Assembly: GCA_964291285.2 (NCBI GenBank)
Contig: OZ219788.1
Coordinates: 192,001-256,000 of the forward strand
Source of the DNA: Alphaproteobacteria bacterium
GTDB lineage: Bacteria > Pseudomonadota > Alphaproteobacteria > Bin95
Length of the DNA: 64,000 nt
Reading direction: 5' to 3'
The notes under the pieces: generated by a model
Database searches by the model: none
What the model was told of the DNA's origin: nothing
What the model saw: only the letters and a program-made list of their open reading frames with translations
Shown here: one piece after another, positions 1-64,000 of the stretch
How the letters are laid out: each line of letters starts with the position of its first letter
How positions within the stretch are numbered: position 1 is the first letter of the stretch
Translations under genes and position numbers: made by a program

Positions 1-366
1 ATTTGCCCTGTGCAAGCTCACCACATAGGTCGCCGAGCCATCCTGCGTGGCTTTTACAACGGCTCGCCATAACCGCCCTTCCAAATCGACAAAACCGGCG
101 ACTCGCTGGCTTCGGCCTCGGAAAAGCTCGCCCCGATCGAGAATGCGCTGGACGTGCGCATAGTCGTCCGGCTCAACGTCGGGGTGCCGTCTGGCCTGCT
201 TGGCGGCCGTTTCGCTGGACAGCCTGACTATCCGGGAGCGCGCGGCCATGGCGTCGGCGACGGCGGCGCTGAGAAACGCGACGGGAAAGTCGGCCTGTGC
301 CGAACCCCGTGCCGACGCCGCCAGAAACCTGCGGAATGCAGGTGTCGACCACGGCTCGTTCGCCAT
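1..366 (-). CDS. partial (3' end outside window) protein resembling the BECR/PBECR nuclease-like C-terminal domain of MuF phage head proteins
   Basis: Not in the ORF track because it runs off the edge. ATG at 366, open to position 1: MANEPWSTPAFRRFL...DFPVAFL...VRLSSETAAKQARRHPDVEPDDYAHVQRILDRGE...WRAVVKATQDGSATYVVSLHR. Confidence 0.55.
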   Translation of the reverse strand, partial: MANEPWSTPAFRRFLAASARGSAQADFPVAFLSAAVADAMAARSRIVRLSSETAAKQARRHPDVEPDDYAHVQRILDRGELFRGRSQRVAGFVDLEGRLWRAVVKATQDGSATYVVSLHRAN

Positions 367-380
367 TGCGCAGCCGCCCG

Positions 381-704
381 TCAGGGCAGGACGGCGAGGT
401 CGAGCAGGGGGGCGTGCTGCTGGGCGCCATAGACATCCGCGTCGCGCGGGCCGCCGGAGCCGACGGGGCGCCGGAGCGAGAACTTGACCGCCCGCGCGAA
501 GGGATAGAAGTCGAAGCCCAGCAATTCGTTGTCGGAAACGCCGTAGAGCCCGCAGACCGCCTGCCGGCTCAACAGTCCGGCGGAGCGCACGGCCTCGAAG
601 ACCTCCTCGGTCTCGAACAGGATGTCGAAGGTCACGATGAAGGGGCCCGCATTCTTGGACCGGATGACCTCCGCCAGCTCCCCAAGTGTCTTCATTGGAG
701 CCAT
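381..704 (-). CDS. DUF4387 family protein
   Basis: IRSKNAGPF..TFDI and D.DVYGAQQHAPL motifs; overlaps the end of the AtuA-family gene, its usual partner. Confidence 0.85.
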   Translation of the reverse strand: MAPMKTLGELAEVIRSKNAGPFIVTFDILFETEEVFEAVRSAGLLSRQAVCGLYGVSDNELLGFDFYPFARAVKFSLRRPVGSGGPRDADVYGAQQHAPLLDLAVLP

Positions 705-2062
705 TCGAGCCGTCCGAAGCTCTCCGGCTCGTCGATTTCCATCAGGTGGTAGATGTTGAACTCATAGACCGGCCCGGCCGGGATTTCCGCCGGCGAGAAC
801 GGGAAGGCGATATTGCCGGCCGTCGCGCGCCGGCCCTCGAAGGGCACATGCAGGATGGTCGAACGCGCAAGCCCGCAGACCGCTTCGGCGATCTCAGGCG
901 TCTCCGCCACCACGTCGATCAATATGCCGAGCTCGTGCGCGGCCTGCCGGTTCGGCTCCCAAGCGCCCATCACGCCGTCGAGGCCGTAGCGGTGGAAGGT
1001 GATGCTGTATTGCGAGGGGTCGATGAACCCCGCCTGGGTCTCGCGGATCTTGTCCCTGACCGCTTCCTGGATCGTGTCGATGGAGCGGATGAAGGCCGGA
1101 TCGCGCGCGCCGCCGACGGTCAGCGCCCGGTGCCCCGCGAGCCGCGCGCCTTCCAGCTTGACCGTGTAGCGCTCGGCCTCCCGGAAGGCGCTGCCCGAGA
1201 CGCGGATGCGGCGCGGGTCGATCTGGTCGAACCGTGTCCGGCGAAGATCGACGGAGCCGCCCGGCCCCGCCAGCATCACCGGGTCCGACTTCTCGTAGAA
1301 GGTGTGCGCGGAGACGGAGGCCTCGGTGCATGCCTTCTCCGGATGGGTGGGCTCGACGATGAAATGGTCGTCGCGCAGCCGCCCGAGAATGAGGTCGCCG
1401 CCGCCGGTCGGGCGCGCGGCAAGGCTGCCGCATTCGAGGATCTTGCCCATATGCAGCGCGAGGCCGCGGTCGCGGCCCTGCATCAGCGGCAGCGCGGCGA
1501 TGTTGGACACGTCCCAGGCGCGGCCGACCACCAGGATATCGGGCTTGCCGGCGAGCGCCCGGAAATAGGACTCCGGCCCGACCTGCGCCACGATATGCGC
1601 AGCCGCATCGACATCCTCGACGGTGAGTTCCGCGCCGGTCTCGAACATGCGCACCCGTCCCTCTTCCACCGCCGCGCGCACGGTCCCGCGATCGAGCTCG
1701 GAGCGCAGCACGGCGACCTTCCGGTCGAGCCCGAGTTCCTCCATCACCCGGCCGAGCAGCGCCAGCAGATGGTCCACCTGCCCGTCGCCGCCCGCGCCGC
1801 CCGCGGAACCGATGATGAGCGGCACGCCGGCGTCGGCGCCCGCCTTCACCATCAGACGGAGGTCGCGCAGGATCATCGCATCCCCGACGAAGGGCTTGCC
1901 GGTGCCGAGATAATAGGGCCCCGGATCGCTGGAGCCCGCATCGCAGGCGATCAGGTCCACGCCGGCTTCGACCGCATCCCGAAGCGATTCCTCGCGGAAG
2001 CCGTAGCCCAGCATCCCGTTGGAAACGACGACGAATTCGTCTTCGCGCTTGCGTTCGATCAT
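692..2062 (-). CDS. acyclic terpene utilization AtuA family protein (DUF1446)
   Basis: GMLGYGF, DAGSSDPGPYYLG, HMGKILECG, SAHTFYEKSDP motifs; AGGAGG RBS upstream. Confidence 0.85.
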   Translation of the reverse strand: MIERKREDEFVVVSNGMLGYGFREESLRDAVEAGVDLIACDAGSSDPGPYYLGTGKPFVGDAMILRDLRLMVKAGADAGVPLIIGSAGGAGGDGQVDHLLALLGRVMEELGLDRKVAVLRSELDRGTVRAAVEEGRVRMFETGAELTVEDVDAAAHIVAQVGPESYFRALAGKPDILVVGRAWDVSNIAALPLMQGRDRGLALHMGKILECGSLAARPTGGGDLILGRLRDDHFIVEPTHPEKACTEASVSAHTFYEKSDPVMLAGPGGSVDLRRTRFDQIDPRRIRVSGSAFREAERYTVKLEGARLAGHRALTVGGARDPAFIRSIDTIQEAVRDKIRETQAGFIDPSQYSITFHRYGLDGVMGAWEPNRQAAHELGILIDVVAETPEIAEAVCGLARSTILHVPFEGRRATAGNIAFPFSPAEIPAGPVYEFNIYHLMEIDEPESFGRLEWLQ

Positions 2063-2073
2063 GGGCCTCCTCC

Positions 2074-3156
2074 TTACCCGCGCCCCTCGGCCCAGGCGTC
2101 TATGTCGAGTTCGCCGCGGAAATCGGCCGACACCGCCGCTTTTTTCGGTTCGAGCGGTATGCCGGTCGCATCCGCAACGCGGTCGATGGCGTTGAAGGTC
2201 GCGGCCACGCCGGCCGCATCCACCCAGCCGGCATCGCCGACCGTGCGGCGCAGCGCGGAAATAGCGGCGGCCATGTCGCCCTCCCCGGCGACTGCCTCGG
2301 CGAAGGCCGCCAGTTCTTCGCCGGCGGCGACCCCGCCTCCGCCGCCGCTCACGATCGCGTCCAGATCGTAACTGTCGCCTGTTGTCCGGCCGCTCTCACG
2401 GAGCAGCAGCGCATGGCTGGTGGTTCAGTAAACGCACTGGTTGAGCGCGGAAATCCTCGCCGCCAGGAACTCGATCTGCGCGTGGCTGATGGCGCGGTAT
2501 TCGACCTCGTAATCGCGCATCCAGCGGCTCGGCAGATATTGCGTCTCGACGAGGTCGAAAAAGGCCCGCTTCGCCTCCGGCACCAGGGTCAGCGCCATGA
2601 GGATGTAGGCCCGCGGCACACCGGAATAGATGTCGGCCTCCGCCCCGGTTTCCTCGCCATGCAGGATCAGCGGCACCCACGCCTCTTCCATCCGCGCCGA
2701 GGCCGGGCGGTAACCCGACGGCTCTCCCGGTTTCGGTTCCGGCAGGCACCGCAACGGCAGGCCCATCGAGCGGGCGAAGGTGTCGAGCGAGACCGTCACC
2801 GCCGTCACGCCCACCGTCTCCACATAGCGCGTGACCTCGACGCCCTCGGCCAGACGCGCCTCGAACCAGCGGCGCGTCAGGCGCGCGGGGTCGGTGACGA
2901 TTCGGTGGACGATCTCCACCATTGGCGGCTCGAGAACGCCGGGCCCGTCATGCTCGCCGACGACCGCCTCGGGCGAGAGCGCCCGCTTGCGCGCGGCGCA
3001 AAGCCGGCAATCCCGCGCATGGCGCGTCTCGGCGGCGATGGCGACGCGCTCCGCGCCTGTCAGCCAATTGCCCGGAGCGGCAATCCAAGCCCAGGCGCGG
3101 GCATGGGCCGCCGGAATGTCGGCGCGGACCGGCGCTTCCGCATCGGGATATCCCAT
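2074..3156 (-). CDS. AhpD-like alkylhydroperoxidase-related selenoprotein (in-frame UGA = Sec at 2425-2427, 360 aa)
   Basis: ORFs 2425..3156 and 2074..2352 are in the same frame. Read-through gives EFLAARISALNQC-V-Y-U-TTSH, the AhpD E..S..N.CxxC...H motif with Sec as the second Cys; a hairpin follows the UGA. Confidence 0.85.
2389..2407 (-). promoter_or_regulatory. putative bacterial SECIS element
   Basis: GCUGCUC-[CGUGA]-GAGCGGC, a 7-bp stem with a GU-containing loop starting 17 nt after the in-frame UGA. Confidence 0.65.
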
Positions 3157-3439
3157 CGTTCCAGCCCTCCTGCCGTTCGCAGTCTAAGCGCCTTCCGCGG
3201 CGCGGGGAAACGCTCCCTTGTCCGTGGCCAAGATGCCGTCCCCTGGAGGAAGTGTCATGGCATGTCATGAGATGTCATGATCCGCATGCGGGCGGCGCAT
3301 ATCCTGTGGTCCTTTCGGGCATGAGGCGGTTTCCCCGGAGCTGTGTTCGTCTGCATCCTGAATATCGTTCCTCCACCGCGTTTCGTTCCGCTTCGTTCCG
3401 TTCTCCCGCTGCCCGGCCTGCCCGAGCGGCAAACCCTAA

Positions 3440-5346
3440 CCCAACTTGAACAGTCGGTGTCGATTTTTGCCGGGCGCGGTTTCGCCAAGTTGTTGAAATG
3501 ATTGGATAGTGAGGTGATGATTGGCGCGGGTTGAGAAAAATGTAGTGAAACATTTTTGCTGATTTGGCCTTGTTTTCTTGATTGGTCGATATCGAAGACA
3601 TACAACGCGGTCATGTTCGTGCGCGAAACGACCGCCCGGGGCCACCGCTATCTCTACCTCGTGGAGAGCGTGCGCGAGGGCAAGCGGGTGCGCCAGCGCA
3701 CGATCCGCGCGCTCGGCCGCAAGGACGTGTTGCAGGCGAGCGGGGAGCTGGACCGTCTGATCGCGTCCCTGGCGCGCCATTCGGAGCGGTCCGTGGTGCT
3801 GGAGGACATGGAGGCGGGCGCGCTGGCCTGCGTGCGGGTCGGCGGTCCGCTGCTGTTCGGTCGGCTGTGGGATCGGCTGGGCGTGGGCGCTGTCGTGAAG
3901 GAGCTTCTGGACGGTCGCGGCTTCGGGTTCGCCGTCGAGCGGGCGGTGTTTGTGAGCGTTCTGCACCGTCTGTTCGTGTCGGGTTCGGACCGGTCCTGCG
4001 AGAAGTGGATGGCCGACTACGCGATCGAGGGGATCGAGGGGTTGCGGCTTCATCAGCTGTATCGGGCGATGGCCTGGCTCGGGGAGGAGCTGGAGGCGCC
4101 GGCGGAAGGCGCGCTTGCGCCGCGCTGCGTGAAGGACGGGATCGAGGAGCGTCTGTTCGAGCACAGGCGGGACCTGTTCACCGACCTGTCTGTGGTGTTC
4201 ATGGACACCACGACGCTGTCGTTCCACGGCGCGGGCGGCGAGACGCTGGGCGCGCACGGCTACTCGAAGGACCATCGCCCGGACTTGCGCCAGATGGTTC
4301 TGGCGGTGGTGCTGGACGGCGAGGGCCGGCCTGTGTGCACGGAGATGCTGCCGGGCAACACGGCCGACACCAGGGTGCTGCTGCCGATCGTGGACCGTCT
4401 TCGGTCACGCTTCGGGATCGGTCGTGTGTGCGTGGTGGCGGACCGGGGGATGATCTCGGCGGCGACGATAGCGGCGCTGGAAGAGCGGGGGCTGGACTAC
4501 ATCCTGGGCGCGCGCGAGCGGCGCACGAAGGTGGTCCGCGAGGTGGTGCTGAAGGACACGAAGCCCTTTGTGCCGCTGCTCCTCAAGCGTCCGCGCGGCG
4601 AGACGCAGCTGTTCGTGAAGGAAGTCACGGTGGGCGGCGCGCGCTACATCGTGTGCCGCAACGAGGCGGAGGCACAGAAGGACCGCGCCGACCGGCAGGC
4701 CGTGGTGGACGGCCTCCAGCGCCGCCTTGCGGACGGCGAGAAAGCGCTGATCGGCAACAGCGCCTACCGGCGTTATCTGCGCCGCACGGGCGCGGGCAAG
4801 GCGTTCGAGATCGACGCCGGCAAGCTCGCCGAGGAGGCCGGCTTCGACGGCATCTTCGTGCTGCGCACCAACGCCGGCATGACGCCGCTCAATGCCGTGC
4901 TCCGCTACCGGGAGCTGCTCACGGTGGAAGACCTGTTCCGCCGGGCGAAGGCCCAGTTGCGCACCCGCCCGATCTACCACTCCTGCGACGCCGCGATCCG
5001 CGGCCACGTCTTCTGCTCCTTCCTCGCGCTCGTCCTCCAGAAGGAACTGGCCGACCGCTGCGCCGCCGCCAACGTCAACGTCGAATGGGACGACCTGATC
5101 CGCGATCTCGACCGCCTGCAAGAGGCCACCATCGAGAAGGACGGCAAGCGCATCACCACCCGCACCCATGTCGAGGGCCAGGTCGGAAAGGTCTTCCAGG
5201 CCGTCGGCATCGCGCTGCCGCCGAACTGGCGCGAACACAAAGCCTGACCGTCCCCAAAATCAACGAAATGTAGTGGGTACACCCGGCGATGCCGGTGTAA
5301 CTCCCTGTTCTATCGAATACTTTTAATCGTCACTGTTGAAGTTGGG
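3440..5346 (+). mobile_element. IS1634-family insertion sequence (element A)
   Basis: IRs CCCAACTTGAACAGT / ACTGTTGAAGTTGGG (1 mismatch); flanked by CCTAA direct repeats at 3435-3439 and 5347-5351. Confidence 0.9.
3613..5247 (+). CDS. IS1634 family transposase
   Basis: MFVRE..YLYLVESVREG, DTTTLSF, GYSKDHRPD, VADRGMIS, RPIYH..IRGHVFCSFLA. Confidence 0.92.
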   Translation: MFVRETTARGHRYLYLVESVREGKRVRQRTIRALGRKDVLQASGELDRLIASLARHSERSVVLEDMEAGALACVRVGGPLLFGRLWDRLGVGAVVKELLDGRGFGFAVERAVFVSVLHRLFVSGSDRSCEKWMADYAIEGIEGLRLHQLYRAMAWLGEELEAPAEGALAPRCVKDGIEERLFEHRRDLFTDLSVVFMDTTTLSFHGAGGETLGAHGYSKDHRPDLRQMVLAVVLDGEGRPVCTEMLPGNTADTRVLLPIVDRLRSRFGIGRVCVVADRGMISAATIAALEERGLDYILGARERRTKVVREVVLKDTKPFVPLLLKRPRGETQLFVKEVTVGGARYIVCRNEAEAQKDRADRQAVVDGLQRRLADGEKALIGNSAYRRYLRRTGAGKAFEIDAGKLAEEAGFDGIFVLRTNAGMTPLNAVLRYRELLTVEDLFRRAKAQLRTRPIYHSCDAAIRGHVFCSFLALVLQKELADRCAAANVNVEWDDLIRDLDRLQEATIEKDGKRITTRTHVEGQVGKVFQAVGIALPPNWREHKA

Positions 5347-5351
5347 CCTAA

Positions 5352-7365
5352 CCCGACTTCCGCAACTCGGGGGTCATGAGGATGCTAACTCATTGAATAG
5401 CCTTGATCGTCTCCCCGAGGGTCGGCACTACAAGGCGGCGAACGGAGAGGCGGCGCCGTGTGCCGTCAGGCGGAGATCCGGGGTGCGGGTTGCTGCGGCC
5501 AGGTCATGCCGAGCTGTTGCAGCAGTAGCTCGTGCTCCTTGTTCGGCCGGGTGTGGCGCGGCAGGACGAGGTGCCGGCCGTCGGTGGTTGGCAGATGGAC
5601 GTCCACCATCTGGATGGTGGCGAAGGCCTCAAGGATGGCGCGTGGGGTGAGGCCCGGGGCGCGCGGCCGGGCGAGGTTCTTCAGGGTCACCAGCAGGCAG
5701 TAGGCGATGAACGAGACGAAGATATGCGCCTCGATGCGCTCTTGGCGCTGATGGAAGATGGGGCGGATCGCGAGGTCGTGCTTGAGTTCCTTGAACGCCT
5801 GCTCGATCTCGACGAGCTGCATGTACAGATGCCACAGCGTGGCGGGGTCTTCGGCGACCATGTTGGATCGCAGCAGGTAACGGCCCTCGCGGCGGCGGAC
5901 CTGGCGCAGCCGGTCGCGCTGCAGGCGGAATGAGAAGCCGTTGGCGGCGAGTTCGCTGTCGGTCCCGGGCACGGTGATGTCGACCAGGCTCCAGGCCCGG
6001 CCGGCCTCCTTCCTGGCGGCGCCGAGCTTGAGCAACAACTGATCCCGGCTGTTCGACTGCCCTTGCAACTCGGCCAATCGACGCCACAGCCTCTTCAGCC
6101 GGCGCCGGCGCATGCCGCGTTCCTTCACCTGCCGCCCCTCGCTGCGCACCAGGACGTAGAGCTCGCCATCCTCGACCAGAAGCTTGACAGTCACGGACTG
6201 GCGCACCTCCTGCCAGGGCAGGCCCAGGAACACCTTCTCGAGCCGCGTCAGCCGGCCCTTGGGCGTGCCCACCAGGTAGCGCACCGGCGCCTCGCCCTCG
6301 CGCATCGCGGCCAGCGTCTCCTCGGTGGGGATGCCGCGGTCCATGATCCACACCCGCTCGGAGCGGCCATACTGATCCTCGATCTTCTTGAGGAACGCCG
6401 CCAGCGTGGTGTCGTCGGAGGTGTTGCCCGGCATCACCTCATAGGCCAGCGGAAAGCCCTGCGGCGTAACGATCAGGGCGATCACCACCTGCACGCAGTC
6501 GGGCCGCTTGTCCCGGCTGTAGCCGAAGCGGCGCTTGTCATCGAACGGCGGATCGCTCTCGAAGTAGGTCGAGGTCAGGTCGTAGAGCAGCACGTCGAAG
6601 CGCGCCTCGAACAGCGTCGCCCAGCGGTCGCGCAGAAACGAGAAGAAGCCCTGCTTGTGCGCCAGCAGCTTGTCGAGACAGCGATAGAGTGTGTCGTCGG
6701 CGATCGCCCGCTCGCCACCCAGAAGATCGCGAAGCGCGCTGTGCTCATACCAGTGACGGTGAAGGCGCCACTCGCTGCCCGGGTCGATCAGCCGGTAGCA
6801 GACCTGGATCTTCAGGATGTCCAGCCACCGCGTGCCTTGCCGGCTCGCCGGCAGCCGCTCTTCCCAGAAGCGGTCCAGGTCCAGGCGGTCCCACAAGGAC
6901 AGCGCCAGCCAGCACGCCCCCCACTGGCGCGGGTCGTGAAGCGCCACCTGCGAGAGGTCGATCTTCACCACTTCGCAAGTCAGCGCCGGCGCCTCCCGGT
7001 CCTCGGGAAACAGCGCCATCTGCCGTGATCGCGACTTGCCCTCCACCACCTCGATCGAGCGGCACCACGCCGCTCGCTGGCTGTCGTTGATCTCCCCGAG
7101 ATAGAGCACCTGACGCTGAACAACCCGACCGCCGTGGACCCGGACGTTCTCCACAACGCTCCAGTAGCGGTGCTCCTTGCCGTCCTTGAAGCGTCTCTTG
7201 CAGCGCACGAACATCAGCGCAGCGTCCGGATCTTCGCCAGCCCGATCAAGGGGGTAGGTCGGCACTACAAGCCGGTCCCGAGAGGTACTGCACCGAAATC
7301 CGACACTTCTCGCGCCGGAAAACCGTCAAATCAGTCGATTCTCAAGCCGAGTTGCGGAAGTCGGG
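5352..7365 (-). mobile_element. IS1634-family insertion sequence (element B, distinct from A)
   Basis: Perfect 19-bp IR CCCGACTTCCGCAACTCGG; flanked by CTAA at 5348-5351 and 7366-7369. Confidence 0.9.
5466..7214 (-). CDS. IS1634 family transposase
   Basis: MFVRC..KDGKEHRYWS, YDLTSTYFE, GYSRDKRPDC, MDRGIPTE, RPIFHQ..RIEAHIFVSF; start taken at MFVRC. Confidence 0.92.
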   Translation of the reverse strand: MFVRCKRRFKDGKEHRYWSVVENVRVHGGRVVQRQVLYLGEINDSQRAAWCRSIEVVEGKSRSRQMALFPEDREAPALTCEVVKIDLSQVALHDPRQWGACWLALSLWDRLDLDRFWEERLPASRQGTRWLDILKIQVCYRLIDPGSEWRLHRHWYEHSALRDLLGGERAIADDTLYRCLDKLLAHKQGFFSFLRDRWATLFEARFDVLLYDLTSTYFESDPPFDDKRRFGYSRDKRPDCVQVVIALIVTPQGFPLAYEVMPGNTSDDTTLAAFLKKIEDQYGRSERVWIMDRGIPTEETLAAMREGEAPVRYLVGTPKGRLTRLEKVFLGLPWQEVRQSVTVKLLVEDGELYVLVRSEGRQVKERGMRRRRLKRLWRRLAELQGQSNSRDQLLLKLGAARKEAGRAWSLVDITVPGTDSELAANGFSFRLQRDRLRQVRRREGRYLLRSNMVAEDPATLWHLYMQLVEIEQAFKELKHDLAIRPIFHQRQERIEAHIFVSFIAYCLLVTLKNLARPRAPGLTPRAILEAFATIQMVDVHLPTTDGRHLVLPRHTRPNKEHELLLQQLGMTWPQQPAPRISA

Positions 7366-7641
7366 CTAATTCGCGCGTAATGCGCGCCCCCGCCCGCGCC
7401 TGATTGCGCATGTGCCCACGCGCGCGAGCCGAACGCAGGCGTACCTCTCCTGTCGTCTCCCAAGCGTATTTTTCGCGCCGGCGCCAACACGAAAGACGGG
7501 AGGGCCTCCGGATGCCGCTTCCCGCCCTTCAATCTAGTTGGTGATTCCCTGAAATCAAGAGAAAAAGAATTTTTTCTGATATCATGAACAAGTTATGTCT
7601 TCGTTCACGACTCCGACCCGCAGCACGGAAGGCGGTCGGTG

Positions 7642-8343
7642 CTATGCGGCGTCGTGGAAGATGATGCCGAGGGTGAAGCGTTCGCCCGAACGGACCCGAG
7701 AGACGCCGTGGCGCATCTCGGCGCGGGCATGGCCGCGCCTGCCGGCTACCGGCCGGTCACGCACGGGGAATACCACCATATCGCCCTGCCTCAGCTGCAC
7801 CGCCTCGCCCATCGCCTGCATCCGCATCCGGTTCTCGACCAGAAGGAACTCGCCGCCGGTGAAGTCGGTTCCGGGTTCCGAGAGCAGGAAGGTTGCCTGG
7901 AACGGAAAGGCTAGTTCCCCGTACAGGTCGCGGTGCAGCCGGTTGTAGCCGCCTTCCCGGTAGCGCAGCAGCAGGGGCGTCGGCTTCGTCTGCCCCGCCG
8001 CATGGCATTCGGCCCGGTAGGCCGCGTGGCCGGGCGGATAGCGCGCCTCCCTGCCGAGCCGGGCCATGGCTTCGTCGGCAAGCGGCGCGAGATGGCGGTA
8101 AAGCCCCTCGCGCAGCGCCCGGACCGCGTCCGGCAACGGGTCGGCGAAATAGGCATAGGCGCCCTCTCCGTAACCGTGCCGCGCCATGACGATCCGCCGC
8201 CGGAACAGCTCGTCCCGCTCCCAGCAGCCCCGGAAGGCCGCGCACGCATCGCGGGAAAGCACGCCCTCCGCCCGCGCATGGCCCCGCTCCAGCAAGGCGG
8301 CCCCGAGCGCCGGCCAGTCCAGCCTGTCGATCGCATTGCTCAT
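7642..8343 (-). CDS. 2OG-Fe(II) oxygenase (DUF2086 family)
   Basis: PTPLLLRY..G.YN.LHRDLYG, FTGGEF, RHGVSRVRSGER.TLGIIFHDAA; start at ATG 8343. Confidence 0.85.
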   Translation of the reverse strand: MSNAIDRLDWPALGAALLERGHARAEGVLSRDACAAFRGCWERDELFRRRIVMARHGYGEGAYAYFADPLPDAVRALREGLYRHLAPLADEAMARLGREARYPPGHAAYRAECHAAGQTKPTPLLLRYREGGYNRLHRDLYGELAFPFQATFLLSEPGTDFTGGEFLLVENRMRMQAMGEAVQLRQGDMVVFPVRDRPVAGRRGHARAEMRHGVSRVRSGERFTLGIIFHDAA

Positions 8344-8928
8344 GTTCGCCGGGCTACCGCCCCGGCCGCCGCCCGTCCACCCGGATTCGGACTTTTCCGC
8401 GCCGATACCCGCGGCCTGGCGCGATCCGTTCGGGTTGAAACGGCCTTGCGCGGTTTCGCACCCTTCCCGCACAGCCGGTTGCTTCCCCGTTTCTTTCGCA
8501 CGCCGCCTCGCGGGGACAGGCGGGGGGTTGACAGGGTCCCATATAGGTAAGGAGCCGGGTGAAAAACCGGGCAGGGAACGAAGCCGGAGGAAGGGGATCG
8601 TGCGGGGTCCGGGATACGGGTAGGGGCGTAGCCGCGGCGGCCTGCGGGCCGCCGCGGCGCGTCCGGGCGCATCGGCCGGCCAACCGGCGAGGTGCGTCCG
8701 GACCTGGGATATGGCGCATCCGGCTTTGCGGACCGGATGCGCATCCGGGATTTCTTCCTGCAGAAAGGTTGAACCCCGGAAACCCGCCGCCATCAGGCGG
8801 CGGGATTCGTTGTTTGACATCGTGAACAGGACTTGGCGACGGCGGCGGGAGAGCCGCGCGCTCCGACGGGCGGGCGCGATCCGGGGCGGCGATACGGGGC
8901 CGGGCCGGCCCGAAAGGACCGCGCCCTA

Positions 8929-9780
8929 GGCAGAATCGACATTCATCGCATCCAGAGGATAGCAGAAGCGATGTGTATGAAGGCGAGGAAGTATATTGCT
9001 TTTCGGTCGTATCGGGTTGCGATGCGGCGGAAGTGTTTGATCTTGTTGAAGTAGCGCTCGATGCGGTTTCGGTGTTTGTAGATTTCGGCGTCATAGCCGA
9101 TGAGACGCTTTCGCGTTGGATTGCAGGGGATGACGGCCTCGGCCTCGATGTCGGCGATGCGGTTGCGGATGGCATTGGCGTCGTAAGCAGCGTCGGCGAG
9201 CACATGGCGGGGCCGAAACCCCTCCATCAACGCCAGGGCCTTTGGCGCGTCGCCGGCCTGTCCGGGCGAGAGGATCACGCGGAGCGGTCGTCCGAGAGTG
9301 TCGCAGGCGATGTGTATTTTGGTCGTCAGTCCGCCTCTGGAACGCCCCAGAGCCTGATCCCGGCCCCCCCTTTTCCGGTCGCCGCCTGTTGATGCGCGCG
9401 CACGATGGTGCTGTCGAGCATGAGATAGCCATTGTCGCGATCCGCCGTCAGGGTATCGAACACCCTCTCCCACACGCCCACTTTGGCCCAGCGTGTGAAA
9501 CGCTTGTGCACCGACTTCCACTTCCCATAGCGCGGCGGCAGGTCGTGCCAGTGGGCGCCCGAACGAAGCACCCACAGAACCGCGTTGACGAACAACCGGT
9601 TGTCTGCTCCCGAACGCCCCGGATCGCCCGGCTTGCCCAGAAGCAGACCTTCGATGCGGACCCACTGCGCATCCGTCAGCTCATAGCGCTTCACCATACG
9701 CCCAACTCCAACCGAAAATCAGTTGGAGCGTCATGAATCACATAATGTCTTCCCAGGGAATCCTGTATGTCGATTGAACC
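8929..9780 (-). mobile_element. IS5-family (IS427-type) element with two frameshifted ORFs
   Basis: Imperfect IRs GGCAGAATCGACAT / GGTTCAATCGACAT, TA duplication in CTAG context; orfA 9326..9697; slippery A4G7 run near 9364-9374; orfB carries LGRSRGG.TTKIH, ADAAYD, RRIATRYD. Confidence 0.9.
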
Positions 9781-10736
9781 TAGAGGCCGGCGGGGAGCGG
9801 ACGGCCGGCGGCGGCCAGTTTGGCCCTGAGGCGGTCGAGCAGGCCATCGAGTTCGGCGTGGTCCTTCGCGTCCATGCGGGGCCCCGGGTCGCGGGCCCGG
9901 GCCGAGGCGATGGCGCCCCGGCGGCGCAGCACTTCCTTCCGGAGCGCCAGCCCGAAGCCGAATTGGGCTTCGTGCCGCAACACCGGCAGGTAGAGGTCGA
10001 ACAGGTCTTCCGCCTCGTCCGCCCTGCCGTCCTCGAACAGGTGGAACACCTCGACCAGCATGCCCGTGAAGGCGAAGCCGGTCATGATGCCGTCGGCGCC
10101 GCGCGCGAGCTCCTGCGGCACATAGAGGCCGTTATTGCCGGTCAGAATGCTCACCCGCCGCACGCCTTCCGTGTCCGGGGCTTCCCTCAGGCGGGTCAGC
10201 TTGCGGTGGCCGGGGCAGTCCTCATGCTTGAACATCCTGAGCTGCGGGAGCGCCCCGATGAGCCGGTTCACGACCGGAACCGACAGGAACACCGTTGTCG
10301 TCGGCGGGTAGTCCTGGAGGCAGACCGGTATGTCTTCGCCGAGCCGTTCGCCGACCGCCAGGAAATAGCCCTCGACCTGCTCGTCCGTCTTCAGCCCCGG
10401 CATGCCGGCGACCATCACGCCGCCCGCGCCCATGTCCATCGCGCTCTTCGACAGCGCCTCCAGATTGTCCATGCCGGGATTGCTGACCCCGACGATGACC
10501 GGGGCCCGCCCGTCGATCCGTTTCAGCACATGGCGCGTGAACGCGGCCTGCTCCTCCAGCGAGAGCTTCGGCGCTTCGCCCATGACGCCGAGCAGCGTGA
10601 AGCCGTGGACGCCCTCCTCCAGGCAGAACTCGACCAGCCGGTCCGCGCTTTCGAGGTCGAGCGCCCCGTCATCGGCGAACGGCGTCGCCATGATGACGAA
10701 GACGCCCCTGCTCTCCTCCGAAATCAGCCTGGTCAT
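9780..10736 (-). CDS. dihydrodipicolinate synthase (DapA-like) family aldolase
   Basis: GVF....TPF..DG.LD, LGVMGEA, QDYP, catalytic-type K in FKHED. Confidence 0.85.
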   Translation of the reverse strand: MTRLISEESRGVFVIMATPFADDGALDLESADRLVEFCLEEGVHGFTLLGVMGEAPKLSLEEQAAFTRHVLKRIDGRAPVIVGVSNPGMDNLEALSKSAMDMGAGGVMVAGMPGLKTDEQVEGYFLAVGERLGEDIPVCLQDYPPTTTVFLSVPVVNRLIGALPQLRMFKHEDCPGHRKLTRLREAPDTEGVRRVSILTGNNGLYVPQELARGADGIMTGFAFTGMLVEVFHLFEDGRADEAEDLFDLYLPVLRHEAQFGFGLALRKEVLRRRGAIASARARDPGPRMDAKDHAELDGLLDRLRAKLAAAGRPLPAGL

Positions 10737-10776
10737 CGCTCGCCTCCCGGCGTGTCATGCGGACGCTGTATCTTCC

Positions 10777-11571
10777 TCAGCCCCGCTCCCACACGACGGG
10801 GAACCAGTCTTCCGGCAGCGGTTCGCCCGGCTCGGCGCGGAGGCCGAGGTCGGGGAAGGGCGGCGAGACGGCGTGGGGGCGTTCGAGATAGCGGGCGTCC
10901 TCGCCGACATAGCGCAGACTGACGGCGCGGCGGCGCACCGCCGAGCGGTTCGGCGGGGCGTTGTGCAGCGTGTGGAAGTCGAAGGCGACCGCATCGCCCG
11001 GCTCCAGGTCGAAGGCGCGGATATCGGCTGCCTGCGCCGCCTCGTCGATATCGGGGAAAGGTTCGTATTCGCTCGTGTCGCCTTCCAGCGCCGCCATCGT
11101 CTTGAAGCGCCGCGGCAGCCAAGCGGTGCGCGAGCGGTGGCTGCCGGCCAGGAAATGCGGGCAGACCCCGGCCCGGACCGGGTCGAGCGGCACCCAGAAG
11201 CTCACCGTCATCGCCCCTGACATGCAGTAATAGGGCATGTCCTGGTGCCACGGCGTCGGCTGCGAGGTGCCGGGCTCCTTCACCAGCACATGCTCGTGGA
11301 AGAACTGGACACGCTCCGCCCCGGTCAACGCCCCGGCGAGGCGCCCGAGCGGCCCCTCGCGACCGACCTCCAGATAGGCGGGGAAGCGTTGCCAGTTCAC
11401 ATAGTCGCCGAAATAGCTGCCCTGCCCCGGCTCGGCATGGTCGCGCCCGTACGGCCCCGGCGATGCCATGTTGGCGGCCACCGCCCCGGCCAGCCGGTCG
11501 AGCCAGCCGGCGTCGAGCACGCCGCGCAGCGCGACGACGCCCTCCTCGCGAAAGGTCTCCGCTTCCCTCAC
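10777..11571 (-). CDS. phytanoyl-CoA dioxygenase (PhyH) family protein
   Basis: VKEPG...TPWHQD, W.PLD, GSH, LEPGD..FDF.TLH; GTG start overlapping the upstream TGA. Confidence 0.85.
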   Translation of the reverse strand: MREAETFREEGVVALRGVLDAGWLDRLAGAVAANMASPGPYGRDHAEPGQGSYFGDYVNWQRFPAYLEVGREGPLGRLAGALTGAERVQFFHEHVLVKEPGTSQPTPWHQDMPYYCMSGAMTVSFWVPLDPVRAGVCPHFLAGSHRSRTAWLPRRFKTMAALEGDTSEYEPFPDIDEAAQAADIRAFDLEPGDAVAFDFHTLHNAPPNRSAVRRRAVSLRYVGEDARYLERPHAVSPPFPDLGLRAEPGEPLPEDWFPVVWERG

Positions 11572-12275
11572 AGCGTCAGATGCCGGTCGAGCACGTCGCG
11601 GTTCTCCCGCAAATGGTCCGGCGTGCCGGAATAGACGATCTCGCCTTTCTCCATGATATGGCACATGTCGGAAAGCGCCAGCACGAAGCCGAGATTCTGT
11701 TCCGCAAGGACGATGGAAAGGCCGCTTTCCTTGAGCGTCCGCACGCGCTCGCGCAGCGTCTCCACGACGCGCGGCGCAAGGCCCTCCGAAGGCTCGTCGA
11801 GCAGCAGCAGGCGCGGATTGCCCATCAGCGAGCGGGCGATGGTCAGCATCTGCTGCTGGCCGCCGGAAAGCACGCCGCCCGCCCGGGACTGGATGTCCCT
11901 GAGGTCCGGGAAGAGGTCGAACACCTCGTCCTCGCCCCAGGCCTGCCGCCCCGGCTCCGCCGGCCGGCGCGCGATGTCGAGGTTTTCCCAGACCGTGAGC
12001 TCCGGGAAGATGCGCCGGTCCTCCGGCACGAAGCCGATGCCGAGCTTGGCGACCGTGTGCGGGGCGAGCCCGGCGATCTGCCGCCCCTCCCAGACCACCT
12101 CGCCCTCGGACGGCGGCGTGAGCCCGATCAGCGAGCGCATGGTGGTGGTCTTGCCGACGCCGTTGCGCCCGATCAGCGCGATGCAGGAGCCCTGCCCGAC
12201 CTCGAAGGAGACGCCGAACAGCACCCGCGACAGGCCGTAGGAGGTGTGCAGGTTCCTGGCTTCAAGCTGCGCCAT
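11568..12275 (-). CDS. branched-chain amino acid-type ABC transporter ATPase (LivF-like)
   Basis: GRNGVGKTT, LSGGQQQML, LLLDEPSEGL. Confidence 0.9.
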   Translation of the reverse strand: MAQLEARNLHTSYGLSRVLFGVSFEVGQGSCIALIGRNGVGKTTTMRSLIGLTPPSEGEVVWEGRQIAGLAPHTVAKLGIGFVPEDRRIFPELTVWENLDIARRPAEPGRQAWGEDEVFDLFPDLRDIQSRAGGVLSGGQQQMLTIARSLMGNPRLLLLDEPSEGLAPRVVETLRERVRTLKESGLSIVLAEQNLGFVLALSDMCHIMEKGEIVYSGTPDHLRENRDVLDRHLTL

Positions 12276-13017
12276 TCGCCGCCTCTTCCTCGCCGAGATA
12301 GACCTGGCGCACCACCGGGTCGCTGCGCACGGCCTCCGGCGCTCCCGACGCGATGATCTCGCCGTGGTGCAGCACCGTGATCCGGTCGGCGATGCCGAAC
12401 ACGACCGTCATGTCGTGCTCGGTGAACAGCAGTGTGAGCCCCCTCGCGTCGGCGATCTCGCGGATCAGCCGGATCGCCTCCTCGGTCTCGCTCGGCGACA
12501 TGCCGGCGGTCGGCTCGTCGAGCAGCAGCACACGGGGGTTTTCGGCAAGCGCAATGGCCAGCTCCAGCTGCTTCTGCTTGCCGTAGGCGAGTTCGCCGGC
12601 GAGCTCGTCCGCCTCTTCGTCCAGCCCGACCAGTTCCAGCAGCCCGCTCGTCTCCGGCCCGCAAAGGCCGGCGGCGAGCCTGAAGAAGCGGAGCTCCTGG
12701 CGCTCGCGGGCGATCAGCGCGACCTGGACATTCTCGAACACCGACATGCGCGGATAGATGTTGATCCGCTGGAAGGAGCGCGCGAGGCCGAGCTTGACGA
12801 TGCGGTGCGGCGGCCGGCCGGTGATGTCGTCGCCCTGGAAGGCGACAGTGCCCCGGTCCGGCAGCAAATGCCCGGTCACAAGGTTGAAGAATGTCGTCTT
12901 GCCGGCGCCGTTCGGCCCGATGATGGCGTGCTTCTCGCCTTCGATGAGCTCGAAGGAGACGTCGTTTATGGCGACGAACCCGCCGAACTGCTTGAACAGG
13001 CCCTCGATCTTCAGCAT
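12262..13017 (-). CDS. branched-chain amino acid-type ABC transporter ATPase (LivG-like)
   Basis: GPNGAGKTT, LLLDEPTAGM, EHDM, V..VYLG. Confidence 0.9.
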   Translation of the reverse strand: MLKIEGLFKQFGGFVAINDVSFELIEGEKHAIIGPNGAGKTTFFNLVTGHLLPDRGTVAFQGDDITGRPPHRIVKLGLARSFQRINIYPRMSVFENVQVALIARERQELRFFRLAAGLCGPETSGLLELVGLDEEADELAGELAYGKQKQLELAIALAENPRVLLLDEPTAGMSPSETEEAIRLIREIADARGLTLLFTEHDMTVVFGIADRITVLHHGEIIASGAPEAVRSDPVVRQVYLGEEEAANGAA

Positions 13018-13021
13018 GGCC

Positions 13022-13963
13022 TCAGCGCCCCCGCAGGATCTGGCGGCGGACCGCCTGCGCCAGCCCCGCCAGCCCCTCCGGCAGGAACATCAGGATCGCC
13101 AGCAGGATCGTCCCCAGCACGAGCGGCCAGTATTCGGTGTATTCGTTGGTGAGCCGTTCGAGCAGGAACAGGCTGGCCGCGCCGATGGCCGGGCCGAAGA
13201 AGGAGTACATGCCGCCCAGCAGCGTCATGATGAGCACGGTCGCGCTCTCCGGCCAGAACGCCGACTCCGTGTACATGCCCCGATGCACCATGGCGAACAG
13301 CGAGCCCGCAATGCCGGCGAAGGTGCCCGCCACGACGAAGGCCCACCAGCGCATCAGCCGCGTGTTGATGCCGACGAAGCCCGCGCGGACCGGGTTCTCG
13401 CGAACCGCCAGCAGCGCGCGGCCGAAGGCGGAGTGGCAGATGACCCAGAGCACCGCCACCGCCGTGGCGATCACGACCAGCGAGAAATAGTAGAACGGCA
13501 CGCGCTCGGCGATGAAGGCGGGCACGTCCACGCCGACGAAACCGTCGTCGCCGCCGGTCATCGAGCGCCATTTGAAGGCCACGCCCCACACCAGCATCGA
13601 GAAGGCGAGCGTCAGCATGGCGAAGTAGATGTCGGTCAGCCGGGTGCAGAAATAGGCGACCACGGCCGAGCAGGCGAAGGAAAAGGCGACGGCGGCGGCG
13701 AACGCCGGCAGCAGCGGCCACTCGTAGGTGGTGAGCAGGATTGCCATGGTGTAGCCGCCGATGGCGAAATAGGCGGCATGGCCGAAGGAGACATTGCCCG
13801 AATAGCCGATGATGACGTTCAGGCTGAGCGCGAACAGCGCGTAGATCATGATCTCGTTGAAGAGGTCGATCAGGTAGTTCGATTCCAGCAGGGGCACCAG
13901 CGCCAGCAGCACGAGCACTGTGAGGCAGGCGGCCAGCACCGGGCGGGTCATGCGGCCGGTCAT
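13022..13963 (-). CDS. ABC transporter permease (LivM-like)
   Basis: GYSG.VSFGHAAYF, YFAMLTLAF, TGGDDG, hydrophobic. Confidence 0.9.
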   Translation of the reverse strand: MTGRMTRPVLAACLTVLVLLALVPLLESNYLIDLFNEIMIYALFALSLNVIIGYSGNVSFGHAAYFAIGGYTMAILLTTYEWPLLPAFAAAVAFSFACSAVVAYFCTRLTDIYFAMLTLAFSMLVWGVAFKWRSMTGGDDGFVGVDVPAFIAERVPFYYFSLVVIATAVAVLWVICHSAFGRALLAVRENPVRAGFVGINTRLMRWWAFVVAGTFAGIAGSLFAMVHRGMYTESAFWPESATVLIMTLLGGMYSFFGPAIGAASLFLLERLTNEYTEYWPLVLGTILLAILMFLPEGLAGLAQAVRRQILRGR

Positions 13964-13964
13964 G

Positions 13965-14909
13965 TCAGGCGTTGCCTCCCTCGGGCTTGCCGAACAGCCC
14001 CCACGGCCGCACCAGAAGCACCGCCAGCAGGATCAGGAAGGGGAACACGTCCTGCCAGTTGGGCACGATCACCGAGCCGTAGTTGAAGACGAGCCCGTAG
14101 ATGATCGCGCCGATGAAGCTGCCCCAGATCGAGCCGAGGCCGCCGACGATGACGATGACGAAGCAGTCCACGATGATCGTCGCGTCCATGCCGGGCGTCG
14201 GCGAGTTGAAGGGCGCGGCGAGCCCGCCGCCGATGCCGGCCAGCACCGAGCCCAGGATGAAGACGCCGGTGTAGATGATCGGCACATTGACGCCCAGCGC
14301 CGAGAGCATTTCGCGGTCCTGCGTCGCGGCGCGCGTGAGCCGCCCGAAGCGCGTGCGCTCGGTGAACAGCCAGAGCCCGATGGCGATGGCGGGGCCGACC
14401 ACGATCAGGAACAGCCGGTAGGTCGGATAGAAGGTGACGCCCAGATCGACCGCGCCCTTCATGCTCGCCGGATAGGAGACGCTGTACTGGTCCGTCCCCC
14501 AGATGATCTTGGCGACATCGGAGAGGATCAGCACGACGGCGAAGGTCAGGAGCAGCTGCATGAGATGCTCCTTGTCGTAAATGTACTGGAAGAGGCCGCG
14601 CTCGATGACGACCGCCATGACTGCGAGGCCGAGGCCGGCGGCCGCGACGCCCAGCCAGAAATTGCCGGTCCATTCTTGGGCGACGGAATAAACGATATAG
14701 GCGCCGAACATGTAGAACGCGCCATGCGCGAAATTGATGACGCGCAGGACGCCGAAGATCAGCGACAGGCCCGCGGCGATGATGAACAGGTTCATCGCCT
14801 GCGAGAAGGAATTCATCAGCTGGATGAAGGCGAAAGACGGGTTGGACAGCAAAGCCGCCAGCCCCGGATTGCCCAGGTCCTGCTGCGCGAACTGGACGAT
14901 GGAGTCCAC
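13965..14909 (-). CDS. ABC transporter permease (LivH-like)
   Basis: GLSLIFG..RVINFAHG.FYM, VGGLGSIWG. Confidence 0.9.
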   Translation of the reverse strand: MDSIVQFAQQDLGNPGLAALLSNPSFAFIQLMNSFSQAMNLFIIAAGLSLIFGVLRVINFAHGAFYMFGAYIVYSVAQEWTGNFWLGVAAAGLGLAVMAVVIERGLFQYIYDKEHLMQLLLTFAVVLILSDVAKIIWGTDQYSVSYPASMKGAVDLGVTFYPTYRLFLIVVGPAIAIGLWLFTERTRFGRLTRAATQDREMLSALGVNVPIIYTGVFILGSVLAGIGGGLAAPFNSPTPGMDATIIVDCFVIVIVGGLGSIWGSFIGAIIYGLVFNYGSVIVPNWQDVFPFLILLAVLLVRPWGLFGKPEGGNA

Positions 14910-14984
14910 CGGCGGGCTCCGTTCCTGTATCGAAAAAGGGAAAACGCGGCCGGCCGGGAGGCCGGCCGCATTCCTTGCAGGCCG

Positions 14985-16157
14985 CTACTCTTCGATGACC
15001 GCCGGAATGAAGGTCACGGGGTCCATCACGCGGTAGTCCACGCCTTCCTTCTTGACCATCGGGCCCCAGAACTGGCCGGTGTCGGCCTGGTGGGTCTCCG
15101 GGTCGATGGTGCGCGGGCCGACCGGCGTCGAGATGCTCATGCCCTTCAGCGCGCCGGCGAGCGCGTCCGCGTCCATCGAGCCGGCCTTCTCGGCCGCGGC
15201 CGCGATGAATTTCACGCCGATATAGGCGAGCACCGGCCACATCGCGGTTTCCCTGGTGCCGGAGCGCTCCGCCAGCGCCTCCTGGAAGGCGACATGGCTC
15301 GGATCGTGGTGGTGGTACCAGAGCTCGTAGGTGTTCGACCACACATTGTCCGGATAGTCGCCCTTCATCTTGCCGGCGATCTCATGGCTCGCGATCTCGC
15401 CGCCCGAGATGTATTTGATCTGGTTGAAGAGGCCGAACGGGCTGCCCTGCTGGGCGAAGTTGACGAAGTGCGAGCCCCACAGGCCGCTGGTCACGCCGTC
15501 GCAGCCCGCGCCCATGATCTGCGAGATGAAGGCGTTGTAGTCGGTCGCCCCGAGCTTGACCCGCAGGTCGAGCACCTTCTCCGCATCCGGCGCATGGCGC
15601 TTCAGACCCTTCTCGATGCCGGCGGCGAGGTCGTGGCCGTAGGCATAGTCGAGCTGGATGTCGCAGATCTTCTTCAGGCCGAGCTTGGCGACGATCTGGC
15701 CCATCGCATCGCCCTCGAAATCGGTATGCGAGGCGGTGCGGAAGACATGGGCGTGGCGCTTCTCGGTGGTGAGCTTGATCGTCTTCGGGATCGTCGCGAC
15801 ATAGACGACGCCCTCCTGGCGCGCGACCTCGGAGATCGCGAGGCCGACGGCCGAAGAGAGCCCGCCGACCAGCACATTCACACCGTCCTTGGTAATCAGC
15901 TCCTTGGCGGCGGCCGAGGCGGCGGCCGGCTTCAGCTTGGTGTCGCGGGCGAAGCTCACGATCTTCTTGCCGAGGATGCCGCCTGCGGCATTGAGTTCGT
16001 CCACGGCCATATTGTGGCCGTGCATCGCCGGCTCGCCGTAAACGGCTCCCGTTCCGGCTATCGGGTAGAGCACCCCGATCCTGATCTCGTCGGCCTGGAC
16101 GGCGCCCGCGGTCAGGACCGCCGCCGCCGCTGTCGCAACAAGAAGCGAACGTCTCAT
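14985..16157 (-). CDS. ABC transporter substrate-binding protein (Leu/Ile/Val-binding family)
   Basis: Signal peptide MRRSLL..AVQA; IRIG, N.AGGILG, DYAYG; GGAGG RBS. Confidence 0.88.
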   Translation of the reverse strand: MRRSLLVATAAAAVLTAGAVQADEIRIGVLYPIAGTGAVYGEPAMHGHNMAVDELNAAGGILGKKIVSFARDTKLKPAAASAAAKELITKDGVNVLVGGLSSAVGLAISEVARQEGVVYVATIPKTIKLTTEKRHAHVFRTASHTDFEGDAMGQIVAKLGLKKICDIQLDYAYGHDLAAGIEKGLKRHAPDAEKVLDLRVKLGATDYNAFISQIMGAGCDGVTSGLWGSHFVNFAQQGSPFGLFNQIKYISGGEIASHEIAGKMKGDYPDNVWSNTYELWYHHHDPSHVAFQEALAERSGTRETAMWPVLAYIGVKFIAAAAEKAGSMDADALAGALKGMSISTPVGPRTIDPETHQADTGQFWGPMVKKEGVDYRVMDPVTFIPAVIEE

Positions 16158-16310
16158 GGTTTGCAACCTCCCGATGAATAGGCCGGTTTGTCCGGACCCT
16201 GCTTTAGCCTCGGCGACTTTACGCCGGCTCCCGCGAGACAAGCAACTGTCCCGTCTGGGCACGCATCGACGCTCCCGTCCGCCGCCCGCTCATGTTATGA
16301 AGCGGGCCTT

Positions 16311-18080
16311 ATGGCACCCCCCCAGGCTCTTCCCGTTCGCGCATTGATCGGCCGCCTCTGGCGAAGCCATATCCGCGCCAGCGTGCCGGCGCTCCGCCTG
16401 GCCGCGCTGGCGATGGCGCTCAGCGCCGCCGCGCAGGCCGGCTACATCCGCGTGGTGCAGGAGCTGGTGGACGAAGTCCTGGTCGCGGGAAACGAAGCGC
16501 TGATCGTTTTCGTCTCCCTCACGATCTTCGCGCTGGGCCTGGTGCAGGGCTTCTCGGCCTACTTTTCGGCCGTCATTCTCGCCAGGGTCGGCCAGGGCGT
16601 GGTCGCCTCCTTCCAGTCCGCGATGTTCGGCCATCTGGTCCATGCGGACCTGGTGTTTTTCGACAACAGCCGCACCGGCGCCCTGATCTCGCGCTTCACC
16701 AACGATGTGAACCTGATGCGCCAGGCCCTGTCCACGACGCTGCTCACGCTGGGCAGGGACAGCCTCACCATCGTCTTCGTGCTGGGCGTGCTGTTCTACC
16801 AGGACTGGCTGCTTACCCTGATCGTGCTGTTCGTGTTCCCGACGACGCTCATCCTGGTCCTGCGCATCGGCCGGCGCATCCGCCGGATCACGAGCTCCGC
16901 GCAGACGAGCTGGGGCGAGTTCACCGCCACGCTCGAACAGGCCCTCACCGGCATCCGCCACATCAAGGCCTACCGGCTGGAGGACCGCGAGCGCAGGGAA
17001 GCCGACGCCGCCATCGACCGCATCCGCCGCCTGACGGTCAAGACGGTGCGCGTGCAGGCGGTTTCCCGCCCGATCATGGAGTTCCTGGGCGCCGTCGCCA
17101 TTGCTGCCGTCATCTTCTACGGCGGCGGGCAGGTCGCTGCCGGCAACATAACGCCGGGCACCATCGTCGCGTTCCTCACCGCCTTCCTGATCGCCTACCG
17201 GCCGGTCAAGCATCTCGTCAGCGTCAACGCCGCCATCCAGCAGGGACTGGTCGGCGCGCAGCGCTGCTTCGAACTGCTGGACCGGAAGCCCGAGATCGTG
17301 GATGCGCCGGACGCAGCACCCCTTCGCGTCGGCCGGGGCGAGATCGCCTTCGAGGACGTGTCCTTCTCCTATTCGGGAGGACCGGCGGCGCTCTCCGGCC
17401 TCTCGCTCACCTTTCCGGCGGGCCGCACATCCGCCCTGGTCGGGGCTTCCGGGGCCGGCAAGACCACGATCCTCAACCTCATCCCGCGCTTCTACGATGT
17501 CGAAGCAGGCCGGGTCACCATAGACGGGCAGGACCTGCGCGGCGTCACCCTCGCCTCGCTCAGGGACCAGATCGCGCTGGTGAGCCAGGAAGTCTCGCTG
17601 TTCGACGACAGCATTCACGCCAATATCGCCTGCGGACGGCCCGGCGCGGAGGAGGAGGAGGTCGAGGCCGCCGCGCGCAATGCGGGCGCGCATGACTTCG
17701 TCGAGGCCATGCCGGAGGGCTACCGGACGCGGGTCGGCGAGTTCGGCGTGCGCCTCTCGGGCGGCCAGCGCCAGCGCATCGCCATTGCGCGCGCCATGCT
17801 GAAGGACGCGCCGATCCTGCTGCTCGACGAAGCGACCTCCGCGCTCGACACCGAGACCGAACGGCTGGTCCAGGCCGCGCTGGAGCGCCTGAAGCAGGGC
17901 CGCACCACCGTCGTCATCGCGCACCGCCTCTCGACCGTCGCCAATGCCGACGTCATCCATGTCATCGACAAGGGCCGGGTTATCGAGTCCGGCGCCCACG
18001 GCGCGCTTCTGGCGCAGAGCGGCGCCTATGCCCGGCTGCATGCGCTCCAGTTCGCCGAAGCGGGCCGCCGCATTGCCTAG
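16311..18080 (+). CDS. msbA: lipid A export ABC transporter MsbA-like
   Basis: TM domain plus ABC domain (GASGAGKTT, LSGGQRQR, DEATSALD); sits in the waaA/lpxK cluster. Confidence 0.8.
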   Translation: MAPPQALPVRALIGRLWRSHIRASVPALRLAALAMALSAAAQAGYIRVVQELVDEVLVAGNEALIVFVSLTIFALGLVQGFSAYFSAVILARVGQGVVASFQSAMFGHLVHADLVFFDNSRTGALISRFTNDVNLMRQALSTTLLTLGRDSLTIVFVLGVLFYQDWLLTLIVLFVFPTTLILVLRIGRRIRRITSSAQTSWGEFTATLEQALTGIRHIKAYRLEDRERREADAAIDRIRRLTVKTVRVQAVSRPIMEFLGAVAIAAVIFYGGGQVAAGNITPGTIVAFLTAFLIAYRPVKHLVSVNAAIQQGLVGAQRCFELLDRKPEIVDAPDAAPLRVGRGEIAFEDVSFSYSGGPAALSGLSLTFPAGRTSALVGASGAGKTTILNLIPRFYDVEAGRVTIDGQDLRGVTLASLRDQIALVSQEVSLFDDSIHANIACGRPGAEEEEVEAAARNAGAHDFVEAMPEGYRTRVGEFGVRLSGGQRQRIAIARAMLKDAPILLLDEATSALDTETERLVQAALERLKQGRTTVVIAHRLSTVANADVIHVIDKGRVIESGAHGALLAQSGAYARLHALQFAEAGRRIA

Positions 18081-18759
18081 GCGTTTCGGCAGGCGGTTCC
18101 TGCGCCACCCGGCGATGCAGCGCCTCGCAAAGCGGCTGCTGGTCGGCTATGTCCGGCTGGTGGCCGGCACGACGCGCTGGCGCGTCGAAGGGCGCGAGCA
18201 CCTGGAGGCGGCGCTGGAGGAAGACGGCAGCGCCGTGGTCTGCTTCTGGCACGGGCGGCTGATGCTCTTTCCGGTGGACTGGCCCTGGCCCGACCGCACC
18301 CATGTGCTCATTTCCGCGCATCGCGACGGCCAGATCGGCGGCTCCATCGCGGAAGGGTTCGGCCTGCATACCGTCTCCGGCTCGACCGAGCGCGGCGGGG
18401 CGCTGGCGCTGCGCCGGCTGGTCAGGCTGGTGCGCGCGGGCGACATCGTGGCGATCACCCCCGACGGGCCGCGCGGGCCGCGCGGGGTGCCGCATCCGGG
18501 GGCGGCCGCACTCGCCCGGCTCACGCGGGTGCGGATCCTGCCCGTGTCCTGGTCGGTGCGCCGGCGCGTCCTTCTGCGAAGCTGGGACCGGCTGCTGCTG
18601 CCGCTTCCCGTCAATCGCGGCGTCTATCTGTTCGGCGAAGCGCTGCCGGTTTCGGATGACGACGCGCTCCCGCGCCTCAAGGAAGCGCTGGACGGCCTCA
18701 CCGACCGCGCCGACCGGCTTTGCGGGCACGATCCGTTGCCGTCCACGGCGGCCTCATGA
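18073..18759 (+). CDS. DUF374 lysophospholipid acyltransferase family protein
   Basis: FWHGR, ISAHRDG, ITPDGPRGP, SWD..LPLP; start uncertain (TTG 18073 or ATG 18115). Confidence 0.85.
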   Translation: MPRRFGRRFLRHPAMQRLAKRLLVGYVRLVAGTTRWRVEGREHLEAALEEDGSAVVCFWHGRLMLFPVDWPWPDRTHVLISAHRDGQIGGSIAEGFGLHTVSGSTERGGALALRRLVRLVRAGDIVAITPDGPRGPRGVPHPGAAALARLTRVRILPVSWSVRRRVLLRSWDRLLLPLPVNRGVYLFGEALPVSDDDALPRLKEALDGLTDRADRLCGHDPLPSTAAS

Positions 18760-20024
18760 TGCACCTTGCCTACCGGGCGGCGACCGGCCTTCTGGCACCC
18801 GTCCTGCCGGTCTATGTCGCGCACCGGCGGCGGCGCGGCCGGGAAGACCCGGCGCGACTGGGCGAACGGCGCGGCATCGCCAGCGCACCGCGTCCCGACG
18901 GCCCGCTGGTATGGTTCCATGGGGCCAGCATCGGCGAGACCGCTTCCGTCCTTCCGCTGATCGACAGGCTCGTGGCGATGCGCCCGGATGCGGCGGTGCT
19001 CGCGACGTCGGTCACCCGGACCGCAGCCACCCTGTTGGCGCGGCGGCTGCCGCCGGGCGCGACCCACCAGTACTATCCGATGGACAGGACGGCCTGGGTG
19101 CGCCGCTTTCTGAAGCACTGGCGGCCCGACCTCGCGCTCTGGATCGAGTCGGAGCTCTGGCCCAACATGCTCTGCGAACTCCGCGCGCAGAGCGTACCGG
19201 CAGCGCTGTTGAACGCGCGCATGTCGCCGACCTCGTTCCGGCGATGGCGCCGTTTCCCGCGCTTCGCGCGCCGGCTGCTCGGGTCTTTCGAGCTCACGCT
19301 CGCGCAGGATGCGGAGCATGCGGCGCGGTTCCGCATGCTGGGAGCCGATCCTGTCCGCATACCGGGCAACCTGAAATTCGCCGCACCGCCGCTCGGCGCA
19401 GACGAAACCGCGCTCGAAGCCGTGCTGGACGCCGTCGCCGACCGCCCGGTCTGGCTCGCCGCATCCACGCATCCCGGCGAAGAGGCTGCGGTCGCCTACG
19501 CGCATGAGGCGCTGCGGCACAGCCATGCGGGCGTGCTCACCATCCTCGCTCCCCGCCATCCCGAGCGCGGGGACGAGGTCGAAACGCTGCTCTCCGCAAG
19601 GAACGGACTCGCCGTCGCCAGGCGGTCGCGCGGAGAGCTGCCCGGCGCCGCGACCGAGGTCTATCTCGCCGACACGCTGGACGAACTCGGGCTCTTCTAC
19701 CGCGTGGCCGAAGCGGTGTTCGTCGGCGGCTCGCTGGTGGCGCACGGGGGACAGAACCCGCTCGAACCCGCACGGCTCGGCGCGGCCCTGGTGCATGGAC
19801 CGGCCATGTTCAACTTCACCGAGATCGTGGCCGAACTCGCGGCGGCGGGCGGCGCGCGCCAGGTCGCGGACCGGGACGAGCTGGTGGCCGCCATCGGGAT
19901 GCTGCTTTCCGACGGCGAAGCGCGCCGGACGCAGGCGGCCCGCGCGGCGGCGGTGGCCAACGCCCGCGGCGGCGTGCTGGACGAGGTGCTGGGCGCGCTC
20001 TCGCCGCTGCTCGCCCGCATCTGA
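18756..20024 (+). CDS. waaA: 3-deoxy-D-manno-octulosonic acid transferase
   Basis: WFHGASIGE, ESELWPN, GNLK, AASTH.GEE, PRHPER, GGQNPLEPA. Confidence 0.95.
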   Translation: MMHLAYRAATGLLAPVLPVYVAHRRRRGREDPARLGERRGIASAPRPDGPLVWFHGASIGETASVLPLIDRLVAMRPDAAVLATSVTRTAATLLARRLPPGATHQYYPMDRTAWVRRFLKHWRPDLALWIESELWPNMLCELRAQSVPAALLNARMSPTSFRRWRRFPRFARRLLGSFELTLAQDAEHAARFRMLGADPVRIPGNLKFAAPPLGADETALEAVLDAVADRPVWLAASTHPGEEAAVAYAHEALRHSHAGVLTILAPRHPERGDEVETLLSARNGLAVARRSRGELPGAATEVYLADTLDELGLFYRVAEAVFVGGSLVAHGGQNPLEPARLGAALVHGPAMFNFTEIVAELAAAGGARQVADRDELVAAIGMLLSDGEARRTQAARAAAVANARGGVLDEVLGALSPLLARI

Positions 20025-20028
20025 GCCT

Positions 20029-20988
20029 GTGCGTCCGCCCGCCTTCTGGAACGATGCGGGCGCGCCGCAAGGCCGGCTGCTCGCCCCGGCCGGCTGGCTT
20101 TACGCCCTGCTTTCGCGGCCCGGGCGCGGCAGGGCCCGCAGGGCGCCGGTGCCGGTCGTGTGCATCGGCAATGCCGTGCTGGGCGGGGCCGGAAAGACGC
20201 CGGTCGCGCTTGCCGTCGCGGAACGCCTCGCCGCCGCCGGGCACCGCCCGCACTTCCTCTCGCGCGGCTATGGCGGGCGGCTGCGCGGCCCGGTGCAGGT
20301 GGACCCGGCGGCGCATGGCGCGGGCGATGTCGGCGACGAACCGCTGCTGCTGGCCCGCGCCGCGCCGGCCTGGGTGGCGCGCAACCGTCCCGCCGGCGCG
20401 CTCGCCGCGGCCGGGGCCGGCGCCAGCATCCTCGTGATGGACGACGGCTTCCAGAACGGGAGCCTCGCCAAGGACGTGGCCGTCCTCGTGGCCGACGGCG
20501 CTGTCGGCTACGGCAACGGCCGCGTCTTCCCGGCGGGACCTTTGCGCGAACCGGCCGCCGCCGCCCATGCGCGCGCCGATGCGCTTGTCGTGGTGGGCCG
20601 CCCCCGTTGCGCCCTGCCGAACGGCCTGCCCCGGCTTGAGGCGCGTCTCATGCCGGGGCCGGGCAGCGAGCGGCTCGCGGGCGAAGCGGTATTCGGCTTC
20701 GCCGGCATCGGCCGGCCGGCCAAATTCGCCGAGACGCTGCAGGAGTTGGGTGCGCGGCTGGTCGATTTCCGCGCCTTTCCGGACCACCACGCCTACCGGC
20801 CGGAGGAGGCGATGGCGCTGCTTGAGCAGGCGGCGGCGCTCGGCGCAAGATGCGTCACGACCGAGAAGGACGCCGTGCGCCTGCCAGCGGACATCCGCGA
20901 TGCGGTCGAGACGGTCGCCGTCGACATCGAATGGCGCGACCCCGGCGGCCTCGACCGCCTGCTGCAGGAAAAGGGACTGATCGGATGA
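20029..20988 (+). CDS. lpxK: tetraacyldisaccharide 4'-kinase
   Basis: CIGN...GGAGKTP, SRGYGG, GDEPLLL, DDGFQ, PAGPLRE, FPDHH, TTEKD. Confidence 0.95.
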   Translation: MRPPAFWNDAGAPQGRLLAPAGWLYALLSRPGRGRARRAPVPVVCIGNAVLGGAGKTPVALAVAERLAAAGHRPHFLSRGYGGRLRGPVQVDPAAHGAGDVGDEPLLLARAAPAWVARNRPAGALAAAGAGASILVMDDGFQNGSLAKDVAVLVADGAVGYGNGRVFPAGPLREPAAAAHARADALVVVGRPRCALPNGLPRLEARLMPGPGSERLAGEAVFGFAGIGRPAKFAETLQELGARLVDFRAFPDHHAYRPEEAMALLEQAAALGARCVTTEKDAVRLPADIRDAVETVAVDIEWRDPGGLDRLLQEKGLIG

Positions 20989-21551
20989 CGGAACCGGATG
21001 CCGTGCTCGAGTTCTGGTTCGGCCCGCCCGAGGCTCCCGATTTCGGCTGGCCGCGCGAGGTCTGGTTCCGGGGCGGGCCGGAGTTCGACGAGTCGTGCCG
21101 CCGGTTCGAGCCCTCCGTCGAAGAGGCGATCGCCGGCGGCTTCGACGAGTGGCGCTGGCGGCCGCGGCACTGCCTCGCCCTCATCCTGCTGCTCGACCAG
21201 TTCCCCCGGAACATCTACCGGGGCACGGCGCGGGCCTTCGCCGGCGACCCGCGCGCCCGCGAGCTCGCGCATTTCGCCGTGGCGCGCGGCTTCGACCGCG
21301 GGGCGCCTTGCAGCCTCCGGGCGTTCTTCTACCTGCCGCTGGAGCACAGCGAATCGCTCGCCGACCAGGAACTCGTCGTGCGCCTGTTCGATGCCTATGG
21401 ACCCGCCGGCAGCCGCGAATACGGCCGCAAGCACCGCGAGATCATCCGCCGCTTCGGGCGCTTCCCCCACCGCAATGCCGTACTCGGCCGGACCTCCACG
21501 CCCGAGGAAGAGGCCTTCGCCGCCGACCCGGAAAACCGCTTCGGGCAGTAG
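20985..21551 (+). CDS. DUF924 family protein
   Basis: VLEFWF, LDQFPRNIYRG, FFYLPLEHSE, RFGRFPHRN.VLGR. Confidence 0.9.
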   Translation: MTEPDAVLEFWFGPPEAPDFGWPREVWFRGGPEFDESCRRFEPSVEEAIAGGFDEWRWRPRHCLALILLLDQFPRNIYRGTARAFAGDPRARELAHFAVARGFDRGAPCSLRAFFYLPLEHSESLADQELVVRLFDAYGPAGSREYGRKHREIIRRFGRFPHRNAVLGRTSTPEEEAFAADPENRFGQ

Positions 21552-21660
21552 GAGAGCACCGGCCTGCGCAGGCCGCCGCCCCGGCCTTCTTCCCGTCATG
21601 CCCGCCCCCCATATCGTCATGCCCGGACTTGTTCCACTGCTGTCCGGTTGACGCTCTATC

Positions 21661-21762
21661 TCGTCTCCCCGGCCCCCGAGCCGGGGCCTCGGGCGGCTTG
21701 CGCGGCGTCGAAAGGCCGTGTCCTGGCGTCGCGAGGCCCCGGCTCGGGGGCCGGGGCGACGA
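21661..21762. repeat. REP/REPIN-like inverted repeat (31-bp arms)
   Basis: 21661-21691 TCGTCTCCCCGGCCCCCGAGCCGGGGCCTCG is inverted at 21732-21762 with 1 mismatch. Confidence 0.8.
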
Positions 21763-21780
21763 AGAGGAGGCCGCGCCCTC

Positions 21781-21910
21781 TCCCCTCATCCTGAGTAGCG
21801 ACCGCGTCAGCGGGCGCGTATCGAAGGACCGTCCCGAAGCGCCAGCAGCCGTCCTTCGATACGCGCCGGCCTTCGCAGGGCGAAGGCCGGCGCTACTCAG
21901 GATGAGGGGA
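21781..21910. repeat. branched palindromic REP-like element
   Basis: CCTCATCCTGAGTAGCG...CGCTACTCAGGATGAGG enclosing GCGTATCGAAGGAC/GTCCTTCGATACGC and GCCGGCCTTCG/CGAAGGCCGGC. Confidence 0.8.
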
Positions 21911-21957
21911 GGGCGCCAATCCGTGTCCCGATCCGACGGGAGCGGACGGGAGGCTAC

Positions 21958-22728
21958 CTACCGCCAGCCGCCGCCGCCGTTCACATAGACGGTGTCGGCG
22001 GTCATGAACTCGCAGGCGTCGGAGCACATGAAGAGCACGAGCTCGCCGATCTCCTCCGGCTTGCCGAAGCGCCCCATCGGCACGTCCGAGAGGAAGGTCG
22101 CCATGGTGTCGGGCGTCGTCGCGGCCGCGGCCTGGAACGGCGTCTCGACGGGGCCCGGAGAGATCGACAGGCAGCGTATGCCCCGGCTTGCGAACTCCCT
22201 CGCCACGCCGAGCGTCATGGTCAGCACCGCGCCCTTGGCGGAGGCGTAGTGCACGGACGTGCCGGGCCCGCCGCGCTTGTGGGACATGGAGGCGACATTG
22301 ACGATCACGCCCCTGCCGTTCTCAAGCATGTGCGGCAGCACCGCCTGCATGCCGTAGAGCACGCCGTCCACATTGATCGCCCATGTCCGGCGCCACAGGT
22401 CGTCGTCGATATCGAGGAAGGCCGACCGGCGCACGGCGGCGCCGGCGCAGTTGAACATGAAGTCGATCCGCCCGAACTCGCGAATGGCCTCCGCGACCGC
22501 CGCGTTCACGTCCTCCCGGCGGGTCACGTCGGTGGCGACGGCAAGCGCCCGGCCCCCGGTCTGGCGGATGATTTCCACCGTGTTCTCGTTGCCCTCCCCG
22601 TCGATGTCGCAGGCGACGACATGGGCGCCTTCGCGCGTGAAGATCTGCGCCGTCGCCCGGCCGATGCCGCTCGCAGCCCCGGTGATGACGATGGTCTTGC
22701 CCTGGAAGTAACCCGGCGTGCCGGTCAT
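21958..22728 (-). CDS. SDR family oxidoreductase
   Basis: TGAASGIG, NCAG, YASAK, ISPG. Confidence 0.92.
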   Translation of the reverse strand: MTGTPGYFQGKTIVITGAASGIGRATAQIFTREGAHVVACDIDGEGNENTVEIIRQTGGRALAVATDVTRREDVNAAVAEAIREFGRIDFMFNCAGAAVRRSAFLDIDDDLWRRTWAINVDGVLYGMQAVLPHMLENGRGVIVNVASMSHKRGGPGTSVHYASAKGAVLTMTLGVAREFASRGIRCLSISPGPVETPFQAAAATTPDTMATFLSDVPMGRFGKPEEIGELVLFMCSDACEFMTADTVYVNGGGGWR

Positions 22729-22823
22729 GGAGGATTGCCTCGCTGTTTCGCCCTCTTTCTGGATAGCGCGGCGGGAATTTCCCATCAAGCGGCGCCTTGC
22801 GCGGCATCCTGCGACAGGGGCGG

Positions 22824-23258
22824 CTACCGGTTGTGGGGCGGATTCCTCGCGGCCTGCACTTCCCTGACCCGCTCCGGCCAGGTTGACCGGATATAGGCGA
22901 GGATGTCCCAGATCCCGTCATCGCTCAGGACATCCGCAAACCCCTGCATGCCGCTCTTCGGCCCGCGGATGCCGCGCGCCGCGAACAGTGCTTCGCCGCC
23001 GAGTTTGGTGTAGTCGAACAGCAGCCGGTTGTCGTGGTGCCAGGTGTGGCCGGTCGCATCGTGGGGCGGCGCGGGAAAGACGCCGTCCGGACCGGGCTGC
23101 CGCCAGTCGGGCTGGCCCTCCAGCTTCGCCCCGTGGCAGGAGGCGCAGTGCTCCGCATAGAGCGCCTGCCCGTTTTCCAGATCGCGGTCGTCCAGTTCGT
23201 GGCCCGCGAACGCAGCCGCCGGAACCAGAAACGCGACGAGCGCAAGAGCGTGTCTCAC
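22824..23258 (-). CDS. c-type cytochrome
   Basis: Signal peptide, CASCH haem motif, PAPPHDATGHTWHH. Confidence 0.9.
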   Translation of the reverse strand: MRHALALVAFLVPAAAFAGHELDDRDLENGQALYAEHCASCHGAKLEGQPDWRQPGPDGVFPAPPHDATGHTWHHDNRLLFDYTKLGGEALFAARGIRGPKSGMQGFADVLSDDGIWDILAYIRSTWPERVREVQAARNPPHNR

Positions 23259-23271
23259 GGCCCCGCAGCCC

Positions 23272-23718
23272 TCAGTGACAGGCTTTCCCGAGCGCCTTCA
23301 GCCGCCAGTAATTGTAGGGCAGCGGGGTGACGAAGCCGGCGGCCAGCATGAGCGGCACGACCCACCATGTCAGCACCGCACCGCCGGTCAGCGCCCAGTC
23401 CACCGCGTTCATCATCGCCTCCATGGAGATCATCGAGATGAACGACATGCCGATCGCCGTCCGGAAGGCGGTGCGAACGGCCATCTGGCGGGAGAGGATG
23501 ATTGTCTCCAGCGCGATGGAGGTCAGCAGCCCGTTCACGATGGCGAGGATCATGATGGCCATGGTCGGCCAGGGAATCCCGGTGAACTGGAAGAAGGCGA
23601 TGGTGCCGAAGTCGCCGATGGCGCAGCCCAGCAGGCACCAGGCCGTGTTCTTCGAGGCCCGCCGCCATGTGTGGCGGCAGTGCCAGTCGATGGCGACGCT
23701 TGCAGCTATGGCGACCAT
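23272..23718 (-). CDS. DUF4396 membrane protein
   Basis: T.WCLLGC.IGD, MS.ISM..ME, P.NYW...GK motifs. Confidence 0.8.
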   Translation of the reverse strand: MVAIAASVAIDWHCRHTWRRASKNTAWCLLGCAIGDFGTIAFFQFTGIPWPTMAIMILAIVNGLLTSIALETIILSRQMAVRTAFRTAIGMSFISMISMEAMMNAVDWALTGGAVLTWWVVPLMLAAGFVTPLPYNYWRLKALGKACH

Positions 23719-23748
23719 GGCGATGCCTCTTGCCCCGTCTTCACCGGC

Positions 23749-23779
23749 AACATAGTGTTTCCAGTTACTGGAAGGTCAA
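23749..23779 (-). promoter_or_regulatory. MerR/CueR-type promoter-operator for the DUF4396 and cytochrome c genes
   Basis: Minus strand TTGACC-19 bp-TATGTT, with the dyad TTCCAGT-A-ACTGGAA in the spacer. Confidence 0.8.
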
Positions 23780-23791
23780 GCGCCGAAGCCC

Positions 23792-24205
23792 ATGAATATC
23801 TCCGCCGCCTCGAAAGCCGCGGGACTGCCCGCGAAGACGGTGCGCTACTATGCCGATATCGGGCTGGTGCCGGCCCCGGCGCGGTCGGAGTCCGGCTACC
23901 GGAGCTACGACGGCGCCTCGGTGCGGAAGCTCGTCTTCGTGCGCCGGGCGCGGGAGTTCGGGTTTTCGATCTCGGAGTGCCGGGACCTGCTCGGCCTCTA
24001 CGAGGACCGCCGGCGTTCCAGCGCGGACGTCAAGCGCATCGCAACGGCGCGCCTGGAGGAGATTGCGAAGAAGCAGCGCGAACTCCAGTCGCTGCATGAC
24101 GAGCTCGCCCATCTCGTCGATGCCTGCCGGGGCGACGACCGGCCGGACTGCCCGATCATCGACAGCCTGGGCAATCCCCGCGGCGGACCCCGTCAGGCGC
24201 CCTGA
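23792..24205 (+). CDS. cueR: Cu(I)-responsive MerR-family regulator
   Basis: MNIS..S...GLPAKTVRYY, C-terminal C.GDDRPDCPII metal loop. Confidence 0.9.
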   Translation: MNISAASKAAGLPAKTVRYYADIGLVPAPARSESGYRSYDGASVRKLVFVRRAREFGFSISECRDLLGLYEDRRRSSADVKRIATARLEEIAKKQRELQSLHDELAHLVDACRGDDRPDCPIIDSLGNPRGGPRQAP

Positions 24206-24221
24206 GCCGGCGGCTGCCGCC

Positions 24222-24413
24222 TCAGTGCCTGCCGCCCGGCTCGCGGGTGTGGTGCGCGATCAGCCAGAAGACGAAGGCCGTGCAGCCGAGGAACCCGGCC
24301 CAGGCGATCCACTCCATCGCGCCGTGCATCCGGCTCGCCACGAACAGGAAGCCCGCCGCGCAGAGGATCATCGTCATCCCGTAGAGATATTTGCCGACCC
24401 CGTTGTCCCACAC
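24222..24413 (-). CDS. small two-TM hypothetical membrane protein
   Basis: Two hydrophobic segments; GGAGG RBS upstream of the GTG. Confidence 0.5.
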   Translation of the reverse strand: MWDNGVGKYLYGMTMILCAAGFLFVASRMHGAMEWIAWAGFLGCTAFVFWLIAHHTREPGGRH

Positions 24414-24596
24414 GGCCTGGGCCTCCCCTTCTCGTCCCCGCCGGTTCTAGCGGACGGGCGCGGGGCGTTCAACGCCGCTCGGCTCCCTGCGCCGCCCTGC
24501 CGCGTCACCGCGCCGCGCCTTGATTACGGAAAGGACCGTCTTTAGGGTCCGCCCGACCCCTGCGCGAGCGATGCGACGAAGGAAACAGGCGCCCCC

Positions 24597-25450
<854 letters not shown>

Positions 25451-25451
<1 letters not shown>

Positions 25452-26635
25452 TGCTCATCAACTTCTTTTTCGACGTAAAGAAGGCGAAGATACCGGCGAC
25501 GATCCGCGAGTTCCTCATGCTGATCGAGGCGATGGACAAGCGCCTCGTGATGTACAATATCGACGATTTCTACTATCTCTCCCGCTCCGCGCTGGTGAAG
25601 GACGAGAAATATTTCGACCGCTACGACCGCGTCTTCGGGACCTTCTTCAAGGGCGTCGAGGAGATAACGGCGACGCTGTTCGGCGACGACATTCCCGAGG
25701 AATGGCTGCTGCTGCAGGCGGAGAAGCTGTTCAGCGAGGAGGACAAGGCGGCCATCGAGGCCATGGGCGGCTGGGAGAAGCTCATGGAGGAGCTTCGCAA
25801 GCGGCTGGAGGAACAGAAGGAGCGCCACCAGGGCGGCAACCGCTGGATCGGCACCGCCGGAACCTCGCCCTACGGCACGGGCGGCTACAACCCGGAGGGC
25901 GTTGCGATCGGCCAGCGCCGCCGCCGGCAGGGCCGCGCGCTGAAGGTGTGGGACAAGCGCGAATACAAGAACTATGACGACCACGTCCAGATCGGCATCC
26001 GCAACATCCAGCTGGCGCTCAGGCGGCTGCGCGACTTCGCGCGCGTGGGCGAGGACGACGAGCTCGATCTCGACGGGACGATCCGCAGCACCGCGCACAA
26101 TGGCGGGCTGCTCGACATCATCATGCGCCCGGAGCGCCGCAACCGCGTCAAGGTGCTGATGTTCTTCGATGTCGGCGGCTCGATGGACGACCATATCCGG
26201 GTCTGCGAGGAGCTGTTCTCGGCCGCGCGCACCGAGTTCAAGCATCTCGAATACTACTATTTCCACAACTTCACCTATGAATATATGTGGCGGGACAACC
26301 GTAGGCGCCACGAGCAGCGCACGCCGACCTGGGATGTCATCAACACCTATCCCAAGGACTACAAGGTGATCTTCGTCGGCGACGCCTTCATGAGTCCCTA
26401 TGAGATCACCTACAAGGGCGGCTCCGTGGAGCACTGGAACGAGGAGCCCGGCCTGCTCTGGGCGCAGCGCATGCTGGACCAGTGGCCGAACGCCATCTGG
26501 CTGAACCCGCGCCCCGAGACGCGCTGGGAGCACACCCCCTCGACGATGATCGTCAGGGAGGTCATGGCCAACCGCATGTTCCCGCTTTCCATCGACGGCC
26601 TCGACCGGGGCCTCCGGGTGCTCACCGCCGCCTGA
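25451..26635 (+). CDS. VWA domain protein (CoxE-like MoxR partner)
   Basis: MIDAS-like DVGGSMDDH, VGDA.MSPYE; TGATG coupling to the MoxR gene. Confidence 0.9.
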
Positions 26636-27090
26636 TGCTGCGGTTCGCCCTGGCGGCTGCGCTTGCCGCATCCCTTGCGGCAACCGTTCCGGCCGCAGCC
26701 AACGGGCCGCTGACGGTGGAGGACGCCCGGGCGCGCATCCTCCTGCCATCCCGGCCGGGCGCGGCTTGGCTCACGATCCGCAACACGGGCGGCGAAGACC
26801 GGCTGGTCGGCGCGGAAAGCCCGGCGGCGGAGCGCGTCGAGATTCACACGCATGTCCACGAAGGCGGCGTGATGATGATGCGCCGGGTGGAAGCCATCGA
26901 CATCCCGGCCGGCGGCGAAGCCGCGCTGGAGCCCGGCGGCGACCATCTGATGCTGTTCGGCCTGAAAGCCGGGCTGAAGACGGGCGGCAGCTTTCCGCTC
27001 ACGCTCCTGTTCGGGAAGGCCGGCCCGGTGACGGTCGAAGTCCGCGTGGCGCCGCTCGCCGAGACGATGCCGAAGCGCAAAAGTCGGTGA
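26635..27090 (+). CDS. copper chaperone PCu(A)C
   Basis: Signal peptide; EIH....GVMMMR, LEPGG.HLML. Confidence 0.9.
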   Translation: MLRFALAAALAASLAATVPAAANGPLTVEDARARILLPSRPGAAWLTIRNTGGEDRLVGAESPAAERVEIHTHVHEGGVMMMRRVEAIDIPAGGEAALEPGGDHLMLFGLKAGLKTGGSFPLTLLFGKAGPVTVEVRVAPLAETMPKRKSR

Positions 27091-27110
27091 CGCGGCGGAC
27101 CGGCGCGCGT

Positions 27111-27737
27111 TCAGCCGAGCAGCGCGCCCTCCAGCGCCTCGACGGTGAAGGCCAGGCCGATGCCGACGCATACCGCGCCCGCAAGCCGCGGCTGCAGGGC
27201 CGCGGCAGAGCCGGCTTTCCACACGCCCCGCACCAGGGCGGCGGCGGCGAGCGCAATGACCATCTGCACGGCCGCAAGGCCGACCAGATAGGCGAGGACC
27301 GGCGTCGGCTCCGCGCCGATGACGGCCTCGCCATAGGCCGCGCCGTGGAAGAGGCCGGCCAGGGCGAACAGCGGCGCTGCGGCGGGCGCCGGCAGGCCGC
27401 GCCCGAACAGCACCATGCCGCCGAGCAGCAACACTGAAAGCGCAATGACCGGCTCGACCATCGGCAGGGCCACCGAGCCGACCGTGAGCAGGCAGCCCCC
27501 CGTCATGCCGGTGACGGCTGCAAGCGGCGGCGCCCAGATATTGCGCATGAAGGCCGCCGCCAGGCCGACCGCCGCGACGAAGGCGAAATGGTCGATCCCG
27601 ATCACGGGATGGCCGATGCCGGAAAGCAGCCCGTGCATGAAGGTCGCCGGCACCGCGCCGCCCATCGGGTGGTGGGCGAAGGCGGGCGCGGCGGCAAACA
27701 ACAGCGGCAGGGCGGCCAGAGCGATGCGGGACGGCAT
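27111..27737 (-). CDS. HupE/UreJ family metal transporter
   Basis: AFAHH, GIGHP..GIDH, FHG.AYG. Confidence 0.88.
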   Translation of the reverse strand: MPSRIALAALPLLFAAAPAFAHHPMGGAVPATFMHGLLSGIGHPVIGIDHFAFVAAVGLAAAFMRNIWAPPLAAVTGMTGGCLLTVGSVALPMVEPVIALSVLLLGGMVLFGRGLPAPAAAPLFALAGLFHGAAYGEAVIGAEPTPVLAYLVGLAAVQMVIALAAAALVRGVWKAGSAAALQPRLAGAVCVGIGLAFTVEALEGALLG

Positions 27738-27892
27738 TGGCGCGGTATCCTCTATAAGCGGAATCGAAGGGCGGACCCTACAATTGCATTTTTCTATTGT
27801 CGATGCCCGGCCGGGGCGGGACGTGTATTCCCGGGGCGCGGCCCGGCGGTAATCTGCGCCCGGCCGGACCAAACCCGGGAGACGGAGGTTCG

Positions 27893-28819
27893 ATGGCGCT
27901 TGGAGTCGCAGGCATGCGGGTCGGAATGTGGACCGACCCGGTCCATCACACGGGCTGCACCGTGGTCCTGCCGCCGGCCGGGACCGTGGGCGGCATCGCG
28001 GTGCGCGGCGGCGCGCCCGGCACGCGCGAGGCGGCCGTGCTCGGGCCCTCGGCGCCGAACGAAGCCTGCCATGCGGTCCTGCTTTGCGGGTCGAGCCTGT
28101 TCGGCCTCCGCGCCGCCGACGGGGTGGTGGACTGGTGCGAGACGCAGGGCATCGGCCTCGCGCTGGCGGCGGGCCGGTTTCCCATTGTGGGCGCAGCGGT
28201 GGTGTTCGACGTCCGCAGCCCGGACATGCGCCGCATCGACCGGGAGGCGGGCCGGGCGGCCTGCGAGGCGGCGACCGGGGACGAGCCTGCCAGCGGGTCC
28301 GTCGGCGTCGGCGCCGGCTGCACGGTCGGCAAGGAGGCGGGGCCCGCCTAGGCGAGCAAGGGCGGCCAGGGGAGCGCGGTGCGGCGGGTCGGCAGCCTTG
28401 CGGTGGGCGCGCTGGTGGCGGTGAACGCGCTCGGCAGCGTGCTGGGTGAAGACGGCCGGGTGCTCGCCGGCTGCCGCGCGCCAGAGGACGTGCCGCGCTA
28501 TCCCTACGCCGGACGGCCGGACAGTCCGTCCGACACCGTCATCGGCTGCATCGCAACCAATGCCCGGCTGCGGAAGCCGGAAGCCTGCCGCGTCGCGGAC
28601 CTCGCCCATACCGGCATCGCGCGGACGGTCTTGCCCGCCCACACAAGCCTCGACGGCGACGCGCTCTTCACGCTCGCAACCGGAGACGTCGAGGCCGGCC
28701 TCGACCTTGTTGCGGAACTCGCGGCCCGGGCCGTAGCGGACGCCGTCCGCGCAGCCGCGCGCCATGCCCGGGGCATCCCCGGCTTCCCCGCCGATCCGAG
28801 GGCGCAGCGCGTGACCTGA
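27893..28819 (+). pseudogene. P1/DmpA (S58) family peptidase with one in-frame TAG at 28349-28351
   Basis: TGCTVV, RGGAPGTRE, GSVGVGAG.TVGK then TAG then ASKGG.GSA, VNA.G, HT..DGD.LF, all in one frame. Confidence 0.8.
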
Positions 28820-28835
28820 TCCGGATTTCTCACGC

Positions 28836-28877
28836 TTGACTTCGCCCAATCCGACTCCTGTTTTATATGCATAAAAC
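28836..28877 (+). promoter_or_regulatory. TA operon promoter with palindromic operator
   Basis: TTGACT at 28836; palindrome GTTTTAT-ATGC-ATAAAAC at 28860-28877 just upstream of the antitoxin. Confidence 0.55.
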
Positions 28878-28890
28878 CAAATAGACGCCC

Positions 28891-29148
28891 ATGCACACGA
28901 CCCACCTGCGCCGGGCCGGCGGTTCGGTCATGCTTGCAGTGCCGCCTGCCCTTCTCGACCTCCCGAATCCCGGAATCGGGGCCAAAATGGATATCGGCAT
29001 TGAGGACGGCCGCCTGATCGTCGCGCCCAGGGCCCGGCCCCATTACTCGCTCGACGGGCTTCTGGCGCAATGCGACGAGGATTCGGTCATTTCGGCCGAC
29101 GACCGCTCATGGCTTGCCTCAAGCCCGGTCGGCAAAGAACTGCTGTAG
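28891..29148 (+). CDS. PemI/MazE-type antitoxin (AbrB fold)
   Basis: MHTT.LR..GGSVML.VPP, P.YSL..LLAQCD. Confidence 0.88.
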   Translation: MHTTHLRRAGGSVMLAVPPALLDLPNPGIGAKMDIGIEDGRLIVAPRARPHYSLDGLLAQCDEDSVISADDRSWLASSPVGKELL

Positions 29149-29480
29149 TGGAACGCGGGGCGATCTGGCTCGTCAGCCTGGACCCCGCTGCCGGCCATGA
29201 ACAACAGGGCACGCGCCCGGTGTTGATCGTGTCCCCTGCCGCCTTCAACCGGGTGACCGGTACGCCGGTCGTCCTGCCGATCACGACGGGGGGAGGCTTC
29301 GCGCGCCGTCGAGCGTTCGCCGTATCCCTGGAGAATGCCGGAACCCGGACGACGGGCGCTATCCGCTGCGACCAGCCACGCGCCCTCGACCTTGCCGCCC
29401 GCAAGGGAAGGCGTCTCGAATCCGTGTCCGAACCCATCGTGGAGGATGTGCTCGCCCGCCTTGCCGCCATTCTCGAATAG
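29148..29480 (+). CDS. PemK/MazF family toxin
   Basis: RG.IWLVSLDP..GHEQ.G.RPVLIVS, PIT, CDQ.RALD. Confidence 0.9.
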   Translation: MERGAIWLVSLDPAAGHEQQGTRPVLIVSPAAFNRVTGTPVVLPITTGGGFARRRAFAVSLENAGTRTTGAIRCDQPRALDLAARKGRRLESVSEPIVEDVLARLAAILE

Positions 29481-29497
29481 CCGGCTCCGACCCGCCC

Positions 29498-30004
29498 TCA
29501 AACCACCGCCGGGCTTCGCCTTTCCAGCAGCATGACGTCGCGCCATTCGCCGGCCAGCGGGCCGTGGGTCATGCGACCGAGGCGTTCGCGGACGCCGACC
29601 TGGCGGAAGCCGAATTTGCGGTGGAGCGCGATGCTGGCGGCGTTCTCCGGGAAAATGCCGGCCTGAAGCGTCCAGAGGCCGGCCGCTTCCGACGATTCGA
29701 TCAGCGCGCCGAGCAGCCGGTCGCCGACGCCCCGGCCGCGCACGCCGTCCGCCAGATAGATCGAGACCTCCCCGACGCCGGCATAGACCGGCCGGGAGGA
29801 CACCGGCGACAGCGCCGCCCAGCCGACGACCGCGCCGCCCTCTTCCGCCACCAGCCGGCAGCATTCGAGATGGCCGGCATCCCATTCCTCCCATGCGGGC
29901 ACGGTCTCCTGGAAGCTCGCATGGCCGGTGGCGATGCCGCCGCCGTAGATCGCGAGCACGGCAGGGCCGTCCGCCGCCCGCATCGACCGGATGTCAACCA
30001 TCAT
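29498..30004 (-). CDS. GNAT N-acetyltransferase (phosphinothricin acetyltransferase-like)
   Basis: IY..GI.TG.ASF, E.SIY, RG.GVG, IFPEN.AS..LH, WRDV..LERRS. Confidence 0.88.
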   Translation of the reverse strand: MMVDIRSMRAADGPAVLAIYGGGIATGHASFQETVPAWEEWDAGHLECCRLVAEEGGAVVGWAALSPVSSRPVYAGVGEVSIYLADGVRGRGVGDRLLGALIESSEAAGLWTLQAGIFPENAASIALHRKFGFRQVGVRERLGRMTHGPLAGEWRDVMLLERRSPAVV

Positions 30005-30516
30005 TCGTCATAGACGACGAGGCTGACGACCGGCGCGTCGATCCGCGCCCGGCCGCCGAGAAAGCCGAGCTCCACCAGACAGACCGCGCCCCGCACGTCC
30101 GCGCCGATGCGCCGCAGGAGTTCGATGCCGGCGCCGAAGGTGCCGCCGGTGGCGAGCAGGTCGTCCACCACCACCACCCGCTCGCCCGGCCGGACCGCGT
30201 CCGCCTGGATTTCGATGGTGTCGGTCCCATATTCGAGGTCGTAGTGATGCGAGACCACATCGCCCGGCAGCTTGCCGTGCTTGCGCAGCATGGTGAAGCC
30301 GATGCCGAGCCGGTCCGCCACCGGGGCCGACACCAGGAAGCCGCGCGCCTCGATGCCTGCCAGCCGGTCGGCGCCGAAATCCTCCACGGCCTCGCAGAGC
30401 CGGTCCACGGCGTAGCGCCAGGCCCTGCCGTTCCCGATCAGGGTCGAGATGTCGTAGAACAGGATGCCGGGCTTCGGGTAGTCGGGGATCGTCCGGATGC
30501 AGGATTTGAGGTCCAT
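30001..30516 (-). CDS. apt: adenine phosphoribosyltransferase
   Basis: IPDYPKPGILF.DI, IEARGF, RK.GKLPG, LEYG, VDDLLATGGT. Confidence 0.95.
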   Translation of the reverse strand: MDLKSCIRTIPDYPKPGILFYDISTLIGNGRAWRYAVDRLCEAVEDFGADRLAGIEARGFLVSAPVADRLGIGFTMLRKHGKLPGDVVSHHYDLEYGTDTIEIQADAVRPGERVVVVDDLLATGGTFGAGIELLRRIGADVRGAVCLVELGFLGGRARIDAPVVSLVVYDE

Positions 30517-31012
30517 GAACGGTCTCGCGGGTGAGGGTCCGGAAGGAAGCCTAGAACATCGCCGCCGCAAGCCCAACGGTCCGACGGGCCTGCTGCTGGC
30601 GCTCTCCGCCCTGCTGCTCGCGCCGGGGCTGGTCCTGCCGGCGATCACGATCGAACGCCTCTGGTTCGGGACCGACTATTCGATCCTGGCCGCGGTCGCA
30701 GCGCTCGCCCGTGAAGGAAACTGGTTCCTCGCGCTTGTCATCGGGGCGTTCTCGGTCGCTTTCCCCGTCGCGAAGCTCGTCTTCGCCGGGTTGGCGTGGA
30801 TGTCCCGCAGCACGGGAGGGCGCATGGTCGCGGCGATGGGCGCGGTCTCGAAATACTCGATGCTGGACGTGTTCATCGTCGCGCTCACCGTTCTGGTGCT
30901 GGACGGGCGGCTGCTGACCAGCGCTTCCGCCGGCCCCGGCATCTTCTGCTTCGCGGCCTCGGTGCTGCTCTCGACCTGGGCGCTGGCCCGGCTCGGTCAG
31001 GCCGAACGCTGA
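30515..31012 (+). CDS. paraquat-inducible protein A (PqiA)-like membrane protein
   Basis: FSV.FP..K, KYSMLDVF; start uncertain. Confidence 0.7.
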   Translation: MNGLAGEGPEGSLEHRRRKPNGPTGLLLALSALLLAPGLVLPAITIERLWFGTDYSILAAVAALAREGNWFLALVIGAFSVAFPVAKLVFAGLAWMSRSTGGRMVAAMGAVSKYSMLDVFIVALTVLVLDGRLLTSASAGPGIFCFAASVLLSTWALARLGQAER

Positions 31013-31725
31013 ACCGCCAACGCCGCCAGCCGGCGTTCGTCGAGCTCGGCGCGGATGCGCAGCAGCAGCACCGTCGCCCAGAAGAACAGGAAGGCGGCAT
31101 ACATCACCAGCAGCGGGCGCAGCATCGCCGGGTCGAGGGCCGGCGCGCCGAAGCGGCTGACGCTCGCCGGCTGGTGCAGCGTGTGCCACCAGTCCACCGA
31201 GAACTTGATAATCGGGAGGTTGACCGCGCCGACCAGCGCCAGCACCGCCGCCGCCCGCCCGGCCCGGCGCGGGTCGTCGAAGGCCCGCCAGAGCGCCATG
31301 TAGCCGATATAGAGGAACAGCAGCACGAGCACGGAGGTGAGGCGCGCGTCCCACACCCACCATGTGCCCCAGGTCGGCAGGCCCCAGAGCGACCCGGTGA
31401 CGAGCGCGACGAGGGTGAAGCCGGCCCCCGGCGCGGCCGAGGCCTTGGCCGTGAGTTCGGCCAGCGGATGGCGCCAGATGAGCGCGCCCGCGCTCGCCAG
31501 CGCCATGACCGCGTAGGTGCTGAGCGCCATCCACGCCGCCGGGACGTGCACATACATGATGCGCACCGAGTCCTTCTGCTGGTAGTCGATGGGGGAGTCG
31601 ACCAGCGCCAGCCAGAGCCCGGCGATGAAGGCCGCCGCCGACAGGCCCGCCGTCCAGGGCAGGACGCGCCCGGCGAAACGGCGGAAGCGGCCGGGATTGG
31701 CGAGGCGGTGCAGGCTGCGGGCCAA
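30997..31725 (-). CDS. ccmC: haem exporter subunit C
   Basis: MYVHVP, G.LWG.P.WG.WW.WDARLT, SV.WW.TLHQ; TTG start inferred. Confidence 0.93.
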   Translation of the reverse strand: MARSLHRLANPGRFRRFAGRVLPWTAGLSAAAFIAGLWLALVDSPIDYQQKDSVRIMYVHVPAAWMALSTYAVMALASAGALIWRHPLAELTAKASAAPGAGFTLVALVTGSLWGLPTWGTWWVWDARLTSVLVLLFLYIGYMALWRAFDDPRRAGRAAAVLALVGAVNLPIIKFSVDWWHTLHQPASVSRFGAPALDPAMLRPLLVMYAAFLFFWATVLLLRIRAELDERRLAALAVQRSA

Positions 31726-31730
31726 GGGTC

Positions 31731-32381
31731 CTATTGCTCCACGGCGTGACGGAGTGCGGCTGCGGCCGCCGCCGGCGCCAGCGCCAGCGCGGCCAGCGAC
31801 AGCGCGGCCAGCAGGGCGAGCGCGCCCTCCCGGCCTTCGGCGGCGGCGGCCCCGAAGATCAGGACGGGGATATAGAGCGGCAGCACCAGAACGGCCGTCA
31901 AGACCCCCACGAGCCGCGCGCCGAGCGTGAGCGCCGCGCCGGCCGCGCCGATGAGCGTGAGTGCGGGCGTGCCGATGAGGAAGGAAAGCGCGAGCAGACC
32001 GAGCCGTTCGCCCGGCAGGGCCAGCATGGAGCCGAGCAGCGGCGCGATGACCGCCATCGGCAGGCCGGTCGCAAGCCAATGCGCCGCGCATTTGGCGAGC
32101 ACGACCGCCACCAGCGGCTCCGGGCGGGCGGCCAGCAGGTCGAGGGAGCCGTCCTCCCGGTCGGGGCGGAACAGCCGCTCCAGCGACAGCAGCGCCGCCA
32201 GCAGCGCGATCACCCAGAGGAGACCGGAGCCGACGCCGGCCAGAGTGCCCGGATCGGGTCCCAGTCCGAGCGGGAACAGCACGGCGCCCAGCACGAAGAA
32301 CAGCAACGCCAGCCCGCTCTCCCCGCCCTGCCTGCCGGCGAGCGCGAGGTCGCGGCCGAGCAGGGCGACAAAGACCCTCAC
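31731..32381 (-). CDS. ccmB: haem exporter subunit B
   Basis: LFPLG, D.EDGSL, LPLYIPVLIF. Confidence 0.92.
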   Translation of the reverse strand: MRVFVALLGRDLALAGRQGGESGLALLFFVLGAVLFPLGLGPDPGTLAGVGSGLLWVIALLAALLSLERLFRPDREDGSLDLLAARPEPLVAVVLAKCAAHWLATGLPMAVIAPLLGSMLALPGERLGLLALSFLIGTPALTLIGAAGAALTLGARLVGVLTAVLVLPLYIPVLIFGAAAAEGREGALALLAALSLAALALAPAAAAAALRHAVEQ

Positions 32382-32962
32382 GGGCCGGCGGCGCCCAACT
32401 CGATGCGGTGCGCGGCCTCCGTCCCGAGCGGGACGTGGGTCGCGATGACGGCCGCCCCGCCGCCGGCGAGATGGGCCTCCAGCCCGCGCCCGAACGTCTC
32501 CGCCGCGTCCTCGTCGAGGCCGGCGGTCGGCTCGTCCAGCAGCCAGAGCGGGGCGGGTGCCGCGAACAGGCGCGCAAGGCCGAGCCGCCGTCGCTGGCCG
32601 GCCGAGAGCAGCCGCGCCGGCAGGTCGGCGAGCGAAGCGAGGCCGACCGCCTCCAGGCCCGCTGCAACGGAGCCGTGCCCCGCGAGCCGCACCCAGAAGG
32701 CGAGGTTCTGCGAGGCGGTGAGCGCCGGCTTCACCGCATCGCCGTGCCCGACATAGTGGAAGTCCGCCTCTTCCCGGCCCGCCCATGCCACCGTTCCGGC
32801 CGACGGCGGCAGCAGCCCCGCCAGCACGCGCAGCAGGCTGGACTTGCCGGCGCCGTTGGGCCCCGTGACGAGCGCGGCCTCGCCGGGCGCGAGCGCAAAA
32901 TCGAGGTTCCGGAACAGTTCGCGCCCGCCGCGCTCGCAGGCGAGGCCGCGCGCCTCCAGCAT
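32378..32962 (-). CDS. ccmA: haem exporter ATP-binding protein
   Basis: GPNGAGKS, LSAGQ.RR..LARL, W.LDEP. Confidence 0.93.
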   Translation of the reverse strand: MLEARGLACERGGRELFRNLDFALAPGEAALVTGPNGAGKSSLLRVLAGLLPPSAGTVAWAGREEADFHYVGHGDAVKPALTASQNLAFWVRLAGHGSVAAGLEAVGLASLADLPARLLSAGQRRRLGLARLFAAPAPLWLLDEPTAGLDEDAAETFGRGLEAHLAGGGAAVIATHVPLGTEAAHRIELGAAGP

Positions 32963-34524
32963 CAGCCGCCGAGCGCCACCGCCGCCGTCGGCGACTGCAC
33001 ATGGGCGGCCGCCGCATTTCCCCGCATGACGATCTGCGGGTTGGCGAACAGCTTCTGGCCGACGGCGCTTTCGGTCACCTCGGTCGGGAACCGGCCGGCG
33101 AGCGCGGCGCGTATTTCGGGCGCCAGCTCGCGGTCCATCGTCACCCTGCCCTCGCCGCTCGCGTCGATCCGCGGCCGGTGGACCGCATCGTCCAGGTCGA
33201 GGCCGAAATCCAGCAGCATGGAGGTCAGCTGGAAGACCGCCGGCGCGATCCGCCGCCCGCCCGACGCGCCGAGCGCGAAACGGCCCGCCCCGTCCGCGTC
33301 CGTCACCACCACCGGCGCCATGTTGTTGAGCGGCTTCACTCCGCCCTTGAGCGAGTTGGGACGGCCGGGGCGCGGGTCGAACCAGTAAACGCCGTTGTTC
33401 ATCAATATGCCGGTGCCGGGCAGCATGAAGCGCGACCCGAACCGCTCCAGCAGCGTGTTGGTGAGCGACACCATGTTGCCGGCAGCGTCGACGACCGAGA
33501 GATGGGTGGTGCAGCCGCGCCCGCTCGCGTCGCCGTCATGGCCCATGTTCGCGAGGCGGTATTCGTAGGCCTCCGTCAGCGCCTCCGCCCAGGCGATATA
33601 GGCGGCCGCGTCGAGGCCGGCGGCGCGGTCGAGCCGGGCGTCGAGATTGCCGAGCGCCCGCGCGAAGGTCGGCCCGGCGTTCAGGCCCGGCATCAGCCGC
33701 ACCACCCCGTCATGGTGCGGCACGGCGAGCGGCTCGACCTCAAAGGCTTCGTAGGCGCCGAGGTCGTCGAGCGACAGCGGCCCGCCGGACGCCGCCATGT
33801 CGGCCGCGATCCGCCGGGCGGTCTCGCCCTCGTAGAAGTCGCGCGGGCCGGCTTCGGCGAGGCGGCGCAAGGTCTCCGGCAGGCGTCCGAGCGGACGGCG
33901 GAGCGGCGCATGGGGCGTTTGCGAGACCAGCGGCGCGCCGCCCGGCAGATAGGTCTCGCGCGCCTCCGGGTAGCGCCCGAGGCCGGCGCTCATGCCGAAG
34001 GCGATCTGGAGCGTGGCGTACCAGCTGGCGGCAAGGCCGCGCTCGGCCGTCTCGATGGCGGGCGCGAGCGCATCGGCCCAGGCGAGCGTGCCGTAGCGCT
34101 CCAGCGCCATCGCGAAGCCTGCAACGGCGCCCGGCACCGCCACCGCCTCGGGCCCGATCATGTTGCGGTCGCCCGCGACGCGCGGCCAGACGAACAGCGC
34201 GTCCTCCGGTCCCTCCTCGCCGCTGAGCGCATAGCGGGCCGGATCGAGCGATGCCGGTGCGGTCATGGAATAGTCGATGCCGACCGTGCGCCGCTCGTCG
34301 GCCAGATGGACCAGCATGACGCCGCCGCCGCCGATGCCGCTCATCCAGGGCTCGGTCGTGGCCAGGCAGAGTGCAGTCACCACGGCCGCGTCCACGGCAT
34401 TGCCCCCGGCCTTGAGCACCGCCGCGCCCTGCTCCGCCGCCTCGGCCTCCTGCGCGGCCACGAGCCCGTGCCGGGAGCGCACCGCCGGCTTGCGCAGGCT
34501 CCAGTGTTCGGCGCGGAAGGTCAT
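32962..34524 (-). CDS. gamma-glutamyltransferase family protein
   Basis: GGNAVDAAV, SGIGGGG, TTHLSVVD (Ntn Thr), FG.SGGR-like LGASGGR. Confidence 0.9.
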   Translation of the reverse strand: MTFRAEHWSLRKPAVRSRHGLVAAQEAEAAEQGAAVLKAGGNAVDAAVVTALCLATTEPWMSGIGGGGVMLVHLADERRTVGIDYSMTAPASLDPARYALSGEEGPEDALFVWPRVAGDRNMIGPEAVAVPGAVAGFAMALERYGTLAWADALAPAIETAERGLAASWYATLQIAFGMSAGLGRYPEARETYLPGGAPLVSQTPHAPLRRPLGRLPETLRRLAEAGPRDFYEGETARRIAADMAASGGPLSLDDLGAYEAFEVEPLAVPHHDGVVRLMPGLNAGPTFARALGNLDARLDRAAGLDAAAYIAWAEALTEAYEYRLANMGHDGDASGRGCTTHLSVVDAAGNMVSLTNTLLERFGSRFMLPGTGILMNNGVYWFDPRPGRPNSLKGGVKPLNNMAPVVVTDADGAGRFALGASGGRRIAPAVFQLTSMLLDFGLDLDDAVHRPRIDASGEGRVTMDRELAPEIRAALAGRFPTEVTESAVGQKLFANPQIVMRGNAAAAHVQSPTAAVALGG

Positions 34525-35165
34525 CGTTCCCGTGCTCCAAACGAAGACTCGAGTGCCCGCTTGAGCCTGTCCTTCGCAGGAAGGGCACGCTGGACAACCC
34601 GATGAAGGTCCGCGAACCCGCAATCCGGCGCAAGAGAACGGACCGAGGACAGCGCAATGGTCTTCTGGCCGGGCGGTAGGTCCGGTTCGGCCACCACATG
34701 AAAACGCCATTGCCCGGCGTTGCGGTGGTCCGCAACACCATGTTCCCGTTCGCCGTGCCAAGCGAACACATACACATCCGCTGCGCGCATCGGCTTCGGA
34801 AACTCGATCCAACGGCTTCCGTCCCGAGTCCAGTAGCCGGTGCGAGGCGCGATATCGAAGGCAGGGTAGCGGCGCCGGACCGGCCCATCTCCGTCCCACG
34901 ACTGCCGCGCCGCAGACTGCTTGACTTCGAGCCGGGCGCCGGACAGTTCCTGCTCGCAGTCCCAGGGAGCCCAGCCCCAACCCAGGGACCATGTCAGTCG
35001 CCAGTCGGGCGCGAGCGCCTCCCCGACCAGATATTCCGCGTAATCGCCCCGATACAGATTGTCCATTATCCTACAGTCGAAGCGGCGGCTGAGCTTCTCC
35101 ACGATACGGCGATGCGTGTCCGGGCCGGCGTTTACTTCCGCCCCTCTTTCCGGAAGCGGCCTCAT
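34521..35165 (-). CDS. hypothetical protein, possible PD-(D/E)XK nuclease-like fold
   Basis: RGDYAEYLV...WD.....RLEVKQSA pattern; ATGA overlaps with both neighbours. Confidence 0.55.
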   Translation of the reverse strand: MRPLPERGAEVNAGPDTHRRIVEKLSRRFDCRIMDNLYRGDYAEYLVGEALAPDWRLTWSLGWGWAPWDCEQELSGARLEVKQSAARQSWDGDGPVRRRYPAFDIAPRTGYWTRDGSRWIEFPKPMRAADVYVFAWHGEREHGVADHRNAGQWRFHVVAEPDLPPGQKTIALSSVRSLAPDCGFADLHRVVQRALPAKDRLKRALESSFGARER

Positions 35166-36028
35166 GCCGGCAGGATCGGGCCGCCGGTGACGGTGGTGCG
35201 CAGGAAGCGGCGCAGCTCGTTCCGGGGATAGTCGAGCCGCCCGCAATGCATGACGCCGCCGCGGTTGTCCCACATCAGCGTGTCGCCGACGGACCACTCG
35301 TGCTCCCAGTGGAACTCCGGCCGGTCGAGCATGTCGTAGAGCCCGTCCAGCAGCCGGTCGCTCTCTTCCTGTTCCATGCCGACGACGCCGACGGTCAGGA
35401 GCGGATTGGCGTAGATCGCCGCCCTGCCGGTCGCCGCATGGGCGTTGACGACCGGATGCACGGCGCGCTGCTCCTTGTCCAGCGTGCGCGCCGCCACCAC
35501 CAGGCTCCTGTTGCGCTGGTCCGTGCCGTAGACGAACAGCGCGTCGAGGCCGCGGACGCGCTCCCGCACCGCTTCCGGCAGGGCTTCGTAGGCGGCGGCG
35601 GCGTTGGCGAAGCAGGTATTGCCGCCGGAGGAGGGAATGTCCGTCGCGTGCAGCAGGGTCGCCTTGGCGGGTTTCGGGTCGTAGGAGAGGTCCGAGTGCC
35701 AGCCGTAGCGCACGTCCTCGATGGCGCCGCGCCGCGCGCCCGTCTCGTCGAAGCTGCCGTCGGCGTGCTGGTTGGTCATTACCACCACTTCCGGCGCCTC
35801 CGGGTGGCGGTAGGCGCGCTGCACATGCGGCTGCAAGGCTCCGAAATGGCGGGAAAAGGCCGTGAGTTCCGGCGGCGTCATCGGCGCCTCGCGGAACAGC
35901 AGCACGCCGTATTCCCCGAACGCCGCCTCAAGCTCCGCGACCGTCCCGGCATCGAGCGGCCGGCGCGGGTCCACGCCGGTCACTTCGGCCCCGATGGCGG
36001 GCGACAGCGGCTCGATCCGCACGCTCAT
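35162..36028 (-). CDS. TauD/TfdA family 2OG-dependent dioxygenase
   Basis: WHSD, GG.T.FAN, HP.V, WDNR...H. Confidence 0.9.
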   Translation of the reverse strand: MSVRIEPLSPAIGAEVTGVDPRRPLDAGTVAELEAAFGEYGVLLFREAPMTPPELTAFSRHFGALQPHVQRAYRHPEAPEVVVMTNQHADGSFDETGARRGAIEDVRYGWHSDLSYDPKPAKATLLHATDIPSSGGNTCFANAAAAYEALPEAVRERVRGLDALFVYGTDQRNRSLVVAARTLDKEQRAVHPVVNAHAATGRAAIYANPLLTVGVVGMEQEESDRLLDGLYDMLDRPEFHWEHEWSVGDTLMWDNRGGVMHCGRLDYPRNELRRFLRTTVTGGPILPA

Positions 36029-36873
36029 ACCGGCTTCGCCCCCTTCAGCAGGATGCGCTGGTGCCGGCGTTCCTCGCCCACGGGGAAGTCCGTGTTCACC
36101 GAATGCACAAGGCAGCGATTGTCCCAGAGCAGGATGTCGCCGAGCCGCCAGCTATGGTCGTAGCGGAAGCGGTCGGCGGTCATGTGCGCATAGAGGCCGT
36201 CGAGCAGCGCATCGCTCTCCGCCCGTTCCAGCCCGACCACGCGGTCGGTGCGGTTGGGGTTGAAGTAGATGGCCTTCCGGCCGGTGTCCTCATGGGTGCG
36301 CACAAGCGGATGGAGAACGTCGGGCGTCTCGGCGGCCTCCTCGGCCGTGCGCTTTTCGGCCCGGCCCGGCGCGCGCGGCGTGTCGTAGCCGTGGACCGCC
36401 TGCGCGCCGTCGATCCGCGCCTTCACCTCGTCATCCAGCACCTCCCAGGCCCGGCGGGTGTTGCAGAAGCGGGTCTCGCCGCCGGAAGACGGCAACGCCA
36501 GCGACTGGAGCATGGTCGCCTTGGCCGGCGCGGCGAAATAGCTGTCGTCCGTATGCCAGCCGGAGAGGCGCACCAGCGTCAGGTCGTCCGGTTTGTCCTC
36601 GGGGCGCTTGTATGTGCTCTCCAGCACAGAGACCTCGGGCACCTCGCCGTGGCGGCGATGACGGAGAAGCTGCAATTGCGGCTCGCCGAAGAGGCGCGCG
36701 ACCCTCAGAAAGTCCGCCGGGGAAAGCGGCTCGGAACGGAAGCAGAGCAGGTGGCGGTCGAGGAAGGCCTCGCGCACCGCCGCCGCGTCGCCCTCATCGA
36801 GCGGCTTCGTCAGGTCGAGGCCGGCGACCTCCGCGCCCAGCGCGTCGTTCAGGGGCCTGATCTCCAGTGTCAC
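36025..36873 (-). CDS. TauD/TfdA family 2OG-dependent dioxygenase
   Basis: WHTD, GGETRF, HPLVRTH, WDNR..VH. Confidence 0.9.
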   Translation of the reverse strand: MTLEIRPLNDALGAEVAGLDLTKPLDEGDAAAVREAFLDRHLLCFRSEPLSPADFLRVARLFGEPQLQLLRHRRHGEVPEVSVLESTYKRPEDKPDDLTLVRLSGWHTDDSYFAAPAKATMLQSLALPSSGGETRFCNTRRAWEVLDDEVKARIDGAQAVHGYDTPRAPGRAEKRTAEEAAETPDVLHPLVRTHEDTGRKAIYFNPNRTDRVVGLERAESDALLDGLYAHMTADRFRYDHSWRLGDILLWDNRCLVHSVNTDFPVGEERRHQRILLKGAKPV

Positions 36874-36891
36874 GGAACCGGTCTCCTTCCG

Positions 36892-37374
36892 TCAGTCCGC
36901 GGCGTCCGCCGTGTGCGGCTCTTTCAGGCGCAGCAGGAAACGCATCCGGCCTTCCAGCACCAGCTCTTCGCGCTGGTTCCACACCCGGCTTGCGAGCGTC
37001 ATCACGCCCGTGGTGCGCTGCGGCTCCAGCGCCACGATCTCCAGCTCGGGATAGAGCGTATCGCCCGAGAAGACGGGCTTCAGGAAGCGGCTCGACTGCT
37101 CCAGGAAGCCGATCAGCGCATCCTCCATCTCCGCCGCCAGCCCGGTCGCGCCGGGCGCCGTCTGGATCAGCGTCTGGAAGCCGTGCGCCATCAGGCCCGG
37201 CCAGCCGCGCGAGCGGCAATGCTCGATGTCGTAATGCACCGGCGCATTGTCGCCGCTGGCAAGCTGGAAGGCATAGAACAGCGACTCGGAATGGGTGCGC
37301 GAGGGCGCATGGAAGGTCTCTCCGACCCGGAAATCCTCGAAGCCGCGCTGCGGCGCCGGGGCGCGCGGGGACAT
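36892..37374 (-). CDS. MaoC family dehydratase
   Basis: FEDF.VG, SGDN.P.H, AHG, F..PV..GDT. Confidence 0.88.
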   Translation of the reverse strand: MSPRAPAPQRGFEDFRVGETFHAPSRTHSESLFYAFQLASGDNAPVHYDIEHCRSRGWPGLMAHGFQTLIQTAPGATGLAAEMEDALIGFLEQSSRFLKPVFSGDTLYPELEIVALEPQRTTGVMTLASRVWNQREELVLEGRMRFLLRLKEPHTADAAD

Positions 37375-37472
37375 GGGCGTGTCGCCTCCTCTATCTGCTC
37401 CCGCCCATGCTGCCACGACGCGGTAACCGGCGGAAGGGGCGGCTGTTTCCCGCCATTTCTACTACCGTGCTA

Positions 37473-38249
37473 GGCCCTGTGGACGTATTGACTCAGGAGC
37501 GTGTTCAGGGATTCCCGTGCGAGGATTTGTCTGAATCATGAGGCGTCGGCGATTCGGGGGTTTCTTTGATGTCGACGAAGATGACGAATGGAGACTGGGA
37601 GGTTGCGCTGGAGGTTTTCCGGCTTTGCCTTCCGAGGCGGGGTGCGAAGGCGAAGGACGACCGTCTGTTTCTGGAGGCGCTGCACTTCTTTGCGGTTCAC
37701 AACATCACCTGGCGGGCGCTGCCGGAGCGGTTCGGGCACTGGAATACGGTATGGCGGCGTTTTCACCGTCTGAGCCGTTCAGGGGTGTTCGAGGACTTTT
37801 TCGCCACGCTGGCGGATTTGAGCAGCACGGCGCACCTGGTTCAGATGTTCGATTCGACCGTGACCCGCGCGCATGTATCGGCGGCCGGCGCAAAAGGGGG
37901 CAGCAGGGTCAGGCGCTTGGACGCTCGCGGGGCGGTTTCAGCACCAAGATCCACCTGAAGACCGATTTCGACGGCCTGCCGATCGCCTTCGACCTGACCG
38001 GCGGCGAGGCTGCCGACAGTCCGCATTTCGAGACCCTGATGGACATCGGCCCCGATGTCCGGCCCCGCGCCATCGTCGCCGACAAGGGCTATGACAGCGC
38101 CGGAAACCGCCAACTCGCCCGGAAAAGAGGCGCCCTGACCGTCATTCCCTACCGGAAGAACATCAAAAACAGGCCAAAGCGCTTCGCAAGCGCGCTCTAC
38201 AGAGGACGGGCGCGCATCGAACAGGCCGTCGGCAAGCTCAAACGTTTCA
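37473..38249 (+). mobile_element. truncated IS5-family (IS427-type) element
   Basis: Left end GGCCCTGTGGAC after CTA; orfA 37566..37958; AAAAGGGGG slippery site; orfB LGRSRGG.STKIH, ADKGYD; similarity stops after KLKRF and no right IR was seen. Confidence 0.8.
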
Positions 38250-38422
38250 GTATTCCACCGTACGCCTGTCTGTTCGTGGCAACTGATGTCAAAGGAAATC
38301 GTTGTGTATCAATGAAGTATTGGTTTTCCCGGTGGACAAGGCGCGCCAGGACTACGCCCCGGTTGACTTTCATGTGTTGACCTGTATGGTGATATTCAGG
38401 GCTGTTTCGAAGGAATATCACT

Positions 38423-39691
38423 ATGTCAACACAGACCGGCAAGCGCACTGCAAACCTCAAGCTCACCCTCAACAAGCGAAACGTCGAAGCCCTCAAGCCC
38501 CGGCACAAACCCTTCATCGCATGGGACGACCGCCTCACCGGATTCGGTATCCGCGTCCAGCCCTCGGGCATGCGCTCCTACATCGTCAACTACCGCGCCG
38601 GCGACGGCGGGCGCAAGGCCGCCAACCGGCGCCTCGTCCTCGGCCGCCACGGCCGCATCACCCCCGAACAGGCCAGGCGCCTCGCCCGGGAGACGCTGGG
38701 CCGCGTCGCCGCCGGCGAGGACCCCGCCGCCGGGCGCACCCGCGCCCGCGCCATGCCGACGGTGCGGGACGCCTTCGAGGACTATCTCGCCGCCGGGCCG
38801 GCGCGCAAGGACAGTACCGTTGCGGTATACCGCAGCACCGTCCACAAGGACCTCGGTGACTGGCTCGACCGCCCTCTCGACACCATCGGGCGCCGCGATG
38901 TCGAGCAGCGCTTCCGGCGCCTGAGCGAGAATGCCGGGTGGGTGCAGGCCAACAATGCGATGAAGATGCTGCGCGCCCTCTACCGCCGCCAGTGCCTCGA
39001 CCATGAGGGGCTGCACAATCCGGTGGACCAGTGGCGCGTCGCGGGCGGGCGGCCCCATCGCCCGAAACGGCGCATCATCCAGCCGCCGGCCGAGGTGCTG
39101 CCGCGCTGGCACCGCGGCATCGAGGCGGCGGTGCGTAACCCGGTCGCCCGCGACGCCTTGCACTTCGGCCTCTATACCGGCATGCGCCGGGCCGAAGTAT
39201 TCGGCCTCGCATGGGCGCGGGTGGACAGGGCGGCGATGGTGTTCCGGGTCGAGGACACCAAGACCGGCGCGCCGTTGGCGCTTCCCGTCACCCGGCAGCT
39301 CGCGGCCATTCTCGAACGCCGCCTGGCCGAACGCGACCGTGTCCCCGAGGCGAACCGGGGCTGGGTGTTCCCGTCCGAAACCAGCAGGTCCGGGCGTCTC
39401 ACCGGCATGCAGCACATGAATGCGCGCATCGGCGAGGCGGGCGGCGCGAAATTCTGGTTCCATGCCCTGCGCAACTGCTTCATCACCGTCGCCGACCGCG
39501 ACCTGATGTTGCCGGCCAGCCTGACCAAGCGGCTGGTCAACCACGCCCGGCCCCGGGACGTGACCGAGGGCTATGCCGCCGACTGGACCATGGAGCAACT
39601 CCGCGACGCCGCCCAGCGCATCTCTGACAGGATCGACGCATTGATCCGCGAAGGCATTCCCGCGCCACCGGCCTTGCCGCCGACAGCATGA
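38423..39691 (+). CDS. tyrosine recombinase/integrase with N-terminal arm-binding domain (P4-like)
   Basis: WD..L.GFG.RV..SG, TGMRRAE, TKTG, HALR, LVNH, TEGY. Confidence 0.92.
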   Translation: MSTQTGKRTANLKLTLNKRNVEALKPRHKPFIAWDDRLTGFGIRVQPSGMRSYIVNYRAGDGGRKAANRRLVLGRHGRITPEQARRLARETLGRVAAGEDPAAGRTRARAMPTVRDAFEDYLAAGPARKDSTVAVYRSTVHKDLGDWLDRPLDTIGRRDVEQRFRRLSENAGWVQANNAMKMLRALYRRQCLDHEGLHNPVDQWRVAGGRPHRPKRRIIQPPAEVLPRWHRGIEAAVRNPVARDALHFGLYTGMRRAEVFGLAWARVDRAAMVFRVEDTKTGAPLALPVTRQLAAILERRLAERDRVPEANRGWVFPSETSRSGRLTGMQHMNARIGEAGGAKFWFHALRNCFITVADRDLMLPASLTKRLVNHARPRDVTEGYAADWTMEQLRDAAQRISDRIDALIREGIPAPPALPPTA

Positions 39692-39697
39692 CGCGTG

Positions 39698-40025
39698 GAC
39701 CTTTCCCGGGCCCTCGACATGGGTGCGGGTGGTGATGCGCTTGCCGTGCTTCTCGATGGTGGCCTCTTGCAGGAGGTCGAGGTCGCGGATCAGGTCGTGC
39801 CATTCGATGCTGACGCCGGCGGCGGCGCATCGGTCGGCCAGTTCCTTCTGGAGGACCAGCGCGAGGAAGGAGCAGAAGACGTGGCCGCGGATCGCGGCGT
39901 CGCAGGAGTGGTAGATCGGTCGGGTGCGCAACTGGGCCTTCGCCCGGCGGAACAGGTCTTCCACCGTGAGCAGCTCCCGGTAGCGGAGCACGGCGTTGAG
40001 CGGCGTCATGCCGGCGTTGGTGCGC
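39698..40025 (-). pseudogene. IS1634 transposase 3' fragment, close relative of element A
   Basis: Near-identical to ~4863-5195 (RTNAGMTPLNAVLRY...TRTHVEG). Confidence 0.85.
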
Positions 40026-40141
40026 CGGCCTATCTGGGGATATACCGGTGCGAGCCTCGCAAGGCGACGATGTAGAGGTCCATCGGGTCGCGGGTGCGGG
40101 AGACCGGGCGGCGGATGGCGTCGTGGCCGTGAGCCTCCCGC

Positions 40142-40554
40142 TCACCGGCGGCCTTGTCCGGTGCCGGCCAGCACGCCGTCGACCCGGGCGCGCGAGAGGC
40201 GGAACCGGCCCGAAGCTGTCCCCGTAGACAGCGCGTCGCGTCGACCCGGGCGCGCGAGACGCGGAACTCCCGCGCGATCGCCGCCGGCCTGAGGCCGGCC
40301 TCGAAGGCGGCGAGGATCGGCTTTTCCTGCCCCTGCGTCACCGGCCTGGCGCGCGCCCTTCCTCCGGATGTCTTGCCGGCCTGCCGCCCGCGCCTGCGGG
40401 CCTCGGCTGTCGCCGCTTCGACCGGCCGGTCGAGGTCCGCGTCGTCGAGATGGCGGAGCAAACGGTCGAGGCTCCCGCCGCGCTTTCCCGTCCCGCCACC
40501 CGGGCGCGCCGTCCTTCCTGCGCGTTGCCCCGTTTTCGTGGTCCTTCCTGTCAC
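40142..40554 (-). pseudogene. small HTH protein frameshifted by a 62-bp duplication/insertion
   Basis: GLRPAAIAREFRVSRA HTH-like helix; removing one 21-bp repeat plus 41 bp restores ...RARVDGVLAGTGQGRR*. Confidence 0.5.
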
Positions 40555-40805
40555 CTACAACCGGTGAGCGCATCGCGTGTGCGCTGGTCGATTGCAGCCC
40601 GAACGTGCCGGTGTGGCCATGGCCAGGGTGCTCTCCAGCTACCGGTCACCCGTGCCGCCGGCCCGCCGCCCGCCGTCGGGAACGCCGCCTCCCCCGCTCC
40701 GCGCCGGCAGGAGGGAAGGTCTGGCCGTGAGCGGGGCGGCGGTCGGCGCTTCGGAGAGCGGGGCGCTGCCGCCGGGTTCCACCACGGCACGATGGAGACG
40801 GCAGC

Positions 40806-41138
40806 ATGACGGCAGCAACGATGGCGATGCCCGGCAATACGGCGAGCACGTTCCTGGTCCACTATTTCGGCGGCGGCCTCGACGGCGACGACCGCTTCGT
40901 GGTCGAGCGGTTCCGCGCCCTGGCCTGCGGCGACATTCGTCCGGTCCGGGACGGCGAGGAGAACGCGAAGGGGCGGCGCAAGGTCAGGCGCACCGTGGTC
41001 TCGCGCAAGGAAGCCGAGGCGATGCGCCCGGAGCGCACCGAGATCATCATCTGCACCGGCCTTCGCACCCGCGGCGGGAAACAGGCCTGGGGTTCGGTTG
41101 CGGCGGGCCTCCTGTGCGACCGCAAGCAGCGCGGCTGA
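40806..41138 (+). CDS. hypothetical protein
   Basis: GGAG RBS; plausible protein composition; co-directional island gene. Confidence 0.55.
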   Translation: MTAATMAMPGNTASTFLVHYFGGGLDGDDRFVVERFRALACGDIRPVRDGEENAKGRRKVRRTVVSRKEAEAMRPERTEIIICTGLRTRGGKQAWGSVAAGLLCDRKQRG

Positions 41139-41225
41139 GCGCTTTCCCGAGGGATGTCCGGCCGGCCCACCCGGGTCGGCCGGGCGTCCCTCTTCCGTTT
41201 TCCCCACGGCAAGGAGAACGCTCCC

Positions 41226-42248
41226 ATGTGCGAGCAGCAGGACATCGGGGCGCGGCGCGCGCGGAACCTGGAGCGCTGGCGTCGTCGGGTTGCCGACCGG
41301 CGCGCGCGCGGCAAGTGCATCGGGTGCGGCAAGCGCAAACCCGAGCCCGCGCGGACCCTGTGCGCGTCCTGCGGCGAGAAGCGGAACCGGGCGAGCCGGG
41401 CCAGGGACGCAAGGCTGCGCACCGCCGGCCTCCCCCGGAGAGACCCCGACAAGGCCCGCGCCCAGGAGCGCGACCGGTCCCGCCGCGAGGCTGAAATGCG
41501 CCGCGACGCCGGGCTCTGCATCCGGTGCGGCAAGCAGCCGGCCGCCGATGGCCGTGCGTCCTGCGAGCCGTGCCTGGAGAAGCGCCGGGCAGCCGACCGC
41601 GCGAAATACGCCGCCGGGAAAGCCGCCGGCCTCAAGTATGGCGGGGCCGATGCCGAAGCCAAAAGGCGCGCCGCCCGGGCGAAGAGCAAGCGCCGCCAGA
41701 AAGCCCGGATCAAGACGGGACTCTGTATCCGCTGCGGCAGGCAGCCCCCTGCCGGGGGCGGAACCACCTGCCAGCCCTGCCGGGACAGGAGGCAGGCGGC
41801 GGAACGGCGGCAATACCGGGACCGGCGCCGGGCCGGGCTCTGCACCCGGTGCGGCGCCGCCGTCCATGACGGTCTGTCGCGCTGCGCTGCGTGTGCCGCC
41901 ATCGAGGAGGCCAGCCACGACCCGGAGCGCAAGAACGCGCGCTCGCGGCAGTTGTACGCCCGACGCCGGGCCGCCGGCCTGTGCACGGCCTGCGGGGCGC
42001 CGTCACAGGGGGCGGCGCGCTGTGCGCCCTGTGCCGAGAGGTCGTATCACGGCTCGGCGCATTTCAGGGGCATCCCGGTCCACGAGCCGGTCTGGACCGT
42101 GATCGAACTGGGGACCGGCCGCGAGCACGGTCCGTTCGACGATCCGGCCGATGTCGCCCTCTGCCTCGCCTTCGGGAAGCTCGACCGCAACCGCGTCGAG
42201 ATCGTCGCCGACGCCCCCGTCACCGCCTCCTTCACCGCCTGGACCTGA
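41226..42248 (+). CDS. Cys/Arg-rich protein with five G-x-CxxCG...CxxC zinc-finger-like repeats
   Basis: CIGC..CASC, CIRC..CEPC, CIRC..CQPC, CTRC..CAAC, CTAC..CAPC; AAGGAG RBS. Confidence 0.7.
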   Translation: MCEQQDIGARRARNLERWRRRVADRRARGKCIGCGKRKPEPARTLCASCGEKRNRASRARDARLRTAGLPRRDPDKARAQERDRSRREAEMRRDAGLCIRCGKQPAADGRASCEPCLEKRRAADRAKYAAGKAAGLKYGGADAEAKRRAARAKSKRRQKARIKTGLCIRCGRQPPAGGGTTCQPCRDRRQAAERRQYRDRRRAGLCTRCGAAVHDGLSRCAACAAIEEASHDPERKNARSRQLYARRRAAGLCTACGAPSQGAARCAPCAERSYHGSAHFRGIPVHEPVWTVIELGTGREHGPFDDPADVALCLAFGKLDRNRVEIVADAPVTASFTAWT

Positions 42249-42416
42249 CATGCTGTCCCGGGCGGCGATGGCGGCGCTCGCCTGGCCGCGATCCGCCGCG
42301 CCGTCCCTGTGTCGTGGAGAGGAGTGAAGCGCCTGCCGGGCGAGTGTCCGGCAGGGCGGAGGAGAGGAACTCCCCGCGCCGATGCCGGATCGGACACCGG
42401 CAGAGGAGTTCCCGCC

Positions 42417-42623
42417 ATGTTCCATCCCGATACACCCCTCGACCTTCCGCTCGGCTGCGACCTGCTCGCCGAACTCGGCGTCGACCATCGCACCGTCCGC
42501 GAGATCGCCGAGGACGAGCGTGCCATCCGCTGTCCCGACCGGGGCGCGGCCTGTCCGGTGCACGGCTTCGCGAGCCTCTTCCCGGAACCGGCGTCGTCGT
42601 TCTCTCCGGGCGGTCAAGGGTAG
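42417..42623 (+). CDS. small hypothetical protein
   Basis: GAGGAG RBS; MFHPDTPLDL...CPDRGAACPVH. Confidence 0.45.
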   Translation: MFHPDTPLDLPLGCDLLAELGVDHRTVREIAEDERAIRCPDRGAACPVHGFASLFPEPASSFSPGGQG

Positions 42624-42727
42624 AGGAGGGCCTGAAGAGATTGAACGGGCGGGGGTTCGGGGGAGTGACCCCGGCCCCGGTCGTTCGCAACCCATCGTCA
42701 TCAACACGAACCTGAAGGAGTATCGCA

Positions 42728-43174
42728 ATGAGCTTCGGATTGAACAAGGTGCAGATCATCGGCCGCCTCGGCGCGGACGTCACCATCAACCACCTGCAGA
42801 ACGGCGGCCGCGTGGCCAATCTGAGCGTTGCCACCGACGAGAGCTACATCGACCGGAACGGCAGCGGCGAGCGGATCGACAGGACCGAGTGGCACCGGGT
42901 CGTGACCTTCCAGGACGGGCTGATCGACATGCTGGTCAAGCACGCCACGAAGGGCCGGCTGGTCTACATCGACGGCAAGCTCCAGACCCGGCGCTGGAAG
43001 AAGCCGGGCGAGGACTCCGACCGCTTCTCGACCGAGATCCTGCTGGTCCCGGGCGGGCGCGTCCAGTTCCTCGACAAGGCGAACGGCAACGCCGCGCAGC
43101 CCGGCCCGGACGCGGCGGACGGTTCCGTGCCGGCCGGCGGCGACCCGATGGACGAGGACCATATCCCGTTCTAG
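42728..43174 (+). CDS. ssb: single-stranded DNA-binding protein
   Basis: NKV.IIGRLG, S.AT.E, TEWHRV, G.LQTR.W, acidic tail ending HIPF. Confidence 0.95.
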   Translation: MSFGLNKVQIIGRLGADVTINHLQNGGRVANLSVATDESYIDRNGSGERIDRTEWHRVVTFQDGLIDMLVKHATKGRLVYIDGKLQTRRWKKPGEDSDRFSTEILLVPGGRVQFLDKANGNAAQPGPDAADGSVPAGGDPMDEDHIPF

Positions 43175-43202
43175 AGCTTCCCGTTCTTCCCCCCCCCCCC
43201 AC

Positions 43203-43232
43203 AGGGCCGGCGCCTCGTGCGTCGGCCCTTTT
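43203..43232 (+). terminator. putative intrinsic terminator after ssb
   Basis: AGGGCCGGCGC-CTCGT-GCGTCGGCCCT followed by a short T run. Confidence 0.55.
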
Positions 43233-43360
43233 CTCATGCGGGCAGGTTCGAGTCTCGCCGCGGCGCATACGGGAGTGGGAGCGAGGCTGGAAAGCGGGTG
43301 AACCGCGCGAGGAGGAGAGGGAGCCCGCTCGCGCACCCGTCACGCGACCCGGAGAACCCG

Positions 43361-43588
43361 ATGAGCACCATCTCCTTCCGCCGCATCGCCCCCGACGAAT
43401 CCCGCATCTACCGGGACGGCGACCATGTCGGCGACATCCACGCCTTCGACGACAGCATCCGGCCGGGGCGCAGGGTGTTCGCCATACATCTCGACGAGGA
43501 CCCGCGCGGGCCGGTGTATCTCCACGACCGCACCCGCATCCGCGAGACCGCCCGGCAGCGGGTCGACTCCCATCCCCTGTGGAACTGA
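43361..43588 (+). CDS. small hypothetical protein
   Basis: GGAG RBS; MSTISFRRI...IHLDEDPRGP. Confidence 0.55.
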   Translation: MSTISFRRIAPDESRIYRDGDHVGDIHAFDDSIRPGRRVFAIHLDEDPRGPVYLHDRTRIRETARQRVDSHPLWN

Positions 43589-43961
43589 CGCAAGGGCGGG
43601 CAACGGCGCCTCCCGCTCCGGCGCCGTGCCGGGCCGAAACGACGATGGGGTCCGTGCAGGGCGAGAGAAATACGCCACCCCGCTGTGATCTCCAATCGTG
43701 TCACACGTGCTCGCGACAGCAACCCCTGCGGGGTCCTCCGGTCGCTCCGCTCCCTGCGGCCCGGGCAAGAAGCTCCAAGGGCGGACCGTGAAAGTCGACG
43801 ACCGTGAAGATCGCAGGGCGATCTTCCGCACCATCGCCGACTTTCCGCACCACTCCGCCCCAAGAGCTTCTACGCCCGGGTGCTTCTGCTGCGCGCGCGT
43901 GCCCCGACAGGACATCACAACGGGGATCGGCCCCGAACGTGAAAACCGAAAGGAAAACGAC

Positions 43962-44888
43962 ATGACCTTCCATACCGATACCACCGAAACCGCAGCACAG
44001 TCCGCAACCGCGATCGTCTGCGACAACGCCGTTCTCTTCGGCGCAACCCCCGAGCGCGACGAGTTCGACACCCGGGAGATCTGGGACCAGGACGAGGCCA
44101 TCACCGCCGTCGCCGAAGCCTTCCGCATCCTCAGCCAGGGCGTCGCGCCCGACGGATACCAGATGGCAGACGAACGCGAACACCTCCTCTGGGGCTTCGT
44201 CAACATGCTCCACGCACAGACACAGCGCCTCGACCGCGCCGCCGACAGGCTCACCCCCGAACTCCAGGACCTCCAGCGCACACAGGACGGCTCCGAGATC
44301 AGGTCGCTGGAACTGGAACTCGTGACCGACCGCGCACAGTGCCTCACCGCACGCCGCGACGCCTTCGAGACCCTGCGCAACGAGGCCGCCGAAGCCTACC
44401 GCGCAGACACCGGCGACACTTGGCGGCCCCGGCGCGGCAGCCACGCCAGCCAGACCGGACATCTGACCTCCGCTGCCATCGACGCCCGCGACTTCGTCCG
44501 CGCCCGAAAGGACCGCAAGACACAGGCTCACCTGCCCCAGGGAACCCTCGTCGCCATCGCAGGCGGAAAGGACATCGCAAACCCGGCGGCGGTCATCGAG
44601 CGCCTCGACAAGGTCCGCGCCAGGTATGCCGACCTCGTGCTCGTGCATGGCGGCGGCCCCGGCGTCGAGAAGATCGCCGCAAGCTGGGCAGAGCGCAACG
44701 GCGTCCACCAGGTCGTCTGCAAGCCCGACTGGGACCGCCACGGTCGCGCCGCACCCTTCCGCCGCAACGACGAACTGCTCAACCTCCTGCCCAAGGGCGT
44801 CATCGCCTTCCCCGGCTCCGGCATCACCGAGAACCTCGTCGACAAGGCGAAGCAGCTCGGCATCCCGGTGATGAAGGTAGCAGCCTGA
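43962..44888 (+). CDS. DUF2493 (YspA-like SLOG) domain protein
   Basis: C-terminal AIAGG, LVHGG..G.E.IA..WA, PDW..HG.AAPFRRN, FPG.GI. Confidence 0.85.
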   Translation: MTFHTDTTETAAQSATAIVCDNAVLFGATPERDEFDTREIWDQDEAITAVAEAFRILSQGVAPDGYQMADEREHLLWGFVNMLHAQTQRLDRAADRLTPELQDLQRTQDGSEIRSLELELVTDRAQCLTARRDAFETLRNEAAEAYRADTGDTWRPRRGSHASQTGHLTSAAIDARDFVRARKDRKTQAHLPQGTLVAIAGGKDIANPAAVIERLDKVRARYADLVLVHGGGPGVEKIAASWAERNGVHQVVCKPDWDRHGRAAPFRRNDELLNLLPKGVIAFPGSGITENLVDKAKQLGIPVMKVAA

Positions 44889-45526
44889 CCGCAACGCATC
44901 GCGGGCCGTGTCGTCGCTCCGGCGGCGGCACGGTCCGTTTCCTCTTTCGCACATCGATGACGCGGCAACGCCAACCTCGCGCGCTTCGCGCCGCACTCGT
45001 GCTCCGGCTTCGCCGATCGCGCTTGCGTTCCGCGTCCGCGTCACGCGCCGCTGCACCATGCTTCGCCCGGGTGCATCGCCGTCCGCGCCGATCCCGGCGC
45101 ACCGCCCGCCGCACTTCCGCCAGCGTGACTGTCGACGGCACTGCCGGCGCTGCCGCCCGTCCGCTCGGCACGGTGCTTCGCACCAGTGCCCGCGCTCGCG
45201 CCGGCGAGGCCGTCCGCTCACACGCCGCGGCGGCTCCCCTCCGCCGCTCTCGCCAGCGTCGATTTCCCCATCGTGAATGCTATCCCTTCCGGCTCTGTCT
45301 CGACGGCGGAGCCGCTATTTCGTCACACCCGACGCATCCTTGATGCAGGGAGCGAGGCCCGGCCGGCCTGCATCGGTCGGCAGTTTTCCGTTGCGTGACA
45401 GACGGTTGGGCCTGATCCGCCCTGTGGCCGCGATCCCCCGCGCGGGTCGCGTTGTCCGTTCAGGAGCGCCGTTCCGTTCCCCCGGGACGGACGGCGCCCG
45501 AGGGAACAGACAACGGAGACACGCCC

Positions 45527-46663
45527 ATGCGCATCCATGCCCCCGTCAACGAGCGGACGGTCCGCCGCACCTTCAGGGAGAAGAAACCCGGACGATACGG
45601 CCTGACCGTCATCGACAGGGACCTGCCCGCCTTCGGCTTCACCGTCGCCGGGAACGGAACGAAGACCTTCTTCGTCCGGACCTCACGCCAGTTCGGCGCG
45701 CCCAGGGCGATCCTCGGCACGACCGACGACATGACCGCCGCCGAGGCGAGGGAGAAGGCCATTGCCGCCATCGCCGAAGCCAAAGCCGACCGCGAGACCG
45801 GGCCGCTGTTCGCCGACTTCGCGGCCGACTTCATGCGCCGCCAGGGGCGGCGCTGGAAACCCTCCACGAGGAAGGCCAACGCCCATCTGATCGAGCGCCG
45901 CCTCCTGCCCTTCTTCGGCGCGATGCCCGTCGCGAAGATCGACCGCGCCGATGTGCGGCGCTGGTTCGATTCCCTCAGCGGAACCCCCGGCAGCGCCAAC
46001 CGGACCCTGCCGGTGCTGTCGGTGATGATGCGGCAGGCGGAGCTGTGGGACCTTCGCCCGCAGGGCTCCAACCCCTGCCGCAACATGCGGCGCTACAGGA
46101 CGGCGCCGCGCGAGCGGTTCCTGTCCCTGGACGAGTTGAAGCGCCTCGGCTTCGTCCTCGACCATGCCGAGGACCGGCAGGCCGCCGCCGCCATCCGCCT
46201 GCTGCTGTTCACCGGCGCCCGGTCGTCCGAGATCGCCGGCCTGCAATGGGACTGGATACGGGACACCCGCGCGGTGTTGCCGGACTCCAAGACCGGACCG
46301 AAGGCGCTCCAGCTTCCCCCGCCCGCGCGGGCCGTCCTGAATGGCCTGCCGCGCGAGGGACGCTTCGTCTTCCCGAACGGGAAGGGCGACGGCCCGATGA
46401 CCGACCTCGGCCTGCGCTGGCAGAAGCTGCGCGGTCTCGCCGGGCTGGACGATGTGCGCATCCACGACTGCCGGCATACCTTCGCCTCCCATGCCGTGAT
46501 GAGCGGCCTCGACCTCTACACCGTCGGCCGCCTGCTCGGCCATGCCGATACCGCCTCCACCGAACGCTACGCCCATCTCGCCGACAAGCATGTCCGCGAG
46601 GCGGCCGGGCGCATCTCCGGCATCGTCCACGAGGCCATGACCGGGAAGGAGAGCGGGCGATGA
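45527..46663 (+). CDS. tyrosine recombinase/integrase (first of a tandem pair)
   Basis: TGARSSE, SKTG, HDCRH, LLGH, TERY. Confidence 0.92.
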   Translation: MRIHAPVNERTVRRTFREKKPGRYGLTVIDRDLPAFGFTVAGNGTKTFFVRTSRQFGAPRAILGTTDDMTAAEAREKAIAAIAEAKADRETGPLFADFAADFMRRQGRRWKPSTRKANAHLIERRLLPFFGAMPVAKIDRADVRRWFDSLSGTPGSANRTLPVLSVMMRQAELWDLRPQGSNPCRNMRRYRTAPRERFLSLDELKRLGFVLDHAEDRQAAAAIRLLLFTGARSSEIAGLQWDWIRDTRAVLPDSKTGPKALQLPPPARAVLNGLPREGRFVFPNGKGDGPMTDLGLRWQKLRGLAGLDDVRIHDCRHTFASHAVMSGLDLYTVGRLLGHADTASTERYAHLADKHVREAAGRISGIVHEAMTGKESGR

Positions 46664-48009
46664 GCGGCGGCAGGCATCGTGTCCGGCTCACCGTGAAGGC
46701 CGTCGCCGCCGCCAAGCCGGCGGAACGGGAATACACCCTGTGGGACAATCTGCTGGCGCATTTCGGGGTCAGGGTGCAGCCCTCCGGCGTCCGGTCCTGG
46801 ATCGTCCAGACCCGCGTCCGGGGACGCATGCGCAAGATCACCCTCGGGCGCTTCCCCGAACTGCCTCTCGACGCGGCGCGCCGGGAAGGCGCGGCCGTGC
46901 TCGCCCGCCTGTGGGGCGGCGAGGACGTGACGCCGCCGCGCAAGGAGAAGGCGCCGCTGTTCCGGGACTTCGCCGCCCGTTACCGCTCGCGGCGGAAACA
47001 CCGCTGGAAGCCGTCCTCGCTCAAGACCTTCGATAGCTACATGAAGAACCGCCTGATGCCGCATTTCGGCAGGCTCCGGCTCGACGCCATCGACCATGCC
47101 CGCGTCTCGGCATGGTTCGACGCCGCCAGCGCGGACAGGCCCGGCGCCGCCAACCGCGCCTTCGAGATTCTCCGCGCCATGCTCGGGACGGCCCGGCAGT
47201 GGGGCGACATCGGCGAGCATGTCCCCGACGCCTGCGCCAACATCGTGAAGAACCCCCGCAAGCCTGTCGCGCGCTACCTCAGCCGCGAAGAACTGGAGCG
47301 TCTCGGAGCGGTGCTCGACCGCCACCGGGAGCAGCACCCCTGGCCGGTGGCGGCCATCCGGCTGCTGACCCTGACCGGAGCGCGGCTCTCTGAAGTCATC
47401 AACCTCAGGTGGGACGAGATCGGAGAGCTGGGCGGAGACGGCGCGAGCGCGCGCATCGAAGACTCCAAGACCGGCCCGCGCACCATCTGGCTCGGACCCG
47501 AAGCGGCAAGGCTGGTCGAGGCGCTGCCGCGACCGGATGGCCGGGAGCGGGTGTTCCCCAAGACCCTCACACCGGCAAGGCTCTACACCTTCTGGTGCGG
47601 TATCCGCGACGAGGCGGGGCTTCCGGGCCTTCGCATCCACGACTGCCGCCATACCTGGGCCTCGCAGGGCGTCATGAACGGCGTCGGGCTCACCACCGTC
47701 GGACGGCTGCTCGGTCACCGCAAGCGGGAGACCACCGCGATCTACGCCCATCTCGACGATGGCGCGCTGCGCGACGCCGCCGCCCAGGCCGCGGGCGTCA
47801 TCGCGCGAGCGATGGGGTACAGGGCGGAAGCGCCTCCGCTGCCGGACAAGGCGGAACACGGCGACGTATTGGCCGCAGCGCCCGGGCTCCCGGGTCCCGG
47901 AAAGCCAACCGCGCCAGAGAAGGAGCGGATTCCTCTTCGTGGCAGATCCCGGGATCCGGAGCGATCGGATGCAAGCATCCGCCGAAGACCGCAGGGTATC
48001 GAGATCTGA
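46660..48009 (+). CDS. tyrosine recombinase/integrase (second of a tandem pair)
   Basis: ATGA overlap; WD....FGVRVQPSG, TGARLSE, SKTG, HDCRH, LLGH, TAIY. Confidence 0.92.
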   Translation: MSGGRHRVRLTVKAVAAAKPAEREYTLWDNLLAHFGVRVQPSGVRSWIVQTRVRGRMRKITLGRFPELPLDAARREGAAVLARLWGGEDVTPPRKEKAPLFRDFAARYRSRRKHRWKPSSLKTFDSYMKNRLMPHFGRLRLDAIDHARVSAWFDAASADRPGAANRAFEILRAMLGTARQWGDIGEHVPDACANIVKNPRKPVARYLSREELERLGAVLDRHREQHPWPVAAIRLLTLTGARLSEVINLRWDEIGELGGDGASARIEDSKTGPRTIWLGPEAARLVEALPRPDGRERVFPKTLTPARLYTFWCGIRDEAGLPGLRIHDCRHTWASQGVMNGVGLTTVGRLLGHRKRETTAIYAHLDDGALRDAAAQAAGVIARAMGYRAEAPPLPDKAEHGDVLAAAPGLPGPGKPTAPEKERIPLRGRSRDPERSDASIRRRPQGIEI

Positions 48010-48129
48010 GCTTGTGGCGAGCGTGGAGCCGATCGGGGAGGGTCAGGCAGGGTCTTTGCCATGCGCCCCGATCAGGTTGCCGGTTGTCCCGCCAGTTACA
48101 GGGAAAGGGCCCGTCGAGCCGGCTCTGCG

Positions 48130-48540
48130 GGCTCGTCGTTCATGCCGGCAATGTTCAGGACCGCGACGGAGCCCCGGCCGTGCGGAAATCGATCCGCCAT
48201 GCCTGCCCCCCGCCTTCGCGGGGGCAGGCTCCTGGCTGCGCCATCTGTTCGCCGACGGCGGGTATGCCGGGCCGAAGCTGCGCGGCGCCTCGACAGGATC
48301 GGCAAGTGGACGCTCGAGATCGTCAAGCGGTCGGTCATCGCAAGCGGCTTCGAAAGCCTCTCTGGACGATGGGTCGCCGGACGCACCTTCGCGTGGCTCG
48401 GACGCTGCCGCAGGTTGGCGAAAGACCGGGAGAAATCCATCGCCTCAAGCGAAGCATGGATCGAAATTGCTCACATCAGGCTTACAACACGGCGCCTCGC
48501 AAGGCCCTGTAATCCTTGAAGGAGTTTCAAGTCAGGTTCC
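48130..48540 (+). pseudogene. degenerate IS5-family (IS1031-like) transposase 3' remnant
   Basis: H.GNVQDRDGA, WLRHLFADGGYAG, RWV..RTFAWL.R.RRL.KD spread over three frames. Confidence 0.8.
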
Positions 48541-48635
48541 GAGGCGGACGCGCCTGTCGAATGGCAATCAGCATTCTGTTGGATTTTAGAACATTCTTAT
48601 GCCATATTGTATGCAAATAAGACATGGAGGCTCCA

Positions 48636-48980
48636 ATGGCACCTGTTACGACACTCGAGCCCAAGACCGTACCGGCATTCCCTGCCGGGGAAATCGAGGC
48701 CTGTATCCGCGACGTCCTGGCGGACACAGGCGCGATGCAGGTGGCGCTGCACGGCGGCGCAACACCAGCAGGCGACCCGGGCAGCGCGGTCGGTCCGCAG
48801 CCGGTGATCGATTCGCTGGTCGTTGTGGAAGTGCTGCTTGAAATCGAGCCGAAAGTACCGTTCGCGCTTCCCGACAGTCTGGTACAGGCGGGCGGTTACG
48901 ACAATGTCGATGAGGTCGTGCAGCATCTTGTGCCACAACTGGAGCGGCGGTGGCGCAAGCATCATGAGGAGAAAAATTGA
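48636..48980 (+). CDS. acyl-carrier-protein-like small protein
   Basis: IDSLVVVEVLLEIE matches the ACP helix II DSL motif; GGAGG RBS. Confidence 0.6.
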   Translation: MAPVTTLEPKTVPAFPAGEIEACIRDVLADTGAMQVALHGGATPAGDPGSAVGPQPVIDSLVVVEVLLEIEPKVPFALPDSLVQAGGYDNVDEVVQHLVPQLERRWRKHHEEKN

Positions 48981-49372
48981 TGGCGGACAAAAGTAGGCAA
49001 GGCGAAACCTGGAGGGACGAAACGATTGACCGGCAACAGCTTGGCGCGCGTTTGCGCGAGGCGCGAGAGTACTTGGGCCTATCACAGGATGAAGTAGCAA
49101 AGTACCTCGGGATTCCGCGAACGGCGTTGTCGCATATCGAAAGCGGTCAGCGCCGCCTCGACGCGCTGGAACTGAAAAAGGCTGCGCATCTGTATAAGCG
49201 CCCCATTGCCCATTTCACCGGAGAGGCAGAAGCTGATGCAAGCCTGCCTGACGACATCGCCCATCTGGCGCGTGCCGCTGCCGGCTTTTCGGAAAGGGAT
49301 CGCCAGGAATTGAGCCGGTTTGCCGACTATCTGCGGGCACGCGCGCAAAGCGAGGGGTCCTCGGATGGCTGA
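48980..49372 (+). CDS. XRE/Cro-family HTH regulator
   Basis: LREARE.LGLSQ.EVA..LGI.R.ALS.IESG.R; TGATG coupling. Confidence 0.92.
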   Translation: MADKSRQGETWRDETIDRQQLGARLREAREYLGLSQDEVAKYLGIPRTALSHIESGQRRLDALELKKAAHLYKRPIAHFTGEAEADASLPDDIAHLARAAAGFSERDRQELSRFADYLRARAQSEGSSDG

Positions 49373-50381
49373 CGTCCGCAATGCCATTTTGCGCGGCAAA
49401 CGCGCGGCCGGCCGGTTGCACCGAGCGTTAGGAATGCGGGAGCGTGTCGAAGCGGAAGGCGGCCGGATCGACGTGTTCGACACGATCATTAAATCGGGTG
49501 TGCCGCTTTTGTTTAAGCCGCTAGAAGGATTGCTCGGCGTTTTCATCAATGAGCCGATGCCCGGTGTCATGGTGACGACGAAGCGGGGACTCAGTATTCA
49601 GCGCTTCACCGGCGCTCATGAGCTGGGGCATTGCGTCCTTGATCATCGTCCGAGTCTTGATGATGAGTCGATTTTGCGACGGTCGCCGTTCAATACCACG
49701 CCGGATTACGAGCAGCAAGAACTCGAAGCGGACGCATTCGCCACGGAGTTCATGATGCCGCCTTGGCTGTTCGTGGCGCATTTCCTGCGACACGAGTGGA
49801 CGCCTGCGTTGATGGCGGATCCGCTGATGGTCTATCAACTCTCGCTGCGGATCGGTACGAGCTATGAGGCCACATGCCGGTCATTGATGCGGCCCGGCGT
49901 TGCCGTGATACAGAAGAACACGGTCGATAACCTGCTCCGTGTGCAGCCCAAGGCCATCAAGAAAGCGTTGCTCGGAGACTATGAACCGCCCGACTGGCGG
50001 CGGGATGTCTGGCTGCTGACGAAAAATGACGAAGGTGCCGTCATTGAGGGCAGCCGTTCGGACCTCTTTGTGCTCAAGTTGAAAGAACACAGCGGGTCCG
50101 GCTATGTCTGGACCTTCGACGAACTCAACGAAGCGGGCTTTGCCATTGTCCGCGACGAGCGTGAGGGACCGGACGGCGAAACAATCGGCGGGCACGTGAT
50201 GCGGTCGATTACGGCGCGCTCCGAAGGACCGCAACAGGGACGAATGGCACTTGCAGAGCGGCGCCCATGGCTTGCCGAAGGCGCACCACTGGCCTCATTC
50301 TGCGTCCACTATGACCTGAGCGGGCCGCAAGATGAAGGGATGTCGCAAGCCGAGCGGCGGCGTCTGCTGGGGGCCGCCTGA
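49365..50381 (+). CDS. ImmA/IrrE family metallopeptidase with C-terminal chagasin/I42-like domain
   Basis: RFT.AHELGH and E.EAD.FA...LMP-like motifs; C-terminal L.EHSGSGY.W ... IGG ... RRPW. Confidence 0.85.
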   Translation: MADVRNAILRGKRAAGRLHRALGMRERVEAEGGRIDVFDTIIKSGVPLLFKPLEGLLGVFINEPMPGVMVTTKRGLSIQRFTGAHELGHCVLDHRPSLDDESILRRSPFNTTPDYEQQELEADAFATEFMMPPWLFVAHFLRHEWTPALMADPLMVYQLSLRIGTSYEATCRSLMRPGVAVIQKNTVDNLLRVQPKAIKKALLGDYEPPDWRRDVWLLTKNDEGAVIEGSRSDLFVLKLKEHSGSGYVWTFDELNEAGFAIVRDEREGPDGETIGGHVMRSITARSEGPQQGRMALAERRPWLAEGAPLASFCVHYDLSGPQDEGMSQAERRRLLGAA

Positions 50382-51082
50382 TGGAGGTTACGGTCGAGTG
50401 TGACCTGCGTCATTTGTTCGGCCCGGCGCGCGATCAAGGTATGCGGCCAACCTGCATGGCCTTCGCGGCAAGCGACGCCCACGCGGCAGCCCGGCCGGGT
50501 TGGGTTCCACTGTCGTGCGAATACGCCTATTTCCATGCACTGAAACGGGACGGGGGCATCCCAGATGACGGGACAACGCCCGATGCTATGCTGACGGCGA
50601 TCAAAGAGGACGGGCAGCCACCAGAGACGGCTTGGGCGTACCTGCCGCGCATGCCAGCCGACTTTACGCTATGGAAGCCGCCCGAAAGCGTCAGCCCTAT
50701 CTACCGGCGTGCCAACGCCTATGACCGCGCATCACTCGCGGCAATCCGCACAGGGCTAGATGCCGGAGTACCGATGATCACAACGATGTGTCTGTCCGAT
50801 GCATTCTTCCAGCCCGACCCGGACGGCATTATCGACGCATGCGAGCCACCCGACCCGCAGCGGCGGCACGCGATTATCGCGGTCGGCTATGGCACTCGGA
50901 GTGGCAACCGACTGATCCTTGTACGGAATAGCTGGGGCACGGACTGGGGCGCCGATGGTTATGCGTGGGTAAGCGAAAGCTATCTTGTACCCCGTTTGTA
51001 CGATTTTGCAGAAATGAAAGAGGATCTGACGAGTGTACCTGCCGATCCCAACGCAGCCAACGTGCGCAACAGCGTGGCTTGA
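50381..51082 (+). CDS. papain-like C1 family cysteine peptidase
   Basis: DQG.RPTC.AFA (oxyanion Q, catalytic C), HAIIAVGYG (H), RNSWG..WG..GY (N); no signal peptide. Confidence 0.92.
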   Translation: MEVTVECDLRHLFGPARDQGMRPTCMAFAASDAHAAARPGWVPLSCEYAYFHALKRDGGIPDDGTTPDAMLTAIKEDGQPPETAWAYLPRMPADFTLWKPPESVSPIYRRANAYDRASLAAIRTGLDAGVPMITTMCLSDAFFQPDPDGIIDACEPPDPQRRHAIIAVGYGTRSGNRLILVRNSWGTDWGADGYAWVSESYLVPRLYDFAEMKEDLTSVPADPNAANVRNSVA

Positions 51083-51842
51083 GGCCTTGGTGGCTGTCGA
51101 CAAGGTGCCCGGCCACGAAGCGCACAATGTGATTATCGACGTGGCCGAGCCGCTGGCGCAGACCGCTGCCGACGCGCGCATGATAAAGGTCGCCGACGAT
51201 TTCTTACGTGGCCGTGGCGCAATGCCCCTGCAATCCGTGGCGAATACGATCTTCCCGGAGGGTCTATACCGGCGGCACGGCGCGCCTGCTCTCTATCACG
51301 TGTATGGACAGGTTTACCAGCAGGTAAAGAAGAAGCAAGGCGATTGGGGCCGGTATTTTGAACGGATGATTCGCCGCCCGACTACAAACGGCAAGAACAT
51401 CAATCCTCTCGCCGACATGATTGCGAAAATGACGCAGCATGTTCACGGTGGCGGCAAAACGTTCCGCAACATATACGAGTTGACCGTTTCCGATCCAGCT
51501 CTCGATGTGCCCATCTATGATCCCGAACGTGATGCCGGGCCGGTGATGAACCGACAGTGCATGAGCTTCCTGAGCTTCAAGCTTGATCATGAAAACCGCA
51601 TGATGCTGACCGCCTTGTACCGGAACCACTATTACATCGAACGGCTGTTCGGCAATCTGATTGGCCTCGCTCGGCTGATGGCTTTCGTTGGGCGCGAGGC
51701 CAATGTGCCGGTTGGTCCGCTGACCGTCATCTCCACCCACGCCGAAATCGACACGCGGCGCGGCTGGAAACGCCACGATATCAAAGAGCTAATCGCTGCG
51801 TGTCGGGAAGCCACAGCTCAAAAGGTGAGCGTCGTCGCGTAG
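51033..51842 (+). CDS. divergent thymidylate synthase-like protein
   Basis: QCMSFLSF...L.ALYRNH...LFGN..GL..L...G.L..ISTHA parallels the TS PC/YQRS/PFN/H motifs. Confidence 0.65.
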   Translation: MYLPIPTQPTCATAWLEALVAVDKVPGHEAHNVIIDVAEPLAQTAADARMIKVADDFLRGRGAMPLQSVANTIFPEGLYRRHGAPALYHVYGQVYQQVKKKQGDWGRYFERMIRRPTTNGKNINPLADMIAKMTQHVHGGGKTFRNIYELTVSDPALDVPIYDPERDAGPVMNRQCMSFLSFKLDHENRMMLTALYRNHYYIERLFGNLIGLARLMAFVGREANVPVGPLTVISTHAEIDTRRGWKRHDIKELIAACREATAQKVSVVA

Positions 51843-51846
51843 GCGA

Positions 51847-52497
51847 TTACCTGCCTGCGCTGGCGGTGCAACGTACGCCGTAGAGGTCGCACATGCTGTG
51901 AATGAACTCCTTCTGTCCACCATAACTCGGATGCCGCACGGCGGTCGACGCAAGATCAAGGTGGGAGAGCGCTTGCTGCGCATCGCGGCCTATGGCGACG
52001 AGGCGCCGGGGCCGGAGCATCTGCATCAGGGTCAACAAAAGATCGCGGAACACGTCCCTCTCCGCGCGCGTATGACGGCGATTGGAAAGGGGCTCGCCAG
52101 TCTCGAAGGGATGAAGCGGGAACACGTTCCACAGGAAGATTGGCCTGTCGATTTGGGTGAGCACCTTCCAGACGATGGCCGCCGTACGCTCGGCCATTGG
52201 TGGCCCTTTCGTCGCGCGTGAGATCGACACACCGTAAATCTCTCTGAATGTCTGCAGGTGAATATCGTCCGTGAGCGGCAACCCGGTCCGGCGTCCGCCA
52301 CGATAACCCAGATCGCGCGCAAGCCAAATTGAGTCCACTTCTTCATCCGCAATAGCTTCAAGAAAAGCGCACAAATTGGCGTGCCGCCTTTTCGGAGCGT
52401 CAGCGCGATCATGGACCGGACAAACATCGCTGTACGGATTAAAAACAGCGTCGAGATGGACGCCGCTCAAGGCCTCGACAAGGGCGGACGGTTTCAT
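51847..52497 (-). CDS. uracil-DNA glycosylase superfamily protein
   Basis: FNPY, GYRGGRRTG.P.TD, WNVFP.HP, SNR, VA.GR.A, VRHPSYGG. Confidence 0.85.
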   Translation of the reverse strand: MKPSALVEALSGVHLDAVFNPYSDVCPVHDRADAPKRRHANLCAFLEAIADEEVDSIWLARDLGYRGGRRTGLPLTDDIHLQTFREIYGVSISRATKGPPMAERTAAIVWKVLTQIDRPIFLWNVFPLHPFETGEPLSNRRHTRAERDVFRDLLLTLMQMLRPRRLVAIGRDAQQALSHLDLASTAVRHPSYGGQKEFIHSMCDLYGVRCTASAGR

Positions 52498-53729
52498 GCG
52501 GGCAACCTCTCAAAGGTTATGGTTCGTTCATTCAGATCGGCGATAACACTACCGCGTCTGTGCTCGCGTAGCGCACGAAACACTTCATAGCCGCTCAGGA
52601 TTGCCTCTTCCCATAGCCAGAGCGGGCAGCGCTCCGGTTCATATCCGGTGACGAGCGCCCGCGCATTTTTGAGAAGGCCGTAATCGACACCGCTTAAATT
52701 CTCGAAAAAATTCACCTGCGTAGCGTGATTGAATATCCAGGTCGCAACACCTTCCTCAATCAGTATGGCGCGAGCTCCGTCCTCGGCCTCATCGATCTCG
52801 GGACGGCTTTTGCGCTTGACCCGAAAGAGCGCCCGCATGACCGGGGACCACCCCAGTTTGGCCGCGTAAGCAAGATGGAAAACATCATGGAAGCAATAAT
52901 CGTCTTTTTCCAGCTTGTTGTCGGTAAGCCGGTCACCGACATTGATGCCATTGCAGCGCAGAAAAACATACATCTTTTTTTTCACCGTCTTCTCGAAAAT
53001 CTGCATCTCGATACGCCGCGGAATCTGCTCCCCGGAATCGTATTCGTCGTCGAAGAGCGGCGGATAGATGCACTTCAGTGGCCAGCGGTCGTAAATCTTG
53101 GAGAGATTGCGATGCGCGGCTTCGCCCAAGCTGACGCCGACGTTGTTAGCAGCTTTTATAATAGTACGGAATACAGCTTCCATGTGGTCCGAAAGGCCAC
53201 CGGACCCGTCCGCGATTTGACTTGCCGAAAAATCGGCGATCAGTTTGCCAACCTCGCCGGCCAAACGTATGAGCGTTGTCTCGAACACGGCTTCGGCGTC
53301 CGGTCCTGAGACCGACAACGTTGGCTGAAGCATTGAAAAGGTGATGTCTGGCACGCTATCGTTGGAACCGCCGTCACTGATGCGGCTGGCGAGCACTGGA
53401 AGCGTGATCTGTGCCCGGCTGGCCAAGCGGGAGAAATACCAAAGGACGTCCCCCAACTCTTCGATGACTGACTGCTGGTAACCGAAATAAGAATCGGAAT
53501 CGCGCTGCTTCTTCTTAAGTTCAGACAGCAGGCTTCCTGCCTCGCCAAACAGACCTAGCAGAGGGAAAGAAATTCCCTCGGGCATCCGGTCTGTACCGCA
53601 GGACAGGGTTTGATATTGCGCGAGAGTGAGTTCGCAATAGGGAGCTCTCAGAACTGCCTCAAGCGCACCTGACATTTTGTCGCGGTGCTCCGCAGAGTTC
53701 TTGCTCTCGCCGAAACGGAGGTTCGCCAT
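52494..53729 (-). CDS. MazG-like nucleoside triphosphate pyrophosphohydrolase with MazG-C-type C-terminal domain
   Basis: LGLFGEAG...ELKK, EELGDVLWY; second degenerate MazG repeat; C-terminal D.Y.FHD.FHLA...LGWSPV.R....KRKS....DE.EDGARA; GAGG RBS at MANL start. Confidence 0.85.
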   Translation of the reverse strand: MANLRFGESKNSAEHRDKMSGALEAVLRAPYCELTLAQYQTLSCGTDRMPEGISFPLLGLFGEAGSLLSELKKKQRDSDSYFGYQQSVIEELGDVLWYFSRLASRAQITLPVLASRISDGGSNDSVPDITFSMLQPTLSVSGPDAEAVFETTLIRLAGEVGKLIADFSASQIADGSGGLSDHMEAVFRTIIKAANNVGVSLGEAAHRNLSKIYDRWPLKCIYPPLFDDEYDSGEQIPRRIEMQIFEKTVKKKMYVFLRCNGINVGDRLTDNKLEKDDYCFHDVFHLAYAAKLGWSPVMRALFRVKRKSRPEIDEAEDGARAILIEEGVATWIFNHATQVNFFENLSGVDYGLLKNARALVTGYEPERCPLWLWEEAILSGYEVFRALREHRRGSVIADLNERTITFERLPA

Positions 53730-53829
53730 CAAATCCTCACATCCTACCGCAACTGGGGGAAGGGCCGATGATGACCCCTCCTGCCCGGCCTCGTCGCAGT
53801 GGGCATTCCAACACGCCGTGCACGCTCGC

Positions 53830-54723
53830 CTACTCTCGTCTGGCACCGAAACCACCGACGATGCCGCGTTTCTCGAAGGCGCCCGCGGCTTCGGCATGGT
53901 TCGGGCCGTGGAAGCCGCCCCGGATGATATCCCCCGAGGCTCCGGAACCGAATGTGCCGTCCGCGCCGACCGGAACGTCGTCGAAGCTGACGGCGTCGAC
54001 GGGCCAGGCATTGCCGTTCGCATTATCCCGGATGTTGCCGATCGCCACGTCGATCGTGCCGGCCGCAGCGCTCCAGGAGAGAGTCGCGTCCCCGGCCAGG
54101 CGGGTTCCGGCCGCGGCTTCCTCGACTGCCGTCCCGACCATCCGCCCGGTCCATGTCGCGCTGGCCGGCGGTCGCGACCCTGTCAGGTCTCTGCCCGCAA
54201 ACCCGAAGCGCGTCATCGGCTGCCCGGGTTCTTCGGCCACGCCGAACACGCTGTGCGTCATCCAGTAGCCGTAGGTTCTCCGGTCGCCGGACCGGTATTG
54301 GAAGTCGGTTGCACCGTTGCGGGCGGCGCCCCTGGCGACGCCTGAAATATCCGCAGGGAACAGGTCGGAGATCGTCCGGGCCGGGGGCGCACCCTCACCG
54401 GTCCACAGGCAGCGGGCCCGGGCGCATGTGGCCGTCGCGACAGGACTGCTTCCGGCATGGGCGCCGGTCGCGACGAGGGTATCCGCGCGCCGGGCGAAGT
54501 CCCGGGCACGCGCCTTTTGCTCCTCCGGACCCTCCGACCCGGACGGATCGACGCCGACTACCTCCCTGGCGACATGATCGCCGAAGTCGCCGCCCAATTT
54601 CTTGAAATCGGAACCGGAGCAGGCGCCCAAAGTCAGCAGGAGGGCTGCCGCAACAGCCCCGGAAGGACCGGATATTCGGGCCTTCCGCCGGCAAAACAGG
54701 TATGGCGATCCGGTGCTGCACAT
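53830..54723 (-). CDS. putative lipoprotein with TbpB-like C-terminal beta-barrel
   Basis: Lipobox LTLGAC; ATW.G.MVG, G.F.GPNH.E.AG.F....G.FGA terminus; start uncertain. Confidence 0.65.
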   Translation of the reverse strand: MCSTGSPYLFCRRKARISGPSGAVAAALLLTLGACSGSDFKKLGGDFGDHVAREVVGVDPSGSEGPEEQKARARDFARRADTLVATGAHAGSSPVATATCARARCLWTGEGAPPARTISDLFPADISGVARGAARNGATDFQYRSGDRRTYGYWMTHSVFGVAEEPGQPMTRFGFAGRDLTGSRPPASATWTGRMVGTAVEEAAAGTRLAGDATLSWSAAAGTIDVAIGNIRDNANGNAWPVDAVSFDDVPVGADGTFGSGASGDIIRGGFHGPNHAEAAGAFEKRGIVGGFGARRE

Positions 54724-55873
54724 GCTGTGGCTCCTCCCTGTCCGTATCACGGAAGCAGCGCGTTGTGGGCAAATGCCCGATGTGCCGGGATAGCGCCGAC
54801 CCACCTCGCGATCCGCCTGGCGGTCACGGTCGCTCTCCGACCGACTGTTCCCGCAGTTCCGCAAACGGACAGGGAAGGCCCGCAATGATGGCAACGGTCT
54901 CCACGCTGACCTGCACGATGCGGCACAACGCCGGGATGAGGTCACGCGGGTCGTCGAACCAGCCGTTGGGGTCATTGACGATGCCGCTCTGCCGGTCGCG
55001 GACGATACGGTAACGGTCGATCAGCCATTCGAGCGGGGTGCGCCCGTTTACCCGATACTCGTGTGCTTGCGGGGGGATGCCCGACAGGCGGACCAGGTCG
55101 TTGACGATGAGAACGGTCCGGTCCGCGTCGGCAAAGCGCATGGCGCGCTGGCCGAGCCGGAATTGCGTCGGCGCAGGCTCGCCTTTCCCGGCATAGTCGA
55201 GCCGCAGCGGATATTCCTCGCAGGTCTCGTAGCCGAGATGCAGCGCCGCGAGGCGGCGGCCGGCCTCGGCGAAGGCATGGAAATCGCCGGCGAGCGGAAT
55301 GCGCGGCAACTCCTTCGTCAGGTCGTTGGCGAAACGCTCCCGGTATGAGGGCGCATGCAGGACGCCATAGACATAGTCGAAGATCGCGTCCTTCGTTATC
55401 GTGCTGTCGCCGTAGCGCACCCGGAAGGCGCGCAACGCGGTGTCGGCAATGTTGTCGATGCACGTCGGCGGCGGTCCCATGCCGGGCAGGCTCTGCTGGT
55501 CGTCGTGGCGCTCATAGCGGTATCGCGGGAAGCACTGGCCGAAAGCGACCAGATGGAGGTCCGGCATCGTATCGACGACCAGTGCGGAGAACGGCTTGGT
55601 CGAGCCGACCCCCGGGACGCAGATCGCGCGGTTCCCGGTCTCGGCGGTGGGGAAGATGCTGTCCTGCTGGTACTTGTTGTTGACCAGGACATAATCGACA
55701 TAACAGTGCTGCTTGATGAATGGTCGGTATTGCGTCTCCCAGACATTACCTTGCGAATAAGCGACCTCCTTACGTCGCCGGAGGTTGTTTTTGAGTTCCC
55801 GATCCCATCGAACACCTGCCGAATGGCGATTCGCGATCTGCTCCACGGTTTTATCGGGATCGTCGTTTTTCTT

Positions 55874-57812
55874 GAGGCGTGTGCGCTGTTTGGAAGTGCT
55901 TTCTGAGCAAGGCATTGCGGAGGGTCTGGATTTTTCTTACCCCGTCAGGATGGCTGATTTCCGGGGTTTTTGCGGTTTGAAGGGAAAGGTTTTGTGGATT
56001 TCCACCCCATGGCCGTGCGCGGGCTGGTTTTCGGGCGCGTCGCGTTGAGGCGCGGGACTGAGTAGAAGGTGTCGCCATCGGGCCTGCGGCCCTTGTTCCA
56101 TCCACCGGCGCTGGTTGGGAGAACGTGATGGCGACAGCGGAGAAGTTAGCCTTTTCGTGGTGGTCTGTGGAGGGCCTTGCGGACCTTGAGCGTCTGCGTG
56201 TGGTGCTCGACACGCTTCCCGACGAGAAGGTTGTGGCTGCGCTTGAGGCGGGTCGAGGCCGGGGTCGCAACGACTACCCGGTGCGGGCGATGTGGCGGGC
56301 TCTGATCGCGGGGATCGTGTTCCAGCATGCCTCGATGCAGTCGCTGCTGCGTGAGCTGGGCCGCAACCCGGCATTGCTTGAGATTTGCGGGTTCGAGGCG
56401 CTGCCCTTGCAGGGTGCGCCGGTGGTGGCGCTTTGCGCAGGGCGCGCGGTGAGGCGTCCGGCGCCGTTGCGCTCGACGGTGCCGGGCGCCTGGAACTTCT
56501 CGCGGTTCCTGGGGCGCGTGGTGCGCCTTGAGGACGAGCGCGGCCTTGTGTCGGGGATGATCGGGCGTCTGCGCGCCTCGCTGTTCGAGGAGTTGCCGGA
56601 CTTCGGTCGCCATCTCGGCTACGACGGCAAGGCGGTGGCGAGCCACTCGACGGGCCGGGTTGCCGGGGCCAGGGGGCAGACCTCGGACCCCGATGCGGAC
56701 TGGGGCAGGCACGAGACGGGCGGGGTGAACGCGAAGACCGGCGCGGTGTGGAAGAAGGTGAAGTCGTGGTTCGGCTACGGGCTGCACCTGATCGCCGACA
56801 CGGACCACGAGGTTCCTGTGGCCTTCGAGGTGACGCGGGCGTCGGCATCGGAACCCGGGGTGCTGTCCGGGATGCTGGAGGAGTTGTTCGCCGAGGCGCC
56901 GGAGATGGCCGGGCGCTGCGCCGATTTCAGCGCCGACCGCGGTCTCGACAACGCCCGCCTGAAGGCGCGGTTGTGGGACAGGTGGCATATCCGCCCGCTG
57001 ATCGACACGCGCCTGATGTGGCGGGTCGAGAAGAAGGAGCCGGGCCATGACCCGGCCCGGCCGATCACGCGACCGCTGTTCCCCGGGCGCGCCGACGTCA
57101 TCGTTCATGACGAACGCGGCCGGGTGTCCTGCGTGTGCCCGCAGACCGGCGAGGTCCGCGCCATGGCCTTCCAGGGGTTCGAGGTCGGGCGCGGCGTCTG
57201 CGGCACGCTCAAATACCGCTGCCCCGCAGCCGCCTTCGGCTTCGAGTGCAAGGGACGCCGGGCCTGCCATCGGGCGGGTGGGGTGAAGTCCGGCGAATAC
57301 GGCCGCATCCTGCGCGTCGACCTCGACAGCCATGACCGGCGTATCTTCACGCCCACGCCCTGGGGCAGCCCGTCATGGCGGCGCGGATACAACCGGCGCA
57401 CCGCCATGGAGCGGATCAACGCCCGCCTCGACCGCAGCTTCAACTTCGAGACCCATTACATCCGCGGACGCGCGAAGATGAAGACCCGCATCGGGCTGGC
57501 CCTGGCGGTCATGATGGCCATGGCGCTTGCACAGGCCCGCGCCGGACGCGTCGCACGCATGCGCTCCCTGGTCGGCCCGGCGCCATACCTCGATACCGGC
57601 TGACCCCTCAGCCGACTGCCGACAACGCTGACCCAACCCGCCGGACCCCGGCATACGGACAAACGCGACCGAAGGCCGGCGATGCTGCCGGGCTGGGCCG
57701 CTCAAGTTCGAAAAGCAACCGCGGCGACCGCCTCGAACGCCGGAACAAACAACATCAACACCCGGACCCAACGTCCCATCCGACCGGAAAAACCCCACAG
57801 CGCAAATTTCTC
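55874..57812 (+). mobile_element. IS1182-like DDE insertion sequence, copy 1 (1939 bp)
   Basis: Ends GAGGCGTGTGCGCTGT / ACAGCGCAAATTTCTC; 5-bp TSD TTCTT. Confidence 0.88.
56125..57603 (+). CDS. transposase (DUF772-type N-terminus, DDE)
   Basis: GR.DYP..AM, DGK, DPDADWG, FGY.LH, ADRG.D, Y.RR...ER.N. Confidence 0.88.
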   Translation: MMATAEKLAFSWWSVEGLADLERLRVVLDTLPDEKVVAALEAGRGRGRNDYPVRAMWRALIAGIVFQHASMQSLLRELGRNPALLEICGFEALPLQGAPVVALCAGRAVRRPAPLRSTVPGAWNFSRFLGRVVRLEDERGLVSGMIGRLRASLFEELPDFGRHLGYDGKAVASHSTGRVAGARGQTSDPDADWGRHETGGVNAKTGAVWKKVKSWFGYGLHLIADTDHEVPVAFEVTRASASEPGVLSGMLEELFAEAPEMAGRCADFSADRGLDNARLKARLWDRWHIRPLIDTRLMWRVEKKEPGHDPARPITRPLFPGRADVIVHDERGRVSCVCPQTGEVRAMAFQGFEVGRGVCGTLKYRCPAAAFGFECKGRRACHRAGGVKSGEYGRILRVDLDSHDRRIFTPTPWGSPSWRRGYNRRTAMERINARLDRSFNFETHYIRGRAKMKTRIGLALAVMMAMALAQARAGRVARMRSLVGPAPYLDTG

Positions 57813-60800
57813 TTCTTGAAATCGCGCAGCGCCGCCTGATAGTCTTCCACCATCCGCCGCGCGTTCTCCGCACAAGCGTCGCGGGAGAAACTGTAAATGT
57901 AGGCGTCCCGGCTGGTCGCCAACCCCCTCGAATACAGCCGGAACACCGCCTCGTCCGTTCTGCCCGCCTTCGCCGTCTTCGATCCCAGGGGATAGAGCGC
58001 CCGGAACGCCTCGTTACGCTGGCCGATCCAGTCGTGGTGCCGGTCGGGGGCGGTCTCCTCCCAGTCCGTGACGCCGGCGATCGACCCCCACTCGCGCAAC
58101 AGCCCCAACTTGTCCTCGCGGGAGAGATAATCGCCGATGTCGCGGTAGAGGATGCGGCAGCCGTCATGCTGCGCGTCCGGATTCTTCGCGAGGACGGCGA
58201 TCGCGACCGGCGCCCGGGACCCTTGGCCGAAGGCGTTATCGCCTTCCGAGCGGCGGCGTTCCCCCGATGTCCGGGCATTACCCCGCAGGTTCACCACATG
58301 GATCGACGAGAACTCCTCCGCCAGGCAGGCGCGGACGCCGGAGTCGACATTGCCGTCGATCCAGGAACCGTTGGTCACGAAGGCCACGACGCCCCGGTCG
58401 CCGATGCGGTCCGAGGCCCAGCGGATTGCCATCTTGTATGTATCGTAGAGACTGTTCTTCAGCGTTGCCGTGGAGCGGGCGGCATAGGTCTCGGCGACGC
58501 GCTGCTCGATTTCCGGATAGCTCACATTCGGGTTGTCATCGGCCGAACTCCGCTGTCCCGCGGACCAGGGCGGGTTGCCGACGATGACCTGGATGGGCAG
58601 TTGCTGCTGGCGTTCGGCGCGTTCGCTGTTGCCGGGCAGCCAGTCCTTCGGGAAGCCCGAGCGCCCGGTATGCAGGTTGAAGGTGTCGGTGAGCACGATG
58701 CCGCCGAAGGGTTCATACTCTTCATTGTCGCCGACCCGGCCGTGGAACGCCTCCTCGATATGGATGGCGGCGATGTAGTAGGCGAGCAGGACAAGCTCGT
58801 TGGCGTGCAACTCCTCCCGGTACTTGCGCCCGAGGTCGGCATCGCGAAGCAGCGCCGACTGCAACAGCCGGACCAGGAAGATGCCCGTCCCGGTAAAGGG
58901 GTCGAGGATGTGGACACCCTTGTCGCTCAGGCCCCGGCCGAACTCCTCGCGCGCCACATGGTCGGCGCTTGCGAGGATGAAGTCCACGATCTCGACCGGC
59001 GTGTAGACGATGCCAAGCCGGTCCGCTTCCTTCTTCATCGCCGTCGCGAAGAACTTCTCGTAGAGTTCCATCAGCACGCGCTGGCGGGCTTCCGGGTTGT
59101 CGAGCCCGCGCGCCCGCAGCCTTACGCTTTCGTAGAAGCGGTCCAGGTCACGGGTTTCGTTTTCCAGCCCGAATTCGCCGAAGTCGCGCCGCAGCGCATC
59201 CAGCGCCCGGGCGACCGGGTTGCCGCCAGCGAAGTCGTAACCCTCGAACAGCGCCTCGAACACCGGACGAGTCAGGATGTGCTGCGCCATCATGTCGATG
59301 GCGCTCTCGGTCGTGATCGATTCGTTGATAGAGACCTTCAACTCTTCGTGGAACGCCTCGAACCACTCGCTCAGGGTCTCGTTGCCGGGGTCGGCAAGCA
59401 GGCCGCCGATGCGCGTCACGAGGCGTGAGAAGATATCCGCGACATCCTTGGCCCAGCTTTCCCAGTATCTGCGGTCGCCGCATTTCTCGACGATCTTCGC
59501 GTAGATTGCGCCGGGTGGCAGATCGAGAGGGGGGAACGCAAGCTCGGGCGAGTCGGGGATGACCTCCCCGTTGACGCCATCCCGGCTGAAGATGATCCGA
59601 TCCGTCGGCCGGTCGTTCAGATCGATCTGGTTAATCTCGGCGTCGAAACGGTCGTCGTGCGAGCGCAGGGCGCGCAGGACGCTCCAGACGACATCGAACT
59701 CCTTGCCGCTGTCGAGCACCAGGACCGGATCGCGCCCCTCCGGCACCGCGATCGGGAGCACGATATAGCCGTAGGTCTTGCCTTCGGCCTTGCGCATGGC
59801 GCGGCCCACGGCCTGGACAATGTCGACAGTGCTCCGGCGCTCGGTCATGAAGATCACCGCGTCGAGCGCCGGCACGTCGATCCCTTCCGACAGGCACCGG
59901 GCGTTCGAGAGGATGCGGCAGCCGCCCTCTGTCGTCCCTTTCAGCCATTCGAGACACGCCTTGCGTTCAAGGGCGTGATGCTGTCCGTCCACATGCCGCG
60001 TCTCGCACCGGAGCGCCGCGCGCCGTTCAGCTTCCGGCAATAGTGCGGCGGCCTGCTCGACGAGACCGCTCCAGTGCTGAGCCAGAAGTTGCGACGACCT
60101 GATCCGGTCGGTAAACGCGATCGCGCGGCGAAGCGGCCGGCCGGGACCGTCTTCCGGCCGCCGGTTTTCCGGATCCTGCAGGACCCGCCAGCAGCCGACG
60201 ATCCGGGCGACGTCGCTCAGGTTGACCGCGCCGTCCGACGAGGCGAGGTGGGCCTGCAACGCCCTGTCCACATGGCTCTCCGACAGGGCGAAAATGGCGA
60301 CCCTGTAGTCCGACAGCAGACCCTGCTCGATGGCCCGGGAGAACGGGAGGCGGTGGAACTCCGGCCCGTAGGTCGCCTCGTCGTCCATCGAGAAGACGTC
60401 GACGCCATGGCTTGCGGCTTTCGTCTTCGCCCCTTCGGTATAGAGCCTCGGCGTTGCCGTCATGTAGAGGCGCCGCGCGGCCCGGATACGACCGGCGTCG
60501 TGCACGAGGACGAAGGGCGAGGTCTTGTCGCCGGGGCGCTCGATCCCCGTCGTCCGGTGCGCCTCGTCGCAGAGGACCAGATCGAACGGCGGAGCACCTT
60601 CGTCCTGCGCCTGCGCGACGAGGCCGATCGAATGGTAGGTGCAGAACACCGCGGTCATCGCATCCGGCGACGCAAGTTGCAATGCCTGGCCGATGGCGCC
60701 CGGATCGGTGGTCACGGGGATTTCCAGCTCCAGGAACGAGGCGTCCTCGTCGGCGCGCCCCGCGCGGGTATCCGAGCAGATGCCGACATAGCGGTGCGCC

Positions 60801-61611
60801 AGTTCGCGCTGCTCCGCCCATTCGCGCATCGACTGCTGGAACAGGGAGATCGAGGGAACGAGATAGAGCACCCGGCCACCCTCGCCAACGATCGCTTCGG
60901 CGATGCGCAGCGCCGCGAAGGTCTTGCCGGTGCCGCATGCCATGACCAGCTTGCCGCGCTCGCCGTCCGCGAATCCCTCCAGCACGTCGTCCAATGCACG
61001 CTTCTGGTGCGGCCGCAGGCTGAACGGCGCGTGGCGGAAGGACAGGTCTTCGGGCGTCCCGCGAACCAGGTCCGGCCAGTCGAAGGGGCGGCTTGCAAGG
61101 TCGCCGAACCGGAGGACCTGACAGGCCGGCTTCAGCCCGACGACCCTCTTGACCGCGTTTGTACCCCATTTGTCTCCGGTGTCCACGAAGATTCGCGCCG
61201 TGAACGGTTCGCGCGCAGACGCGGCGATGAAGGAGTCGAGTGCGGCGTTCGAAATCCTCGTTCCTGGTGCGTAACACTTGCACTGGATGGCGCAAAAGCC
61301 GCCGTCCCGCTCCTCGGCGACCAGGTCGATGCCGGTGTCGGCACCGTCGAAACCATGCCGCGAGGCGGCCCAGTCGGACCACAGCCGCACCTGCCCGAAC
61401 CGGTCCCGGTAGAGCGGATCCTGCGCGAAATACGCCTTCATCAGCCGCTCGAACAAGCGGCCCTTTTCTGCCTCCGTTCCCGCAACCGACCGGATGTGGT
61501 CAAGTGCCCGCTGGAAACCGTCGTTCATGTTCGCAGCGTCCCTCGACTGTTACAACCGCGGATGATCTTCGTGCAGCCCGTCACCGGATTCCACGTTGTG
61601 TCGATCCACTC

Positions 61612-63550
61612 GAGGCGTGTGCGCTGTTTGGAAGTGCTTTCTGAGCAAGGCATTGCGGAGGGTCTGGATTTTTCTTACCCCGTCAGGATGGCTGATTTCC
61701 GGGGTTTTTGCGGTTTGAAGGGAAAGGTTTTGTGGATTTCCACCCCATGGCCGTGCGCGGGCTGGTTTTCGGGCGCGTCGCGTTGAGGCGCGGGACTGAG
61801 TAGAAGGTGTCGCCATCGGGCCTGCGGCCCTTGTTCCATCCACCGGCGCTGGTTGGGAGAACATGATGGCGACAGCGGAGAAGTTAGCCTTTTCGTGGTG
61901 GTCTGTGGAGGGCCTTGCGGACCTTGAGCGTCTGCGTGTGGTGCTCGACACGCTTCCCGACGAGAAGGTTGTGGCTGCGCTTGAGGCGGGTCGAGGCCGG
62001 GGTCGCAACGACTACCCGGTGCGGGCGATGTGGCGTGCGTTGATCGCGGGGATCGTGTTCCAGCATGCCTCGATGCAGTCGCTGCTGCGTGAGCTGGGCC
62101 GCAACCCGGCATTGCTTGAGATTTGCGGGTTCGAGGCGCTGCCCTTGCAGGGTGCGCCGGTGGTGGCGCTTTGCGCGGGGCGGGTGGTGAGGTATCCGGC
62201 GCCGTTGCGCTCGACGGTGCCGGGCGCCTGGAACTTCTCGCGGTTCCTGGGGCGCGTGGTGCGCCTTGAGGACGAGCGCGGCCTTGTGTCGGGGATGATC
62301 GGGCGTCTGCGCGCCTCGCTGTTCGAGGAGTTGCCGGACTTCGGTCGCCATCTCGGGTATGACGGCAAGGCGGTGGCGAGCCACTCGACGGGCCGGGTTG
62401 CCGGGGCCAGGGGGCAGACCTCGGACCCCGATGCGGACTGGGGCAGGCACGAGACGGGCGGGGTGAACGCGAAGACCGGCGCGGTGTGGAAGAAGGTGAA
62501 GTCGTGGTTCGGCTACGGGCTGCACCTGATCGCCGACACGGACCACGAGGTTCCTGTGGCCTTCGAGGTGACGCGGGCGTCGGCATCGGAACCCGGGGTG
62601 CTGTCCGGGATGCTGGAGGAGTTGTTCGCCGAGGCGCCGGAGATGGCCGGGCGCTGCGCCGATTTCAGCGCCGACCGCGGTCTCGACAACGCCCGCCTGA
62701 AGGCGCGGTTGTGGGACAGGTGGCATATCCGCCCGCTGATCGACACGCGCCTGATGTGGCGGGCGGAGAAGAAGGAGCCGGGCCATGACCCGGCCCGGCC
62801 GATCACGCGACCGCTGTTCCCCGGGCGCGCCGACGTCATCGTTCATGACGAACGCGGCCGGGTGTCCTGCGTGTGCCCGCAGACCGGCGAGGTCCGCGCC
62901 ATGGCCTTCCAGGGGTTCGAGGTCGGGCGCGGCGTCTGCGGCACGCTCAAATACCGCTGCCCCGCAGCCGCCTTCGGCTTCGAGTGCAAGGGACGCCGGG
63001 CCTGCCATCGGGCGGGTGGGGTGAAGTCCGGCGAATACGGCCGCATCCTGCGCGTCGACCTCGACAGCCATGACCGGCGTATCTTCACGCCCACGCCCTG
63101 GGGCAGCCCGTCATGGCGGCGCGGATACAACCGGCGCACCGCCATGGAGCGGATCAACGCCCGCCTCGACCGCAGCTTCAACTTCGAGACCCATTACATC
63201 CGCGGACGCGCGAAGATGAAGACCCGCATCGGGCTGGCCCTGGCGGTCATGATGGCCATGGCGCTTGCACAGGCCCGCGCCGGACGCGTCGCACGCATGC
63301 GCTCCCTGGTCGGCCCGGCGCCATACCTCGATACCGGCTGACCCCTCAGCCGACTGCCGACAACGCTGACCCAACCCGCCGGACCCCGGCATACGGACAA
63401 ACGCGACCGAAGGCCGGCGATGCTGCCGGGCTGGGCCGCTCAAGTTCGAAAAGCAACCGCGGCGACCGCCTCGAACGCCGGAACAAACAACATCAACACC
63501 CGGACCCAACGTCCCATCCGACCGGAAAAACCCCACAGCGCAAATTTCTC
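61612..63550 (+). mobile_element. IS1182-like DDE insertion sequence, copy 2 (1939 bp)
   Basis: Near-identical to copy 1; flanked by the 19-bp direct repeat ACGTTGTGTCGATCCACTC. Confidence 0.88.
61863..63341 (+). CDS. transposase (DUF772-type N-terminus, DDE)
   Basis: 492 aa, differs from copy 1 at only a few residues. Confidence 0.88.
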   Translation: MMATAEKLAFSWWSVEGLADLERLRVVLDTLPDEKVVAALEAGRGRGRNDYPVRAMWRALIAGIVFQHASMQSLLRELGRNPALLEICGFEALPLQGAPVVALCAGRVVRYPAPLRSTVPGAWNFSRFLGRVVRLEDERGLVSGMIGRLRASLFEELPDFGRHLGYDGKAVASHSTGRVAGARGQTSDPDADWGRHETGGVNAKTGAVWKKVKSWFGYGLHLIADTDHEVPVAFEVTRASASEPGVLSGMLEELFAEAPEMAGRCADFSADRGLDNARLKARLWDRWHIRPLIDTRLMWRAEKKEPGHDPARPITRPLFPGRADVIVHDERGRVSCVCPQTGEVRAMAFQGFEVGRGVCGTLKYRCPAAAFGFECKGRRACHRAGGVKSGEYGRILRVDLDSHDRRIFTPTPWGSPSWRRGYNRRTAMERINARLDRSFNFETHYIRGRAKMKTRIGLALAVMMAMALAQARAGRVARMRSLVGPAPYLDTG

Positions 63551-63664
63551 ACGTTGTGTCGATCCACTCGATTGCCGATTCAGCGCCCAGGGTGCAACCT
63601 CGCGGCGAACTCGAATCCGAGTACGCCCCGGTTGCGCAGGGCGAGGCGCGATCGGTGCGTGGTT

Positions 63665-63982
63665 TCACGCGACCGCACCGAGGCCGTTCTTCTCCACCAG
63701 CGTCAGCAGCTTCAGAGAGGTGCCGCGGGGGCGCTTCTCACCGCGCTCCCACTGGCTCACAAGACCCGTCGTCACGTTGAGATAGCGCGCGAACACCGCC
63801 TGGCTCGCGTTCTCGCGCAGCCGAAGCGCGCGAATGTCTTTCGGCGTCATCTCCTTGATGGGCGTGAGGCACATCTCGTCGAACTTCCGCATGGTCCGTT
63901 TCGACATCAGGCCCGCTTCGGCCAAGCCGAGCGCCGCCTCGTGCACCGAAGCCAGCACCTCGCTCTCATACTGCCCGGTCAT
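63665..63982 (-). CDS. HigA/YiaG-like XRE HTH antitoxin
   Basis: HE.A..L...G.M...TMR.FD..CL, SQ.VFARYLNV...VSQWE.G.K.P; the toxin gene is probably beyond the window edge. Confidence 0.85.
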   Translation of the reverse strand: MTGQYESEVLASVHEAALGLAEAGLMSKRTMRKFDEMCLTPIKEMTPKDIRALRLRENASQAVFARYLNVTTGLVSQWERGEKRPRGTSLKLLTLVEKNGLGAVA

Positions 63983-64000
63983 CGCATTCCACCTCGATTA

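What the first reader, a model, noticed from the sequence alone, without database searches (positions are those of the whole stretch)
48636..53729. Candidate undescribed 7-gene defence system: ACP-like, HTH, ImmA/IrrE-chagasin, papain, TS-like >< UDG, MazG/MazG-C
Seen: five overlapping genes on +, meeting tail-to-tail (4-nt gap, 51843-51846) a coupled MazG-UDG pair on -. The block is visibly more AT-rich than its flanks, has no evident frameshifts, and lies in an integrase island near a type ISP R-M gene and a TA gene. Established: XRE HTH plus ImmA/IrrE pairs are damage-inducible proteolytic switches (ImmR/ImmA, DdrO/IrrE, CapH/CapP of CBASS), and TS, UDG and MazG folds all act on uracil or non-canonical nucleotides. 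Inference: a stress- or phage-triggered protease cascade controls a nucleotide-pool or uracil-DNA effector arm. I do not recognise this complete combination as a named system.
Basis: partly seen in the sequence, partly recalled or inferred. Interest (0 to 1): 0.92.

Follow-up and report, generated by a model that had tools for sequence, protein, structure and literature searches.

The report
Conserved seven-gene mobile nucleotide-targeting defence candidate
This is an intact, horizontally mobile seven-gene cassette, found almost unchanged in many bacterial phyla, that pairs a repressor/protease switch with enzymes acting on thymidine-type nucleotides; it is most likely an undescribed inducible anti-phage system.

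Summary
Seven intact genes lie at 48636-53729. Five overlap on the + strand, and a coupled pair on the - strand meets them tail-to-tail. The block has 58.5% GC against 66-71% in its flanks.

It is a real unit. In 80 loci fetched with the TS-like protein, the HTH, M78-chagasin, C1 and TS-like genes occur in 80 of 80. The ACP-like gene occurs in 79, MazG/MazG_C in 77, and either UDG (54) or a 5-hmdU-kinase helical-domain protein (22) in 76. Flanking genes are not conserved. Hosts span Pseudomonadota, Acidobacteriota, Planctomycetota, Nitrospirota and Gemmatimonadota, plus conjugative plasmids. No phage record matched.

All catalytic motifs are invariant. C1 peptidase and the chagasin domain co-vary. 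An AcpS phosphopantetheinyl transferase sits beside 13 cassettes. Fusion proteins link TS-like to HMUDK_hel and HMUDK_hel to MazG/MazG_C.

The MazG_C+UDG/HMUDK_hel pair also exists alone. That pair type was listed as an unvalidated prediction in DefensePredictor (2026).

PADLOC 2.0 and NCBIfam 20 gave no defence-system model for five of the seven proteins, and I found no paper on the seven-gene set.

Best reading: an inducible, protease-gated defence cassette acting on thymidine or uracil nucleotides. Function is inferred, not shown.

The parts
48577..48627 (+). Conserved promoter-proximal element with imperfect dyad symmetry (TGTTGGATTTTAGAACAT, 48577-48594), followed by the g1 ribosome-binding site. 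Probable operator of the g2 repressor.
   Evidence: It is the only conserved non-coding stretch upstream of g1 in 7 close relatives. TGTC/TGTT-N-GACA/AACA dyads overlapping -35/-10-like hexamers are visible upstream of g1 in most of the 79 loci printed (read by eye, not counted). Sequence further upstream is unrelated.
48636..48980 (+). g1: small acidic (pI 4.67) carrier-protein-like protein with an invariant Asp-Ser-Leu motif (D63 S64, numbered from 48624).
   Evidence: The profile of 21 homologues hits mostly acyl carrier proteins in PDB (best 4.3e-4), with S64 aligned to the phosphopantetheine serine. PF00550 is hit by 7 of 21 members at E<=1, best 0.0027. An AcpS transferase (PF01648) lies next to 13 cassettes. 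Present in 79 of 80 loci.
48980..49372 (+). g2: XRE-family helix-turn-helix repressor.
   Evidence: HTH_3 at 1.3e-13. PADLOC capH at 4.8e-11. Present in 80 of 80 loci.
49365..50381 (+). g3: ImmA/IrrE (M78) zinc metallopeptidase fused to a C-terminal chagasin-type (I42) inhibitor of papain-like peptidases.
   Evidence: PF06114 at 1.7e-8 and PF09394 at 5.1e-7, both above their cut-offs. capP at 3.6e-15. H100 E101 H104 are invariant, and the SGxGYxW, IGG and RRPW loops are conserved. Present in 80 of 80 loci.
50381..51082 (+). g4: cytoplasmic papain-family (C1) cysteine peptidase with no signal peptide and no prodomain.
   Evidence: PF00112 at 5.1e-13. Q19, C25, H163, N183, S184 and W185 are invariant in 24 sequences. 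The catalytic Cys is residue 25, which leaves no room for a prodomain. Present in 80 of 80 loci by HMM.
51033..51842 (+). g5: divergent thymidylate-synthase-fold protein with a conserved Cys nucleophile motif (NRQC176LSFLSFKL, YR197N, GN208, STH236A).
   Evidence: No PF00303 hit. TIGR03283 at 1.4e-9, below cut-off. hhalign of a 97-row alignment against 19 ThyA gives 82.1% probability and E 1e-5, pairing C176 with C146, R197 with R166, N208 with N177 and H236 with H207. A narrower alignment gave only 2.4%. Atlas features point to TS-family clusters at 0.96-0.97. Present in 80 of 80 loci.
51847..52497 (-). g6: UDG-superfamily protein with highly conserved motifs RDLGYRGGRRTG, WNxFPxHP and RHPSYGGQ.
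   Evidence: PF03167 at 7.7e-7, above cut-off. 53 columns are invariant in 22 sequences. Present in 54 of 80 loci. In 22 loci an HMUDK_hel (PF18723, 2e-104) protein takes its place.
52494..53729 (-). g7: MazG-type all-alpha NTP pyrophosphohydrolase fused to the MazG_C domain.
   Evidence: PF18722 at 8.3e-81 and PF03819 at 9.9e-5. The MazG part hits PDB MazG-like proteins and dCTP pyrophosphatase 1 (7.6e-6 to 3.7e-4). E63, K72, K73, R76, E90, E91 and D94 are invariant, as are many MazG_C residues. Present in 77 of 80 loci.

Best explanation
The block is one self-contained, horizontally transferred conflict cassette. It is most probably an inducible anti-phage system that acts on thymidine- or uracil-type nucleotides or DNA bases.

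Proposed working (inferred unless marked shown):
1. The XRE repressor g2 sits on the dyad element that overlaps the promoter of g1-g5. The element itself is shown; binding is inferred.
2. The M78 domain of g3 cleaves g2 on a damage or infection cue and de-represses the operon. This is by analogy with ImmA/ImmR, IrrE/DdrO and CapP/CapH.
3. g4 is a prodomain-less cytoplasmic papain-like protease. It is made together with, and held inactive by, the chagasin domain carried on g3. Co-variation of the two is shown. Release of g4 would be a second, post-translational gate.
4. The chemistry arm has two parts. The first is a phosphopantetheinylated carrier protein (g1) and a thymidylate-synthase-fold enzyme (g5) that attacks C6 of a uracil nucleotide through Cys176.
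5. The second part is a two-protein module: MazG/MazG_C (g7) plus a uracil-type base reader, either UDG-like g6 or an HMUDK_hel protein. Fusion proteins show that the TS-like, HMUDK_hel and MazG/MazG_C parts work together.
6. Expected net effect: removal or corruption of the thymidine precursor pool, or excision or marking of non-thymine pyrimidines in replicating phage DNA.
For: One unit:
- HMM architecture over 80 loci: ACP-like, HTH, M78-chagasin, C1 and TS-like occur in 80 of 80 (ACP-like 79; L019 is cut at its start).
- MazG/MazG_C occurs in 77 of 80. Two of the three misses (L063, L064) end at a contig edge.
- UDG occurs in 54 and HMUDK_hel in 22.
- No flanking gene family is shared by more than 11 loci.
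- Co-directional single-operon variants exist: L103, L101, L143 and L109.

Rosetta-stone fusions:
- P0121 is TS-like plus PF18723.
- 15 of 16 longer MazG_C proteins are PF18723 plus MazG/MazG_C.

Degeneration where the arm is lost: the only cassette that truly lacks the MazG arm (L035) has lost invariant TS residues.

Partner exchange: UDG and HMUDK_hel were exchanged at least 3-4 times on the TS-like tree. The shuffled mean is 19.2, and 0 of 500 shuffles were as low.

Intact enzymes: catalytic residues are invariant in g3, g4, g6 and g7, and the Cys motif is invariant in g5.

Inhibitor-protease pairing: cassettes without C1 (L100, L101, L103, L143) carry M78 proteins without a chagasin domain. 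Those with C1 (80 of 80, plus L102 and L109) carry one.

Carrier protein: evidence, and AcpS beside 9 of 80 main loci plus L101, L102, L103 and L142.

Switch: capH and capP matches and the operator-like element.

Conflict context:
- Low-GC insert beside integrases, IS elements and a type ISP R-M gene.
- 25 plasmids carry the TS-like gene, 15 of them conjugative. 0 of 50,697 phage records do.
- One MazG_C protein is fused to OLD/AAA-type ATPase domains (P0138).

Literature:
- UDG-family defence glycosylases Brig1 and Brig2 exist, and Brig2 targets thymidine-modified phages (bioRxiv 10.1101/2025.10.29.685425, section 9 read).
- DefensePredictor validated E. coli systems that contain TS and 5-hmdU-kinase domains, and predicted MazG/MazG-C/UDG systems (PMC13092281, sections 5 and 8 read).
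Against: - No experiment and no expression data exist for this locus.
- The MazG operon lacks the g1-type operator (4 of 73 loci), so control of that arm by g2/g3 is unsupported.
- The MazG_C plus UDG/HMUDK_hel pair is autonomous in 5 of 15 MazG_C genes in a 401-genome class sample.
- PADLOC 2.0 has no model for g1 or g4-g7. This shows novelty but is also absence of support.
- The TS-fold assignment rests on the C-terminal two-thirds only. The first hhalign gave 2.4% probability, and no fold prediction could be run.
- The MazG_C function is unknown.
- g1 scores below the Pfam PP-binding cut-off, and most cassettes, including this one, have no PPTase of their own.
- Location between relaxase and T4SS genes on plasmid pHSL4 fits a mobile-element function as well as it fits defence.
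Confidence: 0.55

Rival explanations
1. These are two independent neighbours. One is an HTH/ImmA-controlled protease/TS-like cassette (g1-g5). The other is a separate two-gene MazG_C+UDG defence pair (g6-g7). They merely travel together.
For: - Stand-alone MazG_C+UDG or MazG_C+HMUDK_hel pairs without TS-like, HTH or M78 nearby occur at L104-L108 (5 of 15 MazG_C genes).
- The two arms are convergent with separate promoters.
- The g1-type operator is found upstream of MazG in only 4 of 73 loci.
- DefensePredictor treats such same-strand units as systems on their own (PMC13092281, section 5 read).
Against: - The TS-like arm occurs without the MazG arm in only 1 of 78 loci that have enough flank, and that copy has lost invariant residues.
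- In the class sample, 9 of 10 genomes with a TS-like match have MazG_C adjacent.
- Single-strand operon variants exist.
- A TS-like plus HMUDK_hel fusion exists.
- The junction is kept within a few to about 100 nt across phyla.
Confidence: 0.13
2. It is a mobile-element function rather than host defence. On induction, a conjugative element or island would rewrite thymidine in DNA (dUMP C5 modification, dTTP removal, base-level editing) to escape restriction or to aid establishment.
For: - The enzyme families are those of phage thymidine hypermodification: TS-type hydroxymethylase, dNTP pyrophosphatase and the 5-hmdU DNA kinase domain (PMC8989533, passages read).
- The cassette sits between relaxase/AbiE and VirD4/T4SS genes next to an LPD7 protein on conjugative plasmid pHSL4.
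- T4SS coupling-protein and ParB-like genes flank it in 6 loci each.
- ImmR/ImmA-type switches control ICE induction (recalled).
Against: - 0 of 50,697 phage records hold the TS-like protein. None of the 39 phage records that match g7 covers 80% of it, and none of the 30 listed reaches past residue 217.
- No P-loop 5-HMUDK or aGPT-Pplase family was detected in the cassette proteins.
- A UDG-type glycosylase in 54 of 80 loci would remove non-canonical pyrimidines rather than install them.
- Flanks are not conserved, so the cassette is not tied to transfer genes.
Confidence: 0.15
3. It is a small biosynthetic cassette for a C5-modified pyrimidine nucleoside or base that is toxic or signalling. 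A carrier protein, a TS-like hydroxymethylase-type enzyme and N-glycosidase/pyrophosphatase steps would make it, in the manner of nucleoside-antibiotic pathways.
For: - A carrier protein with a dedicated AcpS in 13 cassettes.
- A TS-fold enzyme, a pyrophosphohydrolase that could supply the monophosphate substrate, and a glycosylase-fold enzyme.
- A dTMP-kinase-like gene upstream in 8 loci, and one fusion carrying PF02223.
Against: - No adenylation, ligase, export or self-resistance genes are conserved.
- The HTH/M78 switch and the caged protease are not features of such clusters.
- Spread is by islands and plasmids across five phyla.
Confidence: 0.07
4. It is an addiction or stabilisation module. 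The protease/inhibitor pair and the nucleotide enzymes would act as a toxin-antitoxin-like device that kills cells losing the element.
For: - It resides on plasmids and integrative islands.
- The inhibitor-plus-protease pairing resembles toxin-antitoxin logic.
- It lies next to an AbiE toxin-antitoxin pair on pHSL4.
Against: - Seven conserved genes with five intact enzymes are far more than stabilisation needs.
- The inhibitor is covalently fused to a regulator protease rather than being a labile antitoxin.
- There is no evidence of differential stability.
Confidence: 0.05

Closest known systems
CapH/CapP regulators of CBASS and other defence systems (also ImmR/ImmA, DdrO/IrrE)
   Same: An adjacent XRE HTH gene followed by an M78 HEXXH metallopeptidase gene. 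PADLOC capH at 4.8e-11 and capP at 3.6e-15. An operator-like dyad overlaps the promoter.
   Different: No CD-NTase or other CBASS protein was found among the seven. The M78 protein carries a chagasin inhibitor domain. The pair is preceded by a carrier-protein gene. Cleavage of g2 by g3 is not tested.
Predicted MazG / MazG-C / UDG / aGPT-Pplase systems of DefensePredictor (Science 2026, PMC13092281, Fig. 6F)
   Same: The same domain vocabulary: MazG, MazG-C, UDG, HTH. It matches the stand-alone g7+g6-type pairs I found (L104-L108).
   Different: These are listed there as unvalidated. The text and legend (read) do not mention C1 peptidase, chagasin, ImmA, TS or a carrier protein in that figure. 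The figure and supplementary tables could not be seen, so identity of the example cannot be checked.
Brig1/Brig2 UDG-family antiviral DNA glycosylases
   Same: A UDG-superfamily enzyme in a low-GC mobile region. Brig2 protects against phages with 5-substituted deoxyuridines (bioRxiv 10.1101/2025.10.29.685425, section 9 read). That fits g6 being interchangeable with a 5-hmdU-DNA-binding domain.
   Different: Brig proteins act as single genes. g6 is always coupled to MazG/MazG_C. Sequence relatedness of g6 to Brig1/2 was not tested because I held no Brig sequence.
Phage thymidine hypermodification pathways (dUMP hydroxymethylase, 5-HMUDK, aGPT-Pplase; PMC8989533, PMC5889632)
   Same: A TS-fold enzyme, a dNTP pyrophosphatase and the HMUDK helical domain (PF18723) all act around C5 of deoxyuridine.
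   Different: Not found in phage records. No P-loop kinase or aGPT-Pplase family was detected. A glycosylase, a protease/inhibitor pair, a carrier protein and a repressor switch are added.
Chagasin (I42) - papain (C1) inhibitor/protease pairs
   Same: Both families score above their Pfam cut-offs. The three inhibitor loops and the Gln/Cys/His/Asn catalytic set are conserved. The two strictly co-occur.
   Different: The inhibitor is fused to an ImmA/IrrE metallopeptidase. The protease has no prodomain and no signal peptide, so it is cytoplasmic.
DefensePredictor validated systems with TS, dNMP kinase, 5-hmdU kinase and NMAD domains
   Same: Bacterial defence built from thymidylate-centred enzymes has been shown experimentally in E. 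coli (PMC13092281, section 5 read).
   Different: None of g1-g7 matches any anti-phage model of NCBIfam 20, which does hold at least one DS model. The gene content differs.

Membership tests
ImmA/IrrE M78 metallopeptidase | Pfam PF06114 above its gathering score, with an intact HEXXH motif | tested here: met
   34.8 bits against a cut-off of 22. H100, E101 and H104 are invariant in 25 sequences.
CapH/CapP defence regulator pair | An adjacent XRE HTH and M78 peptidase that match the capH and capP models | tested here: met
   capH at 4.8e-11 and capP at 3.6e-15. The two genes overlap.
CapH/CapP defence regulator pair | Signal-dependent cleavage of the repressor by the peptidase | not testable with these tools
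   This needs biochemistry.
CBASS | A CD-NTase and a Cap effector in the operon | tested here: not met
   PADLOC gave no CBASS component other than capH/capP-like hits among the seven proteins.
Chagasin I42 inhibitor | Pfam PF09394 above its cut-off, with three conserved protease-binding loops | tested here: met
   30.3 bits against 27.2. SGxGYxW, IGG and RRPW are conserved. That these correspond to the NPTTG, GXGG and RPW loops of chagasin is recalled, not tested.
Papain C1 peptidase | Pfam PF00112 above its cut-off, with the Gln-Cys-His-Asn catalytic set | tested here: met
   50 bits against 20.7. Q19, C25, H163 and N183 are invariant in 24 sequences.
Thymidylate synthase ThyA (PF00303) | A match to the family model over the whole domain | tested here: not met
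   No PF00303 hit at E<=0.01. TIGR03283 gives 37.7 bits against a cut-off of 174.55. No PDB sequence hit was found. The N-terminal ~110 residues cannot be aligned.
Thymidylate synthase fold (TS-like) | A catalytic Cys plus the Arg, Asn and His of the pyrimidine site, in register | tested here: met
   hhalign gives 82.1% probability and E 1e-5 over 112 columns, pairing C176/C146, R197/R166, N208/N177 and H236/H207. All four are invariant in 25 sequences. The fold itself could not be predicted.
UDG superfamily | Pfam PF03167 above its cut-off, with conserved motif A/B-like segments | tested here: met
   29.7 bits against 24.3. RDLGY...TG and HPSYGG are invariant. The UDG family number was not assigned.
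MazG NTP pyrophosphohydrolase | An all-alpha MazG domain with its acidic metal-binding motif | tested here: met
   23 bits against a cut-off of 22. The profile hits MazG-like PDB chains at 7.6e-6. E63, E90, E91 and D94 are invariant.
MazG_C (PF18722) | A match to the family model | tested here: met
   270.5 bits, E 8.3e-81, covering profile positions 3-188 of 190.
Acyl/peptidyl carrier protein (PF00550) | Pfam match above its cut-off | tested here: not met
   13 bits against 20.8 for the window protein. 7 of 21 homologues match at E<=1, best 0.0027.
Acyl/peptidyl carrier protein (PF00550) | A conserved Ser in a DSL motif at the start of helix II, and a partner phosphopantetheinyl transferase | tested here: met
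   D63 and S64 are invariant and align to the ACP attachment Ser. AcpS (PF01648) lies next to 13 cassettes. Modification itself is not testable here.
Phage 5-hmdU hypermodification cluster | A P-loop 5-HMUDK plus an aGPT-Pplase, in a phage genome | tested here: not met
   Only the helical domain PF18723 was found in the variant cassettes. There are no phage records with the TS-like protein, and none that covers 80% of g7.
Brig1/Brig2 defence glycosylases | Sequence or structural relatedness to Brig proteins | not tested

The most novel reading that the evidence does not exclude
A new class of inducible antiviral pathway built on four linked ideas. First, a phosphopantetheinylated carrier protein and a thymidylate-synthase-fold enzyme would make or trap a C5-modified deoxyuridine nucleotide, possibly a carrier-protein-nucleotide adduct through the pantetheine thiol. 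Second, MazG/MazG_C would reshape the dNTP pool. Third, a UDG or 5-hmdU-DNA reader would act on the resulting or invading non-thymine DNA. Fourth, the whole would be armed by a two-tier protease gate in which an ImmA-type sensor protease carries the chagasin cage of a cytoplasmic papain.
Probability: 0.3. Interest if true: 0.92.

Novelty: new variant of a known kind. Interest (0 to 1): 0.8.

Why it matters
If it is a defence system, it would bring three things not yet seen together in bacterial immunity.
- A carrier protein, with a dedicated phosphopantetheinyl transferase in some cassettes.
- A thymidylate-synthase-fold enzyme that is not a canonical ThyA.
- A cytoplasmic papain-like protease caged by an inhibitor domain fused to an ImmA/IrrE sensor protease.

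It would also give a testable function to MazG_C and to the stand-alone HMUDK_hel proteins. These are widespread: the TS-like family alone has at least 1,448 clusters at 90% identity, and MazG_C occurs in 13 of 401 genomes of the class. It would link the cell's thymidine chemistry to defence against phages that replace thymine.

The interchange of UDG and HMUDK_hel suggests specific experiments with dU-, hmdU- and hypermodified-T phages. The host genus lacks ThyA, so the TS-like protein is not a housekeeping duplicate.

Tried and rejected
No fold search could follow, so the TS fold and the MazG_C fold rest on sequence profiles only.

Complex prediction for the g3 chagasin domain with g4 was unavailable. 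There is no verdict on binding.

The ESM Atlas does not hold g5 or g7. A stored homologue, P0114, gave TS-family feature hits but no structure.

The profile of g5 against PDB sequences gave only chance-level hits (best 0.033). The first hhalign of A1 against ThyA gave 2.4% probability. Only a broader 97-row alignment reached 82%. That alignment held 80 main TS-like proteins, 6 divergent ones and 11 TS segments of MPP-TS fusions.

Expression: no RNA holder is listed for 48500-53800.

A g1-type operator upstream of MazG was found in only 4 of 73 loci, all in one close group. I therefore dropped co-regulation by a shared operator.

The simple sigma-70 and terminator scan gave nothing above shuffles.

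No tRNA lies at 30000-64000, so no tRNA attachment site is proposed.

Papers not held: Burroughs 2015 NAR and Iyer 2013 NAR. They may describe parts of this cassette. What I say about them is recalled or taken from citing papers.

Supplementary tables were closed. This covers DefensePredictor tables S4, S8 and S10 and the Brig2 tables. They may list this cassette or homologues of g6.

Searches that found no description of the seven-gene set.

The ThyA tally (27 of 101 genomes) includes the unpublished genome G076.

Full report
**What is in the window**

One search shows seven intact ORFs. On the + strand:
- g1 at 48624-48980. The ATG at 48636 follows a GGAGG.
- g2 at 48977/48980-49372.
- g3 at 49320-50381. 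Homologues start at the ATG at 49365.
- g4 at 50381-51082.
- g5 at 51033-51842.

Each + gene overlaps the next by 1 to 50 nt. On the - strand, g7 (52494-53729) overlaps g6 (51847-52497) by 4 nt. The g6 end lies 4 nt from the g5 end.

GC is 0.585 for 48576-53729. It is 0.709 for 40000-48000 and 0.665 for 54000-64000.

The block lies in a mobile region:
- Two tandem tyrosine integrases at 45452-46663 and 46660-48009.
- A DDE transposase remnant at 48061-48519.
- A type ISP restriction-modification gene cut in two by an IS.
- A second copy of that IS at 61863-63341.

**What the proteins are**

*g2.* It is an XRE HTH protein (1.3e-13).

*g3.* It is an M78 ImmA/IrrE peptidase (1.7e-8) with a C-terminal chagasin I42 domain (5.1e-7). 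In alignments of 21-25 homologues from distant hosts, g3 keeps HELGH and three conserved loops in the inhibitor domain.

*g4.* It is a C1 papain-family peptidase (5.1e-13). It keeps Q19, C25, H163 and N183. Because the catalytic Cys is residue 25, it has no signal peptide and no prodomain.

*g6.* It is a UDG-superfamily protein (7.7e-7). It keeps RDLGYRGGRRTG, WNxFPxHP and RHPSYGGQ.

*g7.* It is MazG (9.9e-5) plus MazG_C (8.3e-81). It keeps the MazG acidic motif and about 30 invariant MazG_C residues.

*g1.* It has no Pfam hit at 0.01. Three lines of evidence point to a carrier protein:
- A profile of 21 homologues hits almost only acyl carrier proteins in PDB (best 4.3e-4). Its invariant Asp-Ser aligns to the pantetheine-bearing serine.
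- 7 of 21 members hit PF00550 at E<=1.
- A dedicated AcpS-type phosphopantetheinyl transferase (PF01648, 8e-13 to 4e-18) lies beside 9 of the 80 main loci and beside the variants L101, L102, L103 and L142. In L142 the record itself annotates it as holo-ACP synthase, inside the operon.

*g5.* It has no PF00303 hit and no PDB sequence hit. Evidence for a TS fold is as follows:
- It matches the archaeal-type TS model TIGR03283 at 1.4e-9, below the cut-off.
- An Atlas homologue groups with thymidylate-synthase-family clusters.
- hhalign of a broad 97-row alignment against 19 ThyA proteins gives 82.1% probability and E 1e-5. The register pairs C176 with the ThyA nucleophile C146, R197 with R166, N208 with N177 and H236 with H207.
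- A narrower alignment gave the same register at only 2.4% probability.

The N-terminal third does not align, so folate use cannot be asserted. The host genome and 15 genomes of its genus have no PF00303 match. g5 is therefore not a spare housekeeping ThyA.

**Is it one system?**

The TS-like family has at least 1,448 clusters at 90% identity. A scan of one genome per species found 129 relatives, and the best 80 loci were kept.

Family HMMs built from these loci give the following:
- ACP-like, HTH, M78-chagasin, C1 and TS-like, in that order, in 80 of 80. ACP-like is in 79, because L019 is cut at its start.
- MazG/MazG_C in 77 of 80. L063 and L064 end at a contig edge.
- UDG in 54 and a 333-aa HMUDK_hel protein (PF18723, 2e-104) in 22.

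L035 truly lacks the MazG arm, and its TS-like protein has lost invariant residues, for example His236 to Arg.

ORF clustering of all flanks found no other family in more than 11 loci. The cassette ends at the promoter of g1 and at the start of g7.

Hosts include Alpha-, Beta- and Gammaproteobacteria, Acidobacteriota, Planctomycetota, Nitrospirota and Gemmatimonadota. The TS-like tree does not follow taxonomy.

25 plasmids carry the TS-like gene (15 conjugative), and 35 carry g7 homologues. No phage record of 50,697 carries the TS-like gene. The 39 phage records that match g7 match only part of it: none covers 80% of the query, and none of the 30 listed reaches past residue 217.

**Links between the two arms**

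*The sample.* In an even sample of 401 genomes of the class, MazG_C occurs in 13 genomes and the TS-like family in 10. Nine of the ten TS-like genomes have MazG_C next to it. The tenth is a weak hit in a 511-aa ORF.

*The pair can stand alone.* 5 of 15 MazG_C genes sit in stand-alone pairs with UDG (L104, L105) or HMUDK_hel (L106-L108). These have no TS-like, HTH or M78 nearby. The pair is therefore an autonomous module. The g1-g5 arm is an addition that is almost never found without it.

*Evidence that the arms work together:*
- In L103, L101 and the Nostoc plasmid L143, six genes lie on one strand with overlapping ends. Their order is carrier-like, HTH, M78, TS-like, HMUDK_hel, MazG/MazG_C.
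- In L109, g1 to MazG are co-directional.
- P0121 is a TS-like plus HMUDK_hel fusion.
- 15 of 16 longer MazG_C proteins are HMUDK_hel plus MazG/MazG_C fusions. One of these also carries a thymidylate-kinase domain. The sixteenth protein carries OLD/AAA-type ATPase domains.
- UDG and HMUDK_hel were swapped at least 3-4 times on the TS-like tree. The shuffled mean is 19.2, and 0 of 500 shuffles were as low. They look like alternative readers of the same kind of substrate.

*Evidence against tight control.* The g1-type operator is absent upstream of MazG (4 of 73 loci).

**Regulation and the protease gate**

g2 and g3 match the PADLOC capH and capP models (4.8e-11 and 3.6e-15).

Immediately upstream of g1, a ~50-nt element is the only conserved non-coding sequence among close relatives. 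Dyads of the TGTC/TGTT-N-GACA/AACA type overlap -35/-10-like hexamers upstream of g1 in most of the 79 loci printed. I read these by eye and did not count them. In the window the element is TGTTGGATTTTAGAACAT at 48577-48594.

C1 peptidase and the chagasin domain co-vary. All 80 main cassettes, plus L102 and L109, have both. L100, L101, L103 and L143 have neither, and their M78 proteins carry a different C-terminal part.

From this I infer a two-tier switch:
- Repressor cleavage by the M78 domain, as in ImmA/ImmR, IrrE/DdrO and CapP/CapH. This is established for those families and recalled here.
- A latent papain-like protease caged by the inhibitor domain on the same sensor protein.

None of these steps is shown here.

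**Comparison with what is known**

*Databases.* PADLOC 2.0 has no model for g1 or g4-g7. NCBIfam 20 contains at least one DefensePredictor anti-phage model (DS9_1, seen). It gives no anti-phage name to any of the seven.

*Literature searches.* Eight full-text searches found no paper on the combination.

*DefensePredictor.* This is the nearest print (PMC13092281; sections 5, 7 (passages), 8 and the legends read). It validated E. coli systems that contain TS, 5-hmdU kinase, dNMP kinase and NMAD domains. It lists MazG, MazG-C ('predicted nucleotide kinase'), UDG, HTH and aGPT-Pplase among eight predicted, unvalidated systems. I could not see the figure or the tables.

*Brig1 and Brig2.* They show that UDG-family glycosylases defend against phages with modified bases. 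Brig2 acts against 5-substituted deoxyuridine phages (bioRxiv 10.1101/2025.10.29.685425, section 9 read; PMC11078745, search listing only).

*Phage hypermodification.* The phage thymidine hypermodification literature explains the HMUDK and TS-type chemistry (PMC8989533, passages read).

*Overall.* The theme, defence built from thymidylate-centred enzymes under a CapH/CapP-type switch, has precedents. I found no precedent for this gene set: a carrier protein, a chagasin-caged cytoplasmic papain fused to ImmA, and a non-canonical TS-like enzyme.

**Verdict**

The finding is real and interesting.
- I am confident (about 0.85) that the seven genes form one functional cassette made of an autonomous MazG_C+reader pair and a regulated add-on arm.
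- I am moderately confident (about 0.55) that it is an anti-phage or conflict system acting on thymidine or uracil nucleotides or bases.
- I am not confident about the detailed chemistry.

Rivals are two independent neighbours, a mobile-element DNA-modification function, a small nucleoside biosynthetic cassette, and an addiction module. Tools for folds, complexes and earlier findings were closed, and no expression data were found.

Noticed in passing
window 54824-55915 (-), 56125-57603 (+), 57755-61528 (-), 61863-63341 (+): A type ISP restriction-modification gene is split by an IS. The N-terminal Mrr-helicase-coupler-methylase part is at 57755-61528. The C-terminal specificity domain (PF18135, 3e-83) is at 54824-55915. 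A 492-aa DDE transposase gene lies between them. A second, near-identical copy of that transposase gene lies at 61863-63341.
   Followed up: partly
window 45452-48519: Two tandem tyrosine integrase genes (45452-46663 and 46660-48009) are followed by a truncated DDE transposase remnant (48061-48519) directly upstream of the cassette. The close relative L006 shares the same remnant end upstream of its cassette.
   Followed up: partly
whole genome G000 and 15 genomes of its genus: No PF00303 (ThyA) match was found in the window's genome or in 15 same-genus genomes. They presumably make thymidylate another way (ThyX was not tested). The cassette's TS-like protein is the only TS-fold gene detected.
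   Followed up: partly
L022 10789-13020 and 10 other loci (L024, L037, L048, L053, L054, L065, L068, L070, L073, L083): A 743-aa metallophosphoesterase plus TS-like fusion lies next to the cassette in 11 of 80 loci. It hits PF00149 at 6e-11, PF00303 at 2e-4 and TIGR03283 at 1.9e-13. It weakly resembles the NCBIfam 'DS9_1 anti-phage phosphoesterase' (6.6e-16, below cut-off).
   Followed up: partly
L011 4892-5536 and 7 other loci: A dTMP-kinase-like gene lies just upstream of g1 in 8 loci. It hits PF02223 at 7e-15 and the PADLOC candidate PDC-M51B at 2.7e-12. In the Rhizobium/Mesorhizobium group, an alpha/beta hydrolase, a caspase-like C14 protein and a 444-aa protein follow the cassette.
   Followed up: partly
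L111 (G310:C1:66000-84000) and L007: This is a decaying copy of the cassette. The M78-chagasin gene and the MazG gene are each interrupted by an insertion of about 2.7 kb, and the TS-like gene carries a TGA stop.
   Followed up: no
L141 9626-9823 (-) and Sphingomonadales loci such as L038, L048, L050: A conserved ~65-aa ORF ending in ...DRRKRS lies directly upstream of MazG on the same strand in many sphingomonad cassettes. It is annotated as hypothetical and has no Pfam hit. It may be a small regulator of the MazG operon. It is absent from the window.
   Followed up: partly
P0138 (841 aa): This protein combines OLD/TOPRIM-like and AAA ATPase domains (PF20469, PF11398, PF13175, PF13476, PF13304) with a MazG_C domain. 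That puts MazG_C in a second, defence-like architecture.
   Followed up: no
window 43698-44888 (+) and 63665-63982 (-): A YAcAr/SLOG-family protein (PF10686, 1e-22) lies upstream of the integrases. The 381-aa ORF at 53830-54975 next to g7 has no family hit and is not conserved beside other cassettes.
   Followed up: no

Follow-up and report, generated by a model that had tools for sequence, protein, structure and literature searches.

The genes between positions 48977 and 51082 of the window (the whole stretch of 64,000 nucleotides that was analysed) are read here as a three-part proteolytic switch heading a mobile, probably conflict-related cassette. Its parts are an XRE-family repressor, an ImmA/IrrE-type (M78) zinc peptidase with a chagasin-like inhibitor domain (I42) at its C-terminus, and a papain-like (C1) protease that the I42 domain would restrain. 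We assign this reading, which leans in part on structure prediction, a probability of about 0.6. Support comes from the domain identities, the intact catalytic and loop residues, the strict linkage of the genes, their mobility and a canonical mode of docking in the predicted complex.

Gene organisation

The features are collected in Table 1. The preliminary description had delimited the open reading frames of the fusion and of the C1 protease, and both are present as given there; the strings it quoted from the fusion (FVLKLKEHSGSGYVW, ETIGG and LAERRPW) all occur in the translation. The TGATG coupling of the two genes can be read directly from the letters, the TGA at 50379–50381 overlapping the ATG at 50381–50383. 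Further upstream, the end of the XRE gene reaches 8 nt into the fusion gene, and the likelier start of the XRE gene itself, ATG 48980, overlaps the TGA of the gene before it. The order of the cassette is carrier-like protein, XRE, ImmA-I42, C1, thymidylate-synthase-like (TS-like), UDG-like and MazG-MazG_C. Scans for promoters, terminators and inverted repeats around the operon returned nothing above the shuffled background. The upstream XRE repressor, the CapH/CapP-like pair and the seven-gene mobile cassette were absent from the preliminary description.

Table 1. Coordinates of the cassette genes and of the motifs discussed, numbered from the first letter of the window.
Feature	Position	Strand	Basis
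118-aa small protein, first cassette gene, possibly carrier-protein-like	48624..48980	+	Invariant Ser64 in D-S-L motif
XRE-family HTH repressor, CapH-like, 131 aa	48977..49372	+	Pfam HTH_3, PADLOC capH
ImmA/IrrE (M78) zinc peptidase + helical middle domain + C-terminal chagasin (I42) domain	49365..50381	+	338 aa from ATG; Pfam, PADLOC, AF2, Foldseek
HELGH zinc-binding/catalytic motif, residues 85-89	49617..49631	+	Invariant, aligns to CapP motif
Glu119 codon, downstream of HELGH	49719-49721	+	Invariant in alignments
Chagasin-fold domain (predicted), residues 215-317	50007..50315	+	Beta strands in AF2 model; Pfam I42 233-314
Loop L2, residues 241-249	50085-50111	+	Loop residues conserved; interface in predicted complex
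Loop L4, residues 273-276	50181-50192	+	Loop residues conserved; interface in predicted complex
Loop L6 RPW, residues 300-302	50262-50270	+	Invariant; interface in predicted complex
C1A (papain-family) cysteine protease, cytoplasmic, 233 aa; lacks signal peptide and propeptide	50381..51082	+	Pfam C1; PDB profile search
Thymidylate-synthase-like protein, 269 aa	51033..51842	+	Overlaps C1 gene end by 50 nt
UDG-superfamily protein, 216 aa	51847..52497	-	Pfam UDG E 7.7e-7; convergent with five-gene operon
MazG-like NTP pyrophosphohydrolase fused to MazG_C, ORF 509 aa	52494..54023	-	Pfam, PHROG 229

The repressor and the zinc peptidase

Pfam places Peptidase_M78 (PF06114; MEROPS M78) at residues 79–174 of the fusion (E 1.5e-8, 34.9 bits at a cut-off of 22), and H85, E86, H89 and E119 are invariant in two homologue alignments. 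The metallopeptidase is of the ImmA/IrrE kind, as first noted. The PADLOC capP model matches its residues 33–172 with 54.3 bits, while the XRE protein is matched by HTH_3 (Pfam, E 1.3e-13) and, over residues 21–120, by the PADLOC capH model (41.6 bits). An AlphaFold2 model of the 338-aa fusion (pLDDT 82.5, pTM 0.84) was compared with the Protein Data Bank by Foldseek; CapP (7t5t; E 5.4e-4) and IrrE (3dti) were found at ranks 12 and 13, and PprI (8sln) was matched as well. A sequence-only search of the same database with the fusion gave weak matches (CapP, E 0.036; amoebiasin-2, E 0.048) below a spurious PPR match.

In CapP and IrrE, in those parts of the published accounts that were covered, the C-terminal GAF domain forms the ssDNA-sensing groove (half of it in CapP) and docks the HTH of the repressor (CapH). 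Pfam gave no GAF match in the fusion protein, and residues 215–317 have a predicted chagasin fold instead. The repressor and the M78 part of the fusion resemble a CapH/CapP-type pair in which, judged from the model, the I42 domain occupies the GAF position.

The fusion of M78 and I42 is conserved, far beyond chance: both Pfam domains are present in 108 of the best 120 database relatives. Triple fusions of the HTH-M78-I42 type were also found (P0126 and P0182), and a metagenome scan with P0126 yielded 5 short loci only. Locus L083 was ruled out as a triple fusion, its XRE and fusion matches lying in different frames. Apparent 'super-fusions' of ImmA-I42-C1 and of C1/TS-like (ORFs of 366–562 aa) are artefacts of ORF extension through in-frame stops and were dropped because complete C1 genes of the homologues all encode 214–235 aa.

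The chagasin-like domain

Inhibitor_I42 (PF09394; MEROPS I42) matches residues 233–314 of the fusion in Pfam (E 4.7e-7, 30.4 bits at a cut-off of 27.2), and the same match scores 33.6 bits in a search of the whole genome. In the Foldseek comparison of the AlphaFold2 model, ranks 1–11 are all taken by chagasin/ICP structures (3m86, 3m88, 2nnr, 2h7w, 2nqd, 2oul, 2wgn, 6cjz) at E 3.8e-7 to 1.1e-4 and TM-scores on the target of 0.60–0.81; 2nqd among them is chagasin bound to cathepsin L. The chagasin-like C-terminus proposed in the preliminary description is thus borne out by a Pfam match above the cut-off together with a predicted Ig-like fold, and by its predicted structure the domain belongs to the chagasin family.

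The binding loops of chagasin have the motifs NPTTGYxW, GxGG and RPW, and three such loops were ascribed to chagasin/I42 inhibitors in the preliminary description. R-P-W of L6, G-G of L4 and G-Y-x-W of L2 are kept, but the N-P-T-T of L2 is lost: this loop reads HSGSGYVW, with H-S-G-S in the place of the canonical tetrad. Among 19 sequences of 50–87% identity, G246, Y247, W249, G275 and R300-P301-W302 are invariant, and G276 in L4 is nearly so.

The papain-like protease

Peptidase_C1 (PF00112) matches the 233-aa protein at E 5.1e-13 (50 bits; cut-off 20.7), and a profile search of the Protein Data Bank returned 158 C1A chains at E<=0.001, the best being Blo t 1 (5.9e-19). Catalytic residues were counted in 53 distinct homologues out of the 80 loci compared (see below): Gln19 and Cys25 are each kept in 52/53, and His163, Asn183 and Trp185 in all 53.

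Papain-family C1A enzymes are typically, though not obligatorily, secreted or lysosomal zymogens with a signal peptide and an inhibitory propeptide. The profile of the C1 protease aligns to mature cathepsin K and L chains from about residue 12–14, and to proenzymes only past their propeptides. With 18 residues preceding Gln19, this leaves no space for either element. The description of a signal-less protease with an intact Q/C/H/N set (Gln19, Cys25, His163, Asn183) therefore holds, and the protein begins at the mature domain.

A single PF00112 match and a single PF09394 match occur in the 6.1-Mb genome, and these are the C1 gene and the fusion gene. We count this in support of a cognate pair, as it suggests that the C1 protease and the I42 domain belong together.

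Predicted inhibitor-protease complex

Complex prediction was carried out with the isolated inhibitor domain (residues 205–338, without the peptidase half) and the C1 protease. Each of 3 runs gave an ipSAE of 0.92, the best of 3 controls reaching 0.00; the runs share at least 97% of their contacts, with partner pLDDT values of 79–81. The mark used for ipSAE is reached by 58/80 solved complexes and by 2/110 mismatched pairs, a calibration that is rough for the custom alignments used here. On the inhibitor side the predicted interface comprises residues 242–248 (L2), 266–278 (L4) and 300–303 (L6), and on the protease side residues 19–26, 62–68, 160–164, W185 and 188–190, with the loops in contact with C25, H163 and W185. 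The docking of three loops in the active-site cleft, as envisaged in the preliminary description, is thus reproduced in the models; the high score may, however, derive from chagasin-protease complexes of solved structure that the prediction model had already learned.

The domain might be a decoy aimed at foreign cysteine proteases, of a phage or a competitor, in place of its neighbour. Two characterised bacterial chagasin-like proteins provide precedents, in the parts of the reports covered: the targets of Cip1 from P. syringae (PMC5014320) and of Cpi1 from Pseudomonas (bioRxiv 10.64898/2026.06.02.729523) are proteases of a different organism. However, Cip1 is described as secreted and Cpi1 as membrane-anchored, while the I42 fusion has no signal peptide and is joined to a cytoplasmic regulator. 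Since, in addition, its cognate C1 gene comes next in 80/80 loci and is the sole C1 match in the genome, and docking with this neighbour is predicted with high confidence, we regard a decoy as highly improbable.

It is less far-fetched, albeit still rather unlikely in our estimation, that the I42 domain has become a regulatory module of the ImmA-type peptidase in the stead of GAF and is no longer mainly an inhibitor. Occupancy by C1 would then signal cleavage of the XRE protein, or I42 would recruit C1 to process the repressor or the fusion. The domain lies exactly where CapP, in the parts of its description covered, has the GAF domain with its half-groove and its dock for CapH; the pTM of the fusion suggests a fixed arrangement of its domains, triple fusions with the HTH occur and L2 has diverged from the canonical motif. 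Nevertheless, it is the invariant loops that are predicted to touch C25 and H163, as an inhibitor requires, and a cytoplasmic papain-like enzyme without a propeptide requires restraint. Such a sensing function and simple inhibition could both hold.

Linkage, distribution and mobility

Relatives of the fusion are present in 445 species genomes of the scanned collection, spread over several phyla, and from these 80 loci were kept for comparison. The order XRE, fusion, C1 on one strand is found in 80/80 loci, although the most distant fusion shares no more than 49% identity with that of the window, and the most distant C1 no more than 39%. Described at the outset as the next gene, C1 comes immediately after the fusion in every one of these loci, starting -1 to +23 nt from the end of the fusion match. 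The 118-aa gene upstream of XRE and the TS-like gene are each present in 79/80 loci, the MazG-like gene in 73/80 and the UDG-like gene in 64/80; all but one of these 64 UDG-like genes are encoded on the opposite strand. A Burkholderia plasmid keeps the XRE-fusion-C1 order at 33% identity. One locus (L008) has its fusion gene interrupted at the M78/I42 boundary by some 2.7 kb of inserted DNA, with the C1 gene left intact; if C1 is still expressed there, this argues against strong toxicity of the protease.

A MOBP/MPF_T plasmid, a MOBH plasmid and chromosomal islands all carry the cassette genes in the same order, flanked by different neighbours in each case. In none of 16 same-genus genomes was the fusion found, and among phage records there was no relative of it, a single weak match covering the peptidase part only. 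In the window, GC content is 57–61% at the cassette and 65–74% elsewhere; two integrases lie upstream of the cassette and a Type ISP restriction enzyme split by an IS lies alongside. No tRNA gene was found near the island. The C1, TS-like, UDG-like and MazG genes are not covered by any PADLOC model, and a defence role therefore rests on context. The cassette is mobile and probably conflict-related, with a putative role in defence against phages or mobile elements.

The association with mobile DNA also admits a reading in terms of element maintenance, with the XRE/ImmA pair controlling an integrative or conjugative element in the manner of ImmR/ImmA, the I42-C1 pair as an addiction module for post-segregational killing, and no link to phage defence or to the nucleotide enzymes. 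The fusion is found on 25 plasmid records, of which 15 are conjugative; in pTA15-1 the cassette lies between relaxase and T4SS genes, integrases adjoin it in the window, and ImmR/ImmA pairs control the excision of ICEs in the known cases, as far as the accounts covered describe them. Against this, the regulators stay associated with the seven-gene cassette whatever the backbone. Moreover, the TS-like gene overlaps C1 and is retained in nearly every locus, so that nucleotide enzymes share the operon. We hold a pure maintenance function to be distinctly unlikely.

Other genes of the cassette

The 118-aa protein had no match in Pfam, NCBIfam, PADLOC or PHROG. S64, G90, G91 and Y92 are invariant in its homologue alignment, and its AlphaFold2 model (pLDDT 74) consists of three helices. 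Foldseek gave a best E of 0.97, many of the weak matches being acyl or D-alanyl carrier proteins, and from this the protein is possibly carrier-protein-like.

The TS-like protein is matched by NCBIfam TIGR03283 (E 1.4e-9), well below the cut-off of that model, and its nearest clusters in the protein atlas include 'Thymidylate synthase family protein' (score 0.97). Assignment as aGPT-Pplase was rejected, as no such Pfam match appeared at E<=0.1. In the MazG-like ORF, Pfam finds MazG_C (E 1.3e-80) and MazG (E 2.1e-4). Its homologues align only from about residue 91–170 onward, to judge from which translation probably starts inside the ORF, near 53729.

Proposed mechanism

By analogy with repressors of the CapH/DdrO/ImmR type, the XRE protein would be cleaved by the ImmA/IrrE-type peptidase upon a stress signal and the operon would be de-repressed. 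The I42 domain, in the position of GAF, would plug the active-site cleft of C1 with its three loops, as in the predicted complex, and would thereby substitute for the missing propeptide as well as for an antitoxin; co-translated C1 would be kept inactive by the fusion at roughly 1:1 stoichiometry. Because of this 1:1 co-translation, induction alone would leave C1 bound and an additional release step would be needed. C1 might be freed when the fusion is lost, cleaved or re-arranged, and would then cut cellular, phage or cassette proteins. C1 inhibition, repressor cleavage, the trigger, the C1 substrates and the defence role are inferred. The L2 loop without N-P-T-T and the co-directional arrangement of the pair, unlike that of the divergent CapH/CapP genes, were also counted against the switch.

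More tentatively, and as a possibility that we consider doubtful, the two proteases, which belong to different classes, may be mechanically coupled in a relay in which the state of the zinc peptidase, with docking and cleavage of the repressor, and the release of the papain-like effector control each other, arming a new and widespread anti-phage or anti-plasmid system that would combine proteolysis with pyrimidine-nucleotide or DNA-base chemistry. The nucleotide arm would then consist of the TS-like, UDG-like and MazG-kinase-like enzymes and the carrier-like protein.

Among the main routes from stress to gene expression in bacteria, phages and mobile elements are the repressor-peptidase pairs of the ImmA/IrrE/CapP type, and here the sensor domain of such a pair is swapped for a protease inhibitor. 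Parasites are known to make chagasin-type inhibitors as free proteins, and bacteria to make secreted or membrane-bound ones directed at the proteases of other organisms. If the switch model is correct, the family would have found a new use, cytoplasmic and fused to a regulator, against a papain-like enzyme of the cell itself that lacks a propeptide. The effector of a conflict system would likewise be controlled in a new way, being a papain-family enzyme held by an inhibitor domain instead of a nuclease or pore former.

Nucleotide-centred predicted defence systems were reportedly described by Burroughs et al. in 2015. In the passages of the DefensePredictor study covered (PMC13092281), MazG, MazG-C, UDG and HTH domains are listed for systems that were predicted but not validated, and thymidylate synthase for validated ones; the cassette likewise has MazG-MazG_C, UDG-like, TS-like and HTH genes. 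Those passages contain no papain-like protease, ImmA or chagasin, and the words 'ImmA' and 'papain' appear 0 times in the main text. A literature search found no published account of the ImmA-I42 plus C1 architecture, and among the matches listed chagasin was not tied to ImmA/IrrE/M78, phage defence or toxin-antitoxin systems, nor did a relevant paper bring together MazG, a papain-like protease, ImmA and UDG; the ImmA-I42/C1 family appears to be unstudied.

Comparison with known systems

With the CBASS-associated CapH/CapP, with DdrO/IrrE(PprI) and with ImmR/ImmA the locus shares an XRE repressor gene directly upstream of an M78 peptidase gene and, in the peptidase, HExxH with a downstream Glu. 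The helical middle domain behind the peptidase domain in the AlphaFold2 model recalls CapP and IrrE, whereas the chagasin domain replaces their GAF domain. In the sequence alignment, Ile103 of the fusion falls at the position of the cysteine-switch Cys of Thauera CapP. In the descriptions covered, CapH/CapP genes normally diverge from the operon under their control; the pair here is co-directional and translationally coupled with the downstream genes.

Like T. cruzi chagasin, E. histolytica EhICP2 and P. aeruginosa ICP, the I42 domain has a predicted Ig-like beta-sandwich, conserved G-Y-x-W, G-G and R-P-W loop residues and, in the predicted complex, three loops wedged into the cleft of a C1 protease. 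However, those inhibitors are free proteins of some 110 aa and the I42 domain is part of a 338-aa cytoplasmic regulator, its proposed target is the bacterial cytoplasmic enzyme of the adjoining gene, and H-S-G-S takes the place of N-P-T-T in L2. The protease in turn has the catalytic residues of typical papain-family C1A enzymes and differs from them in lacking signal peptide and propeptide.

The resemblance of the I42-C1 pair to a toxin-antitoxin pair, suggested in the preliminary description, remains an analogy. In type II systems a growth-arresting toxin is neutralised by its cognate antitoxin through direct binding; for the I42-C1 pair the comparison covers gene order, the coupling of stop and start codons and the predicted binding. 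As in type II systems and in intracellular protease/inhibitor pairs such as Isp1/IPI of B. subtilis, as far as the latter is described in the part of the source covered (PMC3901451), the gene for the protecting protein precedes that for an enzyme that could do harm. The stop codon of the first overlaps the start codon of the second, the operon includes an HTH regulator, and the locus is mobile. In contrast to the known systems, the putative 'toxin' is a papain-family protease and the putative 'antitoxin' an inhibitor domain carried on a signal-transducing peptidase.

Chagasin-like domain of the fusion protein

Two Pfam domains were recognised above their cut-offs in the 338-residue fusion of an ImmA/IrrE-type (M78) zinc peptidase with a chagasin-type (I42) inhibitor, Peptidase_M78 at residues 79–174 (34.9 bits; cut-off 22) and Inhibitor_I42 at residues 233–314 (30.4 bits; cut-off 27.2). 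The PADLOC capP model matches residues 33–172 (54.3 bits). The AlphaFold2 model, computed from an alignment of 18 sequences (pLDDT 82.5, pTM 0.84), shows the peptidase domain, a helical middle part extending to residue ≈203 and a β-rich domain at 215–317. The model was submitted to Foldseek for comparison with the PDB. The top eleven hits were all chagasin/ICP structures, the best being EhICP2 (3m86; E 3.8e-7), and include chagasin (2nnr, 2h7w), chagasin complexes (2nqd, 2oul), P. aeruginosa ICP (2wgn) and amebosin (6cjz); these were followed by CapP (7t5t; E 5.4e-4) and then IrrE/PprI. The chagasin-like C-terminal domain claimed for the metallopeptidase in the preliminary description is thus borne out.

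Two alignments show no variation in HELGH (85–89) and E119, nor in G246-Y247-x-W249 (L2), G275 (L4) and R300-P301-W302 (L6) in the three binding loops of the inhibitor domain. The first half of L2 reads H-S-G-S where the chagasin motif has N-P-T-T.

C1 protease and predicted complex

Searching the PDB with a profile of 19 C1 protease homologues gave 158 C1A chains at E ≤ 0.001, among them mite allergens, the cathepsins K, L, V and H, and plant relatives of papain. The profile aligned to mature enzymes from their residue 12–14, and to proenzymes only past the propeptide. Gln19, Cys25, His163, Asn183 and Trp185 are kept in 52–53 of 53 distinct C1 sequences, the single miss at Gln19 and at Cys25 being a gap column, and complete homologues are all 214–235 residues long. 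Taken together, these data indicate a cytoplasmic enzyme of the papain family that is intact and has neither signal peptide nor propeptide, in agreement with the signal-less protease with intact Q/C/H/N described previously.

In silico complex prediction was performed with the C1 protease and fusion residues 205–338 alone, using a 19-row alignment for each. All three runs reached a score (ipSAE) of 0.92, as against 0.00 for the best of three controls; the runs shared at least 97% of contacts, with a partner pLDDT of 79–81. In calibration, the mark was reached by 58 of 80 solved complexes and by 2 of 110 mismatched pairs, figures that hold only roughly here because custom alignments were used. 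The predicted interface is formed by the active-site cleft of the protease (residues 19–26, 62–68, 160–164, W185 and 188–190) and by L2 (242–248), L4 (266–278) and L6 (300–303) of the inhibitor, with I274 adjoining C25 and H163. The loops, as had been anticipated, are thus predicted to dock in the cleft, for the isolated domain. Since chagasin–protease complexes have already been solved, this shows likeness to them and is no measure of affinity; the result may stem from the model's memory of these structures. Overall, the modelling supports the fold and the docking of the earlier interpretation, whose inhibition and toxin–antitoxin logic are proposals and which did not take in the surrounding cassette.

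Cassette organisation and distribution

Features of the cassette and its surroundings (window positions)
Feature	Position	Strand or orientation	Evidence
YAcAr/SLOG-family protein	43698–44885		
Tyrosine integrase	45452–46660		
Tyrosine integrase, in tandem	46705–48006		
DDE transposase fragment	48061–48516		
Small protein, 118 aa, first cassette gene	48624–48980	co-directional with next four genes	ORF
XRE-family HTH protein	48977–49372	same strand as fusion	Pfam HTH_3, E 1.3e-13; PADLOC capH model, 41.6 bits
Fusion, 338 aa	49365–50381	+	Pfam Peptidase_M78 and Inhibitor_I42
C1 protease, 233 aa	50381–51082	+	Pfam Peptidase_C1, 50 bits
Thymidylate-synthase-like (TS-like) protein, 269 aa	51033–51842	+	sub-threshold archaeal-type thymidylate synthase model; atlas clusters
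UDG-like protein, 216 aa	51847–52497	opposite strand, converging on the five genes	Pfam UDG
MazG-MazG_C protein	52494–54023	−, converging on the five genes	Pfam MazG_C, E 1.3e-80; weak MazG
Type ISP enzyme and IS stretches	54827–55915, 56125–57600, 57758–61528, 61863–63338	−, +, −, +	

Direct reading of the ORFs shows that the starts and stops of the first five, co-directional genes overlap. The TGATG coupling of the fusion and C1 genes was located at 50379–50383, and the TS-like and C1 genes have 50 nt in common. Thymidylate synthase family proteins are among the protein-atlas clusters nearest to the TS-like protein, whose NRQCMSFLSF stretch we take, by eye, to resemble the catalytic Cys region of ThyA. 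The MazG-MazG_C ORF encodes 509 residues, of which homologues align only from residue ≈91–170 on, and translation probably begins at an ATG inside it, near 53729 (MANLRF...). The first gene product matches no known family. In its sequence, a D-S-L motif with an invariant Ser precedes an invariant G-G-Y; the predicted model contains three helices, and its weak Foldseek matches (E about 1) include many acyl or D-alanyl carrier proteins. The protein may be carrier-like.

At E ≤ 0.001, the database search gave 1438 relatives of the fusion. Among the best 120, PF06114 is present in all and PF09394 also in 108; two of the twelve without a precomputed I42 label (P0045, P0120) show the loop residues in an alignment of fusion relatives (A1). 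With each species represented by a single genome, a relative is encoded in 445 stretches, and gene order was counted by local tblastn in 80 of these loci. The XRE gene lies upstream of the fusion in 80/80, and the C1 gene follows on the same strand in 80/80, starting −1 to +23 nt from the end of the fusion match, which confirms the observed adjacency. The small first gene and the TS-like gene were each found in 79, the MazG gene in 73 and the UDG-like gene in 64; contig ends account for several of the absences. The loci span Alpha-, Beta- and Gammaproteobacteria, Acidobacteriota and Nitrospirota; they are not independent, many Sphingomonadaceae copies being near-identical, and they yield 53 distinct C1 sequences. 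The seven-gene order recurs on a Burkholderia plasmid at 33% identity and on a conjugative Sphingobium plasmid.

The UDG-like gene was not found with the window query in eleven loci (L015, L018–L022, L025, L026, L030, L038, L076), in which MazG directly follows the TS-like gene on the opposite strand; four are titled Bradyrhizobium and one Mesorhizobium. In a close relative (L008; 93% identity), a ≈2.7-kb insertion at 4667–7359, which carries a 492-residue ORF, interrupts the fusion gene at residues 218–222, exactly where the peptidase/helical part gives way to the I42 domain; downstream lie the I42 coding sequence and a C1 gene that is intact.

A profile of the I42 domain only returned 1180 cluster representatives (E ≤ 0.001). 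Most of the best 150 are ≈330–345 residues long with the domain at ≈203–336; about ten belong to a second class of 453–485 residues, an HTH-M78-I42 triple fusion that unites repressor, peptidase and inhibitor in one chain (P0126 and P0182, each with the three domains; also P0213 and P0194). The same search returned P0233, a 458-residue protein unrelated to the cassette, in which Pfam recognises four I42 domains in tandem (349.9 bits, four stretches) and which also matches falstatin (I71) weakly.

Mobility

The cassette stretch has 57–61% GC within a window of 65–74%. The cassette is directly preceded by the gene for the YAcAr/SLOG-family protein, two tandem tyrosine integrase genes and a fragment of a DDE transposase, and lies beside a Type ISP restriction-modification gene that an IS copy appears to interrupt. 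A tRNA search of 38000–64000 was negative. The genome (6.1 Mb) has its sole PF00112 and sole PF09394 matches in the cassette. At E ≤ 1e-20, the fusion was not found in 16/16 same-genus and 8/8 other same-family genomes, and was found in 1/16 same-class genomes. It occurs on 25 plasmid records, 15 of them typed conjugative, and had no real match in phage records. Low GC, integrases and IS, patchy presence and plasmid copies show that the cassette is accessory and mobile. That the pair serves element maintenance only is the reading we rank third.

The Type ISP enzyme appears split: its 1257-residue N-terminal part carries Mrr_cat_2, ResIII, coupler and N6_Mtase domains, and the C-terminal specificity domain is a separate 363-residue ORF. 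Between them lies an IS with a 492-residue DDE transposase; a transposase ORF of the same length recurs at 61863–63338.

Mechanism and comparison with known systems

Most likely, in our analysis, a CapP-like repressor switch is combined with an I42-restrained C1 protease. The XRE/ImmA half would work like CapH/CapP, DdrO/IrrE or ImmR/ImmA, by signal-induced repressor cleavage, and the protease, co-translated with the fusion, would be kept inactive by the I42 domain and freed on loss, cleavage or re-arrangement of the fusion. Given 1:1 co-translation of both proteins, a release step beyond transcription would be required. Ranked second is an I42 domain that is mainly a regulatory module coupling the two proteases. 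Fourth comes an I42 domain targeting foreign proteases; the characterised bacterial chagasin-like proteins that we found, which are secreted or anchored in the membrane, have plant proteases as their targets (PMC5014320; bioRxiv 10.64898/2026.06.02.729523), whereas the domain here is fused to an M78 peptidase.

The fusion-C1 cassette occurs widely, lends itself to simple tests and seems not to have been studied. We found no paper tying chagasin or I42 to ImmA, IrrE, M78 or phage defence. In the DefensePredictor paper (PMC13092281), MazG, MazG-C ('a predicted nucleotide kinase'), UDG and HTH are among the domains of predicted, unvalidated systems, and a thymidylate synthase domain is among validated ones; its main text contains neither 'ImmA' nor 'papain'. 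The gene set may already be depicted in the figures or supplements of that paper or in Burroughs et al. 2015.

The capH and capP models match the XRE protein and the peptidase half of the fusion, respectively. CapP is built, in this order, of a peptidase, an HTH and a GAF domain; its ssDNA activator is bound between the first and the last of these, and the GAF domain is the docking site for the HTH of CapH (bioRxiv 10.64898/2026.05.16.725639). The chagasin domain thus sits where CapP and IrrE have their sensor (GAF) domain, and as the GAF half of the groove is absent, an ssDNA trigger should not be assumed. The fusion combines two known kinds of protein, a CapP-like regulator and a chagasin inhibitor.

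Follow-up and report, generated by a model that had tools for sequence, protein, structure and literature searches.

The 64,000-nucleotide stretch of DNA analysed here (Alphaproteobacteria bacterium, GCA_964291285.2 OZ219788.1:192001-256000; hereafter the window) carries a cassette of seven genes that recurs in many bacteria and one archaeon. A sequence-only reading of the window had singled out a uracil-related triad, namely a divergent thymidylate synthase (TS)-like enzyme, a uracil-DNA glycosylase (UDG)-like protein and a MazG protein. The three open reading frames and their coordinates are confirmed and the trio is real, but it is part of a larger unit: the TS-like gene ends a five-gene operon with a carrier protein, a repressor and two proteases. 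The best explanation, which is given somewhat less than an even chance of being right, is that the cassette is a horizontally mobile, stress-induced and most likely anti-phage system, in which a 5-substituted dUTP (most likely 5-hydroxymethyl-dUTP) would replace dTTP and the base would then be excised or phosphorylated in DNA. No description of the whole cassette was found in the literature. The features in the window are as follows:

48578..48592, no strand assigned: imperfect palindrome GTTGGATTTTAGAAC resembling an operator, within the first gene's promoter; a probable XRE site (predicted)
48624..48980, plus strand: p118, acyl carrier protein (ACP)-like carrier protein (PDB ACP profile matches; 72 of 80 loci)
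48977..49372, plus strand: XRE-family HTH repressor, CapH-like (Pfam HTH_3, PADLOC capH)
49320..50381, plus strand: M78 zinc metallopeptidase (ImmA/IrrE/CapP-like) with a C-terminal chagasin-type I42 domain (Pfam Peptidase_M78, Inhibitor_I42)
50381..51082, plus strand: papain-family C1 cysteine peptidase, cytoplasmic (Pfam Peptidase_C1)
51033..51842, plus strand: predicted TS-fold enzyme of a separate clade, 269 aa (Foldseek, hhalign, conserved residues)
51847..52497, minus strand: UDG-superfamily glycosylase-like protein, 216 aa (Pfam UDG, Foldseek SMUG1)
52494..53729, minus strand: 411-aa protein (start ATG at 53729) with a MazG repeat, a second, degenerate one and MazG_C (Pfam, hhalign)

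Across 80 related loci, the plus-strand genes follow the order ACP-like carrier, XRE/CapH-like repressor, M78/CapP-like-chagasin fusion, C1 peptidase and TS-like gene. All 72 loci that hold all five genes are collinear (68 of them compact), and the TS-like gene is always the last (fifth) gene of the regulator operon. Its partners are the C1 peptidase (79 of the 80 loci), the XRE gene (78), the M78-I42 fusion (78), MazG (74), p118 (72) and the UDG-like gene (55). Independent occurrence of the three enzymes, a possibility raised at the outset, is not what was observed, as the co-occurrence of the TS-like gene with MazG (74/80) and with the UDG-like gene (55/80) is far beyond chance. The UDG-like gene is an optional part of the cassette; it is convergent with the TS-like gene in all 55 loci that have it, and the MazG gene lies directly upstream of it in 49 of the 53 loci holding both. 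Genes for dCTP-deaminase-like (9), thymidylate-kinase-like (11) and PPTase (16) proteins occur nearby as accessories among the 80 loci, and no flanking gene family was found in more than 13 of the 80 loci in flank tallies made without a control set. The layout also bears on the idea that two independent modules travel together, one a toxin-antitoxin-like set of protease, inhibitor and repressor plus the carrier, the other the TS-like and MazG genes with the UDG-like or kinase gene. Streptomyces loci without the C1 peptidase (and, in the scanned locus, without I42) and an operator at the first promoter only would suit such a division, which is nevertheless considered very unlikely given that the TS-like gene invariably closes the regulator operon and shares a short stretch with the peptidase gene (50 nt in the window), and that not even in Streptomyces and Haloarcula are the carrier, XRE, M78 and TS-like genes separated.

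The TS-like protein had been described as keeping a Cys, an Arg and an Asn while lacking the Asp of the RSxD motif, and alignment to E. coli ThyA bears this out. The hhalign match is local (110 columns, probability 15%, E 0.0017) and pairs C176, R197 and N208 with ThyA C146, R166 and N177, sets the YRNH segment against YQRSCD, and places Tyr200 at D169, the folate/pterin-binding Asp of RSxD. Each of C176, R197, Y200 and N208 is at least 95% conserved among 80 TS-like sequences, consistent with retention of a putative catalytic Cys176, phosphate-binding Arg197 and base-specifying Asn208. The AF2 model (mean pLDDT 87.7) predicts the TS alpha/beta fold of the ThyA / dNMP hydroxymethylase superfamily, so that the lack of a TS fold, another possibility raised at the outset, was not found: among 395 Foldseek matches in the PDB at E<=0.001, thymidylate synthases are on top (E about 2e-8, probability 1.00, TM about 0.5), viral TS and dCMP hydroxymethylases match at E about 1e-8, and flavin-dependent dCMP hydroxylases (9iqu, TMt 0.66) are about as near in fold as TS. 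Pfam TS (PF00303) gave no match to the protein at E<=0.1, and the NCBIfam archaeal TS model TIGR03283 matches residues 162-240 (E 1.4e-9) with 37.7 bits, below its cut-off of 174.55. Assignment as a canonical folate-dependent ThyA was rejected because the RSxD Asp is replaced by Tyr200 and family thresholds are not reached. With this Asp absent and a fold resembling dCMP hydroxylases, the group added by the enzyme could be a hydroxyl or another group; conversion of dUMP to 5-hydroxymethyl-dUMP is a prediction that draws on Asn208 and on the nature of the partners (SMUG1-like, 5-hmdU kinase). A tblastn search of 50,697 phage records with the TS-like protein returned no match.

The UDG-like protein matches PF03167 with 29.7 bits (cut-off 24.3), and its AF2 model (mean pLDDT 88.8) has 36 PDB matches at E<=0.001 in Foldseek, those listed being UDG-family entries. 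The best is SMUG1 (E 3.9e-9, TM about 0.6), with the Xenopus, Geobacter and human proteins at E 4e-9 to 5e-8, followed by SMUG2 at E 1e-5; UNG, family 4 and UdgX do no better than E 1e-4. By sequence profile, the sole link is a weak one to family 4 UDGs (E 0.007). Canonical forms of UDG motif 1 are GQDPY, GINPG, GMNPG and GEAPG. The motif 1 seen here, A60-RDLGYRGGRRTG (A60-R-D-L-G-Y-R-G-G), is invariant in 26 sequences, as is an HPS-type motif 2 (R188-H-P-S-Y-G-G-Q195), and the canonical motif 1 of any named UDG family was accordingly rejected in favour of ARDLGYRGG. The initial description of a UDG homologue with an atypical motif 1 thus holds for a UDG-fold protein nearest SMUG1, with which it has the HPS-type motif 2 in common; the motif 1 of SMUG1 itself differs from the ARDLGYRGGRRTG found here. 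From its position, the Asp of the motif after strand 1 may sit at the place of the suggested catalytic residue. SMUG1 excises 5-hmU.

The MazG protein consists, as had been proposed, of one repeat, one degenerate repeat and a C-terminal domain. In the first repeat E63, E90, E91 and D94 are each at least 95% conserved; the window protein scores 21.9 bits against a PF03819 (MazG) cut-off of 22; eight variant proteins score 25 to 32 bits. Residues 118-222 align to the first repeat (hhalign, probability 87%, E 3.9e-6) and have lost the EExxD motif. The C-terminal domain is MazG_C (PF18722; E 1.3e-80, 269.8 bits against a cut-off of 29.7), which is called a predicted nucleotide kinase in PMC13092281. 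A 5-hmdU DNA kinase domain (HMUDK, PF18723) is present in 22 of the 80 loci (21 as HMUDK_hel and one as a partial copy) and is fused to MazG-MazG_C in three of them (L026, L055 and L064; E about 1e-109). It lacks a Walker A motif and is absent from the cassette of the window. The UDG-like gene (55 loci) and HMUDK (22 loci) are found together in none of the 80 loci, and five further plasmid loci follow the same pattern, with the UDG-like gene in one, HMUDK in four and both in none.

This replacement of the glycosylase by a 5-hmdU DNA kinase, together with the Asn kept in the TS-like enzyme and the glycosylase fold nearest SMUG1, supports a link to modified uracil. The sequence-only reading, in which the trio makes, senses or destroys a modified uracil nucleotide, therefore stands in part: the link itself and a role outside housekeeping are supported, while the boundaries of the unit were drawn too narrowly. 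The same partners could instead suggest a defence specific to phages with hmU or hypermodified T, in which the glycosylase or kinase would strike hmU in the invader, MazG would destroy hmdUTP and the TS-like enzyme would restore dTMP. Besides the SMUG1-like fold, this idea can draw on glycosylases against modified phage bases as known defences (e.g., Brig1). MazG enzymes, moreover, are described in PMC3855555 as clearing non-canonical dNTPs. It is nonetheless distinctly unlikely: a TS without the folate-binding Asp that Pfam TS does not reach is an improbable source of dTMP, dCTP-deaminase-like accessories raise dU nucleotides and so fit the making rather than the clearing of a modified base, a hypermodifying phage would gain from an hmU DNA kinase instead of suffering from it, and tight repression with a protease gate suggests self-toxicity.

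The genomic setting argues against a housekeeping role. The host genome has ThyX, and a genome-wide search with PF00303 was empty for ThyA (the TS-like gene itself is not recovered by it either); the TS-like gene is present in 3 of 61 related genomes, its own included; and the cassette lies inside a low-GC island adjoining integrases and a Type ISP restriction enzyme. These three observations together support the earlier statement that the TS-like gene does not serve housekeeping dTMP synthesis. That the genes are ordinary enzymes of dTMP synthesis, uracil repair and dNTP sanitation brought together by chance is barely credible. Relatives are named 'thymidylate synthase' in some sources and the neighbour is called 'uracil-DNA glycosylase' by RefSeq, but the cassette is patchy and mobile, ThyX is present, a shared gene order reappears across phyla, and the catalytic motifs are divergent.

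Islands, ICEs and plasmids carry the cassette elsewhere, with Streptomyces and Haloarcula among the plasmid hosts, and 11 of the 20 plasmid records holding it are conjugative. Sampled flanking ORFs include T4SS, McrBC and Mrr genes and members of the Lamassu, PARIS, DRT, MADS and type IIG families, and T4SS coupling proteins, TraH and TrbI are among the flank genes. Mobility of this kind could also mean that the element modifies its own DNA, with T converted, once the ICE or plasmid is induced, to hmU or a further derivatised T in the transferred DNA as an anti-restriction measure, much like thymidine hypermodification in phages, and the carrier bringing the attached group after the kinase step. 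Frequent carriage on conjugative plasmids or ICEs, with conjugation genes in the flanks, would fit, as would a carrier protein and PPTase suited to group transfer and a combination of TS-like enzyme, MazG_C and HMUDK that resembles the early steps of phage hypermodification. The explanation is still rated unlikely. The commonest form of the cassette (55/80) has a SMUG1-like glycosylase that would destroy such DNA; neither an aGPT-Pplase-type transferase nor a carrier-loading enzyme occurs in the ten recurrent flank families scanned; the location of the cassette varies among unrelated elements, as that of cargo would; and no conjugation genes were seen in the island of the window. In its favour, finally, ImmR/ImmA-type pairs control ICE induction according to 10.1101/2022.04.27.489752.

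The first gene of the operon encodes an acidic protein, p118, with an invariant Ser64 (DSL motif) and G90-G91-Y92. The p118 family profile matches 118 PDB sequences at E<=10, and acyl carrier proteins make up nearly all of the 60 listed (best E 1.4e-5), the family's DS falling on the DSL serine of ACPs in the alignment; the top Atlas clusters are likewise labelled acyl carrier protein (0.96). Pfam PP-binding has no match in p118 of the window and scores 32.3 bits (cut-off 20.8) in the Streptomyces orthologue. The protein appears, from its sequence pattern and its DSL serine, to be a carrier protein. The 16 loci counted above and Haloarcula have a PPTase gene next to the cassette; the cassette of the window has none. 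The best explanation assigns the carrier protein no role, though it is part of the conserved core.

A predicted control layer is encoded by the next three genes. The XRE protein matches Pfam HTH_3 (E 1.3e-13) and PADLOC capH (E 4.8e-11), and the M78 protein, for which the ATG at 49365 is the probable start, matches Pfam Peptidase_M78 (E 1.7e-8), PADLOC capP (E 3.6e-15) and Inhibitor_I42 (E 5.1e-7, 30.3 bits against a cut-off of 27.2), with HELGH 100-104, G261, W264 and R315-P316-W317 at least 95% conserved. The C1 peptidase (Peptidase_C1, E 5.1e-13, 50 bits against 20.7) has Q19, C25, H163, N183 and W185 each at least 95% conserved. I42 domain and C1 peptidase accompany each other in 78 to 79 of the 80 loci, and both are absent from the scanned Streptomyces locus; in two other Streptomyces loci the C1 peptidase gene is missing as well and the ImmA is similarly long. 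In 51 of 76 loci the 500 bp preceding the XRE gene contain an operator pattern, GT..GA-WWW-TC..AC, with 53 sites in these upstream segments versus 9 in the other 1.14 Mb, 8 of which fall just outside the segments; the window has only a looser form. No operator was found upstream of the MazG/UDG operon, so its joint induction with the TS-like operon is a supposition. None of the TS-like, UDG-like, MazG and C1 proteins is covered by a model in PADLOC 2.0.

An HTH repressor, an HExxH M78 peptidase and an operator at the controlled promoter are the features of a predicted CapH/CapP-type pairing, and the order of XRE followed by M78 and the palindromic operator are common to both systems. CapP is described in 10.1101/2022.04.27.489752 as ssDNA-activated with a C-terminal GAF domain. 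The full CapP architecture was rejected for the M78 protein, in which chagasin I42 stands in place of the GAF sensor; the regulators here are, unlike CapH/CapP, co-directional with and inside the controlled operon, and a carrier-protein gene is always the first. As in chagasin-papain pairs, I42 and C1 exceed their Pfam cut-offs and keep the RPW loop and the catalytic Gln/Cys/His/Asn/Trp, whereas the inhibitor here is part of a metalloprotease, inhibitor and peptidase are both cytoplasmic, and the operon encodes a nucleotide enzyme; the pairing is a prediction.

Taken as a mobile anti-phage system, the cassette would operate as follows. The XRE repressor would bind the conserved palindrome in the promoter that drives the five-gene operon until a damage or infection signal led the M78 protease, which is related to CapP, IrrE and ImmA, to remove the repressor. 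The chagasin-type domain, in place of the CapP GAF domain, might hold the adjacent papain-like peptidase as a second protease-level gate. MazG would hydrolyse dTTP, dUTP or both to the monophosphate, with extra dU nucleotides possibly supplied by the dCTP-deaminase-like gene in some loci, and the TS-fold enzyme would put a one-carbon or hydroxyl group on C5 of dUMP, with 5-hydroxymethyl-dUMP as the likeliest product. Rephosphorylation of the modified nucleotide may then fall to MazG_C or, in some loci, to the thymidylate-kinase-like protein, and replicating DNA would take up the modified base instead of T. In the form present in the window, the SMUG1-like glycosylase would excise this base, leaving abasic sites and breaks, while in the alternative form the 5-hmdU-DNA-kinase module would phosphorylate it.

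Known defences that act by nucleotide depletion or base excision include dCTP deaminase, dGTPase and Brig1. The proposed effect of the cassette on the dNTP pool and on DNA bases is similar, but the cassette would rewrite the pool and then attack its own product, a two-step logic that those systems are not known to have. Phage replacement and hypermodification of T reportedly proceed through a dUMP hydroxymethylase, a dUTPase/dTTPase, an hmdUMP kinase and a 5-hmdU DNA kinase. The cassette has in common with these phage pathways a predicted TS fold with a uracil-type Asn, an NTP pyrophosphohydrolase, a predicted nucleotide kinase, the HMUDK helical domain (22/80) and, in some loci, deaminase and thymidylate-kinase-like genes; it differs in being cellular, under repressor and protease control and equipped with a carrier protein, and its commonest form has a glycosylase in the place of the kinase, with no aGPT-Pplase-type transferase seen. 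Among the systems found with DefensePredictor (PMC13092281, Science 2026), one from E. coli comprising a TS, a dNMP kinase, a 5-hmdU kinase and NMAD is described as validated in protecting against phage, and MazG, MazG-C and UDG are listed as predicted, unvalidated defence domains. No NMAD domain was found in the cassette, and neither a carrier protein nor a chagasin domain nor a C1 peptidase is mentioned in the text of PMC13092281. The domain vocabulary is nevertheless common to both and appears there in a defence setting, and the MazG-MazG_C and UDG operon of the window may, on comparison with the text and legends, be one of the predicted systems of Fig. 6F in PMC13092281.

The cassette takes up about 5.2 kb of the window and comprises seven open reading frames (ORFs); an ORF check confirmed the coordinates and motifs that a sequence-only reading had assigned to three of them, TS-like, UDG-like and MazG:

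48624-48980, plus strand: p118, a predicted carrier protein
48977-49372, plus strand: XRE regulator
49320-50381, plus strand: M78 peptidase with a C-terminal chagasin domain (M78-I42)
50381-51082, plus strand: papain-family C1 peptidase
51033-51842, plus strand: TS-like, thymidylate-synthase (TS) fold
51847-52497, minus strand: UDG-like, uracil-glycosylase (UDG) fold
52494-53729, minus strand: MazG

The five plus-strand ORFs are packed tightly, and the two minus-strand genes, UDG-like and MazG, converge on the TS-like ORF across a gap of 4 nt. The reading frames of the C1 peptidase and TS-like share 50 nt (51033-51082; 47-50 nt in many related loci), an overlap that suggests translational coupling. 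GC content is 0.57-0.61 at 48-54 kb versus 0.65-0.74 elsewhere in the window, housekeeping genes (LpxK, gamma-glutamyltranspeptidase, cytochrome c assembly) stop near 35 kb, and the surroundings of the cassette include the following:

38423-39691, 45452-46663, 46660-48009 and 48061-48519, all plus strand: three tyrosine integrase genes and a DDE transposase fragment
54824-55915 and 57755-61528, both minus strand: Type ISP restriction-modification enzyme
56125-57603, plus strand: DDE transposase gene inserted in the Type ISP gene

A tandem pair of the integrase genes lies immediately upstream of the cassette, IS copies also occur in its context, and the 64-kb window holds no tRNA gene. The Type ISP enzyme combines Mrr-like nuclease, helicase, coupler, N6 methylase and Type_ISP_C domains, and is probably inactive because the transposase insertion cuts its gene in two. 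The same island encodes a 396-aa protein (43698-44888, plus strand) that ends in a YAcAr (YspA/cpYpsA-related SLOG) domain. A 381-aa ORF (53830-54975, minus strand) lies directly upstream of MazG on its strand; it has no Pfam match and is not one of the recurrent flank families.

Amongst 185,579 species scanned with one genome each, 141 TS-like relatives were confirmed. In the best 80 of these 141 loci, tblastn recovers the C1 peptidase in 79, XRE and M78-I42 in 78 each, MazG in 74, p118 in 72 and UDG-like in 55. Wherever all five plus-strand genes are present (72 loci) they are collinear, and in 68 loci also compact; UDG-like converges on TS-like in 55 of 55 loci, and MazG lies directly upstream of UDG-like in 49 of 53. 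Flanking families are each confined to 13 loci at most, so the cassette edges are sharp. A triad of TS-like, UDG-like and MazG, proposed as the unit from the sequence alone, was not borne out by these loci, since the real unit adds p118, XRE, M78-I42 and C1 (kept in 72-79 of 80). An origin of the pattern in two independent modules is unlikely, given that TS-like is constantly the last gene of the regulator operon.

The species scan places the relatives in Alpha-, Beta- and Gammaproteobacteria, Acidobacteriota, Nitrospirota, Planctomycetota and Gemmatimonadota, with culturable strains carrying the cassette in Rhizobium, Mesorhizobium, Sphingomonas, Methylobacterium and Streptomyces. The TS-like gene also occurs on 20 plasmid records (11 conjugative), five of which were inspected (one from Burkholderia glumae, one from Haloarcula marina and three from Streptomyces). 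The B. glumae plasmid carries the full cassette; at this locus (L083) a DUF4031 gene follows MazG (9737-10051), and a protein kinase gene and IS elements flank the cassette. The archaeal H. marina plasmid holds genes for a 4'-phosphopantetheinyl transferase (PPTase), a small protein, an HTH protein, ImmA with I42, a C1 peptidase and TS-like, with a gene for a 5-hmdU DNA kinase (HMUDK) and tmk nearby and an adjoining restriction endonuclease gene. The three Streptomyces plasmids encode ACP, HTH, ImmA, TS-like, MazG-MazG_C and HMUDK without the C1 peptidase, and no I42 domain was found on ImmA in the one Streptomyces locus scanned. Carriage on plasmids and ICEs, together with the carrier protein, would suit a mobile element that modifies its own DNA as an anti-restriction measure, but the form of the cassette that encodes a glycosylase is at odds with such self-modification.

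Pfam detects no TS domain in TS-like, and the NCBIfam archaeal TS model covers its residues 162-240 with an E-value (1.4e-9) far under the model cut-off. The AlphaFold model, made from an alignment of 32 relatives, is confident (mean pLDDT 87.7); Foldseek against the PDB places thymidylate synthases on top (E about 2e-8, probability 1.00), followed at similar scores by the CMP hydroxymethylase MilA and the flavin-dependent dCMP hydroxylases 9iqc and 9iqu. In the Foldseek viral library, TS and dCMP hydroxymethylases match the model equally well, and no closer kinship to hydroxymethylases than to TS is seen. Profile comparison with E. coli ThyA yields a local match (probability 15%, E 0.0017, 110 columns) that aligns C176 with ThyA C146 and N208 with N177, while alignment of YRNH to YQRSCD puts R197 at R166 and Tyr200 at D169. 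Across 80 sequences each of these four residues shows conservation of 95% or more, and the alignment upholds the earlier claim that the protein keeps the Cys, Arg and Asn and lacks the RSxD Asp. Searches of TS-like by phmmer against PDB sequences gave chance-level matches only, and tblastn against phage records gave none. Its profile returns 1410 clusters at E<=0.001 and 277 at E<=1e-30 from 1.84 billion representatives (50% identity clusters), far below the return expected of a profile that reaches canonical TS. As judged from sequence, the family is a separate clade of TS-fold enzymes.

The TS-like gene is present in a single copy in the host genome, which contains ThyX and lacks a Pfam-level ThyA; with this query the gene turned up in 3 of 61 related genomes (its own genome counted). 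In two of the related loci, L035 and L051 (TS-like gene at 8001-8774 in both), the other six genes are 61-76% identical to those of the window and TS-like only 46-49%. The drop is limited to residues about 91-180 (17-37% identity per 30-residue block), which take in the low-confidence loop ahead of the catalytic Cys and appear to be a swapped or fast-evolving central segment.

UDG-like passes the Pfam UDG cut-off, and 26 sequences share its motif 1 (ARDLGYRGGRRTG) and its motif 2 (RHPSYGGQ) without variation. Its sequence profiles reach family 4 UDGs only, and weakly (E 0.007). The structure model (mean pLDDT 88.8) has the SMUG1 enzymes from Xenopus, Geobacter and human as its nearest neighbours (E 4e-9 to 5e-8, TM about 0.6), with SMUG2 second and UNG, family 4 and UdgX far weaker. 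SMUG1 is the classical 5-hydroxymethyluracil (hmU) glycosylase, and we regard UDG-like as a new UDG family near it. In MazG, one repeat has the acidic metal motif and the second has lost it, the two segments align by hhalign (probability 87%, E 3.9e-6), and a MazG_C domain follows them (E 1.3e-80), in agreement with the canonical repeat, degenerate repeat and C-terminal domain previously read from the sequence. Only the N-terminal domain of MazG matches phage records by tblastn. The text of the DefensePredictor paper (PMC13092281) gives MazG_C as a predicted nucleotide kinase.

The regulators and proteases retain their characteristic residues: HELGH in the M78 domain, the Gly/Trp and Arg-Pro-Trp loops in I42, and Gln19, Cys25, His163, Asn183 and Trp185 in the C1 peptidase. 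The PADLOC families capH (E 4.8e-11) and capP (E 3.6e-15) match the XRE regulator and the M78 peptidase, respectively; whereas CapP ends in a GAF domain, the cassette protease has I42 in that place. PADLOC 2.0 has no match for TS-like, UDG-like, MazG, C1 or p118, and PHROGs none for TS-like, UDG-like or p118. Of 76 loci, 51 have a palindrome, GT..GA-WWW-TC..AC, in the promoter region ahead of the first gene, with 53 sites in promoter regions versus 9 in the other 1.14 Mb (8 of the 9 just beside the scored stretch) and a looser copy in the window at 48578. This operator was not found upstream of MazG, where a different palindrome, TTCATGAA, is present in 11 of 41 loci.

Loci that lack the UDG-like gene contain Pfam HMUDK_hel (5-hmdU DNA kinase, helical domain), fused N-terminally to MazG-MazG_C in three loci (L026, L055 and L064; E about 1e-109) and elsewhere encoded next door. 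Within flanks of up to 8 kb in the 80 loci, UDG-like is found in 55 and HMUDK in 21, L071 has a partial HMUDK copy where its contig ends, and no locus has both; L007 and L024 have neither, and L073 stops at a contig edge. Accessory genes include a dCTP-deaminase-like gene (9 of 80 loci) and a thymidylate-kinase-like gene (11 loci, often beside HMUDK). In 10 of 80 loci (L019, L021, L028, L038, L044, L045, L056, L059, L061 and L063) the cassette adjoins a gene for a 741-aa protein in which a calcineurin-like metallophosphatase is fused to a second, weak TS domain (PF00303, E 3.8e-4); a 174-aa ORF on the strand opposite this fusion may be a shadow ORF. Seven loci from Rhizobium, Neorhizobium, Mesorhizobium and Shinella (L008-L013 and L015) have a thymidylate-kinase-like gene upstream of p118 and, on the MazG far side, a conserved extra block encoding an alpha/beta-hydrolase or thioesterase-like protein, a caspase-like (C14) peptidase and a 486-aa protein without a Pfam match.

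Phages that contain hmU replace dTTP with hmdUTP by MazG, TS-fold, kinase and deaminase-type activities like those of the cassette and its accessory genes. The best-supported reading is an inducible system that would rewrite the thymidine nucleotide pool to a 5-substituted deoxyuridine (dU) and then act on that base in DNA, through the SMUG1-like glycosylase in the form present in the window and through a kinase module elsewhere. The C5 substituent is kept general, given that TS-like lacks the folate-binding Asp and that some TS-fold hydroxylases depend on flavin. A defence directed at hmU phages themselves would agree with the glycosylase, but the deaminase genes, the odd TS and the tight repression disagree with it.

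The p118 profile finds acyl carrier proteins among PDB sequences (best E 1.4e-5), its invariant Asp-Ser falls on the ACP DSL motif, the Atlas neighbours of p118 bear the name acyl carrier protein, the Streptomyces orthologue passes Pfam PP-binding, and a PPTase gene adjoins the cassette in 16 of 80 loci. A predicted complex of two TS-like chains with p118 has a median score of 0.59 (best of three controls 0.00), with at least 22% of contacts in agreement between runs and partner pLDDT of at least 70. Of 80 solved complexes 58 pass the mark for this score, as do 2 of 110 mismatched pairs, but only 7 of the 80 solved complexes, and both passing mismatches, score 0.60 or under, so that a pass at this level is more often wrong than right unless the pairing is already likely; the prediction weakly suggests that TS-like binds p118. 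We give very little credence to a further idea in which p118 is a reactant rather than a bystander, its phosphopantetheine thiol capturing an electrophile made at C5 of deoxyuridine and the covalent adduct serving as the effector. The electrophile would be an exocyclic methylene intermediate on the TS-like enzyme or, in DNA, a kinase-activated hydroxymethyl group or an abasic site; the protein-nucleotide or protein-DNA adduct would block replication and packaging of invading DNA, and the papain-like peptidase and fused inhibitor would set or clear the adducts.

Returning to pool rewriting followed by action on DNA, we favour a defence role over housekeeping. The CapH/CapP-type regulators argue for it, as do the three tyrosine integrases, IS copies and Type ISP enzyme in the window and the defence families among the flanking ORFs, where a random sample without a control set (130 of 417) contains McrBC, Mrr and AAA_21 alongside conjugation genes, as well as Lamassu, PARIS, DRT, MADS, Mza and type IIG families. 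A housekeeping role is excluded for practical purposes, as the sequence-only reading had held for dTMP synthesis. If the main reading is true, cells have taken over a phage programme of thymine replacement, with two proteases as its switch and with a partner enzyme that attacks the resulting base in DNA, an immune logic of marking all newly made DNA and then breaking it. Testable items are a TS-fold clade with an altered cofactor site, a first context for MazG_C, a metalloprotease with a cysteine-protease inhibitor in place of a sensor domain, and a carrier protein in a nucleotide system.

Amongst known systems, support for defence also comes from an E. coli system that combines TS, dNMP kinase, 5-hmdU kinase and NMAD domains and was validated, according to the text of the 2026 DefensePredictor paper (PMC13092281), the one relevant publication found. 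This paper counts MazG, MazG-C and UDG among defence domains that are predicted but unvalidated, and refers to Burroughs 2015 for earlier predictions of these domains. Parts of the cassette system may be described in Burroughs 2015. No publication on the whole cassette was found in the full-text literature, a search whose reach ends short of Burroughs 2015 and the PMC13092281 figures and supplements. Within that reach, four features are unreported: a carrier protein in such a system, a metalloprotease fused to chagasin and paired with a papain-like peptidase, a TS-fold clade of its own, and the alternation of glycosylase and kinase. The broad kind, defence based on nucleotide modification, is already known.
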